Part shown: piece after piece, positions 1 through 64,000 of the stretch | Position numbering within the stretch: position 1 is the stretch's first letter | Layout of the letters: each line of letters begins with the position of its first letter | DNA from: Bdellovibrionota bacterium | GTDB lineage: Bacteria; Bdellovibrionota; UBA1018; UBA923 | NCBI GenBank assembly: GCA_040754655.1 | Contig: JBFMCE010000003.1 | Location: forward strand, 3,231 to 67,230 | Reading direction: 5' to 3' | DNA: 64,000 nucleotides | The notes under the pieces: generated by a model | Database searches by the model: none | What the model was told of the DNA's origin: nothing | The model's input: the letters and a program-made list of their open reading frames with translations, nothing else | Made by a program: the position numbers and the translations under genes

Positions 1-1196
1 GAACCTGGTTTTTTAAAGAGCACGGCTGCGATCAAACCCTTGCCCAAGATATACGAGATGCGATCCGGAAAGCTTGCTTGTATGTCCGCCAGTCCTTTGA
101 ATAAGAGCTCACCCTTGCGCTCAGTTTCAGAGATGAGTTCCAGCCTTTCAATTTCTTCCAAGGTAGCGAGACCAGCCGCCGACACCAGGGGATTGGCCGA
201 ATGGGTGCTGCTCATATTGCCTACTTCAGGCAAGTCCATGATGTGCTTTCGACCAAGTACTCCAGAAATAGGAAAACCAGATCCCATGCCTTTTCCAACA
301 GCGATGAGATCGGGTTCGACCTCGTAGTGTTCAAAACCAAATCGTTTTCCAGTTCTGGCAAAACCTGCCTGCATTTCATCGAAGGCAAGCAAGGCGCCGT
401 TGCTTCTGCAGATTCTCTCGATGCTTTTTACGAAGGCCTTGGGATAGAATACCGCGCCCCATCCCTGAAAAGTCTCAAGCATGAAACCACAAATGTCTTT
501 GGAAAGGTCAACGCCAGAGTCAGTGATCTTTTTCAGTCCTGTGGCGAGGAACCTCTCAGCAGCCGCCTCGTTTTCAATCAACCAAGGATAAGGAAATGGA
601 ATGTGATGGATGTTGGGATCAAGGTACCCCACCCACTCTTTTTGTTTAATATTGCTGCTCATCATTTGGGCGCCCATCGTGCGGCCATGCCAATTTGATT
701 CGATGCAGATGACGCCCAGTTTGCGTTTTCCTTGGGTCTGCCCGTGCATTCTCATCAGCTTGAGCGCGGCTTCAGTCGCTTCTGTGCCTGCGGAAAGCAA
801 AAAGGCCTTCTCAAAAGGAGGTCCTGCGAACTCGACGAGCTTCTTTAAGTAATGCAACCGAGGCTCGTTGGCGTAAGCGTATGAGTGCACCAGTTGTTGG
901 TCGAGCATCTTGCGAAGAGAGCTTGCAAGGTGTTCGTTTGCATGTCCAATATTCGTCACAAAGATAGTCGAAGTGAAGTCGATCCATTTATTCCCTGCTT
1001 TGTCATAAATACTATGACCCTTGGCCTTGTCCCAGACCAGAGGCAACTGGCCATGCATCGATCTAGATTCAACCTGATCGAGCTGGTTTAAGATCTGCTC
1101 AGTGCCCGGCGTAGGAATCTCGGTCTTTATCGTGCGGTGTTTCGTTTCGATGAGTGGGACTTTTTTTGGAGCGCGTGAAAATTGATATCCTGCCAT
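1..1196 (-). CDS. Class III PLP-dependent aminotransferase (GSA-aminomutase-like); the 3' end runs off the window
   Basis: Reverse-strand translation from ATG at 1196-1194 gives MAGYQFSRAPKK...AGTEATEAALKLMR...LAFDEMQAGFARTGKRFGFE...AVGKGMGSGFPISG. The FDE.Q.GF.RTG and GKG..G.P motifs are typical of class III aminotransferases. It is missing from the ORF track only because it runs off the window edge. Confidence 0.75.
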   Translation of the reverse strand, partial: MAGYQFSRAPKKVPLIETKHRTIKTEIPTPGTEQILNQLDQVESRSMHGQLPLVWDKAKGHSIYDKAGNKWIDFTSTIFVTNIGHANEHLASSLRKMLDQQLVHSYAYANEPRLHYLKKLVEFAGPPFEKAFLLSAGTEATEAALKLMRMHGQTQGKRKLGVICIESNWHGRTMGAQMMSSNIKQKEWVGYLDPNIHHIPFPYPWLIENEAAAERFLATGLKKITDSGVDLSKDICGFMLETFQGWGAVFYPKAFVKSIERICRSNGALLAFDEMQAGFARTGKRFGFEHYEVEPDLIAVGKGMGSGFPISGVLGRKHIMDLPEVGNMSSTHSANPLVSAAGLATLEEIERLELISETERKGELLFKGLADIQASFPDRISYILGKGLIAAVLFKKPG

Positions 1197-1201
1197 TATT
1201 G

Positions 1202-1921
1202 TCACCCGAATAGTTTTTGGAAAATAGTTTTGTCTTTATGGATCTGGAACTCAAGAAGTTCGAATTCTTCAAGCGTATCCACTTCGACGACCTTTGACGT
1301 TACGAAGCCGTAAACTTTGTTCCCATGAATGCGCTCGTGCTCTAATACGAATGAGGCGCGCAAGACATCTACGTATCCATTGCCATAAAAGGTCGGTGGA
1401 AACGCTTGTCTGGCAGAGTTTGAAGCATCCAGTTCGAAGGATCCTGATCCCACGGCCTTTAACCACTCTTCGTGGATCTCGAAAGACTTGTAAGCAGACT
1501 CTGGCATCTGGTGCACCGAGCGCAACGCGGTTGAGGGCGGTGAAGTTCTGAATTTTTCTATGGCTTGGTCAATGAGTTCAGGCTCTCTGAGCGGAGTTGT
1601 CGGCCTCAAGTGCACTAAGAATTCCGGTAGTTTGCCTTCATTGTCTTTAAACCAATCAAGCGCATGAGCGACAAATTCATAATCGGTTGACCGATCGCCT
1701 GAAATTGCAGCGGGTCTGAGGAAAGGAACTTCGGCGCCGTAGTGTCGCGCGATCTCGGCGATCTCGCTAGAGTCCGTTGAAACGATCGTTCTCGAGGTGT
1801 GTTTTGATAAAATCGATGCTCGTATTGAATATGCGATCAGCGGGTGCCCATGAAGTTGCTTGAGGTTTTTTCCGGGAATGCCTTTTGAGCCGCCTCTGGC
1901 GGGAATAATAGAATAAACCAT
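1202..1921 (-). CDS. Acylneuraminate cytidylyltransferase family (CMP-nonulosonate synthetase, NeuA-like)
   Basis: N-terminal IIPARGGSKGIPGKNL is the classic NeuA/CTP_transf_3 motif. Length 239 aa. Stop codon lies 3 nt from the downstream aminotransferase start. Confidence 0.85.
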   Translation of the reverse strand: MVYSIIPARGGSKGIPGKNLKQLHGHPLIAYSIRASILSKHTSRTIVSTDSSEIAEIARHYGAEVPFLRPAAISGDRSTDYEFVAHALDWFKDNEGKLPEFLVHLRPTTPLREPELIDQAIEKFRTSPPSTALRSVHQMPESAYKSFEIHEEWLKAVGSGSFELDASNSARQAFPPTFYGNGYVDVLRASFVLEHERIHGNKVYGFVTSKVVEVDTLEEFELLEFQIHKDKTIFQKLFG

Positions 1922-1938
1922 AACCTTCAGCCGAGATC

Positions 1939-2412
1939 CTAGTTCCTCGCCGCGGAATTTGCAACGACCCAGTCGTAGACATGCCTGACGATGCCGCTTC
2001 CACCGGCGGCCGGGATTGTTTTCTTCGCGAGCTTCAAGATTTCAGGATGGCTGTCATTGGGGCACATTGAAAAACCTACTATCTGCATGCAACCCGCGTC
2101 GTTCATATCATTACCGATGTAGCAAACGTCGCTTGGCGTGAGGCTTTTCTTTTCCAAAAGGGCGACAAGGGCTGCTTTTTTATCTTCCTGACCTTGAATG
2201 GCCTCAATATTGAGTTTTCTTGCGCGAGCACTCACCACGGGGTTTTTTTCGGTGGAAAGAATGATTTGTTCGATCCCCAGCTTTCGAATTTGTCCCATCC
2301 ACCACCCGTCAGAGCGGTTGCAGGCCACGCTTTCACGTCCATCTTCCGTGACCCAAACTCGGTTATCGGTGAGGACGCCATCAAAGTCGTAAACGATGAG
2401 TCGCGTTACCAT
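1939..2412 (-). CDS. HAD-IIIA phosphatase, KdsC-like (putative nonulosonate-9-phosphate / Kdo-8-phosphate type phosphatase)
   Basis: The DFDGVLTDN and GNDMNDAGCM motifs in a 157 aa protein match the KdsC / Kdn-9-P phosphatase subfamily. Confidence 0.8.
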   Translation of the reverse strand: MVTRLIVYDFDGVLTDNRVWVTEDGRESVACNRSDGWWMGQIRKLGIEQIILSTEKNPVVSARARKLNIEAIQGQEDKKAALVALLEKKSLTPSDVCYIGNDMNDAGCMQIVGFSMCPNDSHPEILKLAKKTIPAAGGSGIVRHVYDWVVANSAARN

Positions 2413-3251
2413 ATGGTTCTGCCTCCATCGATCACAAGGTTCGCACCTGTCATGAACGACGAGGCATCCGAGGCTAAAAATACTAATGCGCCCTTGTATT
2501 CATGGGGCTTAGCCATTCTTCCCATGGGGATGCGTTCAGTGAGTTCGCGAATGAACTTGGGGTCTTGATTGTTTTCAACGCCGGCAGGAGAGATCGCATT
2601 GACTCGGATATTTTGTTTCGCCCAGTAGGTCGCCCAATACCTCGTCATATGAATGAGGGCTGCCTTGCTTGTCGCGTACGACAACGGCGTATTGAATCCC
2701 ACTCCTGGATAGTCTCTTTCGGGATTTGGCTGGTAGATGCGATGGTCGGGGCTAATGACGCCTACATCGGAGGCGATGTTGATGATCGAGGCCCGCGGTG
2801 CGCGTTTTAGAAGGGGAGCCAAGCCCTGGGTCACCATGAAAGTGCCGGTTAAGTTGACGTGCATTGCAAGGTTCCAAAGTTCGAGCGGATACTCTTCGAA
2901 TGAGTCAAAATAGCGCTTAAACTTTTCTTGCCCACGGGCGACCGTCATTCCCGCATTGTTCACAAGGATATCAAGTTTGCCGAATTTCTCTTCGATAATT
3001 TGCGAAGCCTTGTCGATCGAGGCTTTGTCGCCAATATCGACTTCTTGAACGTGAATCTTTCCTTTGTGTTTTTCTTCCAAAGCCTGCTTGGCCTGTTGCA
3101 ACGCATCGGGGTTGATGTCCCAGAGCATGACAGAAGCATTTGCTTCAGCTAGCGCAGCAGCATGTTGTTTCCCAAGCAGGCCGGCACCGCCCGTAATAAC
3201 GGCAACACGGTCGGAAAGATCAAATAAGGCGTGAATCGATATCGTTTCCAT
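2406..3251 (-). CDS. SDR family oxidoreductase
   Basis: Rossmann motif TGGAGLLG, NNAG motif, and catalytic Y...K in YATSKAAL. Confidence 0.8.
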   Translation of the reverse strand: METISIHALFDLSDRVAVITGGAGLLGKQHAAALAEANASVMLWDINPDALQQAKQALEEKHKGKIHVQEVDIGDKASIDKASQIIEEKFGKLDILVNNAGMTVARGQEKFKRYFDSFEEYPLELWNLAMHVNLTGTFMVTQGLAPLLKRAPRASIINIASDVGVISPDHRIYQPNPERDYPGVGFNTPLSYATSKAALIHMTRYWATYWAKQNIRVNAISPAGVENNQDPKFIRELTERIPMGRMAKPHEYKGALVFLASDASSFMTGANLVIDGGRTIW

Positions 3252-3353
3252 AAGAACTCTCTTTGCACGGGTCGCCAGGTTAAGGCAAGGTCCTCGTTAT
3301 GGTCGACTTGTTTTGGGCTTTCTTGGACTTCAAATCATGCTACAGTTGGGCCC

Positions 3354-4247
3354 ATGGCGCAAACCGAATGCTTGAACTGCAAGTTTAGCGAACACGAAGT
3401 GAAGTACAAGGGACCTATTCGAGCAGGAACTTGGGGCCATCAGACCTCCGAAGACCAGCAAGTGCTCGCCTGCAAGCGATGCGGGCTTGCGCGGCTTGAG
3501 CATTTTCCGGATCAAAAAAAATTCTATAGCTCGGCAGAGTATCGCAATGCATATAATGGCTCTGTTCAGGTTCAAGATTATTTCAAGCTTCATGATCATG
3601 AACAGTCTCCTCGCATCGCGAACATCGGCGTTGAAAAGTTTCGGGGCGCTCGTGTTCTTGATTATGGTTGTGGCGGTGGGGCATTTCTGGATTTGGTGAA
3701 AGGTGTTGCCCAAGAGACTTTTGGGATTGAACCTTGCCTTGAGTTTCACGAGAGCTTAGGGAAACGCGGCCACCAAATTTTTGAATCGGCCCAAGATGCG
3801 CTTTCTCGAGTTGACGGGTCGATGGATGTCGTGCTGTCTTTCGGAGTGATTGAGCATGTCGTAGATCCGCTTGAATATCTTCAAAACATCAAAAGATTAT
3901 TGAAACCCGGCCGAAGCGCTTACCTGGAAACCGACAACCTCAATGAGATTTTGATGAACCTAGAAGTTCGTGAGTTTGAGCCCTTCTTTTATCGAACAGC
4001 TCATCTTTGGTATTTCACCGCTGAGACTTTGAAATCGCTTTGTGAAAGGGCGGGGCTTGAGGTGAGGCACATTGGGTTTCGGCACACTTACGATCTTTCA
4101 AACGCGATGGTGTGGATGAGAGACAGGCGTCCTACAGGGTTGAATAAGCTTGGCCTTTTTGATGATTCAATGAATGCCATGTGGCGATCTTCGTTGGAAG
4201 CAAGAGGCTTGGCTGATCTTATTTTCTTCGAGGTTGGGAAGGGTTAG
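3354..4247 (+). CDS. Class I SAM-dependent methyltransferase with N-terminal Cys4 zinc-ribbon
   Basis: CLNCKF...CKRCG zinc ribbon followed by SAM motif VLDYGCGGGAFLDL. The ORF-track start at 3231 overlaps the convergent SDR gene, so the internal ATG at 3354 (MAQTECLNCKF) is preferred. Confidence 0.7.
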   Translation: MAQTECLNCKFSEHEVKYKGPIRAGTWGHQTSEDQQVLACKRCGLARLEHFPDQKKFYSSAEYRNAYNGSVQVQDYFKLHDHEQSPRIANIGVEKFRGARVLDYGCGGGAFLDLVKGVAQETFGIEPCLEFHESLGKRGHQIFESAQDALSRVDGSMDVVLSFGVIEHVVDPLEYLQNIKRLLKPGRSAYLETDNLNEILMNLEVREFEPFFYRTAHLWYFTAETLKSLCERAGLEVRHIGFRHTYDLSNAMVWMRDRRPTGLNKLGLFDDSMNAMWRSSLEARGLADLIFFEVGKG

Positions 4248-4340
4248 GCGCTTCTTACACGAAGATATGGAAGCCTTGGTTCGCGTTCGTTCTGAGGCAG
4301 CTCAGTTTGATGACGAGGGGCTTGGAGGAGTCAGGGCAGC

Positions 4341-4994
4341 TTATTCGTTCGGTCGATCTATTTGGAATGTAATCCCGTCTTTGTACTTAGAGTCGCCGTA
4401 GTTTGTTTCCCAAAGGATTTTACTGGCGGCGCTATCGTCTCGAAAACTAATCTTGTAAGCAGTAGATCCGAGTTCGCTTGCGTTTTCTTCTGAGATCTTG
4501 AATTCGACCTGTCGTTGAAAGGTCGTATTTTCGGGCCGAAATTTTGCCTTTCCGATTGGAAACAGCGTTCCTTGGTAGGAGCCTAGACGCGACTGAACGA
4601 CTGCATGGATAGCGTCGAGGTCTCTTTTAGAGATCGTTTGCACCATCTTGTTGTAAGCGTCTCTTGCCGCATCCAAGCAGTACTTAAAGGATTTAGAGTG
4701 TTTTTTTGAGTTTCCGGCGGTCTTTATCTCGAACTTGGTTGTTCGCGGATATCCCGTTTCACCGCGTGAGATGATAAATTCGTAATCTCCCCTGACGGCA
4801 TCTTTTTGAAGATCGGCAGTCCTTATTCCGCTTCGAGTCAAGCACCCCTGAAACATTGCAAGTGGGATTCCCGTAAAATGCCATGCGGAATATTGTCTTT
4901 GGGATCGTGTAAAATTATCTGAGGGATTAGTTGCGGTTGCGCAGCCGGTGATGGAGCTGAGGATCATGCATCCAAGAAGTAGCGCTAGCTGCAT
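4341..4994 (-). CDS. Hypothetical lipoprotein
   Basis: From the internal Met, MQLALLLGCMILSSITGCATA gives a signal peptide with an ITGC lipobox. GGAGAAAAATG Shine-Dalgarno precedes this start. No recognisable catalytic motif. Confidence 0.5.
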   Translation of the reverse strand: MQLALLLGCMILSSITGCATATNPSDNFTRSQRQYSAWHFTGIPLAMFQGCLTRSGIRTADLQKDAVRGDYEFIISRGETGYPRTTKFEIKTAGNSKKHSKSFKYCLDAARDAYNKMVQTISKRDLDAIHAVVQSRLGSYQGTLFPIGKAKFRPENTTFQRQVEFKISEENASELGSTAYKISFRDDSAASKILWETNYGDSKYKDGITFQIDRPNE

Positions 4995-5183
4995 TTTTCT
5001 CCGACGTGATGGATTTAAACAGAAGTACTTTATCATGGGTTTTATTACTTCAAGGATCCCGTTTTAAAAAGCCTTATTTGGGCTCTTTTTTTGGGAGTGT
5101 CGCTCGTTCGTGTGTTCGCGTGGCGGAGAAGTAGGTGATTCGTGGCCTGAAGATTGCTTAGGTTGCGGCAAGAGGTAAAGAAA

Positions 5184-6212
5184 ATGAACGAGTTTCAATC
5201 CAAACTTCATGAACAGGCGTTGGTGGTGGCTAGAACACATCGGGAGGCAGAAGCGGATCTTCTCGACGTCTTGCAAAAGGTTGAACAGCACAAGGTATTC
5301 ATTGCGGTTGGCTGCTCGAGCATGTTCCAGTACTGCGTCCAAATCTTAAGACTGTCTGAGAACACGGCGTTCAATGCCATTACTGTCGCAAGAAAATCCA
5401 AAGAAGTTCCAAGTCTCAAGCAGGAAGTGAAGGCTGGTCGAATTACCCTTTCCAGTGCCAGAAGAGTTACTTCGGTATTAACTCCGAAAAACCAACAGAA
5501 GTGGCTGGGACTTGCCTCGCGCCTTCCACAAAGGGCGCTTGAAAGGGAGATTGCAAAAGAAAACCCAAGAACCGCTACTCGAGAGATGGCGACCTATGTC
5601 TCAGAACACAGATTGGAGTTGAAACTTGGCGTTTCGGAAAAACTTATTGCCGATTTAAGAAGGGTTCAAGACCTCTTGAGTCAAAAGCGCCAGAAGCCCG
5701 TAAGTCTTGAGCAAGCTTTGGAGGCGATGACAGCGCTTTACCTTGAAAGTAACGATCCGGTAAAGAAAGCGGACCGGATTCTTGGGAGGGTTGGCCGGCA
5801 ATCGGATTCTGTAGGAAAGACACCGCAGGTCGCGACGGAGAATCATAAGGTGCCGGCGCAATACGAAGACCAGATCTCGACAACTCAATTCGGCGCACGC
5901 CGAGAATCCCGACAAGTTAGGACAGGTGCTCCAATGTCTTTCATGACTGCGCCGCAAAGGCTAGCCGAGGCTCAACCCGTGCGTCCTAATAGGAGAGCAG
6001 CGATTTTAGCTGGAGTTCGTCATAAGGTCTTTAGGAAGACAAAGGGACAATGCACTTATCGGGACTCCAAAGGAAATCGATGCAATGAGCAGAGGTGGCT
6101 GCATTTTCACCATATCAAACCCGTTTCAGAGGGGGGCGAAAATGTTCAAGAAAATCTCACGCTTCTTTGTAGGAATCACCATGTCTATTTGCATCGGATG
6201 GGAGTGATATAG
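5184..6212 (+). CDS. HNH endonuclease domain protein (DUF222-like N-terminus)
   Basis: C-terminal C..C...HFHHIKPVSEGGENVQENLTLLCRNHH is an HNH motif (H-N-H with CxxC). RBS AAGAGGTAAAG lies upstream of the ATG at 5184. Confidence 0.7.
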   Translation: MNEFQSKLHEQALVVARTHREAEADLLDVLQKVEQHKVFIAVGCSSMFQYCVQILRLSENTAFNAITVARKSKEVPSLKQEVKAGRITLSSARRVTSVLTPKNQQKWLGLASRLPQRALEREIAKENPRTATREMATYVSEHRLELKLGVSEKLIADLRRVQDLLSQKRQKPVSLEQALEAMTALYLESNDPVKKADRILGRVGRQSDSVGKTPQVATENHKVPAQYEDQISTTQFGARRESRQVRTGAPMSFMTAPQRLAEAQPVRPNRRAAILAGVRHKVFRKTKGQCTYRDSKGNRCNEQRWLHFHHIKPVSEGGENVQENLTLLCRNHHVYLHRMGVI

Positions 6213-6285
6213 GTACTGAGTAAGTCATTGGAAGAAAAAACTTGTCGGAAAGAAGTAAGCTTTTCCTTTTGTCCCTTCTGGAATG

Positions 6286-7044
6286 CTAAGCGGGCGTTTG
6301 ACCGCCATCGACCCTAACAACGCTTCCAGTGCAAAACGAGGCTTGGGTTGAAGCGAGAAAAACCACGAAAGAAGCGATTTCTTCTGGTTTTCCAAAACGT
6401 TTCATCGGTACGGCGGCTTGAATGTGTTGCTCGATCTTTTCTTTGTCTCGGGTCATGAGAGCTTCCCAGCGCCCACCCTCAGCATAAATATTTCCCGGGG
6501 CGACGAGGTTGAAGCGTATCGAGTCTTCAGCCAGTTCTTTTGAGGCAATTACGCAAAAGTGTTCAAGGGCGCTTTTGGCGGCACTATAGCTTACTGGGGC
6601 GCCTAACCTGGTTTGGCCTGCGATTGAAGAAATGCCCACGACCGAAGCTTTTCGCGAGGTTTTCAATAAAGGTCTGAACAATCGAAGAAGCCCTGCATGT
6701 GAAACCAAGTTGAGATTTAAAACCCGGTGCCATTCTTCGTCTGGGGTATCAAGGCCTGCGTGTGATGCCTGCCCACTCCCGACGTTTAAAACCAGGATGT
6801 CGAGGCTCGTCCATGTCTGCTCGACTTCCGAAAAGAACCTTTTTCGATCATCCCCACGCTCTAAGTCGCAGATAGTAAATTTACAGTTAGCAAGCGCCTT
6901 AGATGCCTTAAGAAGTTGCTTCTCGTCTCTGCCAGTGATCCAGACCTCGGCCCCTTCTTCAAAGAAAGCCTTGGCAATAGCAAACCCCATTCCCCGCGAG
7001 CTTCCGGCAATGGCCACGCGAGCGCCCTGCAATCCTAACTGCAT
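6286..7044 (-). CDS. SDR family oxidoreductase
   Basis: AIAGSSRGMGFAIA Rossmann motif, NVGSG motif, and catalytic Y...K in YSAAKSAL. Confidence 0.8.
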   Translation of the reverse strand: MQLGLQGARVAIAGSSRGMGFAIAKAFFEEGAEVWITGRDEKQLLKASKALANCKFTICDLERGDDRKRFFSEVEQTWTSLDILVLNVGSGQASHAGLDTPDEEWHRVLNLNLVSHAGLLRLFRPLLKTSRKASVVGISSIAGQTRLGAPVSYSAAKSALEHFCVIASKELAEDSIRFNLVAPGNIYAEGGRWEALMTRDKEKIEQHIQAAVPMKRFGKPEEIASFVVFLASTQASFCTGSVVRVDGGQTPA

Positions 7045-7883
7045 AAGTTATTGATCCACTCTTTGACCATGCGACGGTACTTCGCAGCCGCACCCAAATA
7101 GTCTTCCGAAGGTGCGGTTTGAAGAATGAAATCTTCGTTATAATGAGAAGCCTTCAGCCCCTTAAATGCGCGTTCAAAGTCAGTATTACCCGAAAGTAAA
7201 GGAACCGTTGTCCCGCCAAGCATACGGTCTTTGATGTGCACATTTAAAATCCGGTCACCAAAGGCCCGACACTCCGATAGCGCGTCATATCCGAGAGCGG
7301 CAGAATTGCCTAAGTCAAGATTTGCTCCCACATTCTTTGGAAGTTGATTTAAAAAATTCCGAAACTCAACAGGTGCGAGGTCAGTTTCAACAGCGATACG
7401 CAAACCAAGCTCGCTGGCTTTCTCTGCAACCAGCGCAAGCCTCTCGACTGCAAGCGTTCTATCTTTGGGGTCCTGCAACGACGACGAGTCGACAAACGGG
7501 AATTCCACCAAAGGGCATTTGATCTGTCGAGCAATTTCCAAGAGCTCGAATGTTTTGGCCATGATGCCTTTGGCTTTCGATGAATCGCGCTCTACGAGCT
7601 TGTGGATCATGAAATAGTCAGCGCAAATAGATGCGAGGGCAATCCCAGACCGTTTCGATAGCGCCATCAGCTCTTGCCGCCCTGAGACGCTGACCAAGGG
7701 ATTGTCTACGAGGTAGAGTTCATCATAAATAAGCTCGATGCATTCGAACTCAAGTGATTGAGCTCGCTCAAATTCTTCTCGCCAAGACTCGCGTGGGAAG
7801 GCTTGAATGCGATCAGAGGGCTTTGGTGAGAGCCTTCCCTGCATGAATCCTACTCTGTGCGGGATTTTGCTTTGAAGAAGCAC
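7035..7883 (-). CDS. Sugar phosphate isomerase/epimerase (xylose-isomerase-like TIM barrel), putative
   Basis: 282 aa with alternating acidic/hydrophobic TIM-barrel pattern (ECIELIYDE, RIAVETD, NLDLGN). Weak motif-level match only. Confidence 0.4.
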   Translation of the reverse strand: MLLQSKIPHRVGFMQGRLSPKPSDRIQAFPRESWREEFERAQSLEFECIELIYDELYLVDNPLVSVSGRQELMALSKRSGIALASICADYFMIHKLVERDSSKAKGIMAKTFELLEIARQIKCPLVEFPFVDSSSLQDPKDRTLAVERLALVAEKASELGLRIAVETDLAPVEFRNFLNQLPKNVGANLDLGNSAALGYDALSECRAFGDRILNVHIKDRMLGGTTVPLLSGNTDFERAFKGLKASHYNEDFILQTAPSEDYLGAAAKYRRMVKEWINNLCS

Positions 7884-7889
7884 GTTTGT

Positions 7890-8747
7890 TTAGGCCTCGA
7901 AATAACGCAGCTTCTTTGCCACTGCCTTTTCAGCGTCGCCGAAAGTTTTTTCGCCGGTGCCAAAAGCCCCTTCCATAGCGCGAATGTATTTTGTCAAAAT
8001 CTCAAGTCCACGTGACTCAAGAGAAGCCGCCTGATCACTGCCATACATCGCGCGATCAAGCGTGATGTGTCTTTCGATCGCATCGGCTCCGAGTGCTGCA
8101 GCCAACATAGAGGGCAATACCCCTGCTTCATGGCCACTATAGCCAACAGGGCATTTGTAGCGTTCCCGCAACGAGAGCATCACAGCCACATTGGTTTCAT
8201 TTTCCGCACAAGGGTAAGTCGAGACGGTGTGCATCAAAGTGTATTTGCAGTTTTGTTTTTCAAAAATTTCTACGGCGCGATCAACTTCTGGATAGCCGCA
8301 CATCCCCGTCGAAATAAAAGTATGCTTTTTCTCGGAAGCAACGCGCTCTACAAACTTCCAGTGCGTCAGCATCGCAGAAGCGATCTTGTTATGAGCGCAA
8401 TTGAATTTTTCTAAGAAATCTTGGCTGCCTAAATCCCATGCCGAAGCAAACCAACCGATACCGACCTCTTTGCAATAACGGTCGATTTCTTTGTACTGGT
8501 CTTGATTGAATTCAAGTCCCATCTTTTGTTCACGTTGGGTTGTCCCCCACGGGCTCTCTCTGGTCTGAGAAAGTACTTCTTGCGTGTACACGACGTTGAT
8601 GTCGCGCTTCTGGAACTTCACGTAGTCGCAGCTATTCTTTTTGGCCATATCAATGAGTTGTTTTGCGATCTCCACACTTCCGTTGTGATTGATTCCGATT
8701 TCTGCGATGATGGCGCATTTAGAATTGGGGCGTTTTACAGCAAACAT
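7890..8747 (-). CDS. NeuB-family nonulosonate synthase (PEP-condensing), short form lacking the C-terminal SAF domain
   Basis: IIAEIGINHNGS is the signature NeuB motif; YSGHE metal-site region is present. At 285 aa it ends before the antifreeze-like domain that PseI and LegI in this window carry. Confidence 0.85.
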   Translation of the reverse strand: MFAVKRPNSKCAIIAEIGINHNGSVEIAKQLIDMAKKNSCDYVKFQKRDINVVYTQEVLSQTRESPWGTTQREQKMGLEFNQDQYKEIDRYCKEVGIGWFASAWDLGSQDFLEKFNCAHNKIASAMLTHWKFVERVASEKKHTFISTGMCGYPEVDRAVEIFEKQNCKYTLMHTVSTYPCAENETNVAVMLSLRERYKCPVGYSGHEAGVLPSMLAAALGADAIERHITLDRAMYGSDQAASLESRGLEILTKYIRAMEGAFGTGEKTFGDAEKAVAKKLRYFEA

Positions 8748-8762
8748 GATTCAGGTCCTTTC

Positions 8763-8777
8763 CTAAGAATTTCTTAG
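8763..8777. promoter_or_regulatory. Perfect 7-1-7 palindrome CTAAGAATTTCTTAG in a divergent intergenic region (candidate operator)
   Basis: Read directly from the sequence. Lies between the start of the NeuB-like gene (8747, minus) and the tandem-GT gene (8846, plus). Confidence 0.35.
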
Positions 8778-8845
8778 ACGCTCTAGACAGAGAATCATGC
8801 TACATTTGTGGGCGGATTGCTAATGGAAAGTGTGGCCTAAAGTCA

Positions 8846-10939
8846 ATGGATTCGAGGCGTTTTAGAGTATATCTTACGGGCGGTGACCTGCAAGGCTGGG
8901 CGCTCGACACCGACTTAAAGCTAGCGAAAAAAGCTTTGAGCGGGGTGGTGGATTTTGTCTCAGACCCACACCATGCGGACGTGATCCACACGGTATGGCC
9001 AGAGCAGTTGCTCGAAAAACCCGAACTCGCCGAATTGCGAAAGGGTAAACCGATCGTCGCGACGTTTTCAAATGATCCCCACGCTCTATTTGAAAAGGTG
9101 CCGGGGCTCTATGACGATGCGAGCGAATGGTATTGCGTCGGGCAGTCGCGTGATGCGGTCCGAAAACTCAAAGAGTTGAGCATCCCTTCCGTCGAGTGTG
9201 TTCCTTATATCGCCGACCTCGAGTCTTTTAAACCCCTGCTGAAAGACGATCCAGAACTTTTAGCTTTAAAAGCAGAGCTCAAGATTCCGCGGGACAAGTA
9301 CTTGATCGGGTCGTTTCAGCGAGATTCCTTGGGATCCAACCTTCGCCAGTTCAAGGCTCAAAAGGGTGCCGATGCCTTGTTGTCGATCGCATTGGGGCTG
9401 AAACAGCGCGTCGGCGCTAATGGATTCCATGTCGTTTTAGCTGGTCCTAGGCGGCATTGGATCATGGATGCGTTCGAGAAAAATGCGATCTCTTATTCCT
9501 TCGATGGGGAATTTCTCGGAGGCGATGATTACCCAAAGAACATCCGAAGCGCGGAAAGAATAAATCAGCTGAAGAACCTCTTGGATGTTTATCTGATCAC
9601 AAGCCGTTGGGAAGGCGGACCCCGCGCGGTCTTAGAAGCTGCCGCGAGCAAGACGCCAGTGATCAGCACGGCGGTGGGAGTGGTTCCCGATATTTTGAAT
9701 CCTGTCTGCATCTATAAAAATCTTTCACAGGCGATAGATCTGCTTGAATCTGATTTCAAGAGCCGACACCTTCGTGGTTACGTCGATGAACATTTCGTCA
9801 CGGTAAACAAGAACCATAGCGTCGAAGCTATTCATGGTCTTTGGAAAAACTTTTATGCAAACCTTGGGAGTGAACTTAAGCCTTCCTCAAATCGGGATCA
9901 AATTGACCAGAAAATCCAGGGAAGGGGCGCCAACACCCATTTTTATTTCAAGAAGGCCCTCTTCAAGGCCTCCAAAGTAAAACAGAAACTGATTCAAAAA
10001 ATCCGAAGCCAAAGCTCGCGCAAAGCGACCATCACTCTTTGGGGTGAGATGGTTGCAGGACCTTATGGCGGCGGCAGCCAAGTTTTAAAAGCAATCGCTC
10101 GCGAGCTTGAGTCTCGTGGCTTCGAGGTTTTAAACAATTCTTATACAGATGCCGACGGACACATCCTGAATTCCGCTTTCTTTGACACCGAAAAACTCAA
10201 AACCGTGCTCGGGGCTTCCCAGAAAAAACCTAAAGTCGTGCACCGGATCGATGGTCCGATCTCGCTCTACCGGGGCAAAGATCTTCATCTCGACCAGCAA
10301 ATCTTCAGGTTGAACCGCGAGGCCGCCACTGCAACCGCGTTTCAATGCGTTTACTCGTGGCGTGAGTCGCTCAATATGGGATTTCGACCGGTCAATCCAA
10401 TGATCATCCGAAACGCATGCGACCCGAGCCTGTTTTTTAAGCCAGTTTCGAAGGCTGGGCTAGATGCTTCGCGGAAAGTGAAATTGATCTCTACATGTTG
10501 GTCGACCAACAAGATCAAAGGCTTCGATGTTTACCGACACCTTGATGAGACTCTCGACTTTTCGAAATATGATTACACTTTCGTCGGAAGATCACCGGTT
10601 GAGTTTAAGAACATCCGCCTCGTCGACGCGGTCGCGTCAAAAGAGCTTGGGGATTATTTGAGGCAGGCTGATGTCTTCATAACAGCGAGCCGGAACGATC
10701 CAGCCTCGAATTCATTGCTAGAAGCGCTGAATTGCGGATTGCCTGCGATCTATGCCCAAAGTGGCGGGCATAGCGAATTTACCTGGTTCGCCGGGCTTTC
10801 GTTTCAAGGCCCTCAAGAAATCGCCGGCCTTCTCGAGAGAATCGAACGAGACTATCGGAGCTATCAACTGTCTTGTTACTCCATTTCTATTTCGGAAGCC
10901 GTTGACAGTTATCTACAGGCGTTGGGTTTATGCCGATAA
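8846..10939 (+). CDS. Tandem glycosyltransferase (two GT-B/GT4-like modules in one 697 aa protein)
   Basis: Two GT4 C-terminal EX7E-type regions are present: LITSRWEGGPRAVLEAAASKTPVIST and VFITASRNDPASNSLLEALNCGLPAIYAQSGG. A GT4 N-domain-like GPYGGGSQV...GFEV lies between them. Confidence 0.65.
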   Translation: MDSRRFRVYLTGGDLQGWALDTDLKLAKKALSGVVDFVSDPHHADVIHTVWPEQLLEKPELAELRKGKPIVATFSNDPHALFEKVPGLYDDASEWYCVGQSRDAVRKLKELSIPSVECVPYIADLESFKPLLKDDPELLALKAELKIPRDKYLIGSFQRDSLGSNLRQFKAQKGADALLSIALGLKQRVGANGFHVVLAGPRRHWIMDAFEKNAISYSFDGEFLGGDDYPKNIRSAERINQLKNLLDVYLITSRWEGGPRAVLEAAASKTPVISTAVGVVPDILNPVCIYKNLSQAIDLLESDFKSRHLRGYVDEHFVTVNKNHSVEAIHGLWKNFYANLGSELKPSSNRDQIDQKIQGRGANTHFYFKKALFKASKVKQKLIQKIRSQSSRKATITLWGEMVAGPYGGGSQVLKAIARELESRGFEVLNNSYTDADGHILNSAFFDTEKLKTVLGASQKKPKVVHRIDGPISLYRGKDLHLDQQIFRLNREAATATAFQCVYSWRESLNMGFRPVNPMIIRNACDPSLFFKPVSKAGLDASRKVKLISTCWSTNKIKGFDVYRHLDETLDFSKYDYTFVGRSPVEFKNIRLVDAVASKELGDYLRQADVFITASRNDPASNSLLEALNCGLPAIYAQSGGHSEFTWFAGLSFQGPQEIAGLLERIERDYRSYQLSCYSISISEAVDSYLQALGLCR

Positions 10940-11907
10940 ACGCAAATGAACCTTTTTTCACCATCGTAACCGCGATCAAAGATGGTTTGCTCTTTTTCCG
11001 CGAGACGGCCCCTACGATTTTGAACCAGACGTTTAATGATTGGGAGTGGATCATTGTAGATGATGGTTCCACTGAACCGATCCAAGCCTTTGTTGAGTCG
11101 TGGACTGAATCCCGAGTGCGGTATATCCGCAATGAAACGAGCATTGGGCAAACGCGCAGCTTGAACCTGGGTATTCGAGAGAGCAAGGCGCAGTGGATCG
11201 TGCGCATGGACGCAGACGACCTGGCTGAGCGGGATCGTCTTTCAGAGCTCTATCGGTATTTAACCCAGGTATCACCCCATTACCGGGGCTTGGTTTTTTC
11301 GGATTACCATGTCATCGATCAAGACGGGATGCCTATTGCGACCGTTCGTTATAACGATCAAAAGAGCGACAATCTTCTAGGATACTTGCCGAGAAACAAC
11401 CCGATCTGTCATCCGACCGTGGCGTTCTACAAGACTGGTCCTTCAGGGGGCTTGTATTCTTTCGATGAAACTCTTTTCAACGCCCAAGACTATGCCCTCT
11501 GGAAGAAAATGATTCAAGACTACGGAAATTCGATTCTCCACGTGCCGCTGCCTCTGGTTCATTATCGCTTGGTGAGAGAATCGCTTTCGAGTGCTCGCAT
11601 TAAAGAGCAGCTCCTCGAGCTAGAGTCTATCCGCGCGTCTGGGTCGGGGCCGGGCGCTCAGCGGGAGACGATTTCCGGCGTTAGTCTTTCAAGCTCTAAA
11701 CAAGAAAGCATGCAGGCCTATCGTTCGAGTTATTACAAGTTTATCGGAAATGATCTGCAGAGCGCGAAACTGGGTTGGATAGATCTGAGAGACCTCGTCA
11801 GAACGGTTTTGTATCCTCGTTTTTTTTGGAGGGCGTTTGTTTTCACGATGATGCGGCCATTCCGGGCTAGGCTAAAAAAAATCTTGTTCAACGGGGTCTA
11901 TAAATGA
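10930..11907 (+). CDS. Glycosyltransferase family 2
   Basis: FTIVTAIKDG...IIVDDGSTEP (DXD-type) and RMDADD motifs. Overlaps the upstream gene by 10 nt. Confidence 0.8.
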   Translation: MPINANEPFFTIVTAIKDGLLFFRETAPTILNQTFNDWEWIIVDDGSTEPIQAFVESWTESRVRYIRNETSIGQTRSLNLGIRESKAQWIVRMDADDLAERDRLSELYRYLTQVSPHYRGLVFSDYHVIDQDGMPIATVRYNDQKSDNLLGYLPRNNPICHPTVAFYKTGPSGGLYSFDETLFNAQDYALWKKMIQDYGNSILHVPLPLVHYRLVRESLSSARIKEQLLELESIRASGSGPGAQRETISGVSLSSSKQESMQAYRSSYYKFIGNDLQSAKLGWIDLRDLVRTVLYPRFFWRAFVFTMMRPFRARLKKILFNGVYK

Positions 11908-13490
11908 ACCTCTCGGGCCGAATGCTTCGATCCAAAGACAGGTATACCGCATGGATGGCAGTTTTCTTGATCACGCTTTTCTTCGTGGGAGCACAGCTTT
12001 TCTATATCAAGTTTCGTGCTCCCTACGGTTTTGACGAGGGAGTATTCTGGCAGACCATTCTTTCCCTGGGAGACGGGAGCAAATTGTACTCCGAAATCTT
12101 TTATGCCCAGCTGCCGCTGTTCATCCATTGGGCAAAACTCTTGTTTGATATCGGAGGGCAATCGATCGAGGCTGCCCGTTTGGGCATCGTCATCACCTCG
12201 GCTGTGGCGATACCGGCGATGTATCTCATCGGGAGCCGGCTAGCGGGTGCCCAAACAGGCCTTCTTGCCGCATTTTCGATGGCGATCAACTCCTCGTTTT
12301 TTCACAGTGCTCACGTTCTTGGCGGAAACGCTCCTTCGGTGGCATTTCTCGCTTTGAGTTTTGCATTGCTTTTGGTTGCGATTCCGCGGCCTGAGCGGAT
12401 CGGCAGTCAAAGTGGGCGCGCAATTCGCGCAGAACCCGAGATTCGAGGATTGCCTTTTTTCGGAGCGATGCTTGCGATGAGCATCAGCTTGCAATTCAAG
12501 CTCATCGCGATCGGGGCCCTGCCGGCTGCGTATTATTTGATTTACCATTGCGCGGGTTACCGAAAACGCCCCAACAAAAAAGATTTCTTCTTGCTGCTGC
12601 TCAAAACAACTTTGATTGGCGCTTTACTTGTTTTTGGGGGCGTATTTATTTTCGATCAACAGGGGCTGGTGTTTTCTCAGCTCAATGGAGGAGCGCTTTC
12701 AAAAGACTTAGTGGATAACCATGCTTTGCGACCGGTCTATACTCTGGCGGAAAAGGCCTATATTTTCTTCAGCAATGAATGGTCGTATCATCGCGGGAAC
12801 TTTCTTTTACCCATTGCCTGCCTCGTGCTCTTGTACCAGTCGAGTCGAAGAAAGGTTGAACATGCCGATGCAACGAAGCTTGTTCTTCTTTTCCTGCCAG
12901 TGCTTTCGCTGCCTCTCTTTGTTCATCCGAGGGCATGGCCCCATCATTTTGTGATACTGTCTCCGCTACTTTGCCTGGCATTGGTGATTTTATGGATGTC
13001 TACGCGTGAAACTCGCGCCTTTGGGCCCTTCCCGGGCCGCGTCTTGAATAACCTGGTTCGTGTTTTTTGCTTGGCGTGCGTGGGGTTGGATTTGCTCCTG
13101 ATTTTGCTTCCGATCCCAAAGCTTGAGCCCAGGGCCGAAGAGCTGTTCATCAAACCTTTCAAAGAAGTGACCAGCGCTTTGAAAAATAGCACTCAAAGCG
13201 GTGACTACGTTATTACAGACCACCAATTCATCGCGGCATCATTGGGTTTGCGCATTCCTGCCGCGGTGATTGACACGTCTGGAGTCAGGGTGGGAGCAAG
13301 GTCGTTGACTTGCGCTAAGCTTTTCAAAGAGCTGCTGAGCGGCAAGGTTAGGGCTGTGTTGATCACGAAGCGGCTTAAGCGCATCGATTGTGGCGAGGAA
13401 AATCTTTATCGTGAGGTACAAAGGCATTTCCCGATCCGAGAAGACTTTGGGGTCGGAGCGGTTTTATTCAGTCGGAAGCGATCTTCATGA
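11904..13490 (+). CDS. Polytopic membrane protein, GT-C fold glycosyltransferase (GT39/ArnT-PMT-like), putative
   Basis: About 11 predicted TM helices. The N-terminal periplasmic-loop region FDEGVFWQTILSLGDGSKLYSEIFYAQLPLF resembles the ArnT/PMT family loop that contains the DE motif. Confidence 0.45.
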   Translation: MNLSGRMLRSKDRYTAWMAVFLITLFFVGAQLFYIKFRAPYGFDEGVFWQTILSLGDGSKLYSEIFYAQLPLFIHWAKLLFDIGGQSIEAARLGIVITSAVAIPAMYLIGSRLAGAQTGLLAAFSMAINSSFFHSAHVLGGNAPSVAFLALSFALLLVAIPRPERIGSQSGRAIRAEPEIRGLPFFGAMLAMSISLQFKLIAIGALPAAYYLIYHCAGYRKRPNKKDFFLLLLKTTLIGALLVFGGVFIFDQQGLVFSQLNGGALSKDLVDNHALRPVYTLAEKAYIFFSNEWSYHRGNFLLPIACLVLLYQSSRRKVEHADATKLVLLFLPVLSLPLFVHPRAWPHHFVILSPLLCLALVILWMSTRETRAFGPFPGRVLNNLVRVFCLACVGLDLLLILLPIPKLEPRAEELFIKPFKEVTSALKNSTQSGDYVITDHQFIAASLGLRIPAAVIDTSGVRVGARSLTCAKLFKELLSGKVRAVLITKRLKRIDCGEENLYREVQRHFPIREDFGVGAVLFSRKRSS

Positions 13491-14554
13491 AAAAAATTAA
13501 AATGGTTTTAAGCATCGGACGCCAGTTTCTTGAATTGCTTTTCACCTTGAAGCCCAAAGAGAAATCGCGAACACCCATAAAGGTGCTCGCAAAACCTGCT
13601 TTCTTGGGTGGGCCGGCGACGAAGGTTTCTCAACTGACCGAGATAATGGCGCACCGAAGGCAGCATTATTCCTCGGTCTTTTGTCTTTCGGCGGTTCATA
13701 CGCCGATTTTTCTTTTAAGGATTTTGAAGCTTCTGGGCGCTAAGGTCGTCGTCAATCAAAACGGCGTTTATTATCCCAGTTGGTTCCCTCTCGGATGGGA
13801 GGAAAAGAACGCTTATCTCAGAAGGTTGAACGTGCTTTCTGATCATACTTTTTTTCAAAGCGAGTTCGCATTGCGAAGTTACAAACAGTGGGTTGGCGAT
13901 TTGCCCAAAAACTATTCCATCCTTCATAATCCCGTAGACACGAGAAAGTTTTTGCCACTCGAGGAAGGGGCGCTAAAGAATAATGCGCTTCGAGTCTTGG
14001 TATTCGCGGACGTGTCTGAGTTTACCGAGCCCTTGTGGCAATGCGTAAAGGGACTGCTGCATTACATGGAGTTTCACCCCTTGGAACGCGTCAGCGTTGA
14101 GTGGACTTTGATGGGAAGAATCCTTTCCGGAAAGGTGTTTGATCGCCACCAATTGGGAGAGCTTGATAAGATCGAAAAATTAAAGATAAAGATGGTTTGG
14201 GAACCCGAAGCTCATGTCGTTCCCGAGAGAATCCGAGAGCATGATGTCGCGCTACACCTGGTGTACAATGACGTTTGCCCCAACAAAGTATTGGAGTGCC
14301 TCGCCTCAGGGCTCGGAGTGATCGGCTTGAGCGCCGGAGGAACGGTCGAACTGGTCGGCGACGCGGGAATTACTCTCAACGTCCCTCAAGGCTTCGGGAA
14401 ACCGGCATTCCCGGCTTACTCTGAACTTCGAGAAGCGCTTTCATCCTATTTTGCGCAAAAACAAGAATACCGCCGCAGGGCGGTCCTGCGAGCACAACAG
14501 TTTGATTTGACTTTGTGGCATGAAAAAGTTCGAAAAGAATGCTTACGGTCTTAA
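13487..14554 (+). CDS. Glycosyltransferase group 1 (GT4-like)
   Basis: C-terminal VLECLASGLGVIGLSAGGTVELV matches the GT4 E..E-type motif. ATGA stop/start overlap with the upstream gene. Confidence 0.55.
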   Translation: MKKIKMVLSIGRQFLELLFTLKPKEKSRTPIKVLAKPAFLGGPATKVSQLTEIMAHRRQHYSSVFCLSAVHTPIFLLRILKLLGAKVVVNQNGVYYPSWFPLGWEEKNAYLRRLNVLSDHTFFQSEFALRSYKQWVGDLPKNYSILHNPVDTRKFLPLEEGALKNNALRVLVFADVSEFTEPLWQCVKGLLHYMEFHPLERVSVEWTLMGRILSGKVFDRHQLGELDKIEKLKIKMVWEPEAHVVPERIREHDVALHLVYNDVCPNKVLECLASGLGVIGLSAGGTVELVGDAGITLNVPQGFGKPAFPAYSELREALSSYFAQKQEYRRRAVLRAQQFDLTLWHEKVRKECLRS

Positions 14555-16504
14555 CTTACGCTCCAGATGGCGTGCGATCCTTTCCGCGGATTTTCCATCC
14601 AAAGGCCCGGTGTGCTGGGTGACGTAATTCAACGACATCCGGATTTGCCTCTGGCATCTCTCGCCACCGCTGAGCATTTCTTGAAAGAGATCTACTAGGT
14701 TATCCTCAGGCCCTGCTACGGGAATACCGGCTTCAGAAGCATAGTGCGTTTGTTTTTCAAGCTCTGCCTGAACGTGACGAGGCTGAATGGATACGATCGG
14801 AGTTTGAGAGAGAATGAGCTGGGAGGTGGCGCTGCTGAAGGGAACGATCACGAGATCGCAACCAGAAGCAAGTTCGATGAGATCCGCCGAATGGATGATT
14901 TTGGGCATGCGCGAAACTAGCCTTGCGATCTGTTTTTCGAGTGCGACCGGGTCTTGTTGCGGATGCGCCTTTACGAGAACTTCTGCGTTTAGCGCTGCGG
15001 CTGCCGCTAAACTTGAGCGATAAAACGCGTCAAGGTCGCGCGCGGAATACCACTCATCCGGATAAGTGGCGAGAATCAAAAAGATAGGGGCTTCTTTGTC
15101 GAAATTATAGTGCGCCACAAGTGCATCTTTTTGCACTTGTCGGTTGAGCTTCGACACTTTGTCTACAAGAGGATCTCCTACGACTTCAATTTGATCTGGC
15201 TTACATGCTCTTTCATTCACAAAGCCCGTCGCCAGAAACGAGCCGCTCGTGCCAAAGTGCCTGCTGAGCCTACGCACCAGCCCGATGAAGGGCGAAGGAG
15301 AAAGAAAGGAATACGATACTGTGGGAATCCCTTTTCGTTCAGCTTCAAGCGTGAAGGCCCGGTTGATGTCCCATTCTTCGAAGTGGACGATCAAATCGGG
15401 CGAAAAGTGATCGATGCAGCGTTTTGATGTCTCTGCGTGAAGCGCCGTAACCGGGCTTGCTTCACTGATCATTTCCTCTAGGAATGGCTGTACCAAAGGA
15501 GCAAGCTCAACTCCCTTGTACTGCAAGCTGAAGGCTGCCGTCCGGAAAACAGGCAGAACGCCTTTAATCTTCGCTGAAACCTCTCTCACGATTCGTTTTG
15601 TTTCTTCTCGTGATATGAATCCGGACGCAGCCACGATCTTCACGCCGCGATTTTCGAGCCTGCCAAGAAGGGTGTCTCGCTCTAGGTCTTTGCCTACGAA
15701 GTCAGTTGCCACGATAAACTCTGCATCCAGGGTCTGACCAAAGGTTTCAAGTAACGCCTCTAGACGCCTGAGTGTGCGTTCTTTGTATGCGACGAAGAGA
15801 AGCCGAGGTTTTTCTTTTGCGTGAACGTCTTGGCGCTTGGGTTCGGTTGGAGTGAAGGTGAGCCAGTCTTTAAGCATGTAGTCGTAGTCGATCTTAGGGG
15901 ATGCATCAAGGCCTTGGATGAGTTCCAATAGTTTCGACTCAAGGGAATCCTCGCCAGGAACTTTGATTTCTTTTCTCGGGAGCATTCTTTGGAAGATCAG
16001 TTCTGGTACAGAGTTTCTGGAAAAAGTAAAATATTCCAAGTCTGGTTCTTCGTGAGTCAAGTCCCTGAATGCCTCGACGTAAACGATATAGTTGGCAAGA
16101 ATTTGAAAGGCCCACCTGGGTTCGGAGATTTTGAAGACAGAGCTTCCTCTCCAGGCAAGACCTGATTTTTCGCCAGCCACTTGAGCAAAGGCTTCGAGTT
16201 GGTCGGCGAAGTTGTGCAAAGGAGTGTAGTCGGTTTGATGAATGACTCCGGGTAAAATATCTTGATATTGGCAAAGACCGGTTCGGACGCTTCCCGGCAA
16301 ATTCTCGCTAACGGCCTTGCTAATCAACCCTCGCCAGTGCGCGTTAGGAGCCTGTTTGAAAATGCGGGCTATTTGTCGCTTGATGACGAGGCTCCCAAGC
16401 GCTTTCAACGCCAACCTTGGAACGCGTGCATAACGCCGTCTTCCGATGGGGAAGATATGATTTGCGGTTACAAGAACCGCTTCAATGGCTGGTTGTTTTC
16501 TCAA
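14543..16504 (-). CDS. Large hypothetical GT-B-like protein (Capsule_synth/TagF-like?), paralog group A
   Basis: 653 aa. C-terminal block PIFLILATYPDE...VLVKAHPQQ...VIVPFSSATSQL...GIPV shares a [KR].HP ... S/T-rich ... G.PV pattern with the ORFs at 54285 and 59629. Confidence 0.3.
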   Translation of the reverse strand: MRKQPAIEAVLVTANHIFPIGRRRYARVPRLALKALGSLVIKRQIARIFKQAPNAHWRGLISKAVSENLPGSVRTGLCQYQDILPGVIHQTDYTPLHNFADQLEAFAQVAGEKSGLAWRGSSVFKISEPRWAFQILANYIVYVEAFRDLTHEEPDLEYFTFSRNSVPELIFQRMLPRKEIKVPGEDSLESKLLELIQGLDASPKIDYDYMLKDWLTFTPTEPKRQDVHAKEKPRLLFVAYKERTLRRLEALLETFGQTLDAEFIVATDFVGKDLERDTLLGRLENRGVKIVAASGFISREETKRIVREVSAKIKGVLPVFRTAAFSLQYKGVELAPLVQPFLEEMISEASPVTALHAETSKRCIDHFSPDLIVHFEEWDINRAFTLEAERKGIPTVSYSFLSPSPFIGLVRRLSRHFGTSGSFLATGFVNERACKPDQIEVVGDPLVDKVSKLNRQVQKDALVAHYNFDKEAPIFLILATYPDEWYSARDLDAFYRSSLAAAAALNAEVLVKAHPQQDPVALEKQIARLVSRMPKIIHSADLIELASGCDLVIVPFSSATSQLILSQTPIVSIQPRHVQAELEKQTHYASEAGIPVAGPEDNLVDLFQEMLSGGERCQRQIRMSLNYVTQHTGPLDGKSAERIARHLERKLRP

Positions 16505-18143
16505 AGTCGATCACCTTATCCGCGATTCCGACCAAAGGCTTGTAATGAGTGACGATCACAACCGAGATCTGACCTCGAAGCGCGCTCAATGCGCTAGTCA
16601 CGACCGCGGCCGATTCGCTATCAAGATTGGCCGTAGGTTCATCGAGCAAGAGCGCCGTGGGGCGTCGCAATAACGCGCGGGCCAACGAGAGCCGCTGTTT
16701 TTGCCCGGCAGACAAACCTTCGCCGCGGTCTGAAAGGCGGCGGTTGAGGTCTTCCGGAAAATTGGCCAGAAACTCAAGACAGTGGGCCTTTTCAAGAGCC
16801 GTTTTGAGTTCATCTTGGCTTGGGGCAAAGTCCAGGCCGTACACCAAGTTCTCAAGAATCGTTCCTCCGATGACGTGTGGATCTGGCCCGACGTATCCAA
16901 AGCGGGAATGCGCCTCAACGGCTCCTCTCATGGATTTGTCGCCAGAGTTTGTGCCGATGGTGCCTGCCTTGGGTTCAAGAACGCCTGCCAACAGGTAAAG
17001 CAGCGTGGTTTTGCCAGAACCTGACGCCCCAGTGATGACAGTGATTTCGCCAGGATTCGTTGCTAAGTTGATCCGGTTTAAGATGGGTTTGTTTTCATAA
17101 GAAAACCCGACGTTTTGCAAAGTCCACGAGGTAGGGCGTAGGTTTGACATTGCAGGACTGGTTGGTTGCTTGAGCCTGGGAGGCGCCTGAGTATATTGTC
17201 GTTTCCACCAGTGGATCAACTCGTTCATCTGAGGCGAATACATACGCCAGGATGCGATTGAACTTGAAAGTTCAGCGAGGATCTGCGAAGCGCGGATGAA
17301 AAGATAAATGAACGATACGAATAGACCACCGCCCAGCGCTTGTTGCTCGCGATTGAAATACGAGATGGCAATGATCACGAGCACGCCGATAAATTGAGGC
17401 GCGGAATACTTGCAACTTTTGATGGCCGAGAACAGGCGCGTGTTGAGAAAGAGGCTCTTGAGATCAGCATGGATCTTGGAAAGTTCCCTTTCTTGGGCTC
17501 TGCACACCCTCAGAAACTGCAGGTTCTTCATCGAATCGAGCAACCGCTGGTTGACGGCTGCCGACCTTTCGGTCAGCTCGTTCCCTGAGTTTTTGACGTG
17601 ACGGTCAAGCAGTCTGAGAGCGGCGCCAAAAGCAACCAAAACGCCGATACCCGAGATTGCGAGCACCGGAGCAATCTTCAATAAGTAGATCAGGATCAAG
17701 GTCAATGAGAGCGCATGGATGCTGGTGTTTTGTACGGCGGTGATGCAGTTGGCAGCGCCTGTTACCCGGTCATTGACGTAAGTCACGATCCTCGACGAAT
17801 CGCTATTGCCTGAAAGCAGCGCCCATTCAATGATCCGCGATCGCATGTGATAAGCGAAAGATTCATTGACCATGGCGTGACTGTAGACTTTGAACCACTG
17901 AATCGCGCCCCGGACAAAAGCAAATGCCGCTAAAAACGCGAGGTTGGCGAAAAAAGCCTTGGGCACCCAATCCGGCACATTCGCGACGTTGGGGTCGATC
18001 GTTCCCATTGAAACCAGGAAAGATTGGATGAGCATCGCGAAGCTCACCTCTACCGCGCTCAGCAAGATTCCGGCTATAATGCTGAGTACGAGGATGCGAG
18101 CCACCTTCGGACCAAAAAAATCAAAGAGTCTTGCAGACCGCAA
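16482..18143 (-). CDS. ABC transporter, fused permease/ATP-binding exporter (MsbA/PglK-like)
   Basis: N-terminal 6-TM domain, then Walker A GASGSGKTT, ABC signature LSAGQKQRLSLARAL, and Walker B LLLDEPTANLD. Confidence 0.85.
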   Translation of the reverse strand: MRSARLFDFFGPKVARILVLSIIAGILLSAVEVSFAMLIQSFLVSMGTIDPNVANVPDWVPKAFFANLAFLAAFAFVRGAIQWFKVYSHAMVNESFAYHMRSRIIEWALLSGNSDSSRIVTYVNDRVTGAANCITAVQNTSIHALSLTLILIYLLKIAPVLAISGIGVLVAFGAALRLLDRHVKNSGNELTERSAAVNQRLLDSMKNLQFLRVCRAQERELSKIHADLKSLFLNTRLFSAIKSCKYSAPQFIGVLVIIAISYFNREQQALGGGLFVSFIYLFIRASQILAELSSSIASWRMYSPQMNELIHWWKRQYTQAPPRLKQPTSPAMSNLRPTSWTLQNVGFSYENKPILNRINLATNPGEITVITGASGSGKTTLLYLLAGVLEPKAGTIGTNSGDKSMRGAVEAHSRFGYVGPDPHVIGGTILENLVYGLDFAPSQDELKTALEKAHCLEFLANFPEDLNRRLSDRGEGLSAGQKQRLSLARALLRRPTALLLDEPTANLDSESAAVVTSALSALRGQISVVIVTHYKPLVGIADKVIDFEKTTSH

Positions 18144-18759
18144 AGATCTCTCCTTCGCTATTGTAAAAAGAGGTTTGCACGACGAAGCCCGCTTTTTCGA
18201 CCTCGCTGTGAAGCATGCTCAAAGTGTATTCGCGACAGTGCGTCGGATCCGTCCTCGCATCAAGACCAAGGCTTTGTTTGAACTGAAACCGCCAGTTCTC
18301 TTGAGAAGGTACGCAAATGAGCAATTTCCTGAATGTGGTGAGCCTTTTTAAAAAAGCGATCGGGTCCGGCAAATGCTCAAGCACGTGGCTCAAGAGAATC
18401 GTGTTCACGCCCTGCTGGGTAAGCAAAGGGATGAGATTTTGGTCAAGGATATCCATCCTGATGAAATTCGTTTGATCCTTGAGCAAAAGCGCTGGACTCA
18501 GATCCACGCCGACGGCGGACGCTACTTTTGGGCTGACCGCAAGGACGAGTTTTCCGGTGCCGCACCCGAGGTCGGCCACCCGATCGGTCTTATCGACCCA
18601 ATTTACGAAATCCCTCGAGCGAAAGTCATGCAAGTTCTTGGGATGAGGCATGCGCAAGAGCTTGCAGAGATGATAGAAAAAACGCGATTCAATGAAATCG
18701 TGCACGAAGAAGTAAAACCGGAACAGAATTTTATAAAGGCGCTCGCGATCTTCGGTCAT
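18121..18759 (-). CDS. Class I SAM-dependent methyltransferase
   Basis: VADLGCGTGKL SAM-binding motif I and the acidic post-I residue VGVDLS. Confidence 0.65.
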   Translation of the reverse strand: MTEDRERLYKILFRFYFFVHDFIESRFFYHLCKLLRMPHPKNLHDFRSRDFVNWVDKTDRVADLGCGTGKLVLAVSPKVASAVGVDLSPALLLKDQTNFIRMDILDQNLIPLLTQQGVNTILLSHVLEHLPDPIAFLKRLTTFRKLLICVPSQENWRFQFKQSLGLDARTDPTHCREYTLSMLHSEVEKAGFVVQTSFYNSEGEIFAVCKTL

Positions 18760-18761
18760 GT

Positions 18762-20036
18762 CTAGTGCACCACATTGGGGCTCGAGGGAAAAATCCCTTT
18801 GATGTCGAGCAAGAAACCCTTGGGATCGATGATCTGATCCAAGCCTTCATCCAGCTGTTTTAAGATCGGCGCATGGGGAACCGCAAGGACTGCCGCCGTA
18901 TACTTCTTCTGGGGGATCCCATCGAGAAGTTCCAAGCCGTATTCCTTTCGGGCAAGTTCGCGGTCTGCTATCGGATCCGCCACATCCACTTTGATGCCAT
19001 ACTTCTGAAGCGCTCGTACAAGATCAACGACCTTTGTGTTCCTGACATCAGGGCAATTTTCCTTGAAAGTGAAGCCCAAGACTAAAACTTCTGATCCAAT
19101 CGGCGAAACCTTGCGTTCGAGCAATTTGCGCAAAAGTTTTTCCGCGAAAAACTCCGGCATCGAATCATTGGTACGGCGGCCTGCGAGGATCATCTCCGGG
19201 TGATAACCCACTTCAAGCGATTTGTGAGTGAGGTAATAAGGATCCACCCCGATGCAATGGCCGCCGACAAGCCCGGGTTTGAATTTCAAGAAATTCCACT
19301 TGGTGCCGGAAGCTTCGAGCACCTCATGCACGTCAAGACCCAAGCGGTCAAACAGAACCGTGAGTTCATTGATCAAGCCGATGTTCACATCACGTTGAAT
19401 GTTTTCAATGACCTTCGCCGCTTCAGCGGTGCGGATGTCTTTTGCGCAGTGAATTCCAGCAGCGACGATCTTTGAATACATCCCAGCAACGAGTTCGAGC
19501 GTCTTTTGATTCGAGCCCGATACGATCTTCTTGATCTTGGGTATCGTGTGTTCTTTGTCACCGGGATTGACGCGCTCTGGACTGTATCCCAAGAAAAAGT
19601 CCACATTGAGTTTTAGCCCCGTCAGTTCTTCTAGTTTTGGGGCCAAGACCTCTTCAGTCAAGCCCGGGTAAACCGTCGATTCAAATACGACCGTCGCTCC
19701 TTTTTGAAGCACTTCGCTTAAGATTTCACATGCGGAAAAAAGAGGGGTCAAGTCCGGTGCATTGTACTTGTCGACCGGCGTTGGAACCGTGACGATGAAA
19801 AAGTTCAAGCCCTTGAGATCGTTCTTCTTGCTTGTGAACAGAAGATTTGGCGAGCCAAGCTCCGTCGCGGGTACTTCGTTTGTTCGGTCAATTCCGGCGC
19901 TGAGTTCTTGAATACGCGTTGGGTTGCGATCATAGGCTCTCACTTTCATGACTTTGCTAAAGCAGACCGCTAAGGGCAGACCTACGTATCCAACTCCAAC
20001 AATTCCGATTTCTCGAGGAAGGTCGATGACCGCCAT
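18762..20036 (-). CDS. Nucleotide-sugar dehydrogenase (UDP-GlcNAc/UDP-ManNAc/UDP-Glc 6-dehydrogenase family; WbpA/TviB/WecC-like)
   Basis: IGIVGVGYVGLPLA NAD-binding motif; 424 aa; catalytic Cys region GGHCIGVDPYY. Confidence 0.85.
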   Translation of the reverse strand: MAVIDLPREIGIVGVGYVGLPLAVCFSKVMKVRAYDRNPTRIQELSAGIDRTNEVPATELGSPNLLFTSKKNDLKGLNFFIVTVPTPVDKYNAPDLTPLFSACEILSEVLQKGATVVFESTVYPGLTEEVLAPKLEELTGLKLNVDFFLGYSPERVNPGDKEHTIPKIKKIVSGSNQKTLELVAGMYSKIVAAGIHCAKDIRTAEAAKVIENIQRDVNIGLINELTVLFDRLGLDVHEVLEASGTKWNFLKFKPGLVGGHCIGVDPYYLTHKSLEVGYHPEMILAGRRTNDSMPEFFAEKLLRKLLERKVSPIGSEVLVLGFTFKENCPDVRNTKVVDLVRALQKYGIKVDVADPIADRELARKEYGLELLDGIPQKKYTAAVLAVPHAPILKQLDEGLDQIIDPKGFLLDIKGIFPSSPNVVH

Positions 20037-20218
20037 TCGTATTATTTCCTTTGTTGCTTGAAATGGGCTCGTATCGCTTTAGAGTACATATCACGGAAAA
20101 CTGACATGCAAGTTGCGTTTTTAGCAGTAGTTGAGTTAATTGTTTTAAGTAATGCGAACCTATGAGATCCTGCCGGTGCCGCAAGTTTTGGATCGCTCAC
20201 TTTTAGAGAAGGGACCAA

Positions 20219-21703
20219 ATGTCGGAGACTCCTGTAACGACGACGATTACGACAAAGCCGATGGAGAGTTTAAAGACCACTTCCGTGACCAGCTCTTGGA
20301 AGTGGAGAGGATACTTAGGGCGCGTTTTGACGGTCTCTCAGCTCATCACGGATTTCACCACGGTAGTTGCTTGTTATATGGCGAGCTATTGGATTTACGT
20401 GGGGCCCCTGCGCGGCTGGTCACCACAGACGATGCCCGAGTTTCTGGCGCTTTCGTTTTCGGCGGCTTTGCTTTACGCGGTTTTGCTTGAACGTGAAGGT
20501 CTTTATCGTCGTGAAATGAGCCTTTTGAACGTGAAAGAATTGAGGGGCCTTTTTCACGTGGGGATTTATGCGGCCGCCCTGATTTTGAGCGTCTCTTTCT
20601 ACATTCGATCGATCAGCTTGTCGCGCGTGACTCTTACGATAGCGCTTATCCTTACGCCGGTGATTTTGTACCTGCAGCGCCAGTTTTTTTATTGGCTCCA
20701 TGTGAGGTTGCACAGCCAGGGGCTCGCTCAGCGCCGAGTGCTGATTTACGGCGCCGGCAATATCGGAACACATCTTGCGAAGAGGCTCTTTCAGAGCCCG
20801 TCACTAGGATTGTTTCCCGTGGGGTTTCTTGACGATGATGCCTCAAGGCATGGGAGCATTTTAAAGTGGAAAGGTTCTTGCCCACGCGCTGGAGTGAAGG
20901 TTTTAGGAGGTGAAGAGACACTCAAGTCCTGGAAGAACCTGGGCGTTGAGTTGGTCTTGATCGCCATTCCTTCAGCTAGCTTTGAACGGAACAGGAAACT
21001 TGTTGAGCTCTGCGTGGAAGAAGGCCTTGAATACGCCATCGTTCCGAACGCCTATGAGAAGTTCATCCAAAGGGTTGAGGGAGTCGAGATCGGGGGCATT
21101 CCTCTGATTCGCCGTAGGTCGCGCAAAACGAGCTTGATTTATTTGGCGATGAAGCGGCTCCTCGATTTTACCTTGAGCGTCGTTTTTTTGGCTTTGCTCT
21201 CGCCACTGGTATTCTTCATTGGGCTCGCCATAAAACTTGATTCAAAGGGACCCATCGTTTTCAAGCAGAAGCGTGTCGGACAAAACGGAAAAGAATTCAC
21301 CGTCTATAAGTTTCGCAGCATGTACACCGAAGCTCCGAAGTACGCGCACACCCCGGCTGATCCCTCTGACCCGCGCATCACTAAGGTGGGTCGTTGGCTA
21401 CGACGCACAAGCCTTGACGAGCTTCCTCAATTGTTCAATGTCTTCCGTGGCGATATGAGCATCGTAGGCCCGCGTCCTGAGATGCCGTTCATTGTAGAGA
21501 ACTATGGGCCCTTAGAGCGCCTTCGGCTTGAGTGCAAACCTGGCATTACGGGTGTCTGGCAAATCAGTGCGGTGCGCGGTGAACCCATTCACGCGAATAT
21601 CGAATACGACTTGTTCTACCTCGAGAACCGATCAGTGCTTTTGGACGTCGCGATTATTATCAAAACAATCCTCTCTGTGATACGAGGAGTAGGAGCCGTT
21701 TAA
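20219..21703 (+). CDS. Polyprenyl-phosphate sugar phosphotransferase (WbaP/PssY-type bacterial sugar transferase, initiating enzyme)
   Basis: N-terminal TM helices, CoA-binding-like YGAGNIGTHLAK, and the C-terminal Bac_transf signature KFRSMY...DELPQLFNVFRGDMSIVGPRP. Confidence 0.85.
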   Translation: MSETPVTTTITTKPMESLKTTSVTSSWKWRGYLGRVLTVSQLITDFTTVVACYMASYWIYVGPLRGWSPQTMPEFLALSFSAALLYAVLLEREGLYRREMSLLNVKELRGLFHVGIYAAALILSVSFYIRSISLSRVTLTIALILTPVILYLQRQFFYWLHVRLHSQGLAQRRVLIYGAGNIGTHLAKRLFQSPSLGLFPVGFLDDDASRHGSILKWKGSCPRAGVKVLGGEETLKSWKNLGVELVLIAIPSASFERNRKLVELCVEEGLEYAIVPNAYEKFIQRVEGVEIGGIPLIRRRSRKTSLIYLAMKRLLDFTLSVVFLALLSPLVFFIGLAIKLDSKGPIVFKQKRVGQNGKEFTVYKFRSMYTEAPKYAHTPADPSDPRITKVGRWLRRTSLDELPQLFNVFRGDMSIVGPRPEMPFIVENYGPLERLRLECKPGITGVWQISAVRGEPIHANIEYDLFYLENRSVLLDVAIIIKTILSVIRGVGAV

Positions 21704-21719
21704 AAAGGACGAGAATCTA

Positions 21720-22661
21720 TTGAGAACGCTAATTACAGGCATCACGGGAATGATTGGTTCGCACTTCGCGAATGCGACTCGCAGCAAAGGTTGGTCGACA
21801 TTTGGCCTAGCGAGGAATAGTGCTTCAAGCAGGTTGGCTGCGGTGCCCGAAGAAAACGTCTTTCGTTGCGATATCCTGGACCGCGATGCTTTGGATGAAG
21901 TCGTGGCCAAGGTGAAGCCTGATCTTGTGATCCACATGGCGGCTCAAGCCTTCAACGGGATTTCTTGGCAGGCGGAAGAAACCACCCATCATGCGAATTA
22001 CCTGGGGACGATGGCGGTTTTGAGAAGTTGCCGAAAGACGGTTCCAAAAGCAAAAATCATTCTTGCATGCAGTAGCGCAGCCTATGGCGACGTGAAACCC
22101 GAAGATTGTCCTCTTGTGGAAGACCGTTTGCTCAAGCCGATCACGCCTTACGGCGTGAGCAAAGCAGCGACAGAGTGCCTTGGTTATCAATATTTCGCGA
22201 ACTACAAGATGGATGTTTATCTTCCAAGGCTCTTCATCCACGTCGGAACCGGCCATCCTCCGGCCACGGCCATTCAGAATTTCGCGCGCCAGCTCGCGCT
22301 GATTGCAAAGGGCGTCTTGCCCCCGGTCATGAAAGTAGGCGCGCTCACGACGGCCCGTGACTTCATCGACGTGCGTGATGGAGTAGAAGGCATGATGCTG
22401 ATGTTAGAGCGCGGTGCGCCGGGCCAGCCGATGAATATTTGCACGGGCACGGCTTTTAAAATCTCAGATATCCTTCGAATGCTCGTAGAGATTTCAGGGT
22501 TGAAGGTTGAGGTGACCTCAGACCCAAGTTTGCTTCGGCCCTCAGATGAACCACTGCTTTTGGGTGACAATACGAAGCTAAAGGCGTTAGGGTGGCGGCA
22601 ACGCTATTCGATGAAACAAACCTTAGAAGCAGTCTATGCCGATTGGCTTGGTCGCGTATAA
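21720..22661 (+). CDS. NAD-dependent epimerase/dehydratase (extended SDR; GDP-sugar reductase/epimerase-like)
   Basis: TTG start. ITGITGMIGSHF Rossmann motif and YGVSK catalytic Y..K. Confidence 0.75.
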   Translation: MRTLITGITGMIGSHFANATRSKGWSTFGLARNSASSRLAAVPEENVFRCDILDRDALDEVVAKVKPDLVIHMAAQAFNGISWQAEETTHHANYLGTMAVLRSCRKTVPKAKIILACSSAAYGDVKPEDCPLVEDRLLKPITPYGVSKAATECLGYQYFANYKMDVYLPRLFIHVGTGHPPATAIQNFARQLALIAKGVLPPVMKVGALTTARDFIDVRDGVEGMMLMLERGAPGQPMNICTGTAFKISDILRMLVEISGLKVEVTSDPSLLRPSDEPLLLGDNTKLKALGWRQRYSMKQTLEAVYADWLGRV

Positions 22662-22676
22662 CGAGGAGGGTCTAAA

Positions 22677-23426
22677 ATGGCGGCGAGAGTCGAACCGTTC
22701 GAATCCGTTTCTATCATTTTGCCCATCATCAACGAAACGCACTCTTTGGTGACCACGGTTGATGTGATCGAACAGATGTGCGATTCAAAAGACATCAAAG
22801 AATACATCGCTGTCGTGTGCGGTCGAACCACCAAAGACAGCCTTGAAACCTGCAAGGTTCTTCAAGAAAGGTTTGGCGCGAAATTTCGTCTGCACCATCA
22901 GAAGCTGCCCTTCATCGGTGGGGCGATGAGGGAAGCCTTTGATTTGGCCGAGGGGTCACATACGATCATGATGTCGACCGATCTTGAGACGGATCCACAT
23001 GTCGTGCGGAATTTCATTGTAGAGGCTAAGCGCCACCCTTCTTCGATTATTACGGCGTCGCGCTGGATCAAGGGCGGAGAGTTTCATGGGTACAATCCCG
23101 TGAAACTCGCGGCGAACTATGCGTTTCAAAAAATCTTCGCGTTGCTTTACAGCAGCAAACTCACGGACTTGACTTACGCCTACCGGATATTCCCGACCTC
23201 ACTCTTGCAATCGATCGCTTGGGAAGAACTCAAGCATCCGTTTTTCCTTGAGACGGTGATCAAACCCCTGCGCTTAGGCGTGAATGTGATTGAAATCCCT
23301 GCGGTTTGGAAAGCGCGCACCGAGGGAGAATCTCAAAATCCGTTTTTGAATAATTTTGTGTATTTTCGCATTGCGCTCAAAGTGAAGTTTTATCCTCGCG
23401 AAAGGATTTTGCAGAAGCACGCTTAA
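22677..23426 (+). CDS. Glycosyltransferase family 2, polyprenyl-phosphate glycosyltransferase-like (DPM1/GtrB-like)
   Basis: SIILPIINE start of the GT-A fold and MMSTDLETDP (DXD-like) motif. 249 aa soluble GT2. RBS GAGGAGGG. Confidence 0.7.
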   Translation: MAARVEPFESVSIILPIINETHSLVTTVDVIEQMCDSKDIKEYIAVVCGRTTKDSLETCKVLQERFGAKFRLHHQKLPFIGGAMREAFDLAEGSHTIMMSTDLETDPHVVRNFIVEAKRHPSSIITASRWIKGGEFHGYNPVKLAANYAFQKIFALLYSSKLTDLTYAYRIFPTSLLQSIAWEELKHPFFLETVIKPLRLGVNVIEIPAVWKARTEGESQNPFLNNFVYFRIALKVKFYPRERILQKHA

Positions 23427-23430
23427 GGTT

Positions 23431-24441
23431 ATGAAAGAAAAACTCGCTGTTGTCGTCACTTCGATTTCGAAACCCAATGATGTGCTTGAGGCGCTGGCTG
23501 ACGGCTGCAGGAAAAGGGGCCATCAATTCATCGTAGTTGGTGACCGCGCAAGCCCTCCTGATTTTCAGCTCGCGGGCTGTGAGTTCTACGGCTTGGATGA
23601 GCAGCGCGAGACCGGATTCAAGTTCGCTCAATTATGCCCCGAAAAACATTATGCCAGAAAGAACATTGGTTATCTTTTGGCGATACGTGATGGAGCCACC
23701 ATCTTGGCCGAAACCGATGATGACAACATCCCGTATGAAGAGTTTTGGGCGGAACGCAAGCGGGCCCAACGGGCCCAGGTGATTCAAAAAAGTGGCTGGG
23801 TCAACGTTTATAGGTATTTTAGCGACAAAAACATATGGCCTCGAGGGCTGCCTCTAGATCAGGTGCTAGCGGATCTTCCGGCCTTTGAAGCTTTGAAGCC
23901 TGAAGAAAAGACATGTCCCATTCAACAAGGGCTTGCCGATGACAATCCTGATGTTGATGCGATTTACCGTTTGGTGATGCCGCTTCCTCAGTTTTTCCGG
24001 AAAGATCGAAGCGTGATCCTAGCTGAAGGGGCGTGGTGTCCATTTAACAGTCAAAATACGACTTGGTGGCCCGAGGCGTTTGCCCTGTTGTACTTGCCTG
24101 CCTATTGTTCGTTTCGCATGACTGACATTTGGAGAAGCTTTGTTGCTCAACGAGTCGCGTGGGAATACAAATGGCCCATCCTTTTTCATGCTCCGACGGT
24201 GTGGCAGAAGAGGAATGACCACAACCTCATGCGCGATTTCAAAGATGAAGTGCCGGGTTATTTGAACAATAGCGCCTTGTGTGAAGCGCTCATGGGCTTA
24301 AAACTTTCCAACGAACAATCGCGTATCGGAGAAAATTTAAGGCTTTGCTACGAAAAGCTGGTGTCGCTTGGCTTGGTTGATGGCAAAGAGCTGGAGTTGG
24401 TGGATGCATGGCTCTCGGATCTTCGGCTTGCGTCGAGATGA
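23431..24441 (+). CDS. Hypothetical protein, possibly DUF288/STELLO-like glycosyltransferase
   Basis: VVVTSI...NIGYLLAIRDGATILAETDDDN resembles the DUF288 family pattern. Recalled from memory, low certainty. Confidence 0.3.
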   Translation: MKEKLAVVVTSISKPNDVLEALADGCRKRGHQFIVVGDRASPPDFQLAGCEFYGLDEQRETGFKFAQLCPEKHYARKNIGYLLAIRDGATILAETDDDNIPYEEFWAERKRAQRAQVIQKSGWVNVYRYFSDKNIWPRGLPLDQVLADLPAFEALKPEEKTCPIQQGLADDNPDVDAIYRLVMPLPQFFRKDRSVILAEGAWCPFNSQNTTWWPEAFALLYLPAYCSFRMTDIWRSFVAQRVAWEYKWPILFHAPTVWQKRNDHNLMRDFKDEVPGYLNNSALCEALMGLKLSNEQSRIGENLRLCYEKLVSLGLVDGKELELVDAWLSDLRLASR

Positions 24442-24498
24442 TGGCGGGCGAACCTGGGATCTTGGCTTCAAGATGCCCTCTACCATAGGTGGGCGAGC

Positions 24499-25692
24499 AT
24501 GCGTTTGATTTTCAAACAGCCTGATGTGCTGTTTTTTCTGGCGATTTTTTCGTTATCTGCGGCAATCATACTCGGTTTTCCCCAAGACATCCGATTTGAC
24601 CAGCAGCTCATCCGTTACGTCTTTTCATTCAAAGACTTTCCCTCGTTCGATGATGGCGTCATCTCTCATTTGATTGCGGGTTTTTACAATCGATTCGTTG
24701 CTCCCAGTGCCGAGAGTTTGAACCAACATTTCCGCTTTTTAGCAATGACCGGTTTTTTGACCTCTGCGTTTTTGCTCTGCAGGTTGGTCGTTCGTGATTG
24801 GCGCTTGCGCTGCATCTTCTTGGCGTTTTTAATGCTGTCACGTTTGCCGTTTTTATGGCTCAGTACCGAGCTTTTCACCGCGACGGCGTTTTGTGTGGCT
24901 TTGATTGGAATGCTCGAAAACTGGAAACCTCATTGGCTTGCACTGGCGCTGGTTATGCTGGCCAACACGAAGCCCGATCTGATCTTGGTTGCCACGGCGC
25001 TTTTGGGATACGCGGTTTTCTTTGAACCTTCGCATAAGAGGCAGCGCTTGAGATTGGTCTCGTGTTTTATAGGGTTTGAGGTCTTGCTTTGGATCCCTGG
25101 TTTTATCGCGAATGGGAATCAGTTTTTCGGAAACCGGGGCTTCATGGCTTTTGCCCAGCACTATTCTGATTTGGTTTATCCCCATCAGGCCGCCGCTCAG
25201 GCGGCCGATCCGTGGTTGCAACCCGAAAAGTACATGGAGCGGATTTTTCCAAAAGCGCAATCGATACGGGATCTGGTCTTGCATTACCCGGTGAAGTATT
25301 TTGATTTTCTGACCCTCTCCCTTGGAAAGGGTTTTAAGAACCTGATCCGGCTCTTTGGCTTCTTGGCTTTGCTCTTCCCGATGCGCATCGCCTTTTTGAA
25401 TAGGATGCCATTGACCCGTTTCGAGAAAATCGTGGGGATTACGCTCGTGGGTTTTGTTCCGTTCTTTTTGCTCTCGTACCCTCACGTGAGGTATATGACG
25501 AGGTATTACCCGGCTTTTGTGATTCTTTTGGCGGCATGGACGGAGAGATTGCCCGATCCAAAGAAAGGCAAAACCCATATCAAGAGATATGCTTATGCTA
25601 CGATGGCAATGGCGTTGGCCTTCCAAGCCTTTTTGTTCTTCCGCGACCTGCATGCCTTGAGCTTTGGCGGTTACTTTTGGTTTCCGGATTGA
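24499..25692 (+). CDS. Polytopic integral membrane protein (GT-C or Wzy-like), function unknown
   Basis: 397 aa with about 10 hydrophobic helices. Its position after a DPM1-like GT2 suggests a GtrC-like lipid-sugar-utilising transferase. Confidence 0.4.
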   Translation: MRLIFKQPDVLFFLAIFSLSAAIILGFPQDIRFDQQLIRYVFSFKDFPSFDDGVISHLIAGFYNRFVAPSAESLNQHFRFLAMTGFLTSAFLLCRLVVRDWRLRCIFLAFLMLSRLPFLWLSTELFTATAFCVALIGMLENWKPHWLALALVMLANTKPDLILVATALLGYAVFFEPSHKRQRLRLVSCFIGFEVLLWIPGFIANGNQFFGNRGFMAFAQHYSDLVYPHQAAAQAADPWLQPEKYMERIFPKAQSIRDLVLHYPVKYFDFLTLSLGKGFKNLIRLFGFLALLFPMRIAFLNRMPLTRFEKIVGITLVGFVPFFLLSYPHVRYMTRYYPAFVILLAAWTERLPDPKKGKTHIKRYAYATMAMALAFQAFLFFRDLHALSFGGYFWFPD

Positions 25693-25711
25693 TGAGAGGA
25701 GCAACCTATCA

Positions 25712-26533
25712 GTGAAGCGATTTGACGGAAAAGTCGTGGTGATCACCGGGGCTGCTTCAGGCATTGGAAGAGCGACGGCGCTGGCCTTTGCGCGGGAAGG
25801 CGCGAAACTTTACCTTACCGACATCAATCAACAGGCGCTCGAGGGATTCAAAGAGGAATTGCGGGCTAAGGGCGCTGCGGTTTCAGCGTGCGTCGTAGAC
25901 TCTAGGGATCAGAGACAAATGCGACAATTTGCAGATGCTGTTTCGCAAGCCGAAGGGCGCGTAGACGTGCTCTGCAATAACGCCGGTATCGGTTACGGCG
26001 CGCCAGCAGGAGAGCAAACGCTCGAAGACTGGAAGAGAGTGATCGACATCAACCTTTGGGGGGTTATTCATGGGATCCATGCTTTTCTGCCGGTGCTCGA
26101 GAGGCAAGGGGGCGATGCGCATATCGTGAACGTGGCGTCGATGGCGGGCCTCATCGGGTTTCCGGGCCTAAGCGCCTATTGCACAACCAAGTTTGCGGTC
26201 GTGGGCTTGAGCGAGAGCCTGGCCGCGGAACTTGCGGTAAAACACATTCGAGTGACGGCGATTTGCCCGGGCGTCGTCAATACCGCTATTGTCGAGAGCG
26301 CTTCAATCGCGCATCAGGGACGTTTTGCGAAAGATTCTGTTGCGCGATTTTATCAGCGCTTCGGGGCAAACCCAGAAAAAGTCGCTCGCGATATTCTGAA
26401 AGTTGTCGGAACCGCTGTGGTGATCAAGCCTTCGGTTGCAGGGCCGGCTTGGCTACTCTGGTGGCTTAAGCGCCTCTCAACGCGCATTTATGGGACCGTA
26501 GCGAGGCATTTAGCGCGAAACTTTTTAGAATAA
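25712..26533 (+). CDS. SDR family oxidoreductase
   Basis: VVVITGAASGIGRATA Rossmann motif, NNAG motif, and catalytic Y...K in YCTTKFAV. GTG start preferred (RBS GAGAGGAG) over the ORF-track TTG at 25664, which overlaps the upstream gene. Confidence 0.75.
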   Translation: MKRFDGKVVVITGAASGIGRATALAFAREGAKLYLTDINQQALEGFKEELRAKGAAVSACVVDSRDQRQMRQFADAVSQAEGRVDVLCNNAGIGYGAPAGEQTLEDWKRVIDINLWGVIHGIHAFLPVLERQGGDAHIVNVASMAGLIGFPGLSAYCTTKFAVVGLSESLAAELAVKHIRVTAICPGVVNTAIVESASIAHQGRFAKDSVARFYQRFGANPEKVARDILKVVGTAVVIKPSVAGPAWLLWWLKRLSTRIYGTVARHLARNFLE

Positions 26534-26544
26534 AGCCTATTAGT

Positions 26545-27294
26545 TCAATAGACTAGACTAGTTGAGGCAGTTCGTTCGATCTGGCCATATTTATTTAGGA
26601 TTTCTGCAACTAAAGATACTGTTCCATCGTCATGAAATGAAGTTTGTAGTTTGAATACATTTTTTTCAAAACTTGGTCGAGGCAGGTCAAAAAGCCAGGT
26701 GATCGGAATACCATCTTGAAGATTGATCTCATTTGAGGTGAACAAAGCTCCGTTCGAAGTCGCCTTTGCACTCAAAAGAAGTTCTTCTGCTCTCGCCGTT
26801 CCGAACTCAGGGATGTAAAAAGTTGCCACTGCTTTCAGGGGCTTTCCAGGTTCATTGGTAAAAGAGACATGCATGTTCATCTTGTTGTAAATTTTATTCT
26901 GGTTCTGGCGGTATGCAGGAGGTTTTGGTCGATCATAAGTATAAACTGGTATTTCAAAGGCGAAAAAAGCAGTTCTCAGATGAATTGAAGTCCTCATCGC
27001 GTCGATGCGTTTTTCTGCCGAAAGTTGCTCTGTTAGCGGTAGGTATTCTTTTAGAATCTCTCGGCGCGTCTCATATAAATTCTCGAGTGTTTCTCGCACC
27101 TTCGTCGTCCCACCAGGTACGAGGAGCGTAAAGCAGGATCTTAATAAATCATGTTGGTTCCAGATACTTTTGTTTACTTTCCCTAATTTTTCTTGAACTT
27201 GATCAAAGCGAATGTGAAGGCTGCTTGGGTCATTCGCATGGGCCAGGATCGGAGAAACCAGTAAGCTAAACAGAATAAGTTCTTTTTGAAACAT
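26545..27294 (-). CDS. Hypothetical secreted protein
   Basis: MFQKELILFSLLVSPILAHA signal peptide and no recognisable domains. Lies in a locally AT-rich patch. The start could instead be at 27306. Confidence 0.45.
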   Translation of the reverse strand: MFQKELILFSLLVSPILAHANDPSSLHIRFDQVQEKLGKVNKSIWNQHDLLRSCFTLLVPGGTTKVRETLENLYETRREILKEYLPLTEQLSAEKRIDAMRTSIHLRTAFFAFEIPVYTYDRPKPPAYRQNQNKIYNKMNMHVSFTNEPGKPLKAVATFYIPEFGTARAEELLLSAKATSNGALFTSNEINLQDGIPITWLFDLPRPSFEKNVFKLQTSFHDDGTVSLVAEILNKYGQIERTASTSLVY

Positions 27295-27440
27295 GGTGCA
27301 CTGCATTATAATAAAGGCTTTTGATTGTAAATATCTTAAATTTTGATTTGCGTTGCCTTCAGATCCGTCATCGATCGGCCTCAAAATCGTTCATGTTTTC
27401 CAGGACAGGTCGCCCAGACTTGTCGTAAGGTGTATCCAGA

Positions 27441-28418
27441 ATGGCTAAAACATTTCTTGTCACTGGCAGCGCCGGCTTCATTGGGTTTCATCTCTCAAAG
27501 AGGCTTTTGGAGCAAGGCCATCGTGTCGTGGGTTTTGACAATCTCAACGATTATTATTCGGTAGAGCTCAAGCAAGATCGAAACGACCAGCTCAAGGGCT
27601 ATTCCCGCTATTCTTTTATTCAGGCGGACGTCAGCGAAAAGAGCGCGGTATCAGATGTTTTTTCAAGGCATGAGTTTGATACCGTGTTTCACCTCGCGGC
27701 CCAGGCTGGCGTGCGTTACAGCCTTGAGAATCCTGAGGCCTATCTTAAGAGCAATATTGACGGCACTCTCACTATTCTTGAGGCCGCTCGCCATTCCAAA
27801 ACAAAGCCCCATCTTTTGATCGCCTCCTCAAGCTCGGTCTATGGGCTTTCGCAGCACTATCCTTTCAAGGAAGACGATCCGGCGGATCGACCCGTGGCGC
27901 TGTACGGAGCGACGAAAAGGGCTGATGAACTCATGGGCCATTCTTATTCCCATCTCTTCGGTCTTCGTGTCACTATGCTCAGGTTTTTCACGGTTTATGG
28001 GCCTTGGGGAAGGCCTGACATGGCGCTGTTCAAGTTTGTGCGCGCGATTCTCGGGGGCGAAGAGATCGAAGTTTATAACAATGGCGATATGATCCGCGAC
28101 TTTACGTATGTGAGTGACATCGTCGATGGTATTGTCGGGTTGGCTGAAAACCGAACTAAACCCGAGCATCCACTCTATGACGTCTTCAATATTGGATGCG
28201 CTAAGCCGCGAACCTTGATGGAATTCATTCGCGCGATCGAAAAGAGCGTCGGAAAAAAAGCCAAGATGAAGATGATGCCATTTCAGGCCGGAGATGTTTA
28301 CAAGACATACGCAGACGTCAGCAAATTAAGAGAGATCTGCGGCTACACCCCGAAGGTTGGCATTGAAGACGGTATTGAGAATTTTGTCCGCTGGTACGTT
28401 GAGTATTACAAAGCTTGA
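27441..28418 (+). CDS. UDP-glucuronate (UDP-hexuronate) 4-epimerase, NAD-dependent epimerase family (Cap1J/WbnF/LpsL-like)
   Basis: KTFLVTGSAGFIGFHLSKRLLEQGHRVVGFDNLNDYYSVELKQDR is near-diagnostic for UDP-GlcA 4-epimerases; YGATK catalytic pair. Confidence 0.8.
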   Translation: MAKTFLVTGSAGFIGFHLSKRLLEQGHRVVGFDNLNDYYSVELKQDRNDQLKGYSRYSFIQADVSEKSAVSDVFSRHEFDTVFHLAAQAGVRYSLENPEAYLKSNIDGTLTILEAARHSKTKPHLLIASSSSVYGLSQHYPFKEDDPADRPVALYGATKRADELMGHSYSHLFGLRVTMLRFFTVYGPWGRPDMALFKFVRAILGGEEIEVYNNGDMIRDFTYVSDIVDGIVGLAENRTKPEHPLYDVFNIGCAKPRTLMEFIRAIEKSVGKKAKMKMMPFQAGDVYKTYADVSKLREICGYTPKVGIEDGIENFVRWYVEYYKA

Positions 28419-28543
28419 GCCGGCTTGTAAAAAAGTTCGAGAGCGAAGAAGCTGAAGAGGAGCCGACTAAAGCGTACGAAAAGTACGCTGCAGGAGCGCC
28501 CGATGAGGATGATGAAGCTATTCGAGCTTTTTTACAAGCCAGC

Positions 28544-29416
28544 CTACATGGAGCAGTGGTAGACGGTGTGGAATACGTCTATCCCATGCCGCCTATTGAA
28601 CAGCTCGAACTGTGAATAGATTTCGACCTTCTTGAATCCTGAGGCCAACAGCGCGTTTTTAAGCGTTTCGGGATAGAAATAGAAAAAAGCTCCGCCGCTT
28701 TTATTCCCGACATACTCAACCCCATGGCTAGGATCAATGACTGGAAGGCGCAGGGCTTTCCTAAGGACTTGATACATCGACCGGTTGTAGCGGCCTAAAC
28801 GTTTCTCATTGCTATGGGCGAGGATGCATTGACCTTTGGTCACGGAAGCCAGGTTTTCAAGTGCTTCTAAAGGGTTCTTTAGGTGTTCAACCAAATCTCC
28901 ACAGAACACGAAGTCATACTTCTTGCCTAGCGTGTGCAAGTCGTAAATGTTCAGCTTTTGATGCTGTACCTTTGATTTTTTCAAGGCGATCGCCGCAAGG
29001 AGTTGGTGTCCCACAGGTACGCCGAGGCTGCGGTAAACGTCAGAGTAAGCCGCGTTCTTTTGATTAAAGTTCTTGTACTTGTCTTGGTAACTGTCGATCT
29101 TCGCGGGCGATACGTCAGTAGTGACGTTGCCATCGTAAGGATTGTTGTCAACAGCCGTGACTTGGCCTCCGCGCCGTTCAAATTCAAACGAGAAAAAACC
29201 ATCGCTTGATCCGACATCAAGCACTGTTTTTCCGGAAAGCGACTCTGGAAAGCCATACTTGGCAAGAAGCGAGTTGTGATCGTAGAGACCAGAGGATTTC
29301 AAACCCGAGCCCAAGTCAATGGTATGGTACCAGTTGGTGTTTTTTACGAACTCTGAAATCCGTTGAGCATCTAGCTTTGAGCCAGTCGTTGATTCACGCG
29401 TTGCTTCTGTGTCCAT
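28544..29416 (-). CDS. Class I SAM-dependent methyltransferase (CmoB/DUF1698-like)
   Basis: NWYHTIDLG, VLDVGSSDGFFSFEF (motif I), DFVFCGDLVEHL. Confidence 0.7.
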   Translation of the reverse strand: MDTEATRESTTGSKLDAQRISEFVKNTNWYHTIDLGSGLKSSGLYDHNSLLAKYGFPESLSGKTVLDVGSSDGFFSFEFERRGGQVTAVDNNPYDGNVTTDVSPAKIDSYQDKYKNFNQKNAAYSDVYRSLGVPVGHQLLAAIALKKSKVQHQKLNIYDLHTLGKKYDFVFCGDLVEHLKNPLEALENLASVTKGQCILAHSNEKRLGRYNRSMYQVLRKALRLPVIDPSHGVEYVGNKSGGAFFYFYPETLKNALLASGFKKVEIYSQFELFNRRHGIDVFHTVYHCSM

Positions 29417-29444
29417 AGGGTTTCAGAACTATCCCAGCTCTGAA

Positions 29445-30860
29445 TTAAAGTAAAGAACCCTGCTTTTTCGAGCCACGCTCATATTGATAGGCCCACCCCA
29501 ATCCCATTCCCGCAAAGAGCCAGAGCAAGACGCAGTTCTGCGGAGATTCGAATCCGACATTGAAAAATGCATAGACCATTCCGTTGATAGGAACGAAAAC
29601 CAACGCAAGTCGAATGAGTATATCAAGAGAGCCGCTTTCATTTCCCTGCGGTGGCTTGAGAATGCGTTTGATTCTGAGCACCCAAAAAGCCGGGATCAAT
29701 GAGAAGAGCACCAGCCCAACGACGCCCATTCGAGCCAAGATCGAAAGATATGAATTATGGGGCCCCGCAACAGGAGATGCGCTCCGTAAACGCGGAAAGT
29801 TGGCCACGCTCTCCCAGCTGTTCGGCATGTCCTCTTCAAGAAAACTTGGGATCTCAGGAATGAACCCGATCCCCAAAATGGGGTTGAGCTTCCAATCCGC
29901 AAGCGCGGTTTTCCACCAAAATTTTCTCGAACGCATTTGAAAGCTTTGAGGGTTGCCTTCGTAAGGAATGTCTTCTTTCTTTTGCATCGCCTCGAAGAAT
30001 TGGTTGGAAAGTTTTCCCGAGAATTTTTCACGCCCGAAGGATTCAGCGGTGGTCGCATGGGGTTGGCTCAACGTGATAACGAGGAAGCCGGCGATTAAAA
30101 ATGAAAGAGCGATCAGCATTGTTCTCAAAGGTTTGGCTTGAGGCCTAAATTTTGCCAAGATCCATGGCCCTAAGACGACCATCACAAGGCACAAAAGCAA
30201 AGTCGATCGCTGCATCTCTTTAAGGTGCCACAAGACCCAAAACGAGCTGAAGGCCATCAGAGCAACCGCCAATGCAAGCACTGCCTTCTTGAGACGAGCC
30301 TGCCATTTTGACTTTGAACTCAGCATATCCTCAATCAAAACGAGTAGGGGCAAGACAAGCAGCGGTCCCAGGCTGAAATTGATCACTCCCCACTGTCTGC
30401 CATCCGTCCGGAATGGGTTGGGTAAAGCGTTTGCCACGAGAAGCGCGATCACCAGCGTCTTAGTCCAGGGCCTGCCGAGCCAGGCGACCCATGCCCCGAC
30501 GCTCATCCACAAAAATGGGTAAACGAATAAAATAGCATGTTGCACGAAACGCAACGGAGTGCGGCTATCCGCGCGAAGAGATTCAAAACCAAAGACCAAG
30601 TCATGGCTAAACAGCAAGATGCCCCACGAGAAGAATACAAGCGGTGTCAGCAAGACCTTCATCAAATAAGACATCGGGGGAAAATCTCTTGTCGCGACGA
30701 CGACTGCGGCGAAAAAACAAAACAGTGCGTCAAGCATGAATAGAGGACCAACCCGAAGTTTGGCGAAACCCCCGTAGAAATAAGTTACGCCCACGGTTGC
30801 AATGATCACGGACGAAAACGCCAGCCAGCGACAGGTTCTAGAGGCTTGAACCGATTTCAA
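29445..30860 (-). CDS. Wzy_C-domain membrane protein (O-antigen ligase/polymerase or O-oligosaccharyltransferase family)
   Basis: About 12 TM helices with a large loop. A TTG at 30860 overlaps the TGA of the upstream GT4 gene (TTGA coupling). The ORF-track extension to 31049 is Arg-rich and overlaps the upstream gene, so it is probably not translated. Confidence 0.5.
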   Translation of the reverse strand: MKSVQASRTCRWLAFSSVIIATVGVTYFYGGFAKLRVGPLFMLDALFCFFAAVVVATRDFPPMSYLMKVLLTPLVFFSWGILLFSHDLVFGFESLRADSRTPLRFVQHAILFVYPFLWMSVGAWVAWLGRPWTKTLVIALLVANALPNPFRTDGRQWGVINFSLGPLLVLPLLVLIEDMLSSKSKWQARLKKAVLALAVALMAFSSFWVLWHLKEMQRSTLLLCLVMVVLGPWILAKFRPQAKPLRTMLIALSFLIAGFLVITLSQPHATTAESFGREKFSGKLSNQFFEAMQKKEDIPYEGNPQSFQMRSRKFWWKTALADWKLNPILGIGFIPEIPSFLEEDMPNSWESVANFPRLRSASPVAGPHNSYLSILARMGVVGLVLFSLIPAFWVLRIKRILKPPQGNESGSLDILIRLALVFVPINGMVYAFFNVGFESPQNCVLLWLFAGMGLGWAYQYERGSKKQGSLL

Positions 30861-32023
30861 ATGCGTATTCCTTCGATCAGAGAACTCAAGTCTGAACAGA
30901 AGCGGTTGAAGCCCAGGCGGTTTTGGAGATTTCCTTTCTGGGTCGAGTCGATTGACTGGCTCCCTAGAGCTTCTTGCACGGCTCTCGCCAAATCTTGAGG
31001 GTCGCCCGCTTTTGCCAAATGACCCGGAAAATCTCCGGTCGCGAGCCACGACGTGGAATCAAGCGCCGGAACGACACAGCGTTTTCCCTGGAAAAAGGCT
31101 TCAAGCGCAAAAGTTGAAAGCGTTTCATTGCAGATCGACGGCAAGACGGCGATGCGCGACTGGCCAATAAGGTCGAGCACAGTTTCGTGCGATACCGCAC
31201 CTAAGAAGGTGAGGTTCTTCAGCTCACTCACTGCCGCGGTTACCATAGGGCGCTCAGGGCCATCGCCTACGATGAGAAATCTCACGTTAGGCAGCAAGCG
31301 AATGGTCGCGATCAATTCGTAGATCCCTTTTTCTTCCGACAGTCTTCCCGCGTAGATTACGTCATAGTGATCGCTAGCCGAAGGATAGGCGTCTTTGGTC
31401 TTTGGCACTGCGGGCGTCTCAAAACGAAAGACAGGGTTGAGAATGTGGATCACGCGTTCCTTGGGAATGCCTAGCTTCACGAGCTCAGCTTGGAGATATG
31501 GTGATGGGGCCACGAAACGTTGAATGGCCCTTGAATACAGCTCTTCGAGGCGAAGTTCAGTGAGGGCTAGGGAATGGTAGATGCTTTTCTTCCAGCTGCC
31601 GTTGCAATTGTGGAGGATGGGCCTCCACGCCACTTTAGACGTGAAACAGTCCTTGCAGATTTTCTTGTTCCTCAAAGCCAAGCCATTTGTGCAGAAAAAA
31701 CGATGGTTGTGAACCGTCATGACCAAGGGGATGTTGCGCCTGATAGCCCACCTGAAGAAACGCGGTCCTAAGATTGGGAAGACATTGTGCAGGTGAATAT
31801 AGGCGGGCTGCGTGTCTTCCCATAATTTTTCAACCCCGGGGCTTGAGTCGACCGGCGCAAGTGAAGCGAGCGATTTGAGCAGGAGAGAGCCGGGTGGATT
31901 CCTGTCTTCAGGATAAAGCACCGGAGTAACCCCTATCTTTCGGTAGCCTTGCACCAGCGCGTCGACGTGGACATCTTCGCCTCCACGGTGCTCGTAAGGC
32001 ACATGTACGATGAGAACTTTCAT
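30857..32023 (-). CDS. Glycosyltransferase group 1 (GT4)
   Basis: MKVLIVHVPYEHRGGEDVHV N-domain; C-terminal YAGRLSEEKG and EAFFQGKRCVVP. Confidence 0.75.
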   Translation of the reverse strand: MKVLIVHVPYEHRGGEDVHVDALVQGYRKIGVTPVLYPEDRNPPGSLLLKSLASLAPVDSSPGVEKLWEDTQPAYIHLHNVFPILGPRFFRWAIRRNIPLVMTVHNHRFFCTNGLALRNKKICKDCFTSKVAWRPILHNCNGSWKKSIYHSLALTELRLEELYSRAIQRFVAPSPYLQAELVKLGIPKERVIHILNPVFRFETPAVPKTKDAYPSASDHYDVIYAGRLSEEKGIYELIATIRLLPNVRFLIVGDGPERPMVTAAVSELKNLTFLGAVSHETVLDLIGQSRIAVLPSICNETLSTFALEAFFQGKRCVVPALDSTSWLATGDFPGHLAKAGDPQDLARAVQEALGSQSIDSTQKGNLQNRLGFNRFCSDLSSLIEGIRI

Positions 32024-32142
32024 TTCTTTGAAACACTCCGTATGGGCGAAATTAAATCAAATGAGGTTAAAACACAAAAGCTAAAGACAGGCGCCGGGAT
32101 AAGCCATTGAAGAAGCAAAATGTTTCATGCATAAACAGGGAA

Positions 32143-33543
32143 ATGCCATCACTGACGCTGAAGAAGCTGCTCGCAATCGCAACCGTGTATTCTATTTTTT
32201 GTTGGGTTGGCTTTGTTGCGCGGGGCGACTACTACCATAAACAGTCAGACCAGTTTTATTACCTCTCGCTTGCTGATTCCCTGAGGGAAACGGGCGAGAT
32301 GAAGGCTCGAATCGCGATTGAAGGCGAGGAAGGCACCATCCCTCCGACTGCGAACACGGGTATCGCTCTTTTGATGTACCCGCTCTCTAGCTTAAGTTTT
32401 GACGCCGTCTGCATCAGCTTGTCTGTGTTTTATCTGATTCTGCACCTGTCATCGGTTTTCCCGCTTTCAAGGCTTCTTTTGCACTTTGGGGTGAGCGCGA
32501 AAATATCTCATTGGGTGATTCTTCTTTATTTCCTCTCATTTCCCCTCACCCTTTATAAACTAAGGCCCGTGAACGAAGGCGCTTCGTTTGCCCTTATTCA
32601 TTGGTTTTTGTATTTTTTGTTCGTAGATCGCAAGCGCTACTGGTTCTTGCTGTTTGCCCTTCTTGCTCCGATTTTTCGGGTGCATATCGTGGCAACCGAA
32701 TTGGCTGCTTTGGCAACGTCGATTTTTAACCGGTCCAAGCAAGTGGCCTTGCGGGCGATCGCTTCCATTGGCGCAAGCGTCGCGGGGCTAGGGATTTATT
32801 CGCTCTTATTTCCGTTTCACCAAAAAGGCTTGGGCCAACCTTTGGAACGCGAGAGCGTCATTGTGCCAGCGATTTTAGAGACTGCCGTCGCCTTGCTTCA
32901 CTTGATGGTACCTGAAAGCGCATTCACCTTGGCTTTTGGTGACCAGCGACGGGCGGTAGAAACCCTCTTGGGGCTTCTTGCCTTGATTGCTGTGCTTTAT
33001 TCTTTTTTGCGCAATCTTCGGAAAGAATCCAATAAAGAGCTTCATTTCTTTGGGCTGGCGGTCTTTGGGTTCTCGGTTCTTTTTTTGCTGGGCTCGACGA
33101 CTGTTATCGCGCGTTTTTTCACGGTCGCGTATTTCTGGATTTTGTTGGCTCTTGTAGTCTTTTTCAACCAACTGAGCCCCAAGGCGGCGACTTTCTTCTC
33201 GGGTGCGCTCATCGCATTGAATGTCGCGCTTGTTGCGGCGTTCTTGTCTACGAAGACGACGAACCCGCTTTATCGCGAGTTCGAGGATGTGAAGAAGTTG
33301 GCGCCGAAGGCGAAAGACTATGCGCACGTCTACTTTGACCCTGAGTTTCGTTTCAATTCACGCTTTCTCTACGGGTATCTGCGTCGTCCGGCTTGGGTTT
33401 TAGACAAGCTGCCGCCGGAAGAAAGATTTGTGTATGTATCGCGGGAACCGTCCCGAGTTTTGAAGAAACTCTCGTTTTGCAAATCAGAGATATTTAGGGC
33501 GGATGCTTTGAGTCTCGTGAACTTCGATTGCGCGCCTCGATAG
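32143..33543 (+). CDS. Polytopic integral membrane protein (GT-C/polymerase-like), function unknown
   Basis: About 12 hydrophobic helices. The ATG at 32143 has AGGGAA RBS; the ORF-track TTG at 32107 is also possible. Confidence 0.4.
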   Translation: MPSLTLKKLLAIATVYSIFCWVGFVARGDYYHKQSDQFYYLSLADSLRETGEMKARIAIEGEEGTIPPTANTGIALLMYPLSSLSFDAVCISLSVFYLILHLSSVFPLSRLLLHFGVSAKISHWVILLYFLSFPLTLYKLRPVNEGASFALIHWFLYFLFVDRKRYWFLLFALLAPIFRVHIVATELAALATSIFNRSKQVALRAIASIGASVAGLGIYSLLFPFHQKGLGQPLERESVIVPAILETAVALLHLMVPESAFTLAFGDQRRAVETLLGLLALIAVLYSFLRNLRKESNKELHFFGLAVFGFSVLFLLGSTTVIARFFTVAYFWILLALVVFFNQLSPKAATFFSGALIALNVALVAAFLSTKTTNPLYREFEDVKKLAPKAKDYAHVYFDPEFRFNSRFLYGYLRRPAWVLDKLPPEERFVYVSREPSRVLKKLSFCKSEIFRADALSLVNFDCAPR

Positions 33544-33662
33544 CGCGCTAGTGCCCATGTTTGAGCTTTTTCGATCAGCTTGTCTATGCTAGGCTGTGGT
33601 CTCAGAAATGTTCTAAGATTACGAATGGTTGCGCGAGCGTGTCGCAAAGAGGGGAACGATCC

Positions 33663-34409
33663 ATGGTCAAATCAAATGATGATGTGCTTTTGCTGACAGG
33701 GTCGAGCGGCGGCCTTGGTCTTGGTTTGGCTGAGAACTTCTTAGAGCAAGGGCATCGCAACATAGCTTTTCAATATCGATCTTCAGACACGAAACTTAAA
33801 GACCTTCTCGCCAAATATGATCTCTCGCCGGAGAGGCATCTTTTTAAGGCAGACCTCACCCGGGAAAATGAAGTCCGCCAGATGAGAGAAGGCATCGAGT
33901 CCAAGCTCGGTCCTGTTTTCGGGTTGGTGAATCTCGCGGGTGCCTCCTCGAATGGAATGAGCTGGAAGCTGACTTACGAAGAATTTCAATCGGTGGTGAA
34001 TGCGAATCTTGGCGCGACGTTCTTGTGCTCAAAAGAATTTATTCCAGGCATGCGGGCGGCCGGACGAGGGCGGATCATCAATGTCTCTAGCGTAGTTGCC
34101 TTTACCGGAGCGCCAGGAGCATCTCATTATAGTGCTGCGAAGGCTGCCATCATTGGACTAACCCACTCATTAGCTCTTGAACTTGCTGGTAAAAACATCA
34201 CGGTCAATGCATTGGCACTAGGTTATTTTGATCGCGGCTTGATTGATTCGGTGCCCGAAGAGATCCAACAGAAGATCAAAGAGAAGATCCCAGCTTCTCG
34301 GTTTGGAAACCCGCAAGAGATCTCTGGGATGATGGATTTTTTGCTGAGTGAGGGTGGGGCTTACACGACAGGTCAGGTTCTTCATATCAATGGCGGGCTT
34401 TACTTCTAA
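33663..34409 (+). CDS. SDR family oxidoreductase, FabG-like (3-oxoacyl reductase-type)
   Basis: LLLTGSSGGLGLGLA, NLAG, NVSSVVAFTGAPGASHYSAAKAA. The ATG has a GAGGGGAA RBS. The ORF-track start at 33561 is a spurious extension. Confidence 0.8.
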   Translation: MVKSNDDVLLLTGSSGGLGLGLAENFLEQGHRNIAFQYRSSDTKLKDLLAKYDLSPERHLFKADLTRENEVRQMREGIESKLGPVFGLVNLAGASSNGMSWKLTYEEFQSVVNANLGATFLCSKEFIPGMRAAGRGRIINVSSVVAFTGAPGASHYSAAKAAIIGLTHSLALELAGKNITVNALALGYFDRGLIDSVPEEIQQKIKEKIPASRFGNPQEISGMMDFLLSEGGAYTTGQVLHINGGLYF

Positions 34410-34414
34410 CTCTT

Positions 34415-35500
34415 ATGCACTATCGAGACTTTGAAGCTTCTCAGCATCTCAGTGAGCAACGGCAGCTTTTCTCGGATTGTTTCCCGGAGTCTCATCTTGC
34501 AAGCATTGGTTCAACCGAACATTATCAATGGAAGTTTCGAGGATTAAACGCGACCAGGCCTTCTTATGAGTACGCGGCCTTCGATGAAACGCGTTTGGTA
34601 GGGTATTACGCTGCCCTTCCTTATCGTTATAGGATCAACGGGAAGAAGGTCCTTTGCGGAGTTGTCTGCGACGTGATGACGCATTCTTCTTCTAGGGGAA
34701 AGGGAATTTTTACGGCACTAGGACGCCATTCCTTGAACCAGCTCCAAGCGGAAGGGATAGGCTTCGTTTCAGGCTATCCCATTCGACCTGAAGTTCTGCC
34801 GGGCCATTTGAAGGTAGGATGGAAAGTGGCTTTTTCGCTCCCTCTTTATATCAAAGTGTTGCGGGTGAATTCGGCGCTGAAGAAGGCCGGGCTGGAAGGC
34901 TTCGCGCCTTTTTGCAACGGGTTGGTCATGGGTGTTCGGTTGGTTCAGTCAATTCCCGCTCTCTTTCGGCGTAAAGATTCCGATGGCTTCGAAACCCGGG
35001 TTTTTGAAGTTGAGGAATTCTTGGGGCTGTCTGAGTACGACGCTTTTTTTTCAAGATGGAGCGCTCAATTTCAAAATGTCCTGCAAAAAGATTTGGAATT
35101 CTTGAAATGGCGGCTGCGAGCCCCCGGTGCGGCCTACCGGGTTCTGACGGTTTGGAGCGAGGGCAGCTTGATTGCTGTCTCAATCGTAAGGAAGGTCGAG
35201 TTCAATAGCTTGCCTTGTCTTGCAGTCCTAGACCTCATGAGTTTGACACAAGAGGCGGCACCTTTGAGAGCGTTGCATGGCGCTTTAGAGCAAGAGTGCA
35301 TCGTTCAGGGGGCTGAAACCATCGCCGTGATGATGAGCAGAACATCTGCCCGACGCGCAGGTCTTAGGGCCCATGGTTTTATCCGCAGCCCTAAGGGTTT
35401 TAAACTTATATTGAATCGATTGGATTCCGCTTTGAACCTCGATCAGTTGATGGAGGAAAAAAACTGGAACCTGATGTGGATCGACTCTGACGATTTATGA
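34415..35500 (+). CDS. FemAB-like / GNAT-fold acyltransferase (PEP-CTERM-locus-associated type)
   Basis: 361 aa with acyl-CoA N-acyltransferase-like core (HSSSRGKGIFTALG). Its position next to a FSVDVEDF-type deacetylase mirrors the FemAB-related/deacetylase pair of EPS loci. Confidence 0.5.
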   Translation: MHYRDFEASQHLSEQRQLFSDCFPESHLASIGSTEHYQWKFRGLNATRPSYEYAAFDETRLVGYYAALPYRYRINGKKVLCGVVCDVMTHSSSRGKGIFTALGRHSLNQLQAEGIGFVSGYPIRPEVLPGHLKVGWKVAFSLPLYIKVLRVNSALKKAGLEGFAPFCNGLVMGVRLVQSIPALFRRKDSDGFETRVFEVEEFLGLSEYDAFFSRWSAQFQNVLQKDLEFLKWRLRAPGAAYRVLTVWSEGSLIAVSIVRKVEFNSLPCLAVLDLMSLTQEAAPLRALHGALEQECIVQGAETIAVMMSRTSARRAGLRAHGFIRSPKGFKLILNRLDSALNLDQLMEEKNWNLMWIDSDDL

Positions 35501-36348
35501 TGAACCAACGACAATACAATGGCATTTTCATGTTCAGCGTTGATGTGGAAGACTTCCCGGTCATCAAAGATGGCAAAAGTTGTTATGCCGGACGCGTGAC
35601 CGAGCTCACCGATCAGTACATCGAGTTTTTGCGGAAGAGGAAAATGCGCGCCACTTTCTTCATCCTAGGCGAAGTGGCTGAAAGAAATCCTGAGCTTGTA
35701 AGAAAGCTTGTTGATCAGGGCCATGAGATTGGTTGCCATGGTTACGCACATGTGACGCTCGACAAACAGAACCCAGGGGGTTTTGAGGCCGATCTCACCC
35801 GGGCGCTCGAAGTTTTGCATCAAGCGGGTGCGACGAAGGTTTGGGGTTACCGCGCGCCTTTTCTTTCGATTACGCCGAAAACGGTTTGGGCTTACGATGT
35901 TTTAAGCAAGCTTGGTTTTCGATATTCCAGCTCGGTGATGCCTCATTATAATCCTTCTTTTGGCTGGCCCGATTTTGGTGAACGACCTCGTAAACAGGGC
36001 CAGATTTGGGAATTGCCCGTGAGTCTGATGCCTTCGCTTCCTCTTGCCATCCCTGTTGCCGGAGGAGTGTACTTTCGGATGCTTCCTTTCCGCTATATTT
36101 CCCGTGCTTTTCGGCTGCATTTAAAGCAAAACAAACCCGTGTTTGGATACTTTCATCCCTATGACATTGACTGGGAGTCAGAGAGCAAGCAGTGCGCTTG
36201 GCTGCAGCGGAATCCGCTGTTCAATTTCTTCATGTTTTACAACCGCAAGGCGATGTTGAGCCGTCTAGAGCGGGTGATGCAGCAGGGGTTCGAGATCTTG
36301 CCTTACTCTGAGTTCCTTGCAAAACATGCGGCTGGAGTTGCACTATGA
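35497..36348 (+). CDS. Polysaccharide deacetylase family (CE4/NodB homology; DUF3473-type)
   Basis: FMFSVDVEDF N-terminal motif and H..GCHGYAHV metal-site histidines. Confidence 0.75.
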   Translation: MMNQRQYNGIFMFSVDVEDFPVIKDGKSCYAGRVTELTDQYIEFLRKRKMRATFFILGEVAERNPELVRKLVDQGHEIGCHGYAHVTLDKQNPGGFEADLTRALEVLHQAGATKVWGYRAPFLSITPKTVWAYDVLSKLGFRYSSSVMPHYNPSFGWPDFGERPRKQGQIWELPVSLMPSLPLAIPVAGGVYFRMLPFRYISRAFRLHLKQNKPVFGYFHPYDIDWESESKQCAWLQRNPLFNFFMFYNRKAMLSRLERVMQQGFEILPYSEFLAKHAAGVAL

Positions 36349-37415
36349 GTGAATTGCCTGTTTTGATTATTCCCGCATACCAGCCGGAACGGCGACTTGT
36401 TTCTCTTGTCGATGATTTGTTGGCGAGCGGATTTCCGTCGATTCTGGTCGTCGATGACGGTTCAGCCCCAGAGAAGACCCCTATCTTTGACGAGCTCCGA
36501 AAGAAGAATGGGGTGAGCGTTCTCTCTCATGCCGTGAATCTTGGCAAAGGAGCTGCTCTCAAGACCGCTTTCAATCACATCCTTGTCCATATGAAAGAGA
36601 GTTTCGGAGCCGTGACGCTTGATGCTGACGGCCAACACTTGCCGGCGGATGTCTTGAAAGTGGCCGCCGGTTTGAAGTCCAATCCGAACTCGCTCATCTT
36701 GGGTTCACGGGACTTCAAAGAAGGCGTGCCGCTCAAAAGCGCTTTTGGAAACACGCTTACTCGCCATGTCTTTCATTTTCTCATCGGAAAAAAGATCAGG
36801 GACACCCAAACGGGTTTGAGAGGCATTCCTTCCTCTTTGATGCGCGATCTCTTGGTCGTGCCATCGAGCCGGTATGAATTCGAGCTGGATATGCTGGTCA
36901 TTGCGACGGGCAAGCGCGTGGCTTTGATCGAGGTCCCTATTTCAACAGTTTATATTGATGGAAACCGCGGTTCCCATTTCAACCCGTTGCTGGACTCGCT
37001 CCGCATTTATTTCGTTTTCTTGCGTTTCGTATTTTCTTCCCTCTTGACCTATTGCGCGGACCTCGTCGTTTTCACAGTGGCGTACGCTTTGGCGCACAAC
37101 ATCTTCTTTAGCGTCGTTGTCGGGCGAGCGTCTGGCGCGGCGGTGGGCTTCATGACATCGAAATCTTTCGTGTTCAAGTCCGAGAAGAACGCCAAAGAAA
37201 CGCTGGTGAAGTTTTTCTTGCTCTGGTTGAGCTTGCTCGGGATTTCATATGGACTCATGATCCTTTTTGTCGAAGCGCTCAGATTCAATGTCTATGTCTC
37301 GCGCGTGACGGTGGATTCGGTTCTGTTCGTTTTCAACTTCTTGGTGCAAAGGGATCTTATCTTCGGTGAGCGCGGCGGATCTTTTCAGAAATTCGCCTCT
37401 AAGAGGTTTCTGTGA
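36345..37415 (+). CDS. GT2 polyprenyl-phosphate glycosyltransferase fused to C-terminal GtrA-like 4-TM domain
   Basis: N-terminus LIIPAYQPE...ILVVDDGSAPE...LDADGQH is a DPM1/GtrB-like GT2. The C-terminal ~120 aa carry four hydrophobic helices ending LVQRDLIFG (GtrA-like). Confidence 0.75.
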   Translation: MSELPVLIIPAYQPERRLVSLVDDLLASGFPSILVVDDGSAPEKTPIFDELRKKNGVSVLSHAVNLGKGAALKTAFNHILVHMKESFGAVTLDADGQHLPADVLKVAAGLKSNPNSLILGSRDFKEGVPLKSAFGNTLTRHVFHFLIGKKIRDTQTGLRGIPSSLMRDLLVVPSSRYEFELDMLVIATGKRVALIEVPISTVYIDGNRGSHFNPLLDSLRIYFVFLRFVFSSLLTYCADLVVFTVAYALAHNIFFSVVVGRASGAAVGFMTSKSFVFKSEKNAKETLVKFFLLWLSLLGISYGLMILFVEALRFNVYVSRVTVDSVLFVFNFLVQRDLIFGERGGSFQKFASKRFL

Positions 37416-38758
37416 GCCAGCAAAGACGTCGCATGCTGGTTTTTGAACTGAATGAGTTCAATCTAGGGCTTCTTTCCAAGGCGGCCGAAGAATTGTCGTT
37501 AACCCATGTCCAGCGCATGCTTGCGATGAAACGCACCCAGCTTCGCACTCAAGACCGTTATGAAAGCGATTATCTTGAGCCTTGGGTGCAGTGGGTTTCG
37601 GTGCATACGGGTACGCCATCGACGGTGCACAAGATAAAACACCTGGGCGACGTTCCTCATCTGCATACGCCTCAAGTCTGGGCTGAGCTTTCCAAGCATC
37701 ATATTACCAGCGGAGTTTGGGGAGCGATGAACGCCGGGAGGGCCAATGCCGAGTCGTGCCTATTTTTCTTGCCAGACCCCTGGACCTTTTCGGAAGACGG
37801 TTATCCGCAGTCGCTCAGCAGGCTGCTTGATCTTCCGCGGTATGTTTCGAAGAACTACCTGAACCTTTCGAAATCGACGGTAGCGAAGAAGTTTTATGGA
37901 TTTTTGAGCGCATTCCTATTTTCAAAAGTTGGGTTTTCTTTCCTTGCTGAACTGCCTTCTTTTCTTTGGAACACGCTGAAGTTCAAGGGCGAGCATTTCG
38001 TGTTCATTTGCTTCACTGAATACCTCTCATCCCTTCTTTTTCTTGAGTACAAGAAAAGGCATGACCCTGATTTGAGCCTCCTGTTCGTGAACAGCTTGGC
38101 TCATTTGCAACACCACCACTGGCACAGCGATTCGTATAAAGACAATGCGCGGCTTGGTTACGGGCTGAAGATGATCGACCGTCTTTTAGGCAAGATCTTC
38201 AAGGCGCTCAAAGAAGGCGAGGTTTTTGTCGCGCTCAATGGCCTTTCTCAGATGAATACGAATCATGAGAAGCCGTGGATCTTGTATCGCCAGCGCGATC
38301 AACTTTCTTTTTTGAGGCGAGTCGGGGTTTCTTACACCCATGTCGAACCTCACATGACCCACGACGCCCATATCTTTTTCGCAAGCCCAGAAGGCTGCCA
38401 GCGTGCAAAGGCGATCTTGGGGTCTGCGACCGTGAATCAAGAAAAGTTGTTCTTGGTCGAGGCTTACGCTGATGATCCGAAGAAGCTTTTTTACCGCATC
38501 CAATTCACCGATGAACTGCCTCATGATGCCGTTCTCGAGGTGGGCGGAAAGAGAGAAAGGTTTTTCGATCTTTTTGAGGCTATTGTGCGTCGGACGGGCA
38601 AACACATCCCGGTGGGCACTCTGTTCACGAATTCACTTGAAGTCCCGGACTCGATGGAAAACCATGAATTGTATGAGCACGTCCTGGGTTTTTACGGTGT
38701 TTCGCGCGATCGTCCTCAGCCTCGCCTGAAGGAATCGGCTGAATCAACGAGACTTTGA
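37412..38758 (+). CDS. Hypothetical protein, possibly alkaline-phosphatase-superfamily phosphotransferase/phosphodiesterase
   Basis: His-rich stretches (NSLAHLQHHHW, HMTHDAH) and VSVHTGTPSTVH (possible Thr nucleophile). Weak, memory-based call. Confidence 0.25.
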   Translation: MSQQRRRMLVFELNEFNLGLLSKAAEELSLTHVQRMLAMKRTQLRTQDRYESDYLEPWVQWVSVHTGTPSTVHKIKHLGDVPHLHTPQVWAELSKHHITSGVWGAMNAGRANAESCLFFLPDPWTFSEDGYPQSLSRLLDLPRYVSKNYLNLSKSTVAKKFYGFLSAFLFSKVGFSFLAELPSFLWNTLKFKGEHFVFICFTEYLSSLLFLEYKKRHDPDLSLLFVNSLAHLQHHHWHSDSYKDNARLGYGLKMIDRLLGKIFKALKEGEVFVALNGLSQMNTNHEKPWILYRQRDQLSFLRRVGVSYTHVEPHMTHDAHIFFASPEGCQRAKAILGSATVNQEKLFLVEAYADDPKKLFYRIQFTDELPHDAVLEVGGKRERFFDLFEAIVRRTGKHIPVGTLFTNSLEVPDSMENHELYEHVLGFYGVSRDRPQPRLKESAESTRL

Positions 38759-39559
38759 GTGCTTCGTGAGAACCACCATCGGATAGGCGCCATACCTTGT
38801 GGCAAGTCGTGGGAAAAGTTCCTCTAACTTCTGGATCGCTCGAAATGCAAGTTTGCCGAAAATCGGGTTTGAAGGAATCAATCTGCGCGAGTCTTGGGCG
38901 GTGAGTGTTCTCCAGGGTAAGAGCTCAACGCTGGTTTGGTCAGAAAATCTCTTCCACCACTGCAAGGGGTGGGCATGGTAGTAAATCGTTCCTGCCTCAG
39001 GTTTGGTCTCTGAAGAGCGCATTAGCCAACGTTTGGCCAGCGCCAGGAAACGGTCGGGATTCGCATAAATGATGATGATCTTGGTATTGGGTTTAGAAAT
39101 GCGAATAAGTTGCCTCACAGCAGCTTCCTGCTGGCCTTTATCAATGTGGTAGATCGTATGCAGGCTCAATACGGCGTCAAAGTGGTCGTCAGGGAAGGGA
39201 AGTTCTAGAATGCTTGCGCAATGGTATTCGCCCAGCTCGCCCAGTTTTTTCTTGGCTTGGTCTAAAGCGTTCTGAGAAATATCCACGCAGACGCGCTTCT
39301 TAAAGCCCTTCGAGTATTCAAGGTATTCTGGGTATTGGATAGGTCCTGAGGCAGCATCCAAAATGCGTTCGCCGCTCGTCGGCAAGTGGTCAAGAAGCTT
39401 TCTTCGACAATGGCTTACATAGTCAGCAGCACAAGTCCTTAAATCTTCCCAGAGCTCAGCATCCGTACTGATGCCTTGTGAGTCAGTTTTCCAGCCTTTT
39501 TCATCATAGAAGTTTCGGACGCTATTTTCGGTCTCGAGGTCGCGCATTTCTCTGATCAA
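38744..39559 (-). CDS. Class I SAM-dependent methyltransferase
   Basis: ILDAASGPIQYPEYL motif I variant and DHFDAVLSLHTIYHI motif II/III. Confidence 0.65.
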   Translation of the reverse strand: MIREMRDLETENSVRNFYDEKGWKTDSQGISTDAELWEDLRTCAADYVSHCRRKLLDHLPTSGERILDAASGPIQYPEYLEYSKGFKKRVCVDISQNALDQAKKKLGELGEYHCASILELPFPDDHFDAVLSLHTIYHIDKGQQEAAVRQLIRISKPNTKIIIIYANPDRFLALAKRWLMRSSETKPEAGTIYYHAHPLQWWKRFSDQTSVELLPWRTLTAQDSRRLIPSNPIFGKLAFRAIQKLEELFPRLATRYGAYPMVVLTKHSKSR

Positions 39560-39647
39560 TAAGATTTTTTTGTTCGGCTAGCAACGCAAATAGTGATCTG
39601 GTGAATTGATTTGACTTATTTTGACCCCGATTGATACATTTTCGCAA

Positions 39648-42025
<2,378 letters not shown>

Positions 42026-42029
<4 letters not shown>

Positions 42030-42928
42030 AACTTGGCTTGGGTACCGTGCAGTTCGGCTTAAACTACGGTGTCTCAAACCGATCTGGGATCGTAGCGCCG
42101 TCCGAAGTGAAGAATGTACTGGCATGCGCTGCGAAGTCCGGCGCCGTTGGCTACCTTGATACGGCGACCGCTTACGGGAGCGCAGAAGAGGTTCTGGGTG
42201 CGACCCTTGAACAGAGGCACCCATTCAAGATCGTGACGAAAACCCCGACTTTTAAAGATTCCTTGATTTCTAGCGAGAGTGCCGACGAGTTGGAACGAAG
42301 TTTCAGGAAGTCATTGTTAAGACTGAACCAGACTGCAGTCTATGGCCTGCTTGCGCATCACGCCTCACCTCTTCTTGATCGCGATGGCGCGTTCTTGTTC
42401 GATCGAATGTTGAAGCTCAAAGAACAAGGCGTGGTGAAAAAGATCGGCGTCTCGGTTTACAGCGCCGAAGAAATAGATCGGGTCATTGAACGCTATCCTG
42501 TTGAGCTGATCCAAGCGCCTGTGAGTCTTTTAGATCAGCGTCTTGTGACCGGTGGGCACTTGGCGCGCTTGAACGAAAGAGGCATCGAAGTGCATGCCCG
42601 CTCTGTTTTCTTGCAAGGGCTTCTTTTGATGGAGGCCGATAATATTCCTCGGAACTTGGCTTCGATTCAAGAGCATTTGGGCAACTTGCGTGCTGAGGTC
42701 GAAGCACGGGGGCTGACGATGTTGCAGGCGGCGCTGGGTTTTGTATTGAATCTAGAAGCCGTGACGGCATGCTTGGTGGGTGTTTGCTCTTTAAGCGAGT
42801 TGAATCAAATCTTGGAAGCAGCCCGGTTGGCGCAAGAAAAGAAATTTGAGATCTCAGGCGTCGCAGCAAGTGCCGCTTGGGACGATGAGAGGGTGTTGAA
42901 CCCATTTTTTTGGGAGAAGTATGCTTAA
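42026..42928 (+). CDS. Aldo/keto reductase
   Basis: MKLGLGTVQFGLNYGVSN...DTATAYG is the AKR N-terminal signature. Confidence 0.8.
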
Positions 42929-44084
42929 AAGATGCGTGAAATGCGGTTTGCCAGAGACCTACGAGACGATCGAATTCGACGCTTCAGGGGTCTGCAATAT
43001 TTGCCGCCAAAAAAACTTCAAAGATGCTTCGATCGACTGGAAGGCGAGGAAGGTGATGTTCGATCAACTCGTTGAAGAGTATCGAGGCAAATATGAATAT
43101 GATTGCATCGTGCCCTTCTCGGGCGGGAAAGATTCGACGTTCACTTTGAATTATCTGATGCGCAAGTACAAACTCAAGCCTCTTGTCGTTCAGTTCAATC
43201 ATGGGTTCATGCGAGAGAATCTGCTGAAGAACAACGAACGGACCTTCAAAAAACTGGGAGTCGATGTGTTGAGCTTCACTCCTAATTGGAAAGTCGTCAA
43301 AAGGTTGATGCTCGAGGCTTTGATCCGAAAGGGTGATTTTTGTTGGCATTGCCATACGGGCATTTTTTCGTATCCCATGCACGTTGCGATCAAATACAAT
43401 ACGCCGCTCGTCATTTGGGGTGAACCCTCTTCTGAGTACACGGCGTATTACGATTACCGAGACAATGAAATCGAAGAAGTTGATGAGACCAGATTCAATC
43501 GTTTCGTGAACCTGGGTATCACTGCTGAAGACATGGCCGGGATGATCAAAGATGATTTCAATCTTGATCCACGAGACCTTGCTCCTTATGCGTATCCGAA
43601 GACCAGAGACTTGAAGCGCCTTAAGTATCGGTCGGTCTGCCTGGGCTCTTTCATTCCCTGGGATGTGAAGCGCAATGTTGAAGAGATCTCTCGCGATTTG
43701 GGTTGGAAGGGCGATGAAGTAGAGGGCATGCCGCCAGGCAAGTATCCTTACGAAAAGATCGAGTGCTACATGCAGGGCGTGCGAGATTACATCAAGTACC
43801 TCAAGCGTGGCTACTCACGCGTGACGCAAATGACTGCATTGGATCTTCGAAATGACCGTATTTCAAAAGAAGAAGCGGATCGACTGGTCGAGGAATATGA
43901 GGGCAAAAAGCCGCCATCGTTGCAGCTGTTCTTAGAGTACTTGGGGCTTAGCGAACAAGAGTTCAACGAGATCGTAGCGAAAACTGTGGTTCCTCCTTTC
44001 AAACCTGATTTTGAAACCATTCCGAGCGCGCCAAATACCTGGGATTTCGAACGCTGGTATCGCGAGGGTAAGGAAAAACCATGA
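42921..44084 (+). CDS. N-acetyl sugar amidotransferase, PP-loop ATPase (PseA/WbuX/WbpG-like), copy 1
   Basis: N-terminal Cys4 (CVKCGLPE...CNIC), PP-loop PFSGGKDST, and followed by hisH/hisF homologues. Confidence 0.8.
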   Translation: MLKRCVKCGLPETYETIEFDASGVCNICRQKNFKDASIDWKARKVMFDQLVEEYRGKYEYDCIVPFSGGKDSTFTLNYLMRKYKLKPLVVQFNHGFMRENLLKNNERTFKKLGVDVLSFTPNWKVVKRLMLEALIRKGDFCWHCHTGIFSYPMHVAIKYNTPLVIWGEPSSEYTAYYDYRDNEIEEVDETRFNRFVNLGITAEDMAGMIKDDFNLDPRDLAPYAYPKTRDLKRLKYRSVCLGSFIPWDVKRNVEEISRDLGWKGDEVEGMPPGKYPYEKIECYMQGVRDYIKYLKRGYSRVTQMTALDLRNDRISKEEADRLVEEYEGKKPPSLQLFLEYLGLSEQEFNEIVAKTVVPPFKPDFETIPSAPNTWDFERWYREGKEKP

Positions 44085-44698
44085 TCGGCATCCTTGACAT
44101 GAATATGGGAAATCTCAGGTCCGTGACCAATGCGGTTTACAGCTTGGGTTATGATCCCAAGGTTATTCATGACCAAGAGGGCTTGAAAGAAGCGTCACAC
44201 CTTATCATTCCGGGAGTAGGTGCTTATCCGGCAGCGATGCGCCAGCTTGAGGCGATGAACCTGAAGGACGCGATCAAAGATTTTGCCAGCACCAAGCGGC
44301 CGGTGCTTGGGATTTGCTTAGGCATGCATATCTTCTCGACTTCTGGTGAAGAGGGGGGCGGAGCCGAAGGGTTAGGCCTTGTTCCGGGAGAGGTGCTGCG
44401 CATCGATACTCAGCCCGGACTGGTAGTCCCTCATGTGGGATGGAACAACATCCGATTTCTCAAAGAGCATCCTGTGCTTGAGAAGGTCAAGGACGGCGTC
44501 GATTTTTACTTCGTGCATTCGTATCGCTATGTTTGCGAGGACCAGCAAGACGCATTTGGCGAAACCGAATATGGTGATGCTTGGCCGTCAGTGGTCGCCA
44601 AAGACAACGTCATCGGTTTTCAATTCCATCCAGAGAAAAGCCAGATCAACGGTTTGAAGCTGATCGAGAATTTCTGCGAGTGGGATGGCAAATGTTGA
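44081..44698 (+). CDS. Imidazole-glycerol-phosphate-synthase HisH-like glutamine amidotransferase (WbuY-like), copy 1
   Basis: LIIPGVGAY...GICLGMH (catalytic Cys)...FQFHPEKS (His/Glu). Confidence 0.85.
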   Translation: MIGILDMNMGNLRSVTNAVYSLGYDPKVIHDQEGLKEASHLIIPGVGAYPAAMRQLEAMNLKDAIKDFASTKRPVLGICLGMHIFSTSGEEGGGAEGLGLVPGEVLRIDTQPGLVVPHVGWNNIRFLKEHPVLEKVKDGVDFYFVHSYRYVCEDQQDAFGETEYGDAWPSVVAKDNVIGFQFHPEKSQINGLKLIENFCEWDGKC

Positions 44699-45456
44699 AA
44701 AAAAGGATCATTCCCGTGCAGTTGCTCTTGAATGGAAGACTAGTGAAGACCAAGGGATTTGACTCTTTCCGCGACGTCGGAGATCCGGTCGCCAGTTCCA
44801 AGGTCTATAGCTCGCAGTATGCAGATGAGTTGGTTTTTCTGAATATCAGCCGAGAGAATCGCACAATCGAGTCTTTGTTATCGCTCATTGAACGAGTCTC
44901 AGAGGTTTGTTTCATGCCGCTGACCTTCGGCGGGGGGATAAGATCGCTCAGAGACGCCGAGCAGTTGATAAAGAACGGGGCAGACAAGATTGTTTTGAAT
45001 TCGGTTTCTTATGAAGACAGCCAAGTGATTTCCCAGATTGCCGATAAATTTGGATCTCAGGCTGTGGTGGTTTCAATGGATGCCAGGTTCGATTTGAAGG
45101 CAAATCGATACCGGTTGTATTCTCAATGCGGCACAAAGCTCGAAGAACCCTCGATCGAAGATCATGTACGGAAGGTGATTGAACACGGCGCTGGCGAGAT
45201 CTTCATCAATTCCATCGACAGAGACGGGATGATGACGGGTTACGATCTGAATTTGATCCGGCAAGTGGTGGGTTGTTCTTCTGTGCCCGTGATCGCTTGC
45301 GGTGGGGCTGGCCATTACGAGCATATGAAAGAGGCTTTCCTTGAAACGAAGGTCAGCGCTTTGGCGTGCGGGAGCTTGTTCAATTTCGGAGACAACAATC
45401 CGATTCGCGCCAAAGCTTTTTTGAGCAACTACGAGTTGCAGTTCAAGAAGGTGTGA
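44692..45456 (+). CDS. HisF-like cyclase subunit homologue (WbuZ-like), copy 1
   Basis: RIIPVQLLLNGRLVKTKGF, FGGGIRS and ACGGAGH barrel phosphate-binding motifs. ATGTTGA overlap with hisH-like stop. Confidence 0.85.
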   Translation: MLKKRIIPVQLLLNGRLVKTKGFDSFRDVGDPVASSKVYSSQYADELVFLNISRENRTIESLLSLIERVSEVCFMPLTFGGGIRSLRDAEQLIKNGADKIVLNSVSYEDSQVISQIADKFGSQAVVVSMDARFDLKANRYRLYSQCGTKLEEPSIEDHVRKVIEHGAGEIFINSIDRDGMMTGYDLNLIRQVVGCSSVPVIACGGAGHYEHMKEAFLETKVSALACGSLFNFGDNNPIRAKAFLSNYELQFKKV

Positions 45457-45458
45457 AA

Positions 45459-46016
45459 ATGGCTTTGACGAAACCCCTTAAAGGAAAACGCATCTATCTG
45501 AGGGAAGTGAAGTTGACTGACGTGAATGATCGTTACGTCAGTTGGCTCAATGATAGCGAAGTCACCAGGTACCTTGAAGTCCGTTTTCACCCTCAGAACC
45601 TTGATACGATCGCAGGCTTCGTCGCTAAAATGCGGGAGAGCGAGAACGAATTTCTTTATGCGATCTGCTTGAGCTCGAACGACCAGCACATCGGCAATAT
45701 CAAGCTCGGTCCGGTGAATGCGCACCATCGTAGCGCTGATGTGAGCCTTTTCATCGGCGAAAAGAAATGCTGGGGGCAGGGCTATGCCGCCGAGGCGATT
45801 GGCTTGGTGACGCGATTCGCTTTTCGTGAGCTTGGGCTCAATAAGTTGAGGGCTGGTTGTTACGCGGGGAATGAGGGCAGCGCTCGCGCATTCGAGAGAG
45901 TCGGATACCGAAGAGAAGGTCTTTTGCGCGGACAAGTTCTCTGCGACGGCAAAGAAACCGACGTCATTACGCTAGGCCTAAGGGCCGTAGAGTATCGCGA
46001 GGAGGCGAATCGATGA
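45459..46016 (+). CDS. GNAT family N-acyltransferase (RimL-like)
   Basis: 185 aa with IGNIKL, GEKKCWGQGYAAEA (acyl-CoA pocket) and FRELGLNKL. Confidence 0.75.
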   Translation: MALTKPLKGKRIYLREVKLTDVNDRYVSWLNDSEVTRYLEVRFHPQNLDTIAGFVAKMRESENEFLYAICLSSNDQHIGNIKLGPVNAHHRSADVSLFIGEKKCWGQGYAAEAIGLVTRFAFRELGLNKLRAGCYAGNEGSARAFERVGYRREGLLRGQVLCDGKETDVITLGLRAVEYREEANR

Positions 46017-48055
46017 TCGCCGCGATCCTGCAGGCTCGTTTTTCATCTTCGCGACTGCCAGGAAAAGTTTTGAAACCTATTCTTGGCAAGCCGATGCTCG
46101 TACGCCAGATTGAAAGGGTGAAACGTTCGAAGAAGATTAATTCGATCGTGATCGCCACCAGCGTCGACCCGAGTGATGATGCCGTCGCCGAGGCAGCCCG
46201 TAGTGCCGGGGTTGGCTGCTTCCGGGGGAGCTTGGATGATGTTTTGGACCGGTTTTACAAAGCTGCGGGGAGCCTGCCTTCTCGTCCGGATCATCTTGTC
46301 CGGTTGACTGGCGATTGTCCGCTGATCGACCCGAGGCTGATCGATGATGTGGTCTCTTTTTGTGTTGAGGGAGACTTTGATTACGCCAGCAATGCGATCG
46401 AACCCACCTTTCCAGATGGGCTGGACGTCGAAGTATTCCGTTATGAGGTGTTGACTCAGGCATGGGAAGAGGCAAAGCTGCTTTCACAACGCGAGCATGT
46501 AACGCCCTTTATCCATACCCAACAAAATCGATTTAACGTTGGTCATTACAAAGGAAAAGTAGATTTGTCCTCGTTGCGCTGGACGGTCGATGTTCCGGCG
46601 GATTTTGAATTCGTGAATCGAATTTACGAAGAGCTTTATCCGTTAAGAGACGATTTTTCGATGGAAGACGTTCTGAAGTTGCTGGAACAGAAGCCTCGCC
46701 TGGCTGGGATCAATAAGGATTTAGAAAGAAATGAGGGTTTTAAAGTGTCTCAGCGAAAAGACTTTTTCATGAACCGTTATCAAAAATCCAATGTGCTATT
46801 GGAGCAAACTTTAAAAACAATCCCTCTTGGCAGTCAGACTTTCAGCAAGAGCAAGACCCAGTATCCGAAGGGAGTGTCTCCATACTTCATTGAACGCGCC
46901 CGGGGAAGCCGTGTCTGGGACGTCGATGGGAACGAGTATGTGGATTTTGTGAACGGTTTGTGTGCAGTGAACTTGGGTTATGGTGATCCCGATGTGACTA
47001 AGGCTGTCAAGGAGCAGCTTGAAGACGGCGTTATTTTTTCGCTCCCGCATCCCATTGAAGGCCAGGTTGCCGAGAAAATGGTAGAGATGATTCCGTGCGC
47101 AGAGATGGTTCGGTTCGGAAAGAATGGTTCGGATGCAACTTCTGGCGCCATTCGATTGGCAAGGGCTTATACACGGCGTGACCACGTCGCGGTCTGTGGT
47201 TATCATGGGTGGCAAGATTGGTATATTGGCTCGACTGCACGGAACCTTGGCGTTCCGCAAGCGACACGCGATCTCACCCATGCTTTTACTTATAATGACC
47301 TTGAATCCCTAAAGAAGGTCTTTAGCGACTATCCAGATCAAGTTGCTGCCGTGATCATGGAACCTGTAAATGCCCAAGAGCCCAAGGCAGGGTTTCTCAA
47401 TGAACTTCAGGAACTCACAAAACAAAATGGGGCTTTATTGATCTTTGACGAGACTATTACCGGGTTTCGTTTCGATAATGGCGGCGCCCAGGCGACTTAT
47501 AAAGTGACGCCGGATTTGGCTACTTTCGGCAAGGGTATGGCTAACGGGTACCCGGTCTCGGCGATCGTGGGTAAAGCAGACGTGATGCGCCTCATGGAGG
47601 AAATCTTTTTTTCTTTCACCTTTGGTGGAGAAACGCTTTCGCTAGCTGCAGCGCTGGCGACGATGACAAAGCTCCAGGCGCGCCCCGTGGTTCAGGCGAT
47701 GTATGAACAAGGCAAAAAAGTCATTGCAGGGGTGGAGAGGCTGATCGAGCAGTTTGAGATGAGCGATATGCTTTCGATCACTGGGAATCCTACTTGGTCT
47801 TTTCTAAATTTTAAGGAGATAGCCCCGTACACTCAATGGCAGATCAAGACATTGTTTTTGCAAGAGGTCTTTGCCCGGGGGATCTTGCTTCTTGGTACTC
47901 ACAATATGAGTTATTCACACAATGACGGCGATATTGAAAAGCTTCTGGCGACTTATAAAGAAGTTTTTCCCGTCTTAAGATCAGCTGTGAGAGAGAAGGG
48001 TCTTGAAAGATTGTTGTTCACTCAGCCTCTAGAGCCTCTTTTTAAATTGCGATGA
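46013..48055 (+). CDS. Bifunctional protein: N-terminal PseF/SpsF-like cytidylyltransferase (CTP_transf_3) fused to C-terminal class III aminotransferase (GSA-aminomutase-like)
   Basis: Residues 1-250: MIAAILQARFSSSRLPGKVL...DCPLIDP. Residues ~270-680: FVNGLCAVNLGYGDP...LIFDETITGFRF...TFGKGMANGYPVSA class III AT motifs. No stop or frameshift between the domains. Confidence 0.75.
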   Translation: MIAAILQARFSSSRLPGKVLKPILGKPMLVRQIERVKRSKKINSIVIATSVDPSDDAVAEAARSAGVGCFRGSLDDVLDRFYKAAGSLPSRPDHLVRLTGDCPLIDPRLIDDVVSFCVEGDFDYASNAIEPTFPDGLDVEVFRYEVLTQAWEEAKLLSQREHVTPFIHTQQNRFNVGHYKGKVDLSSLRWTVDVPADFEFVNRIYEELYPLRDDFSMEDVLKLLEQKPRLAGINKDLERNEGFKVSQRKDFFMNRYQKSNVLLEQTLKTIPLGSQTFSKSKTQYPKGVSPYFIERARGSRVWDVDGNEYVDFVNGLCAVNLGYGDPDVTKAVKEQLEDGVIFSLPHPIEGQVAEKMVEMIPCAEMVRFGKNGSDATSGAIRLARAYTRRDHVAVCGYHGWQDWYIGSTARNLGVPQATRDLTHAFTYNDLESLKKVFSDYPDQVAAVIMEPVNAQEPKAGFLNELQELTKQNGALLIFDETITGFRFDNGGAQATYKVTPDLATFGKGMANGYPVSAIVGKADVMRLMEEIFFSFTFGGETLSLAAALATMTKLQARPVVQAMYEQGKKVIAGVERLIEQFEMSDMLSITGNPTWSFLNFKEIAPYTQWQIKTLFLQEVFARGILLLGTHNMSYSHNDGDIEKLLATYKEVFPVLRSAVREKGLERLLFTQPLEPLFKLR

Positions 48056-49122
48056 GAGTAGCGATAAGAACCGACGCATCTATTCAAAGCGGTACTGGGC
48101 ACTTTTTCAGGTGCTTGACGCTCGCGCAAGACCTGAAGCTGAAAGGCGTTGATTCGGTCTTTGTCTGTCGCAAGCTTTCCCAGGATCTTTCGAGGCTTCT
48201 CTTAGAAAAAGGCTTTCCGGTCTTGGCTCTGAAGCGCTCTTTTGAGGAAGAAGACTGGGATTTAGATTTACCCGAGATGCAGCTTGAGTTCGGTCGATCT
48301 GGCAAAAGGCTGGATTGGTTGATCGTCGACCAATACTCACTCGACCGAAGATGGGAATCCCAGGCGCGCGAATTCGCAAAACGCATCATGGTGATCGATG
48401 ACCTCGCGAATCGCAAGCATGATTGCGATCTTCTTCTAGATCAGAACTACTACCAAGACAGCGCGACTCGATATTTAAATCTCGTGCCCGCACACTGTGT
48501 TCAGTTGCTTGGCCCGGAGTACGCTCTTTTGAGAAGCGAATTTCGAATTTCTCGCTCCAAACTGCGCCGCCGTTCGGGAGAGGTGCGAAGGGTTCTTGTT
48601 TTTTTTGGCGGTTCCGATCCAACAGGTGAGTCCCTGAAGGCAGTGGAAGGGATCGAAAGGTTTTCGTCTAACACCGATATGCGATTTGATTTAGTCGTTG
48701 GTGCGCTCAACCCTTCTCGAGAAGATCTCGTCGCCCGTGCGCGGAAACTACCCTACCTGACTGTTCACACCGAGACCCGGCAAATGGGTAAGTTGATGGA
48801 GAGCGCAGACTTGAGTCTGGGGGCAGGCGGAACCACGACCTGGGAGAGGTGTCGCCTGGGTTTGCCTGCACTGGTAACCATCGTGGCCGGAAACCAACGG
48901 CAGGTCGCGGAAGAACTATCGAGTTTTGGCGCGATACAGAATTTGGGCTGGCACGAGGATGTCTCGACTGATTTTCTTTATGAGTCGATGGTCAGCGTAT
49001 GCGGTGATCGCGATCGTGTTCGAAATATGAGTCAGAAGGCGCTCGAGGTCATGGGTACGAGCTTGGATTCAAATGAGCTCAAGGCTGTCGGCGCGATATT
49101 GGAGGCTGATTTTGCTGGATAG
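48052..49122 (+). CDS. pseG: UDP-2,4-diacetamido-2,4,6-trideoxy-beta-L-altropyranose hydrolase, PseG
   Basis: MRVAIRTDASIQSGTGHFFRCLTLA matches the PseG N-terminal signature. GT-B-like, 356 aa. Confidence 0.85.
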   Translation: MRVAIRTDASIQSGTGHFFRCLTLAQDLKLKGVDSVFVCRKLSQDLSRLLLEKGFPVLALKRSFEEEDWDLDLPEMQLEFGRSGKRLDWLIVDQYSLDRRWESQAREFAKRIMVIDDLANRKHDCDLLLDQNYYQDSATRYLNLVPAHCVQLLGPEYALLRSEFRISRSKLRRRSGEVRRVLVFFGGSDPTGESLKAVEGIERFSSNTDMRFDLVVGALNPSREDLVARARKLPYLTVHTETRQMGKLMESADLSLGAGGTTTWERCRLGLPALVTIVAGNQRQVAEELSSFGAIQNLGWHEDVSTDFLYESMVSVCGDRDRVRNMSQKALEVMGTSLDSNELKAVGAILEADFAG

Positions 49123-49684
49123 GAAAGATTGCATTCTTCGCGATGTCATGGTTTTCGACCTTGATCAAATTCTCGAGTGGCGAAACTCAAGCCGCATCCG
49201 CCTGAATATGTTTACTGATCACGAGATCACTCGTAGCGAGCATCTTGGGTGGTTTGAGCGCCAAAAACATGACCCGAAAACGAGGGTAAAGTTATTCGTT
49301 TACAAAAGTGGCCCTGCCGGGATCGTAACGTTTTCAGAAATCGATCCTGATTCAGCGAGCGCGAATTGGGGATTCTACTTAGGCGAGACGGAGCTTCCGA
49401 AGGGGTGCGGCCTGGCAATGGGTTTCTTGGCTTTGAACTTTGCGTTTGAAGAGATCGATTTGTCACGGGTTCACGGCGAATCCTTTTCATTCAATGAGGC
49501 CAGCGTGGGTTATCACCGCAGGCTTGGGTTCGTAGGCGCTGAGCCACGGTTTAAGCCTTTGCTGAAAAATGGTAAGTACGAAGAAATAGCTTCATTTGTT
49601 TTATTGAAAGACGCTTGGTTGCGTCGGAAACCTGAAATTGAACAGCGTATTTTTGGAGAGGTTTTATGCGAACCATCAGCATAG
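49112..49684 (+). CDS. pseH: GNAT N-acetyltransferase, PseH-like
   Basis: FDLDQILEWRNSSRIRLNMFTDHEI...HLGWFE follows the PseH W-R-N pattern. TTG start with GGAGG RBS; an ATG at 49148 is an alternative. Confidence 0.65.
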   Translation: MLDRKDCILRDVMVFDLDQILEWRNSSRIRLNMFTDHEITRSEHLGWFERQKHDPKTRVKLFVYKSGPAGIVTFSEIDPDSASANWGFYLGETELPKGCGLAMGFLALNFAFEEIDLSRVHGESFSFNEASVGYHRRLGFVGAEPRFKPLLKNGKYEEIASFVLLKDAWLRRKPEIEQRIFGEVLCEPSA

Positions 49685-50715
49685 GCGACAGGAAGATCGG
49701 GGAAGGGCAACGCCCCTTCATTATCGCCGAAATGTCGGGTAATCATAACCAGTCGCTGGAAAAGGCATTGGCCATTGTTGATGCGGCCGCCGACGCGGGC
49801 GTGCATGCGCTGAAGATCCAAACTTATACGGCCGATACCATGACGCTTGATCTCGCTGAGCGAGAGTTCGTTATCAAAGATCCGAAGAGTTTATGGAACG
49901 GATATTCGCTCTACAAATTGTACGAGGAGGCGCATACTCCTTGGGAGTGGCACAAACCCATTTTTGAACGGTGCCGTGCGCGAGGGGTAATAGGTTTTAG
50001 CACGCCTTTTGACCGAACTGCTGTTGAATTTCTCAAGACTTTGAACGTTCCTTTTTACAAGATCGCGTCTTTTGAAATTACGGATCTACCCTTGATCGCG
50101 ATGGTGGCTCGCACCGGGAAACCCATGCTGATGTCGGTGGGCATGGCTACGGCTGAAGAAATTGAAGAAGCTGTTGCAACGGCGCGTGCGGAGGGATGCG
50201 AAGAACTCGTGCTGCTCAAATGCACGAGCAGTTATCCGGCGAGTCCTGAGCACACGAACATCAGTACGATTGCTGATATGCGAAAAAGATTCCAATGCAA
50301 TGTGGGGCTTTCAGATCACACTATGGGAGTTGGGGTCGCCGTCGCCGCCATTGCTTTTGGGGCCACGGTCATTGAAAAACACTTTACGCTTTCTCGGACC
50401 GAGGGCGGAGTGGATTCCGCATTTTCTCTCGAGCCTCATGAGATGAAGAGCCTTGTGATCGAGTCTGAAAGAGCTTGGCAGGCGATTGGAAGCGTGAGCT
50501 ATGGCCCGACCGAAAAAGAGAGGCCATCTTTGCAGTATCGGCGATCGATATACATCGCTGAGGATCTGCGCGCAGGCGATGTTTTGAATGCGAAGAACCT
50601 TCGAATCATCCGTCCAGGCTTGGGGCTTGCGCCAAAGCACTATCAAGAACTCTTGGGTAAAGCTTTGAAGAGAGATGCTTCAAAAGGCACCCCAATGAGC
50701 TGGGATTTGGTATGA
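49666..50715 (+). CDS. pseI: Pseudaminic acid synthase PseI (NeuB family with SAF domain)
   Basis: PFIIAEMSGNHNQS NeuB motif and C-terminal SAF region RRSIYIAEDLRAGDVLNAKNLRIIRPGLG. Confidence 0.9.
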   Translation: MRTISIGDRKIGEGQRPFIIAEMSGNHNQSLEKALAIVDAAADAGVHALKIQTYTADTMTLDLAEREFVIKDPKSLWNGYSLYKLYEEAHTPWEWHKPIFERCRARGVIGFSTPFDRTAVEFLKTLNVPFYKIASFEITDLPLIAMVARTGKPMLMSVGMATAEEIEEAVATARAEGCEELVLLKCTSSYPASPEHTNISTIADMRKRFQCNVGLSDHTMGVGVAVAAIAFGATVIEKHFTLSRTEGGVDSAFSLEPHEMKSLVIESERAWQAIGSVSYGPTEKERPSLQYRRSIYIAEDLRAGDVLNAKNLRIIRPGLGLAPKHYQELLGKALKRDASKGTPMSWDLV

Positions 50716-51338
50716 CGGCAGTGAGTCGAATCGTTCTTTTGGATACCGGCATCGGCAACATCCAGTCGGTTGCAAACGTCTTGGAATACATTGGCGCTCA
50801 TTTCTGGGTCTCAGATAAGATCGAAGATTTGTCTAAAGCAGATAAGATCATTTTTCCCGGCGTAGGGACTTATGGCAACGCCATCAAGCGCATGAAAGAG
50901 AAGGGGCTCTTTGAGCCGCTGAAACACGCGATGAACGTCGATCAAAAACCTAGCCTTGGTATTTGCGTAGGCATGCAAGTTCTTTCGGAAATCGGATATG
51001 AGTTTGGTGAGCATCAAGGTTTAGGGATTATTCCTGGAAGCGTCAAGAGGCTGCAAACTGCCGATCGAAAACTGCGCTTGCCCCATGTCGGTTGGAACGA
51101 CGTGAGTCTTAACAAGGACTCCGCCCTTTTTAAGGATATTGAACAAGGCGCATCGTTCTATTTCCTGCACAGCTATTATTTTGAGCCCTCTGATCGTTCA
51201 AACATTTCTTGCACCGTAGATTACGGGCAAAGGTTCACCGCCGCGATCGAGAGGGGAAATGTTTTTGGCGTCCAGTTCCACCCTGAAAAAAGTCAAGGCC
51301 CTGGCATTCAACTGTTTAAGAACTTCGTGGAGATGTGA
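50712..51338 (+). CDS. HisH-like glutamine amidotransferase, copy 2
   Basis: IIFPGVGTY...GICVGMQ...VQFHPEKS. Confidence 0.85.
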   Translation: MTAVSRIVLLDTGIGNIQSVANVLEYIGAHFWVSDKIEDLSKADKIIFPGVGTYGNAIKRMKEKGLFEPLKHAMNVDQKPSLGICVGMQVLSEIGYEFGEHQGLGIIPGSVKRLQTADRKLRLPHVGWNDVSLNKDSALFKDIEQGASFYFLHSYYFEPSDRSNISCTVDYGQRFTAAIERGNVFGVQFHPEKSQGPGIQLFKNFVEM

Positions 51339-51344
51339 CGAGAG

Positions 51345-52157
51345 ATGCTAAAGCACAGGCTTATTCCGTGCCTATTCTTGAGAAATGGGGTTTTAGTTCA
51401 GAGCAGGGGCTTTAAGCGCTACCAAATGCTGGGAAATCCAGTGGTCGCCGTTGATCGCTACAACCAGTGGGGGGTCGATGAATTGATTTACATCGATATT
51501 ACGCCCGGAGCCTATAGCGGCCTGAACCGCGAGGACGTCGCTTCGCCGAGTCGCAACAACATTTTAGATATCATTCGTGACGTCTCGAAGAAGTGTTTCA
51601 TGCCCCTGACTTTTGGCGGTGGGGTGCGAACCTTGAAAGACATTGGCGATAGGCTCGCTTGTGGCGCAGATAAGGTGACGGTCAACACGGCGGCCTTAGA
51701 TGATCCCAAGTTCATTTCAGAGGGTGCAAAAGAATATGGCTCGCAGTGCATTATCCTCTCGATCGATGTCAAGAGGGCGGAAGATGGTTCTTGTCGAGTT
51801 GTGCGCAGTGGCAAAGCGATGACTGATCTTGATGTGATCGAATGGGCTAAAAAAGCTGAGGGACTGGGGGCGGGAGAAATCTTCCTCAATTCCGTTGATC
51901 GCGATGGATCAGGACAAGGTTATGACCTTGAGTTGGTTCGTACGGTCGCACGCTCAGTAAACGTGCCTGTCATTGCTTGTGGAGGAGTCGGAAACTGGGA
52001 CCACTTGGTAGAAGGCGTCAGGCAGGGAGAGGCTTCGGCAGTAGCGGCAGCCAATATTTTCAGCTATAAAGAACAAAGCATTATCGAAGCAAAACAGTAC
52101 TTGATCAAATCCGGCCTGAATTTCCGTCCTGACGGAGCGGGTGAAGGAGTCAAATAA
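51345..52157 (+). CDS. HisF-like cyclase subunit homologue, copy 2
   Basis: RLIPCLFLRNGVLVQSRGF, FGGGVRT, ACGGVGN. Confidence 0.85.
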   Translation: MLKHRLIPCLFLRNGVLVQSRGFKRYQMLGNPVVAVDRYNQWGVDELIYIDITPGAYSGLNREDVASPSRNNILDIIRDVSKKCFMPLTFGGGVRTLKDIGDRLACGADKVTVNTAALDDPKFISEGAKEYGSQCIILSIDVKRAEDGSCRVVRSGKAMTDLDVIEWAKKAEGLGAGEIFLNSVDRDGSGQGYDLELVRTVARSVNVPVIACGGVGNWDHLVEGVRQGEASAVAAANIFSYKEQSIIEAKQYLIKSGLNFRPDGAGEGVK

Positions 52158-52161
52158 AGCC

Positions 52162-53283
52162 ATGCAGTATTGTTCACGTTGTGTTTATCCAGAGATCGCG
52201 GTCAACCTTCTCTTAGATGATGAAGGGATCTGTTCCGCCTGCCGGTCTTATGAAGAGTTTGAAAAGCTTCCACTTGAGTTCTGGAACCAAAGAGAAGTTG
52301 CCTTTCGAGATCTTTTAGAGAGCTATCGCAATAAGAAACAAGACAACTATGATTGCATCATTCCGGTTTCGGGCGGGAAAGACAGCTATTGGCAGACCCA
52401 TCTCGTAAAAAATGTTTATAAGCTGACTCCGTTGTTGGTGACCTATCATGGCAACCGTTTTCTTCCCGAAGGCGAAGAGAACCTCAATAACATGCGGCAT
52501 GTCTTCGGAGTCGATCACGTCATTTTTCGCCCAAGCACCGAAATGTTGAAGAAACTCAACAGAGCTGGCTTTAAGAAGACCGGAGACATGAATTGGCACA
52601 ACCATTGCGGCATTTACACCTATCCGGTTCAAATGGCGGCTCAACTCAATATTCCTTTGATCGTTTGGGGTGAAACACCTTGGGATATTTCTGGCATGTT
52701 CGGGGCCAACGACTTCCCTGAGATGAGCGCGAGAGAGCGCCTTGAGCATGGGCAGCGCGGTTTTGATTGGCACGACTTCGTGGGCGTGGAGGGGCTTGAG
52801 GCTAAAGACTTGCTCTGGGCGCGTTACCCAAGCGACGAAGAGATCAAGCGCGTGGGGATTCGCGGCATTTACGTCGGCAACTTTATCAAGTGGGATGAGA
52901 ACAAGCATTCCAAGCTGGTTGAGGAGAAGTACGGTTTCCAGAAAGCCAGGCAGCCCTTCGAGCGTACGTACCGGCTTTTCTCGAACTTGGATGATATCCA
53001 TGAAAATGGCGCGCATGACTATCTGAAGTACATTAAATTTGGCTATGGCCGGGCTTCGGATCACGCTTCAAAAGATATCCGCAAAGGTTATATGACCCGT
53101 GAGCAAGGTATTGAAATGGTCCGAAAATATGACGCCGTCAAATCGAGTGATACCTACAATTGGCTTGAGTACGTGGGGATGAGTGAAAAGGAATTTGATG
53201 AAATAGCCGACACGTTTCGCGACAAACGGGTCTGGCGGAAAGATTCAGCGGGCAATTGGGTCAAAGACAATCTTTGGGATTGA
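52162..53283 (+). CDS. N-acetyl sugar amidotransferase, PP-loop ATPase, copy 2
   Basis: CSRCVYPE...CSACRS zinc ribbon and PP-loop IPVSGGKDSY, paralogous to the ORF at 42921. The ATG at 52162 has an AGGAG RBS. Confidence 0.8.
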   Translation: MQYCSRCVYPEIAVNLLLDDEGICSACRSYEEFEKLPLEFWNQREVAFRDLLESYRNKKQDNYDCIIPVSGGKDSYWQTHLVKNVYKLTPLLVTYHGNRFLPEGEENLNNMRHVFGVDHVIFRPSTEMLKKLNRAGFKKTGDMNWHNHCGIYTYPVQMAAQLNIPLIVWGETPWDISGMFGANDFPEMSARERLEHGQRGFDWHDFVGVEGLEAKDLLWARYPSDEEIKRVGIRGIYVGNFIKWDENKHSKLVEEKYGFQKARQPFERTYRLFSNLDDIHENGAHDYLKYIKFGYGRASDHASKDIRKGYMTREQGIEMVRKYDAVKSSDTYNWLEYVGMSEKEFDEIADTFRDKRVWRKDSAGNWVKDNLWD

Positions 53284-53289
53284 GACACG

Positions 53290-54288
53290 ATGATGAAATA
53301 TGAAGATATCAGCCCGTCTTCGCTCTTAGGCGATCAGAATGCGGCGATGATGCAAGATGTTGCAATGCTACAAGGGAGGCGACGAGAGTTCGTCGAAGTC
53401 GCTTGTCCAGCGTGCGCGGGTTCTCGGCGCACGTCTCTGTATGAGAAATATGGGATGCAGCACGTTGCCTGTGGTGATTGCGAGACCCAGTATATTTCGC
53501 CGCGACCCACCACCAAGGTATTAAGAGACTTTTACGCGCACTCAAAAAACTACGAATACTGGGCCAAACACATCTTTCCTGCAACAGCCGAAGTGAGGCG
53601 AGAGCGCATTTTTAAGCCCAGGGCAAAGCTCATCGCGGATCTCAGCCGGCAGCACGGCGCAAGACCCGGACTTCTCATGGAAGTCGGAGCAGGTTATGGC
53701 TTCTTTTGCGAAGAGATAGGCAAACTTCAGGTTTTTGACCGCGTTGTTGGCATCGAGCCCACCCCTCATTTGGCCGAGATCTGCCGTAAAAAAGGGATTG
53801 AGACGATTGAGTCGGTAATCGAAGACGTCAACCTTGAGGTGAAAGCCGATGTGGTCGTCAATTTCGAGGTCATCGAGCATCTCTTTGACCCCCATGCTTT
53901 CTTGGCTGCATGTCTCGAGCGACTCAATCCTAAAGGGCACTTGATCTTGACTTGCCCCAATATCGCGGGCTTCGAAACACAGATGCTCAAGAGGTCTTCT
54001 GACACGATTGACCATGAGCATTTGAATTATTTTTCTCCTGCTTCCCTGAAAAAACTGGCGGAACGAGTGGGCTTTCAAGTGATTCGTGTGCAGACACCGG
54101 GTGTGCTTGATGTGGATATCGTGTACCAACGGCTGAAAGACCAAGTGAAGGAAGGTATTGAAGTAGATCCTTTTATCCAAAGAATTCTCTTTTCCCAAGA
54201 TGAGAGCTTGCGCGATCAGTTCCAGAAGTTTTTGACTGAAGCAGGGCTTTCATCGAACATGATGCTGATCGCGCAAAAACCTCGATGA
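53290..54288 (+). CDS. Class I SAM-dependent methyltransferase with N-terminal Cys4 zinc-ribbon (paralogous architecture to 3354-4247)
   Basis: CPACAG...CGDC ribbon, LMEVGAGYGFF motif I, FEVIEHLFDP. Confidence 0.7.
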   Translation: MMKYEDISPSSLLGDQNAAMMQDVAMLQGRRREFVEVACPACAGSRRTSLYEKYGMQHVACGDCETQYISPRPTTKVLRDFYAHSKNYEYWAKHIFPATAEVRRERIFKPRAKLIADLSRQHGARPGLLMEVGAGYGFFCEEIGKLQVFDRVVGIEPTPHLAEICRKKGIETIESVIEDVNLEVKADVVVNFEVIEHLFDPHAFLAACLERLNPKGHLILTCPNIAGFETQMLKRSSDTIDHEHLNYFSPASLKKLAERVGFQVIRVQTPGVLDVDIVYQRLKDQVKEGIEVDPFIQRILFSQDESLRDQFQKFLTEAGLSSNMMLIAQKPR

Positions 54289-55892
54289 AGGCGTTCTCTT
54301 TACTGAAAAAAATCTGCAGGCGCGTGCTTCTTGATTCTGACGAACGTCATTTCGCACGCCACCAGGCTGAATACTCAAAGCGTTTGCTGAAGAATACGAA
54401 GCAGGACAAGAGGCGCATCCTCATCGACTTCTTCGACTCGAATTTAGTGGTTTACAGTTCAGGCCTTACTGCGCGTTATCTTGCGAGCAAGCTCAATGCC
54501 TCGATCGATGGTTTCCTCTTCGCTCGTGGCTGGGCCGGAAGACTCGGGATCCCGAGCCGAAGAATCGAGAAACTTTATGGGGCTTTTGGGGCGCGACCTA
54601 GGCTTTCTTTCAAAGAAGGGGAAAGGTTTTCGAAAGAGGCTCAAGAATACGCCGATCAGACGTTCTCAAGCCTGAAAAACAAATGGGATGTGGTCAACCT
54701 TTCAATCGATGGGGTGAAGATCGGTGATCTCGTGTATGACACCTACCTTCGAGCGGGCCGCTGGACCGTTGACCTCGCCGATCCGAGGCTAAAAGAAATC
54801 CTTTGCGACGCTTTTCTGATCTTCAAGCTTTGCAGAGAGTACTTCCGAAACCACGACGTCTGCGCAGTCATTACCTCTCACTGCGTGTATATTTCTCATG
54901 GCATCTTGGTCAGGGTCGCCAGCACTTTCCGAGTTCCTGTATTTTTCGTCATGGACCCTTATAAATTCCAAGTCGTCGAAGTTCGCGAAGATAACAATCA
55001 CTATCATTTTTATTACCACCGCTATAAAGAGCTCTTTGCGCGATTTAACGAAGTTGAAAAACAAAAGCATCGCGACGAAGCAAGAAAGGTTTTGCTAGAG
55101 CGGCTGTCAGGCAAGATCGACAGCGGGATCGCCGACATCCTGGAAGACGGTAGACCCGGATTGCACGGTTATGGCGCATTTTCAGAAGGCCGCTTGCTCA
55201 AAGAGACGGGGCGCCCTCGCGTGATCGTCATGCTCAATTGTTTTCTCGATGCCCCTCATTGTTATCGCGACATGCTCTTCCCTGATTTTTGGGAATGGAT
55301 CAACTTCGTGCTCAGTCGCGCTTCTCAGACATCGTTTGATTGGTACGTAAAGCCCCATCCCGGAGGTCTTCCTCAGAACGATCTTGTCTTGGAAGAACTC
55401 AAGAGAAAATACCCCAAAGTGAATTTCCTCGGTCGGTCTGCGTCGAATCGGCAAATTGCCGCAGAAGGAATCGACGCGATGTTCACGGTGTTCGGCACCG
55501 CGGCCCATGAGTTTGCTTACATGGGCATCCCGGTCGTGACCGCGGGAGACAACCCTCACGTCAACTATGGGTTTAACTTTCATCCTCGCACGGTTGAGGA
55601 GTACGAGAAATTCATCGCGAATGCCGGTCATTTGAAGATCGAGATCGACAAAGCCGAGATCGAAGAGTTTTTTTACATGCATTACATCGATGCGCATCGA
55701 CCGAATCCGTTCGGTGCGATCTGCGTTGATGATTCTTTGAGCTCGCAGGTTGTTGGCGCCCGGGTCAATCATCCAAGCATACTCAAGGATTACGTCAGGA
55801 CGGAAACCCAAGAGAAACTGCAAAAATTAGAAGCTTATTTGGGTGATTTTTTTGGGAACTATTTCCCTCAGATCAAAAACGAGCCTGGCTGA
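54285..55892 (+). CDS. Large hypothetical GT-B-like protein (Capsule_synth/TagF-like?), paralog group A; candidate nonulosonate transferase
   Basis: 535 aa. VIVMLNCFLDAPH...WYVKPHPGG...FTVFGTAAHEFAYMGIPVV shares the [KR].HP / S/T-rich / G.PV pattern with 14543 and 59629. It is the last gene of the pse operon. Confidence 0.3.
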   Translation: MKAFSLLKKICRRVLLDSDERHFARHQAEYSKRLLKNTKQDKRRILIDFFDSNLVVYSSGLTARYLASKLNASIDGFLFARGWAGRLGIPSRRIEKLYGAFGARPRLSFKEGERFSKEAQEYADQTFSSLKNKWDVVNLSIDGVKIGDLVYDTYLRAGRWTVDLADPRLKEILCDAFLIFKLCREYFRNHDVCAVITSHCVYISHGILVRVASTFRVPVFFVMDPYKFQVVEVREDNNHYHFYYHRYKELFARFNEVEKQKHRDEARKVLLERLSGKIDSGIADILEDGRPGLHGYGAFSEGRLLKETGRPRVIVMLNCFLDAPHCYRDMLFPDFWEWINFVLSRASQTSFDWYVKPHPGGLPQNDLVLEELKRKYPKVNFLGRSASNRQIAAEGIDAMFTVFGTAAHEFAYMGIPVVTAGDNPHVNYGFNFHPRTVEEYEKFIANAGHLKIEIDKAEIEEFFYMHYIDAHRPNPFGAICVDDSLSSQVVGARVNHPSILKDYVRTETQEKLQKLEAYLGDFFGNYFPQIKNEPG

Positions 55893-56524
55893 CGTTCTTT
55901 TACGATGCGTGCCGGAGTTCCGACGGCAACTACGTTTTGGGGAATGTCTTCCACCACCGCAGCACCCGCGCCGATGAGCGCATGCTCGCCCACATTGATC
56001 TGATGGATGATCGAGGCGCCAAGCCCCACCATCGACATCTTGCCGATCTTGCAGTTGCCTCCGAGAGTTGCACCGGGTCCGATGCTGGCAAAGTCTTCAA
56101 CCGCGCAGTCGTGGTCGATGCTCGAAGCCGTATTGACGATGCAATGAGAGCCTATTTTTGTTGAGGGGTTGATGCAGGTCCCGGCCATGACGACGCTTCC
56201 GGGTCCGATTTCCACATCTTTGCCAATTTGCGCACTGGGATGGATGGCGACTACAAATTGAAAACCTGGGGCCAAGCGCCCGATTCTTTCAACAAGCTTT
56301 GACCTCGCCCAATTGTCGCCGATGGCCACGATCCCTTGAGTGACTTTGAATTCACCCAATCGAGACTCTGGGCCTAAAACGGGGTAACCAAGGGCTGTGG
56401 CCGTCTTTACAGAATCGTCGAGGATACCGACGATCTTGTACTTGCCTTGTTTTTCCAAGATATCGATGATGACTTTGGCGTGGCCGCCCGCTCCAAAGAC
56501 AAGAACCGGTTCTTTCATTCCCAT
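55868..56524 (-). CDS. NeuD/PglD-family sugar N-/O-acetyltransferase (left-handed beta-helix), LegH-like
   Basis: N-terminal Rossmann-like PVLVFGAGGHAKVI followed by hexapeptide repeats IGPGSVVMAGTCINPSTKIGSHCIVNTAS. Confidence 0.8.
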   Translation of the reverse strand: MGMKEPVLVFGAGGHAKVIIDILEKQGKYKIVGILDDSVKTATALGYPVLGPESRLGEFKVTQGIVAIGDNWARSKLVERIGRLAPGFQFVVAIHPSAQIGKDVEIGPGSVVMAGTCINPSTKIGSHCIVNTASSIDHDCAVEDFASIGPGATLGGNCKIGKMSMVGLGASIIHQINVGEHALIGAGAAVVEDIPQNVVAVGTPARIVKERQPGSFLI

Positions 56525-56533
56525 ACCTATAAA

Positions 56534-56555
56534 TTGGCGCTGATGATAACGCCAA
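56534..56555. promoter_or_regulatory. Inverted repeat TTGGCG-N10-CGCCAA in a divergent intergenic region
   Basis: Read directly from the sequence. Lies between the NeuD-like start (56524, minus) and the PtmE-like start (56619, plus). Confidence 0.25.
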
Positions 56556-56618
56556 AGCTAACGAATTGCAGTCTGAATATCTAGTAAAAAAGCCGAGTTA
56601 TGGCTATAGATAGAAACT

Positions 56619-57668
56619 ATGAAGAACTGGCGAGATGCTTTGGTCAGAACGGATTCCACGGTTCGGGACGTGATTCAGAACCTGAACACAAGTCGAATTC
56701 AAATCGCTCTTGTGGTCGATTCCAACGAGACTTTGCTGGGCACAGTGGTGGACGGGGATATTCGTCGCGCGATCCTGAAAGGAATACCCCTTGAATCCAA
56801 TATCAGCGCGATCATGAACAAGTCTCCAAAAACCGCGCGTACGCAAGAAACTCGCGAAGAGATTCTCGCGAAGATGAAGAAGACCAAACTGCGCCATTTT
56901 CCGATCGTTGATGAGAAGGGCCGAGTCGTGGGGCTTGAGCTCTTGGAAGAGCTGATGCTTCCGGCCCAGAAGAACAATGAGGTTGTGATCATGGCTGGAG
57001 GAATGGGCAGCCGCCTCGGCGAGTTGACGGCTGAGCGCCCAAAACCCTTATTGAATGTCGGGAATAAGCCTTTGCTTGAAACCATTTTGCTGAGTTTTAA
57101 ACAGCAAGGATTTTTTAAGTTCTCGATCTCGGTTCACTACAAGGCCGATATGATCGAAGACCACTTCAGGGACGGCTCAGACTTGGGAGTGCAGATCAAA
57201 TACCTGCGCGAAGACCAAAAACTAGGCACGGCAGGCGCATTAGGGCTGATCGAGGAAAAACCCCATTTGCCTTTTGTCGTCATGAATGGCGACCTGCTGA
57301 CGAAGGTCAATTTCGAGCGGCTTCTTGAAACCCATGAAGAGCAAAAGGCGGCGTTGACGATGTGTGTGCGCGAATATGACCTTCAAGTCCCGTACGGGGT
57401 TGTTCGCCTTGAGAACCAGAAGGTCGTGGGGATCGATGAAAAACCTGTTCAGCGCTTTTTCGTGAACGCTGGCATCTATGTGCTTGATCCATCAGTACTC
57501 GAGTTTATACCAAAGAATCAGTCTCTCGATATGCCCGCGCTTGTCGAGACTTTGATCAAGAGTCGGTTGAAGACGGTGGCTTTTCCGGTGACCGAGTATT
57601 GGCTTGATATCGGGCGCCACTCTGACCTTGAGCGCGCCAAGGATGAATTTCTCGGAGAGTTCAAGTGA
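56619..57668 (+). CDS. CBS-domain sugar-phosphate nucleotidyltransferase, PtmE-like (GlcN-1-P guanylyltransferase type of legionaminic acid pathway)
   Basis: Two CBS-like segments (QIALVVDSNETLLGTVVDGDIRRA; LRHFPIVDEKGRVVGL), then the NTP-transferase motif VVIMAGGMGSRLGELTAERPKPLL. Confidence 0.75.
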   Translation: MKNWRDALVRTDSTVRDVIQNLNTSRIQIALVVDSNETLLGTVVDGDIRRAILKGIPLESNISAIMNKSPKTARTQETREEILAKMKKTKLRHFPIVDEKGRVVGLELLEELMLPAQKNNEVVIMAGGMGSRLGELTAERPKPLLNVGNKPLLETILLSFKQQGFFKFSISVHYKADMIEDHFRDGSDLGVQIKYLREDQKLGTAGALGLIEEKPHLPFVVMNGDLLTKVNFERLLETHEEQKAALTMCVREYDLQVPYGVVRLENQKVVGIDEKPVQRFFVNAGIYVLDPSVLEFIPKNQSLDMPALVETLIKSRLKTVAFPVTEYWLDIGRHSDLERAKDEFLGEFK

Positions 57669-58363
57669 TTCAAGGGAAGAAAGTCCTTGCGGTCATTTGC
57701 GCTCGCGGAGGCTCAAAGGGCATTCCTCGTAAAAATATCCGGGCGCTTGGCGGAAAACCGCTCATTGTTTGGAGCATCGAAGAGGCGAAGAAGTCACGCT
57801 TTATCGATCGTCTTGTTCTCTCATCCGATGACCAAGAGATCATTCAAGTTGCGGAAAAGTTTGGTTGCGAAGCGCCATTCGTGCGGCCGGCTGAATTGGC
57901 TGGTGACGAAGTCTCGGGAGTAGATCCTGTTTTGCATGCCCTTAAAGAGTTGCCCGGTTATGACTACGTTGTGCTGTTGCAGCCGACTTCACCCTTTCGA
58001 ACGGCTCAAGACATCGATGGTTGCATTGAGCTTTGCTTAGAGAAGAGTTCTCCATCGTGCGTCAGTATTGCCGAGGCCGAGCAGAGTCCGTATTGGATGT
58101 TTAGCCTCAATGAAGGTTTGTGTCTTTCGCCTTTATTCGACCTGAAGTCTATGCCAACGCGCAGGCAAGAAGCCAAGACCGTGTACTCGCTCAACGGAGC
58201 GGTCTATGTCGCTAAGACGGACTGGCTTTTGAAAACGAGAGGTTTTCTGACTGCCGAGACATCGGGGTATCTCATGCCAAAAGAGAGGTCGCTTGACCTT
58301 GATGATGAGCTCGATTGGGATGTGGCACAAGCACTGCTCGCTCGAAAAAGGGGAGGCGCGTGA
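57665..58363 (+). CDS. Acylneuraminate cytidylyltransferase family (CMP-legionaminic acid synthetase LegF-like)
   Basis: LAVICARGGSKGIPRKN NeuA motif. GTGA stop/start overlap with the PtmE-like gene. Confidence 0.8.
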   Translation: MIQGKKVLAVICARGGSKGIPRKNIRALGGKPLIVWSIEEAKKSRFIDRLVLSSDDQEIIQVAEKFGCEAPFVRPAELAGDEVSGVDPVLHALKELPGYDYVVLLQPTSPFRTAQDIDGCIELCLEKSSPSCVSIAEAEQSPYWMFSLNEGLCLSPLFDLKSMPTRRQEAKTVYSLNGAVYVAKTDWLLKTRGFLTAETSGYLMPKERSLDLDDELDWDVAQALLARKRGGA

Positions 58364-59661
58364 AGAAGTTCGGCATTCTTCTAGCAGCTCTTGTGAGCGT
58401 ATTGATCCTTGCGGAAATCCTTGTCGTCACGCTGGTGGATCTCGAAGCATACAAACCCATAGTACTAGCGAAAGTACACGAAAGAATAAGTGGGAAGCTT
58501 GAGCTGGGAAAAATTCGTCCTAGCATTTGGACGGGTCCCAAAATTTGGATCGAAAGCATGCGCCTTGCGGATGAACGAGGACGAACGGCCATGAAGGCGC
58601 AAGACGTGACTCTGCGTTTCTCGCTCCTTTCGTTATTGGCGGGGCAACCCAAAGTTCAACTGAGGCTCGATAGCCCGGTGTTTACGCTCATCAAAGACAA
58701 AAGCGGTCCATACAATGTGCAGATGCTGCTTGCAAAACCGAAGGGTCGATCGACATCGGCGGTGCTCGATTGGAAAGAGCGCCTCATCGGTTTTGCAAAG
58801 AAAACCAAAGGCAAACTCTTGATCAGCGGAGCCCTTGTCGAAGTCATAGAAGAGGAATCAGGAAGAAGAGCCACGATCGATGATGCAGATCTCAAAGTCG
58901 ATAATATTGCCGCAAGGGGCGACATCTCGTTCGAAGCTTCAACCGAACTCAGAACGATCATACACCATGGGATCAGGCTCTCTGGCTTAGCCTCTACGGC
59001 CGGCATAGCGTCGTTATCGGATGGAGAAGATGGATCGAAGATCGTGGCGTTTCAGGCAAGGGTGGATTTGAGCCCTGTGGACATCGCTTATCATGGAAAG
59101 TTCAACAAGCACAAAGGCGCAGCCTTTCTGCTAGACGCCAAGGGATCTGTTTCCAAACAAAAGATTGATCTTTCTTCAGCAGAATTTCGGCTTGGCCAGA
59201 TGTTTCTCGAAGGCAATGGATCGGTTGCAAAACAAGATGATGCCCGGTCTGTCGATTTGAAAATGAAGTCTAACAGGGTCGACCTAGGCGAATTGGCCAA
59301 GATTCTGCCTCGGGCGAAGTCATCAGGTCTAGACGGAACCGTTGAGTTTTCAGCCCATGTTTATGGCCTCAAAAGCGATATTCAAGGCAACGGCAATGCG
59401 CATTTGTCGGAAGTCACGTGGAAGCCCAAGATGACCCAGGCGGCTTCTCTTATGATTACGGGTGACATGAAAGTCGATCTAGATCGACAGCGCGGAATGA
59501 ATGTAGATGCGAACGCAAAAGGATTTGATTCCAGCCTTTTCAGCAAAGCCATGAAAACTTTTCTAAACTCTCGCTTTTCCTCGGGCTCCGCTCAAGGAAA
59601 GCGGGATATTGACCACGATCTCATACAACTACTCGCCGGACTCGAAGCGGCCCGGCGTTGA
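58360..59661 (+). CDS. AsmA-like envelope protein (N-terminal membrane anchor, beta-rich periplasmic domain)
   Basis: Start VKKFGILLAALVSVLILAEIL (GTG, GGGAGG RBS) gives a single TM anchor followed by an extended domain as in AsmA/TamB-like proteins. Confidence 0.45.
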   Translation: MKKFGILLAALVSVLILAEILVVTLVDLEAYKPIVLAKVHERISGKLELGKIRPSIWTGPKIWIESMRLADERGRTAMKAQDVTLRFSLLSLLAGQPKVQLRLDSPVFTLIKDKSGPYNVQMLLAKPKGRSTSAVLDWKERLIGFAKKTKGKLLISGALVEVIEEESGRRATIDDADLKVDNIAARGDISFEASTELRTIIHHGIRLSGLASTAGIASLSDGEDGSKIVAFQARVDLSPVDIAYHGKFNKHKGAAFLLDAKGSVSKQKIDLSSAEFRLGQMFLEGNGSVAKQDDARSVDLKMKSNRVDLGELAKILPRAKSSGLDGTVEFSAHVYGLKSDIQGNGNAHLSEVTWKPKMTQAASLMITGDMKVDLDRQRGMNVDANAKGFDSSLFSKAMKTFLNSRFSSGSAQGKRDIDHDLIQLLAGLEAARR

Positions 59662-61287
59662 GTTTCTTTTCAGTGCATAGCCAGCCAAATGATCTACGGT
59701 CCGACTGACTTCGGGATTGATGGCAGGATTGAGTTGCGGCGCCTTAGACTGATAATCGATATAGGCATAAACTTTTTCGTTATACACCGGCAGGCTATAA
59801 CACCGGTCGAATAGATACCAATAGGAAAACTTCAAGAAGTTTTCCCGGTGATCCTGTTGCTTGAACTTTGCAATGAGATCGGCGGGTGCTGAGAGCATTT
59901 CAAAGTATTCTTCGGGCGTCTTAGGCTCAAATGCCGATCCCGAGCCATAAGTACGGGATCGGGCAGCCAAGACCGCTGGTTTATTCAGGTAAGGCAATTC
60001 AAGCCCGATCATCCCGTCAAAGACCAGCCCAACATCCACATGATGGAGGATGAATTCATAGGTGTTCAATTTAACATCCGAGGAAATGATTGAAATGTTC
60101 TTGATTTGATCCAGGTGCGGAACGCGCGCACGGATCATGGGTTCAAGCTTTTGGCTGTACGTGAGAATTGTGGCTTCGCTCGGATGGATCCTCAGCACAA
60201 GGTGACTTTCAGGATGTGATGAGAAGAACTTCACGGTGGCCACGATCCAGTCGATCGCGCTCTTGAAGAGAGTATTTCTTTGGACAATGTCCCCATCCCA
60301 GATGACGTTGGGAAAGAGCGCAAAGGTGTGTTTCGCATTTCCTTTTTCGATTTTCGGAAGAGTCCACGTTTCCATGCCTTTATAATAACGTCTGGTGTCA
60401 ATGGCGCCCCCGGAAATGCGAGACCGGAAATACTCTTCCACCTGAAGTTTTTGTTCCGCTGAAAGAGCGGTTTTTCGAAAAGTTTCCCAGCTTCGATCGT
60501 TGGTGATGAAGTTGACTGTATTTTCGTAAATGCTGATGCGTTGCGGCCGATAGACTGAAGGGTAATAAACCAAGCAGGATTGCCCTTTTGACTTTAAATA
60601 GTCTAAAGCCGGACCCCAAACAGAATAGATTCCATGCGAGGTGACATACAGGTTAGGCTTCAAATGCTGCTCAACGTATCGCGCTACTTTTTTCGAGATC
60701 TGGCAGTTCTTCAGGCATACCTCGAAGAACATCGTGTATGCAGGATCCTCCCAACGCATTTCGCCGCTTTGGAAGTATTTACGAACCGAGCTTTCCGCAT
60801 GGTTTCGATCCCCTTGGTTAAGAGGCAGATCCTCTCGGATGGTTTTTAGGATCGTGGAGTACCGGACGATCTCGATGTTCGGATGGGAGAAGATCTTGTT
60901 TGAAAGAAAACCATATCCCCCTCTTAAGATTCGGTTCTTAAGAGTCTTGTGGAATTTGTAATCATCGTCAGAATGGGTTCTTAGAAAATATTCCCAGTGC
61001 TCGAGTTGAAAATCGTCCATGAGGATCTTCACCTGAAAGCCATCACAAGCCATCAAATAAGCCAGGTAATGCTCGGGATTGACGTCAGGAAGGTAGGCCC
61101 CGACCGCGTTGAAAACGATGCAACCTTCGCTCGAGCCTTTGTAGCCAATCTTCTTGATTTGCTCACGCAAGCCGTAAGAGTCAAAAAGTTGTTTGCTGAT
61201 CTTATGAAATCTGTTCATCTTCTTTAAAATCCCGCTCGGCGATTTTTCCAAGCCAATCCCAATAAAAAACAGGGCTGACCCCGTCAC
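59629..61287 (-). CDS. Large hypothetical GT-B-like protein (Capsule_synth/TagF-like?), paralog group A; candidate nonulosonate transferase
   Basis: 552 aa. HTFALFPNVIWDG...LVLRIHPSEAT...LELPYLNKPAV shares the pattern with 14543 and 54285. GTG start at 61287 overlaps the upstream LegI-like gene by 86 nt; an internal ATG at 61218 is an alternative. Confidence 0.3.
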   Translation of the reverse strand: MTGSALFFIGIGLEKSPSGILKKMNRFHKISKQLFDSYGLREQIKKIGYKGSSEGCIVFNAVGAYLPDVNPEHYLAYLMACDGFQVKILMDDFQLEHWEYFLRTHSDDDYKFHKTLKNRILRGGYGFLSNKIFSHPNIEIVRYSTILKTIREDLPLNQGDRNHAESSVRKYFQSGEMRWEDPAYTMFFEVCLKNCQISKKVARYVEQHLKPNLYVTSHGIYSVWGPALDYLKSKGQSCLVYYPSVYRPQRISIYENTVNFITNDRSWETFRKTALSAEQKLQVEEYFRSRISGGAIDTRRYYKGMETWTLPKIEKGNAKHTFALFPNVIWDGDIVQRNTLFKSAIDWIVATVKFFSSHPESHLVLRIHPSEATILTYSQKLEPMIRARVPHLDQIKNISIISSDVKLNTYEFILHHVDVGLVFDGMIGLELPYLNKPAVLAARSRTYGSGSAFEPKTPEEYFEMLSAPADLIAKFKQQDHRENFLKFSYWYLFDRCYSLPVYNEKVYAYIDYQSKAPQLNPAINPEVSRTVDHLAGYALKRNSTPGRFESGE

Positions 61288-62281
61288 CGGGTCTCTTTGA
61301 AGTGAGGTTTTTCTCGCTGAAAACCTCTCCTTTGCGAATGGCAGTCGCCGCTACAAGGCTTCTCCTCACGACGGGTTTGTTTTTTTCTTCGGAACGGGAG
61401 GCCTGTTTTTCACCTGTTCCAAGAGAAGCTTCAACCTGACGGATCATTTGCACCATCAGCTTGAGTTCGTGTGGTTCAAGCGAGCAAAGGTGATCGGGGC
61501 CAGGAAGCCTCTTGTCTAGAGTGAAGTGTTTCTCGATGACCGTAGCGCCCAGTGCGACCGCCGCGACGGGGGCTGATAATCCCATGGTGTGGTCGGAATA
61601 TCCGGTTGAAAGGCCAAAGACGTCTCGTAGCGTGCTGATCGCCTTGAGGTTGGCCTCTGACCAGTCGGCGGGATATTCAGAGACGCAATGGAGCAGGGTC
61701 ACCTTGGCTGCCAAGGCCTCTTTCCCTGTTTGAGAATGGAAGGCTTCTTGAAACGCCGCTAGCGAAGGTTTCCGCTGAATTTTGAGATAGCCGAATGCGA
61801 TTACGCCCAAGGCCGTTTCGATTTCACTGAGAGAGCTCATGCCCGTCGAAAGAATGACGGGTTTGCCGGTGTGCGCTACCGACAAAAGCAAAGGAGCATT
61901 GGTGATGTCGCCTGAACCGATCTTGAGCAAGTCTAAATGAAGGTCATTGGTTAAGAAGTCAGCGCTTTCAACGTCAAACGGCGTGGACAAAAAGCCGATG
62001 CCTTTCGCACGCGCATATTTGAGTAGGTTTCGATAGACCGAAGGAGCAAGTTCAAGCCGCTTGAGCATTTCAAACTGGCTTTCCGCCACTCCGGTGTTTT
62101 TCGTTTGATACTCGGCTTGCTTAGCGGATTTTGACACCAAGGCCGCCGATTTGAACGTCTGAAACTTGACCGCGTCAGCCCCTGCTTCCGCCGCCGCGTC
62201 GATGAGCTGAATCGCGAGGTCTTCTGATCCGTTGTGATTGACTCCTGCCTCAGCGATGATGAAGGTTGGTCTTTTTTTCAT
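61202..62281 (-). CDS. N-acetylneuraminate/legionaminate synthase (NeuB/LegI) with SAF domain
   Basis: FIIAEAGVNHNGS NeuB motif and C-terminal RRSLVAATAIRKGEVFSEKNLTSKRPG SAF domain. Confidence 0.85.
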   Translation of the reverse strand: MKKRPTFIIAEAGVNHNGSEDLAIQLIDAAAEAGADAVKFQTFKSAALVSKSAKQAEYQTKNTGVAESQFEMLKRLELAPSVYRNLLKYARAKGIGFLSTPFDVESADFLTNDLHLDLLKIGSGDITNAPLLLSVAHTGKPVILSTGMSSLSEIETALGVIAFGYLKIQRKPSLAAFQEAFHSQTGKEALAAKVTLLHCVSEYPADWSEANLKAISTLRDVFGLSTGYSDHTMGLSAPVAAVALGATVIEKHFTLDKRLPGPDHLCSLEPHELKLMVQMIRQVEASLGTGEKQASRSEEKNKPVVRRSLVAATAIRKGEVFSEKNLTSKRPGDGVSPVFYWDWLGKIAERDFKEDEQIS

Positions 62282-63432
62282 AGGTCGAAAAACTTCTTCT
62301 GAATGAACTTTTGATAGTTATGGGTTTTTTTTAAAGTCGCAACAATCCGCTCGCTCGCATGACCATCGCCATAAGGATTGACCACGTTTGAGCAATCGAG
62401 CGCAAGGGCTTTTGTGATGGCTTGCGCGATCTCGCTTGAGCGAGGCTCGCAATGAACAACTGATTGCGCTCGCACGCGTCCTTTCTGGCGGTCACCGATA
62501 TCGACTGTCGGCTTTTTGAACGAGGGCGCTTCAAGCAGTCCGCTTGAAGAGTTTCCTAAAACCAAATCCACCTGCGCGACCGTGCTCCAGTAACGCGTTT
62601 GTCCCAGAGAGTTGTGAAACCTCATTTGTGGCCTGGTGTTCACGTGCGTCTCGATCTTTTGGTTCAAAGCCCTGCCTCCGGAGTCGGCGTTGGCGCCGGT
62701 GAAAATCACTCCTACACTCTCATCCAATCCTTCCAAGGCGCTAAAAATCTCCTCAAGGTGAAGCATTGAGTCTTCGTGACTTGCAGTCACCGGGTGATAG
62801 GTAACGAGAATATTCCTCTCTCGTAGTTTGAAATCTAAGCTTTTTTCAAGCTCAGAGCGAGAAAGCAGTGGAAGGGTCCGCAGATAGTCGAGGCCAGGAT
62901 TGCCCACCACAAAAATCTGATTTGGGTCCTCGCCTAATTGCCTTACCCGCTTTGCCGAACTTTCGGTTGAGACGAAGTGCAGGTGTGAGAGTTTCGTGAT
63001 GCAGTGGCGGATGGAATCGTCTAGTGCGCCTTCGGTCAAGTCCCCGCCGCAAAGGTGAGCGATCGGCAATTTTGCGAGGAAAGCGGCCTGGGCCGCGGCT
63101 AAAATCTCATACCGGTCGCCTAGCAAGACCACCAGTTCAGGTTTGAGTTTTTGGAAAGCTTCGGCAAACCCGATCAGGCCGTTGCCCATGGCCCGGGTCA
63201 CGGCCAAATCCGTATCCCCTGAAGACCGCAGATCGATTTTTTCGCTGATTTGAAAGCCGTCTTTTTCAATTTCCCGATAAGTAGAGCCAAATTCTGGCAT
63301 CAAGTGCATGCCGGTCACAAACAGGTGCAAATCGAAGGAAGGCTCGTTTTGAATTTCTCGCATCAGGCTGTGCAGAAGCCCATACTCGGCTCGACTTCCC
63401 GTAACCATGCAGATCTTGCGCTTTTGGGTCAT
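62278..63432 (-). CDS. UDP-N-acetylglucosamine 2-epimerase (hydrolysing), NeuC/LegG
   Basis: KICMVTGSRAEYGLL is the NeuC signature. 384 aa. Confidence 0.9.
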   Translation of the reverse strand: MTQKRKICMVTGSRAEYGLLHSLMREIQNEPSFDLHLFVTGMHLMPEFGSTYREIEKDGFQISEKIDLRSSGDTDLAVTRAMGNGLIGFAEAFQKLKPELVVLLGDRYEILAAAQAAFLAKLPIAHLCGGDLTEGALDDSIRHCITKLSHLHFVSTESSAKRVRQLGEDPNQIFVVGNPGLDYLRTLPLLSRSELEKSLDFKLRERNILVTYHPVTASHEDSMLHLEEIFSALEGLDESVGVIFTGANADSGGRALNQKIETHVNTRPQMRFHNSLGQTRYWSTVAQVDLVLGNSSSGLLEAPSFKKPTVDIGDRQKGRVRAQSVVHCEPRSSEIAQAITKALALDCSNVVNPYGDGHASERIVATLKKTHNYQKFIQKKFFDL

Positions 63433-63518
63433 TGGCCCACAACATACCAGACCTGAAGCGTTGAAGACATGCTGATTTTGGTTGACGCGGCCACTTAAAT
63501 CCCTGACATCTAGAAGAA

Positions 63519-64000
63519 ATGAAGAAGGCTTTAGTCACCGGGGCCGCCGGATTTATTGGCTCTCATCTCTGCGAATATCTTGTAAAAAAAGGGATCGAAG
63601 TCAGGGCGTTTGTCCACTACAACTCACAAAATGCTTGGGGTTGGCTTGAAAATTCAAGCTCTAGAGGCTCACTTGAGATTGCCTCGGGCGACCTCAGGGA
63701 CTTTGACAGTGTGAGTCGCGCCATCAAAGGCGTGGATTCTGTTTTCCACCTTGGCGCCTTGATTGGGATTCCTTATAGCTATGAGTCGCCTCTGGCGTAT
63801 GTGCGGACGAATGTCGAAGGCACTTACAATATTTTGGAGTCCTCGCGTCGTGAGGGTGTAAATCGGGTTTTGGTCACCTCAACGAGCGAGGTGTACGGAA
63901 CGGCAAGATATGTCCCGATAGATGAGAAGCATCCGCTGCAACCGCAGTCGCCCTACTCTGCCAGCAAGATCGGGGCTGATAACTTGGCTCTAAGCTACTT
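63519..64000 (+). CDS. NAD-dependent sugar-nucleotide 4,6-dehydratase (RfbB-like; LegB-like), 3'-truncated by window end
   Basis: MKKALVTGAAGFIGSHLCEYL...YSASK, extended SDR dehydratase type. Partial. Confidence 0.75.
   Translation, partial: MKKALVTGAAGFIGSHLCEYLVKKGIEVRAFVHYNSQNAWGWLENSSSRGSLEIASGDLRDFDSVSRAIKGVDSVFHLGALIGIPYSYESPLAYVRTNVEGTYNILESSRREGVNRVLVTSTSEVYGTARYVPIDEKHPLQPQSPYSASKIGADNLALSY

Follow-up and report, generated by a model that had tools for sequence, protein, structure and literature searches.

Positions 55868 to 64000 of the stretch of DNA analysed here (64,000 nucleotides in all, henceforth the window) probably encode most of a pathway to CMP-legionaminic acid, Leg5Ac7Ac or a derivative thereof, spread over four short transcription units. 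Directly upstream lies a block of pseudaminic acid (Pse) genes, with PseB, PseC, PseG, PseH and PseI within 39874-50715. Leg and Pse genes side by side are a known combination of pathways, of which the window is a well-supported further example. The original prediction had named six gene types in the Leg interval, and profile scores place all six of them there, with E-values between 1e-40 and 1e-142, which is far past chance. The direct result, of course, consists of family assignments only; the substrate nucleotide, the sugar isomers, the pairing of transferases with sugars and the final acceptor are what we infer.

A sugar-1-phosphate nucleotidyltransferase of the PtmE/LegX type is encoded on the plus strand at 56619-57668. 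It scores 145 bits on PF00483 (NTP_transferase), has a tandem pair of CBS stretches at its N-terminus and an intact GGxGxRL motif, which reads GGMGSRLG. Cj1329 PtmE and LegX have been described with the same architecture; LegX of Brevundimonas subvibrioides and MOHU_20790 of Moorella humiferrea likewise consist of two CBS domains followed by the nucleotidyltransferase domain and are encoded beside legB, legG and legF, as in the window (10.1101/2022.03.25.485807). In Brevundimonas, the enzyme is genetically required for Leg-dependent flagellin glycosylation, and LegX/PtmE has been proposed as a marker that tells Leg from Pse pathways (same preprint). The window protein is 44-56% identical to the legF-adjacent gene product of the Leg operons L001-L015 and L067. 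Its gene overlaps legF by 4 bases, and the pair is kept beside LegB-type operons in nine loci, where the accompanying dehydratases are of the LegB type (TIGR04180), not of the PglF type. We consider the enzyme a candidate GlcN-1-P guanylyltransferase, and it is because of this gene that a GDP route appears more plausible than a UDP route.

The adjacent candidate LegF, i.e., CMP-legionaminic acid synthetase (57665-58363, plus strand; CTP_transf_3, 82 bits), is a NeuA-like cytidylyltransferase. Among solved structures, CMP-Neu5Ac synthetases match it best (1eyr, 124 bits); it stays below the cut-off of the PseF model (157 bits; cut-off 206) and shares 54-62% identity with the last gene product of Leg operons. 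The candidate LegI (61202-62281, minus strand), a NeuB-family nonulosonic acid synthase with a SAF domain, reaches 474 bits on TIGR03569 (cut-off 400) versus 281 on the PseI model. Its identity is 53-56% with the synthase of operons that contain LegB and LegC, and 36% with the PseI of the window. Since no model splits LegI from Neu5Ac synthase or LegF from NeuA, both calls rest on context. The candidate LegG (62278-63432, minus strand) is a hydrolysing NDP-sugar 2-epimerase (TIGR03568, 463 bits). Its best solved relative is an Acinetobacter 'GDP/UDP-N,N'-diacetylbacillosamine 2-epimerase (hydrolyzing)' (5xvs/5zlr, 316 bits); human GNE yields 185 bits and SiaA of N. meningitidis 47. At 55868-56524 (minus strand), a hexapeptide N-acetyltransferase of the NeuD/PglD family (NeuD/PglB/VioB; PglD_N and Hexapep domains; TIGR03570 224 bits, cut-off 161) is a candidate LegH that would N-acetylate a 4-amino group. 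The 4-amino-sugar N-acetyltransferases PerB, PglB-ATD, VioB and PglD are its best solved relatives, and homologues with 33-39% identity hold the LegH position in Leg operons.

The plus strand from 63519 to 64000 codes for the N-terminus, 160 residues, of an NAD-dependent 4,6-dehydratase of the LegB type; its gene is transcribed divergently from legG and is cut by the window end. On TIGR04180 the fragment reaches 257 bits (model positions 2-159 of 297), but the models of dTDP-glucose dehydratase, GDP-mannose dehydratase and PseB yield 94, 65 and 54 bits, respectively. Genes with which it shares 60-65% identity exceed the LegB cut-off at full length, e.g., that of L001 (63% identical), which reaches 529 bits (cut-off 475). 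The next gene in L001 is a confirmed LegC (527 bits on the LegC model, cut-off 420), and in each of the eight related loci with a LegB of 60-65% identity, the gene right after legB is of the DegT family. In the window no LegC-type aminotransferase was found, the sole DegT-family gene being PseC, which reaches 241 bits on the model of LegC. The LegB fragment has relatives with up to 73% identity; one of the closest, at 69%, is annotated as Neomoorella humiferrea. The source of the window is a contig of 67,634 bp from a metagenome-assembled genome (MAG) of an uncultured bacterium of the Bdellovibrionota (proteins MEW6055160-181).

In seven loci of environmental Pseudomonadota (L001-L004, L007, L009 and L015, e.g., Thiofaba sp. 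EF100), the order is LegB-LegC (a DegT-family gene)-LegG-LegI-LegH (NeuD)-PtmE-LegF. Their proteins share 33-65% identity with those of the window, where PtmE and LegF are likewise neighbours; in L016 the order is the same, but a NeuD match is lacking. The lga capsule genes of Acinetobacter baumannii are reported to have this gene content as well. Unlike in this operon, the canonical order is broken in the window: the genes form four units that use both strands, with an AsmA-like gene and a candidate transferase in between, legB diverges from legG, and co-regulation is not evident. A similarly rearranged layout of PtmE, LegF, NeuD, LegI, LegG and LegC is seen in L067.

The two inserted genes were absent from the list of the original prediction. 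The AsmA-like protein (58315-59661, plus strand; PF05170 31.7 bits, cut-off 29.8; weak matches to DUF748 and YhdP) has a single N-terminal membrane segment, TM-like at residue 15, and its gene directly follows legF in the same orientation. The other gene follows legG-legI on their strand, overlaps the end of legI and codes for a GT-B protein of 552 aa with a conserved HP..E motif (59629-61287, minus strand; annotated with 529 aa as AB1540_01085, 59629-61218). The plus-strand pse operon ends with the gene of a GT-B-like protein of 535 aa (AB1540_01060, 54285-55892), which is a distant paralogue: hhalign relates the two families with a probability of 99.5% (E 1.2e-22), the HP and N-x-x-x-D motifs being aligned. 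Neither protein matches a Pfam or NCBIfam entry, and no solved structure is significantly similar to either in sequence. The family of the 535-aa protein comprises 2544 representative clusters. Its homologues adjoin NeuB-type genes in three of four contexts (L067, L069, L070) and PseB/PseC/AKR genes in L068; the closest one sits beside a Leg cluster (L067), others beside Pse genes (L068, L070). Retaining CMP-ulosonic-acid transferases comprise KpsC/KpsS (GT107), WbbB (GT99), the Pse5Ac7Ac transferase KpsS1 (GT118) and KrkA (GT140); the two window proteins are larger than single GT107 or GT99 modules (PMC12887879). The Pse/Leg transferases of Tannerella carry D/E-D/E-G and HP motifs (PMC5420450). 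By their resemblance to CMP-Kdo/Pse transferases, both proteins are candidate CMP-nonulosonic-acid transferases.

The Pse pathway had been called complete, which is too strong: five enzymes on the plus strand exceed their curated cut-offs, while no gene reaches that of PseF. The five are PseB (39874-40869; TIGR03589, 551 bits, cut-off 408), PseC (40866-42029; TIGR03588, 549 bits, cut-off 424), PseG (48052-49122; TIGR03590, 287 bits, cut-off 154), PseH (49073-49684; TIGR03585, 103 bits, cut-off 93) and PseI (49666-50715; TIGR03586, 488 bits, cut-off 340). The position of PseF is occupied by a fusion (46013-48055, plus strand) of a cytidylyltransferase (residues 1-186; CTP_transf_3, 114 bits) with a class-III aminotransferase (residues 250-680; Aminotran_3, 180 bits). 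Its N-terminal domain is SpsF/KdsB-like, with 31 bits on the PseF model and 67 on KdsB-type models, and we regard the fusion as a candidate non-canonical CMP-Pse synthetase. For a Vibrio Pse cluster, it was proposed that NeuA is replaced by an SpsF-like cytidylyltransferase, which follows PseC and is fused to another domain (PMC7371886). An aldo/keto reductase (42026-42928; PF00248), a first WbuX/HisH/HisF amidotransferase set (42921-45456; TIGR03573 344, TIGR01855 223, TIGR03572 272 bits) and a GNAT acetyltransferase (45366-46016; PF13302), all on the plus strand, are probably tailoring enzymes, e.g., for an acetamidino group. A second set, HisH/HisF/WbuX (50712-53283; TIGR01855 229, TIGR03572 271, TIGR03573 326 bits), and a SAM methyltransferase (53290-54288; Methyltransf_23) follow PseI on the same strand. 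The block PseI-HisH-HisF-WbuX is kept in L070 with 66, 46, 53 and 61% identity, respectively.

As predicted, both sets of genes share the locus with a WbaP-type transferase (20219), a Wzy_C protein (29445) and a fused ABC exporter of the MsbA/PglK type (16482), and the large ORFs that were scanned gave no match to a flagellin or Maf family. At 1-8747 lies another NeuB-type module, the third, which includes a KdsC-like phosphatase. The locus further holds a GT-C protein (PMT_2), more polytopic membrane proteins, possibly Wzx or Wzy, and many additional sugar-modifying genes.

From these components the following pathway may be proposed. Housekeeping enzymes would provide GlcN-1-P, the PtmE/LegX-type enzyme would convert it to an NDP-glucosamine, most likely GDP-GlcN, and housekeeping enzymes would again turn this into GDP-GlcNAc. 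LegB would dehydrate the latter at C4,6, and LegC, whose gene is expected outside the window directly after legB, would add the 4-amino group, which the NeuD/PglD-type enzyme would N-acetylate in the role of LegH. LegG would remove the nucleotide and epimerise C2, LegI would condense the product with PEP, and LegF would activate Leg with CTP. In parallel, PseB, C, H, G and I with the cytidylyltransferase fusion would yield a CMP-pseudaminic acid derivative. The two amidotransferase sets and the methyltransferase may tailor one or both sugars, and the two soluble GT-B proteins with their HP motif would be the likely transferases that place them on an undecaprenyl-linked glycan begun by the WbaP-type enzyme.

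A sialic acid (Neu5Ac) pathway like that of E. coli K1, made up of NeuC, NeuB, NeuA and an O-acetyltransferase NeuD, with an rml dTDP-glucose dehydratase at the window end and an RmlA-like nucleotidyltransferase, is highly improbable. The NCBIfam models that match the synthase and the epimerase do bear the names of NeuB and NeuC, NeuD occurs in sialic acid clusters too, and the solved relatives of LegF point the same way. However, the nucleotidyltransferase with its tandem CBS pair scores 48 bits on RmlA models (cut-off 361), rmlC and rmlD were not found nearby, and the closest homologues of all six genes sit in operons with LegB and LegC. The scores of LegB against the dTDP-glucose model and the match of LegG to the Acinetobacter enzyme, 316 bits versus 47 for SiaA, led us to reject the sialic acid and rml readings alike; the Leg-type identity put forward in the original prediction is thus borne out by these scores, the PtmE/LegX-type enzyme and the homologues in Leg operons. 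The Leg set could also be incomplete and non-functional, its genes being remnants of a rearranged operon or co-opted to modify Pse products. The scattered units with unrelated genes between them and the missing LegC would fit, as would the absence of the MAG's own LegB among the homologues of the fragment, though neighbouring proteins are present there. Yet each of the seven genes has an intact ORF of normal length whose catalytic motifs are conserved, L067 is likewise rearranged and complete, LegC included, and legB is cut solely by the window edge, the contig being 3.6 kb longer. We consider such a decay improbable.

Less remote, yet still unlikely, is a Leg-type pathway that starts from UDP-GlcNAc, as shown in vitro for Legionella, or leads to another isomer (8-epi- or 4-epi-legionaminic or acinetaminic acid), the CBS-nucleotidyltransferase serving a different repeat-unit sugar. 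The closest solved LegG is described as taking GDP or UDP substrates, homologues of PgmL, PtmA and PtmF were not found in the window, the locus is rich in sugar-modifying genes, and many archaeal and CPR loci with LegG have PseB/PglF-like dehydratases without a PtmE-like gene. The overlap with legF, the nine conserved pairs with their LegB-type companions and the genetic need for LegX in Brevundimonas (10.1101/2022.03.25.485807) argue for the GDP route, and an extra epimerase or reductase of the ElaA-C type was not seen in the interval. The destination of the sugars is a separate matter. The Wzy_C domain occurs in PglL/PilO O-oligosaccharyltransferases as well as in WaaL and Wzy. A general protein O-glycosylation, S-layer or pilin locus instead of an LPS/capsule locus, with Wzy_C as a PglL-type oligosaccharyltransferase and nonulosonic acids capping the protein-linked glycan, has a modest chance of being correct and is compatible with CMP-Leg synthesis as the best explanation. 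The initiating WbaP-type transferase, the MsbA/PglK-type flippase/exporter and the PMT_2 protein would suit it, and in Tannerella forsythia a protein O-glycan is capped with Pse or Leg derivatives, the HP-motif transferases being encoded beside a methyltransferase (PMC5420450). Against it, the window yielded neither an acceptor protein nor an S-layer or pilin gene, and the other polytopic membrane proteins fit an ordinary Wzy-dependent polysaccharide.

The CMP-Leg5Ac7Ac pathway of Campylobacter jejuni comprises PtmE, LegB, LegC, LegH, LegG, LegI and LegF (Schoenhofen et al. 2009, as related in PMC7371886 and 10.1101/2022.03.25.485807). As far as these accounts describe it, the window shares enzyme families for six of the seven dedicated steps, the tandem-CBS nucleotidyltransferase included, a likeness at the family level, and in both a Pse pathway is encoded nearby. 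It differs in that PgmL, PtmA, PtmF, flagellin and Maf were not found, LegC, expected past the window edge, was not seen, and the genes sit in a WbaP/Wzy_C/ABC polysaccharide-type locus of Bdellovibrionota. In the LegX system of Brevundimonas and Moorella, the product glycosylates flagellin via FlmG, whereas flagellin and FlmG/Maf were not found in the window (10.1101/2022.03.25.485807). The original prediction described full Pse and Leg pathways together as known mainly from flagellin-glycosylating epsilonproteobacteria, which overstates their rarity. Clusters for several nonulosonic acids have been published for Leptospira interrogans (PMC3438082) and 'Ca. Accumulibacter' (10.1101/2020.11.02.365007); like the Campylobacter flagellar glycosylation island and the window, they contain several NeuB paralogues and CMP-synthetases per locus. 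Unlike them, the window combines Pse, Leg and the third NeuB-type module within a single polysaccharide locus of 64 kb, and in another phylum. Leg and Pse pathways lie side by side in other environmental genomes, too: among 62 loci, one Planctomycetales MAG and probably two Paceibacterota MAGs have Leg genes adjacent to Pse genes.

All six types of legionaminic acid (Leg) gene that the original prediction had placed in the interval 55868-64000 were recovered by the ORF map and the HMM scans. On the minus strand lies a NeuD/PglB/VioB-family acetyltransferase with a PglD_N domain, the candidate LegH (55868-56524; 224 bits on TIGR03570, cut-off 161). It is followed on the plus strand by a PtmE/LegX-type nucleotidyltransferase (56619-57668), which consists of two CBS domains and then an NTP_transferase domain and has an intact GGMGSRLG motif, and by a cytidylyltransferase with a CTP_transf_3 domain, the candidate LegF (57665-58363). 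Further on, the minus strand encodes a NeuB-family synthase with a SAF domain, the candidate LegI (61202-62281), and a hydrolysing 2-epimerase, the candidate LegG (62278-63432; 463 bits on TIGR03568). An SDR that starts at 63519 on the plus strand and runs to the window end comprises the first 160 residues of a LegB-type dehydratase. Two further genes had not been mentioned before: one for an AsmA-like protein with a single membrane segment (58315-59661, plus strand) and one for a 552-aa protein without a Pfam or NCBIfam match (59629-61287, minus strand).

These genes form four units, neuD(-), ptmE-legF-asmA(+), legG-legI-552aa(-) and legB(+), and are rearranged relative to the canonical operon. 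A scan of the interval for promoters and terminators gave nothing better than shuffled sequence. In the public annotation, MEW6055160 (PseB) and MEW6055181 (LegI) are exact protein matches, and the 552-aa protein is AB1540_01085. The accession numbers between PseB and LegI have no gap, so all 22 genes of this range have also been called there. The AsmA-like gene directly follows legF and overlaps its end, and thus lies within a sugar-nucleotide operon. The AsmA family is associated with the assembly of outer-membrane lipids or LPS.

Genes of this kind could also be read as a pathway to Neu5Ac (sialic acid), and the dehydratase as the dTDP-glucose dehydratase of an rml operon. The latter reading is contradicted by the dehydratase itself: the fragment, which covers 160 of some 330 residues, scores 257 bits over positions 2-159 of the LegB model TIGR04180 (full-length cut-off 475), 2.7 times the score on the next-best family, dTDP-glucose 4,6-dehydratase (94 bits); GDP-mannose dehydratase (65) and PseB (54) follow. 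The homologue search with the fragment found nothing closer than about 73% identity. A full-length homologue that is 63% identical to it, from the related locus L001, reaches 529 bits on the same model. LegI is distinct from PseI (474 bits on the NeuB model TIGR03569 versus 281 on PseI) and LegF from PseF (157 bits, under the cut-off of 206), yet the models and structures used do not separate LegI from NeuB or LegF from NeuA, and both assignments rest on synteny and context. By solved structures, LegI is not separated from Neu5Ac synthases, as SpsE, PseI and NeuB score alike.

The epimerase speaks for Leg. Its best solved relative is 5xvs/5zlr, named [quoted passage not shown], with 316 bits, compared to 185 bits for human GNE and 47 bits for the meningococcal sialic-acid enzyme SiaA (6vlb). 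Judged by these similarities, it is closer to Leg enzymes than to the sialic-acid NeuC/SiaA. The solved relatives of the LegH candidate are 4-amino-sugar N-acetyltransferases, and this NeuD/PglD hexapeptide acetyltransferase would fill the place of LegH at the level of the family. Cj1329 PtmE and LegX share this architecture, a tandem of CBS domains with a nucleotidyltransferase; LegX is genetically required for Leg-dependent glycosylation and has been put forward as a marker by which Leg pathways can be recognized bioinformatically (10.1101/2022.03.25.485807). The PtmE-type enzyme had been predicted, and the HMM search bore it out: both CBS domains and the NTP_transferase domain are present and the gene adjoins legF, with guanylyl specificity as a prediction. 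The LegB score, the best match of LegG, the tandem-CBS enzyme and synteny are four lines that together favour Leg, and the Neu5Ac and rml readings are rejected.

The synteny was derived from 62 loci onto which all window proteins were mapped; these loci had come from a search with the window LegG in one genome per species. The order LegB-DegT-LegG-LegI-NeuD-PtmE-LegF is kept in all of the seven closest loci that contain a LegB-type gene (L001-4, L007, L009 and L015; hosts Pseudomonadota, Thiofaba and Halothiobacillaceae). Identities to the window proteins are 60-65% for LegB, 48-50% for LegG, 53-56% for LegI, 44-46% for PtmE, 54-58% for LegF and 33-36% for NeuD. The first two genes of L001 exceed the curated cut-offs for LegB (529 bits, cut-off 475) and LegC (527 bits, cut-off 420). 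A PtmE-type gene adjoins legF, as in the window, in nine related Leg loci. The metagenomic contig L067 has a Leg set that is comparably rearranged yet complete; its PtmE, LegF, LegI and LegG are 56, 62, 53 and 47% identical to those of the window, and its LegC-family gene scores 415 bits (cut-off 420).

A locus from another Bdellovibrionota MAG (L063, JBTCPS010000065.1, 9300-10476) encodes a LegB homologue of 68% identity, preceded by a nucleotidyltransferase of 234 aa without the CBS pair, which matches the catalytic domain of the PtmE-like window protein at 39% identity. The Leg-type clusters of this lineage therefore do not all have the CBS domains. The sequence of this MAG stops at the same point in legB as the window.

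The aminotransferase LegC, presumed by the original prediction to lie just past the window end, is not among the window genes; the sole DegT-family gene there is PseC, with 549 bits on its own model and 241 on LegC (TIGR04181, cut-off 420). In all eight loci with a 60-65% identical LegB (the seven closest and L016), a DegT-family gene directly follows legB, and that of L001 is confirmed as LegC. In the window, legB opens a plus-strand unit that extends past the window end. It is therefore reasonable to expect LegC beyond it. As to the nucleotide, GDP rather than UDP would be the carrier, if the PtmE-like gene is a reliable guide. Dedicated genes for the supply of GlcN-1-P (PgmL, PtmA/PtmF) were not found among the ORFs scanned in the window. 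They are equally missing between the leg genes of the operons L001-L015 and, hence, are not a strict requirement.

Upstream lies the pseudaminic acid (Pse) block, which had been described as complete. Five of its enzymes score above their equivalog cut-offs: PseB (551 bits, cut-off 408), PseC (549/424), PseH (103/93), PseG (287/154) and PseI (488/340). For PseF (TIGR03584, cut-off 206 bits), no window gene does so; the cytidylyltransferase genes starting at 57665 and 1202 score 157 and 134 bits. The position between pseC and pseG, where PseF would belong, is occupied by a fusion of a cytidylyltransferase with a class-III aminotransferase (46013-48055, plus strand). Its N-terminal cytidylyltransferase domain is SpsF/KdsB-like and scores higher on KdsB-type models (67 bits) than on PseF (31 bits). 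A Vibrio Pse cluster has, after PseC, an SpsF-like cytidylyltransferase fused to another domain, which has been proposed to replace NeuA (PMC7371886). That the fusion functionally substitutes for PseF is plausible from this comparison, and so is the completeness of the pathway. The aminotransferase part resembles glutamate-1-semialdehyde aminomutase; its homologues, stand-alone or fused, recur in nine nonulosonic-acid loci (L028, L031, L032, L043, L050, L057, L059, L060 and L064).

The block further contains an aldo/keto reductase, a GNAT protein, a methyltransferase (53290-54288) and, in a single operon, two WbuX/HisH/HisF amidotransferase sets (42921-45456 and 50712-53283, plus strand), which are 31-37% identical to each other. 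The amidotransferase sets and the other genes of the block point to acetamidino or otherwise tailored sugars. There are hints, in the presence of two sets and of the methyltransferase after the second, of two different acetamidino-type modifications, one of them possibly N-methylated. Where loci found with LegG have amidotransferase trios, these are closer to the second set than to the first. The arrangement PseI-HisH-HisF-WbuX recurs in the locus L070, and PseB-PseC-aldo/keto reductase in L068.

Two proteins may attach these sugars: the 552-aa protein of the Leg interval and a 535-aa protein encoded at 54285-55892 on the plus strand. Neither has a sequence match in Pfam, NCBIfam or PDB, a profile search of PDB with the 535-aa family yielded nothing, and PF05159 occurs only in a handful of remote relatives of the 552-aa protein. 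The searches found no homologue of either closer than 54% identity. The 552-aa family is characterized by an invariant H-P-x-E, invariant N304 and D308 in an N-x-x-x-D motif and a near-invariant D-D near the N terminus; in its alignment, H345-P346 are invariant together with N304/D308 (numbering of the annotated 529-aa form). The 535-aa family is much larger, with 2,544 representative clusters, at least 2,500 at 50% identity; here, H358 and D322 are invariant and P359 nearly so. The two families are homologous (hhalign probability 99.5%, E 1.2e-22), their HP and N-x-x-x-D motifs being aligned. AlphaFold models the 552-aa protein with confidence (pLDDT 88.8, pTM 0.90). The candidates adopt a GT-B fold most similar to KpsC/WbbB, as is found in the group GT99/GT107/GT118/GT140, and share with the retaining CMP-ulosonic-acid glycosyltransferases the HP motif and, upstream of it, a motif that is acidic or of the form Q/N-x-x-x-D. 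The catalytic motifs of that group include HP and QxxxD. HP and D/E-D/E-G motifs characterize bacterial sialyltransferases and the Pse/Leg transferases of Tannerella (PMC5420450), and the Pse transferase KpsS1 (GT118) is related to KpsC and WbbB (PMC12887879).

The genomic contexts agree with such a function: homologues are located inside nonulosonic-acid or Pse clusters in nine of nine cases (L030, L057, L064, L065 and L066 for the 552-aa protein, L067-L070 for the 535-aa protein). Because of motifs, fold and contexts, we propose both proteins as candidate CMP-nonulosonic-acid transferases. An assignment of one to Pse and the other to Leg fails, since homologues of the 535-aa protein have Leg genes as neighbours in one locus (L067) and Pse genes in two others (L068 and L070). 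More tentatively, and somewhat short of calling it probable, we consider that the two represent large unnamed families of CMP-nonulosonic-acid glycosyltransferases, related to KpsC, WbbB and KpsS1 in fold and HP motif, with which the locus would build a surface glycan with two nonulosonic acids (three, if the module at 1-8747 is counted) in a phylum without described ones.

Elsewhere, the window is a locus of the polysaccharide type. Its products include a WbaP-type initiating transferase, a UDP-sugar dehydrogenase, several enzymes of GT2 and GT4, and further polytopic membrane proteins. It also encodes a Wzy_C protein (29445-31049, minus strand, nine TM-like segments), a GT-C protein of the PMT_2 type (11904-13490, plus strand, eight TM-like segments) and a fused MsbA/PglK-type ABC exporter (16482-18143, minus strand). 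The original prediction of a polysaccharide-type setting without flagellin holds, as WbaP, Wzy_C and the exporter are present and neither a flagellin nor a Maf family was found among the large ORFs scanned. Wzy_C, however, also marks PglL-type O-oligosaccharyltransferases, so that protein glycosylation is a possible destination of the sugars. The combination of Wzy_C, PMT_2 and ABC exporter fits PglL-type protein O-glycosylation as well as O-antigen synthesis. Rfam families and tRNAs were not detected in the window, and its GC content is flat at about 0.50, which gives no hint of recent acquisition as an island.

Sialic acid has bacterial mimics in legionaminic and pseudaminic acids, which shape recognition by phages, by predators and their prey, and by immune systems. 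Leg genes adjoin Pse genes in a Planctomycetales MAG (L027; PseB 60%, PseC 46%, and PseG) and probably also in two Paceibacterota loci (L030 and L057). Several nonulosonic acids per cluster or organism have been published for Leptospira (PMC3438082) and 'Ca. Accumulibacter' (10.1101/2020.11.02.365007). The window is therefore a further example of a known combination. It adds a case from Bdellovibrionota, in a polysaccharide-type setting without flagellin genes; a literature search on Bdellovibrio and nonulosonic acids retrieved no title or abstract on these sugars in that group. The locus supports the view that such sugars occur commonly among environmental bacteria, with no fixed link to flagellin glycosylation. 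Of greater use, as a by-product, is a pair of uncharacterised GT-B families that consistently reside within nonulosonic-acid clusters and are concrete candidates for testing. Few transferases for these sugars are known, and they are sought for glyco-engineering.

A third nonulosonic or ulosonic acid module occupies 1-8747; its genes are on the minus strand, interrupted by two insertions on the plus strand. They encode a NeuB-family synthase that lacks a SAF domain (7890-8747; 230 bits on TIGR03569, below cut-off; best solved match 6ncs), a TIM-barrel protein like sugar-phosphate isomerases/epimerases (7035-7883), two SDRs (6286-7044 and 2406-3251), a KdsC/YrbI-type phosphatase (1939-2412; 107 bits on KdsC, 86 on Kdn-9-P phosphatase), a third NeuA-like cytidylyltransferase (1202-1921) and a class-III aminotransferase that runs off the window start. 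This gene content suggests a Kdn-type or animal-like Neu-type route, in which an intermediate is phosphorylated. In total, the window has three NeuB paralogues and four cytidylyltransferase domains. The insertions, a 352-aa protein with a C-terminal HNH nuclease motif (5154-6212) and a SAM methyltransferase (3231-4247), may be a small mobile or restriction-related element.
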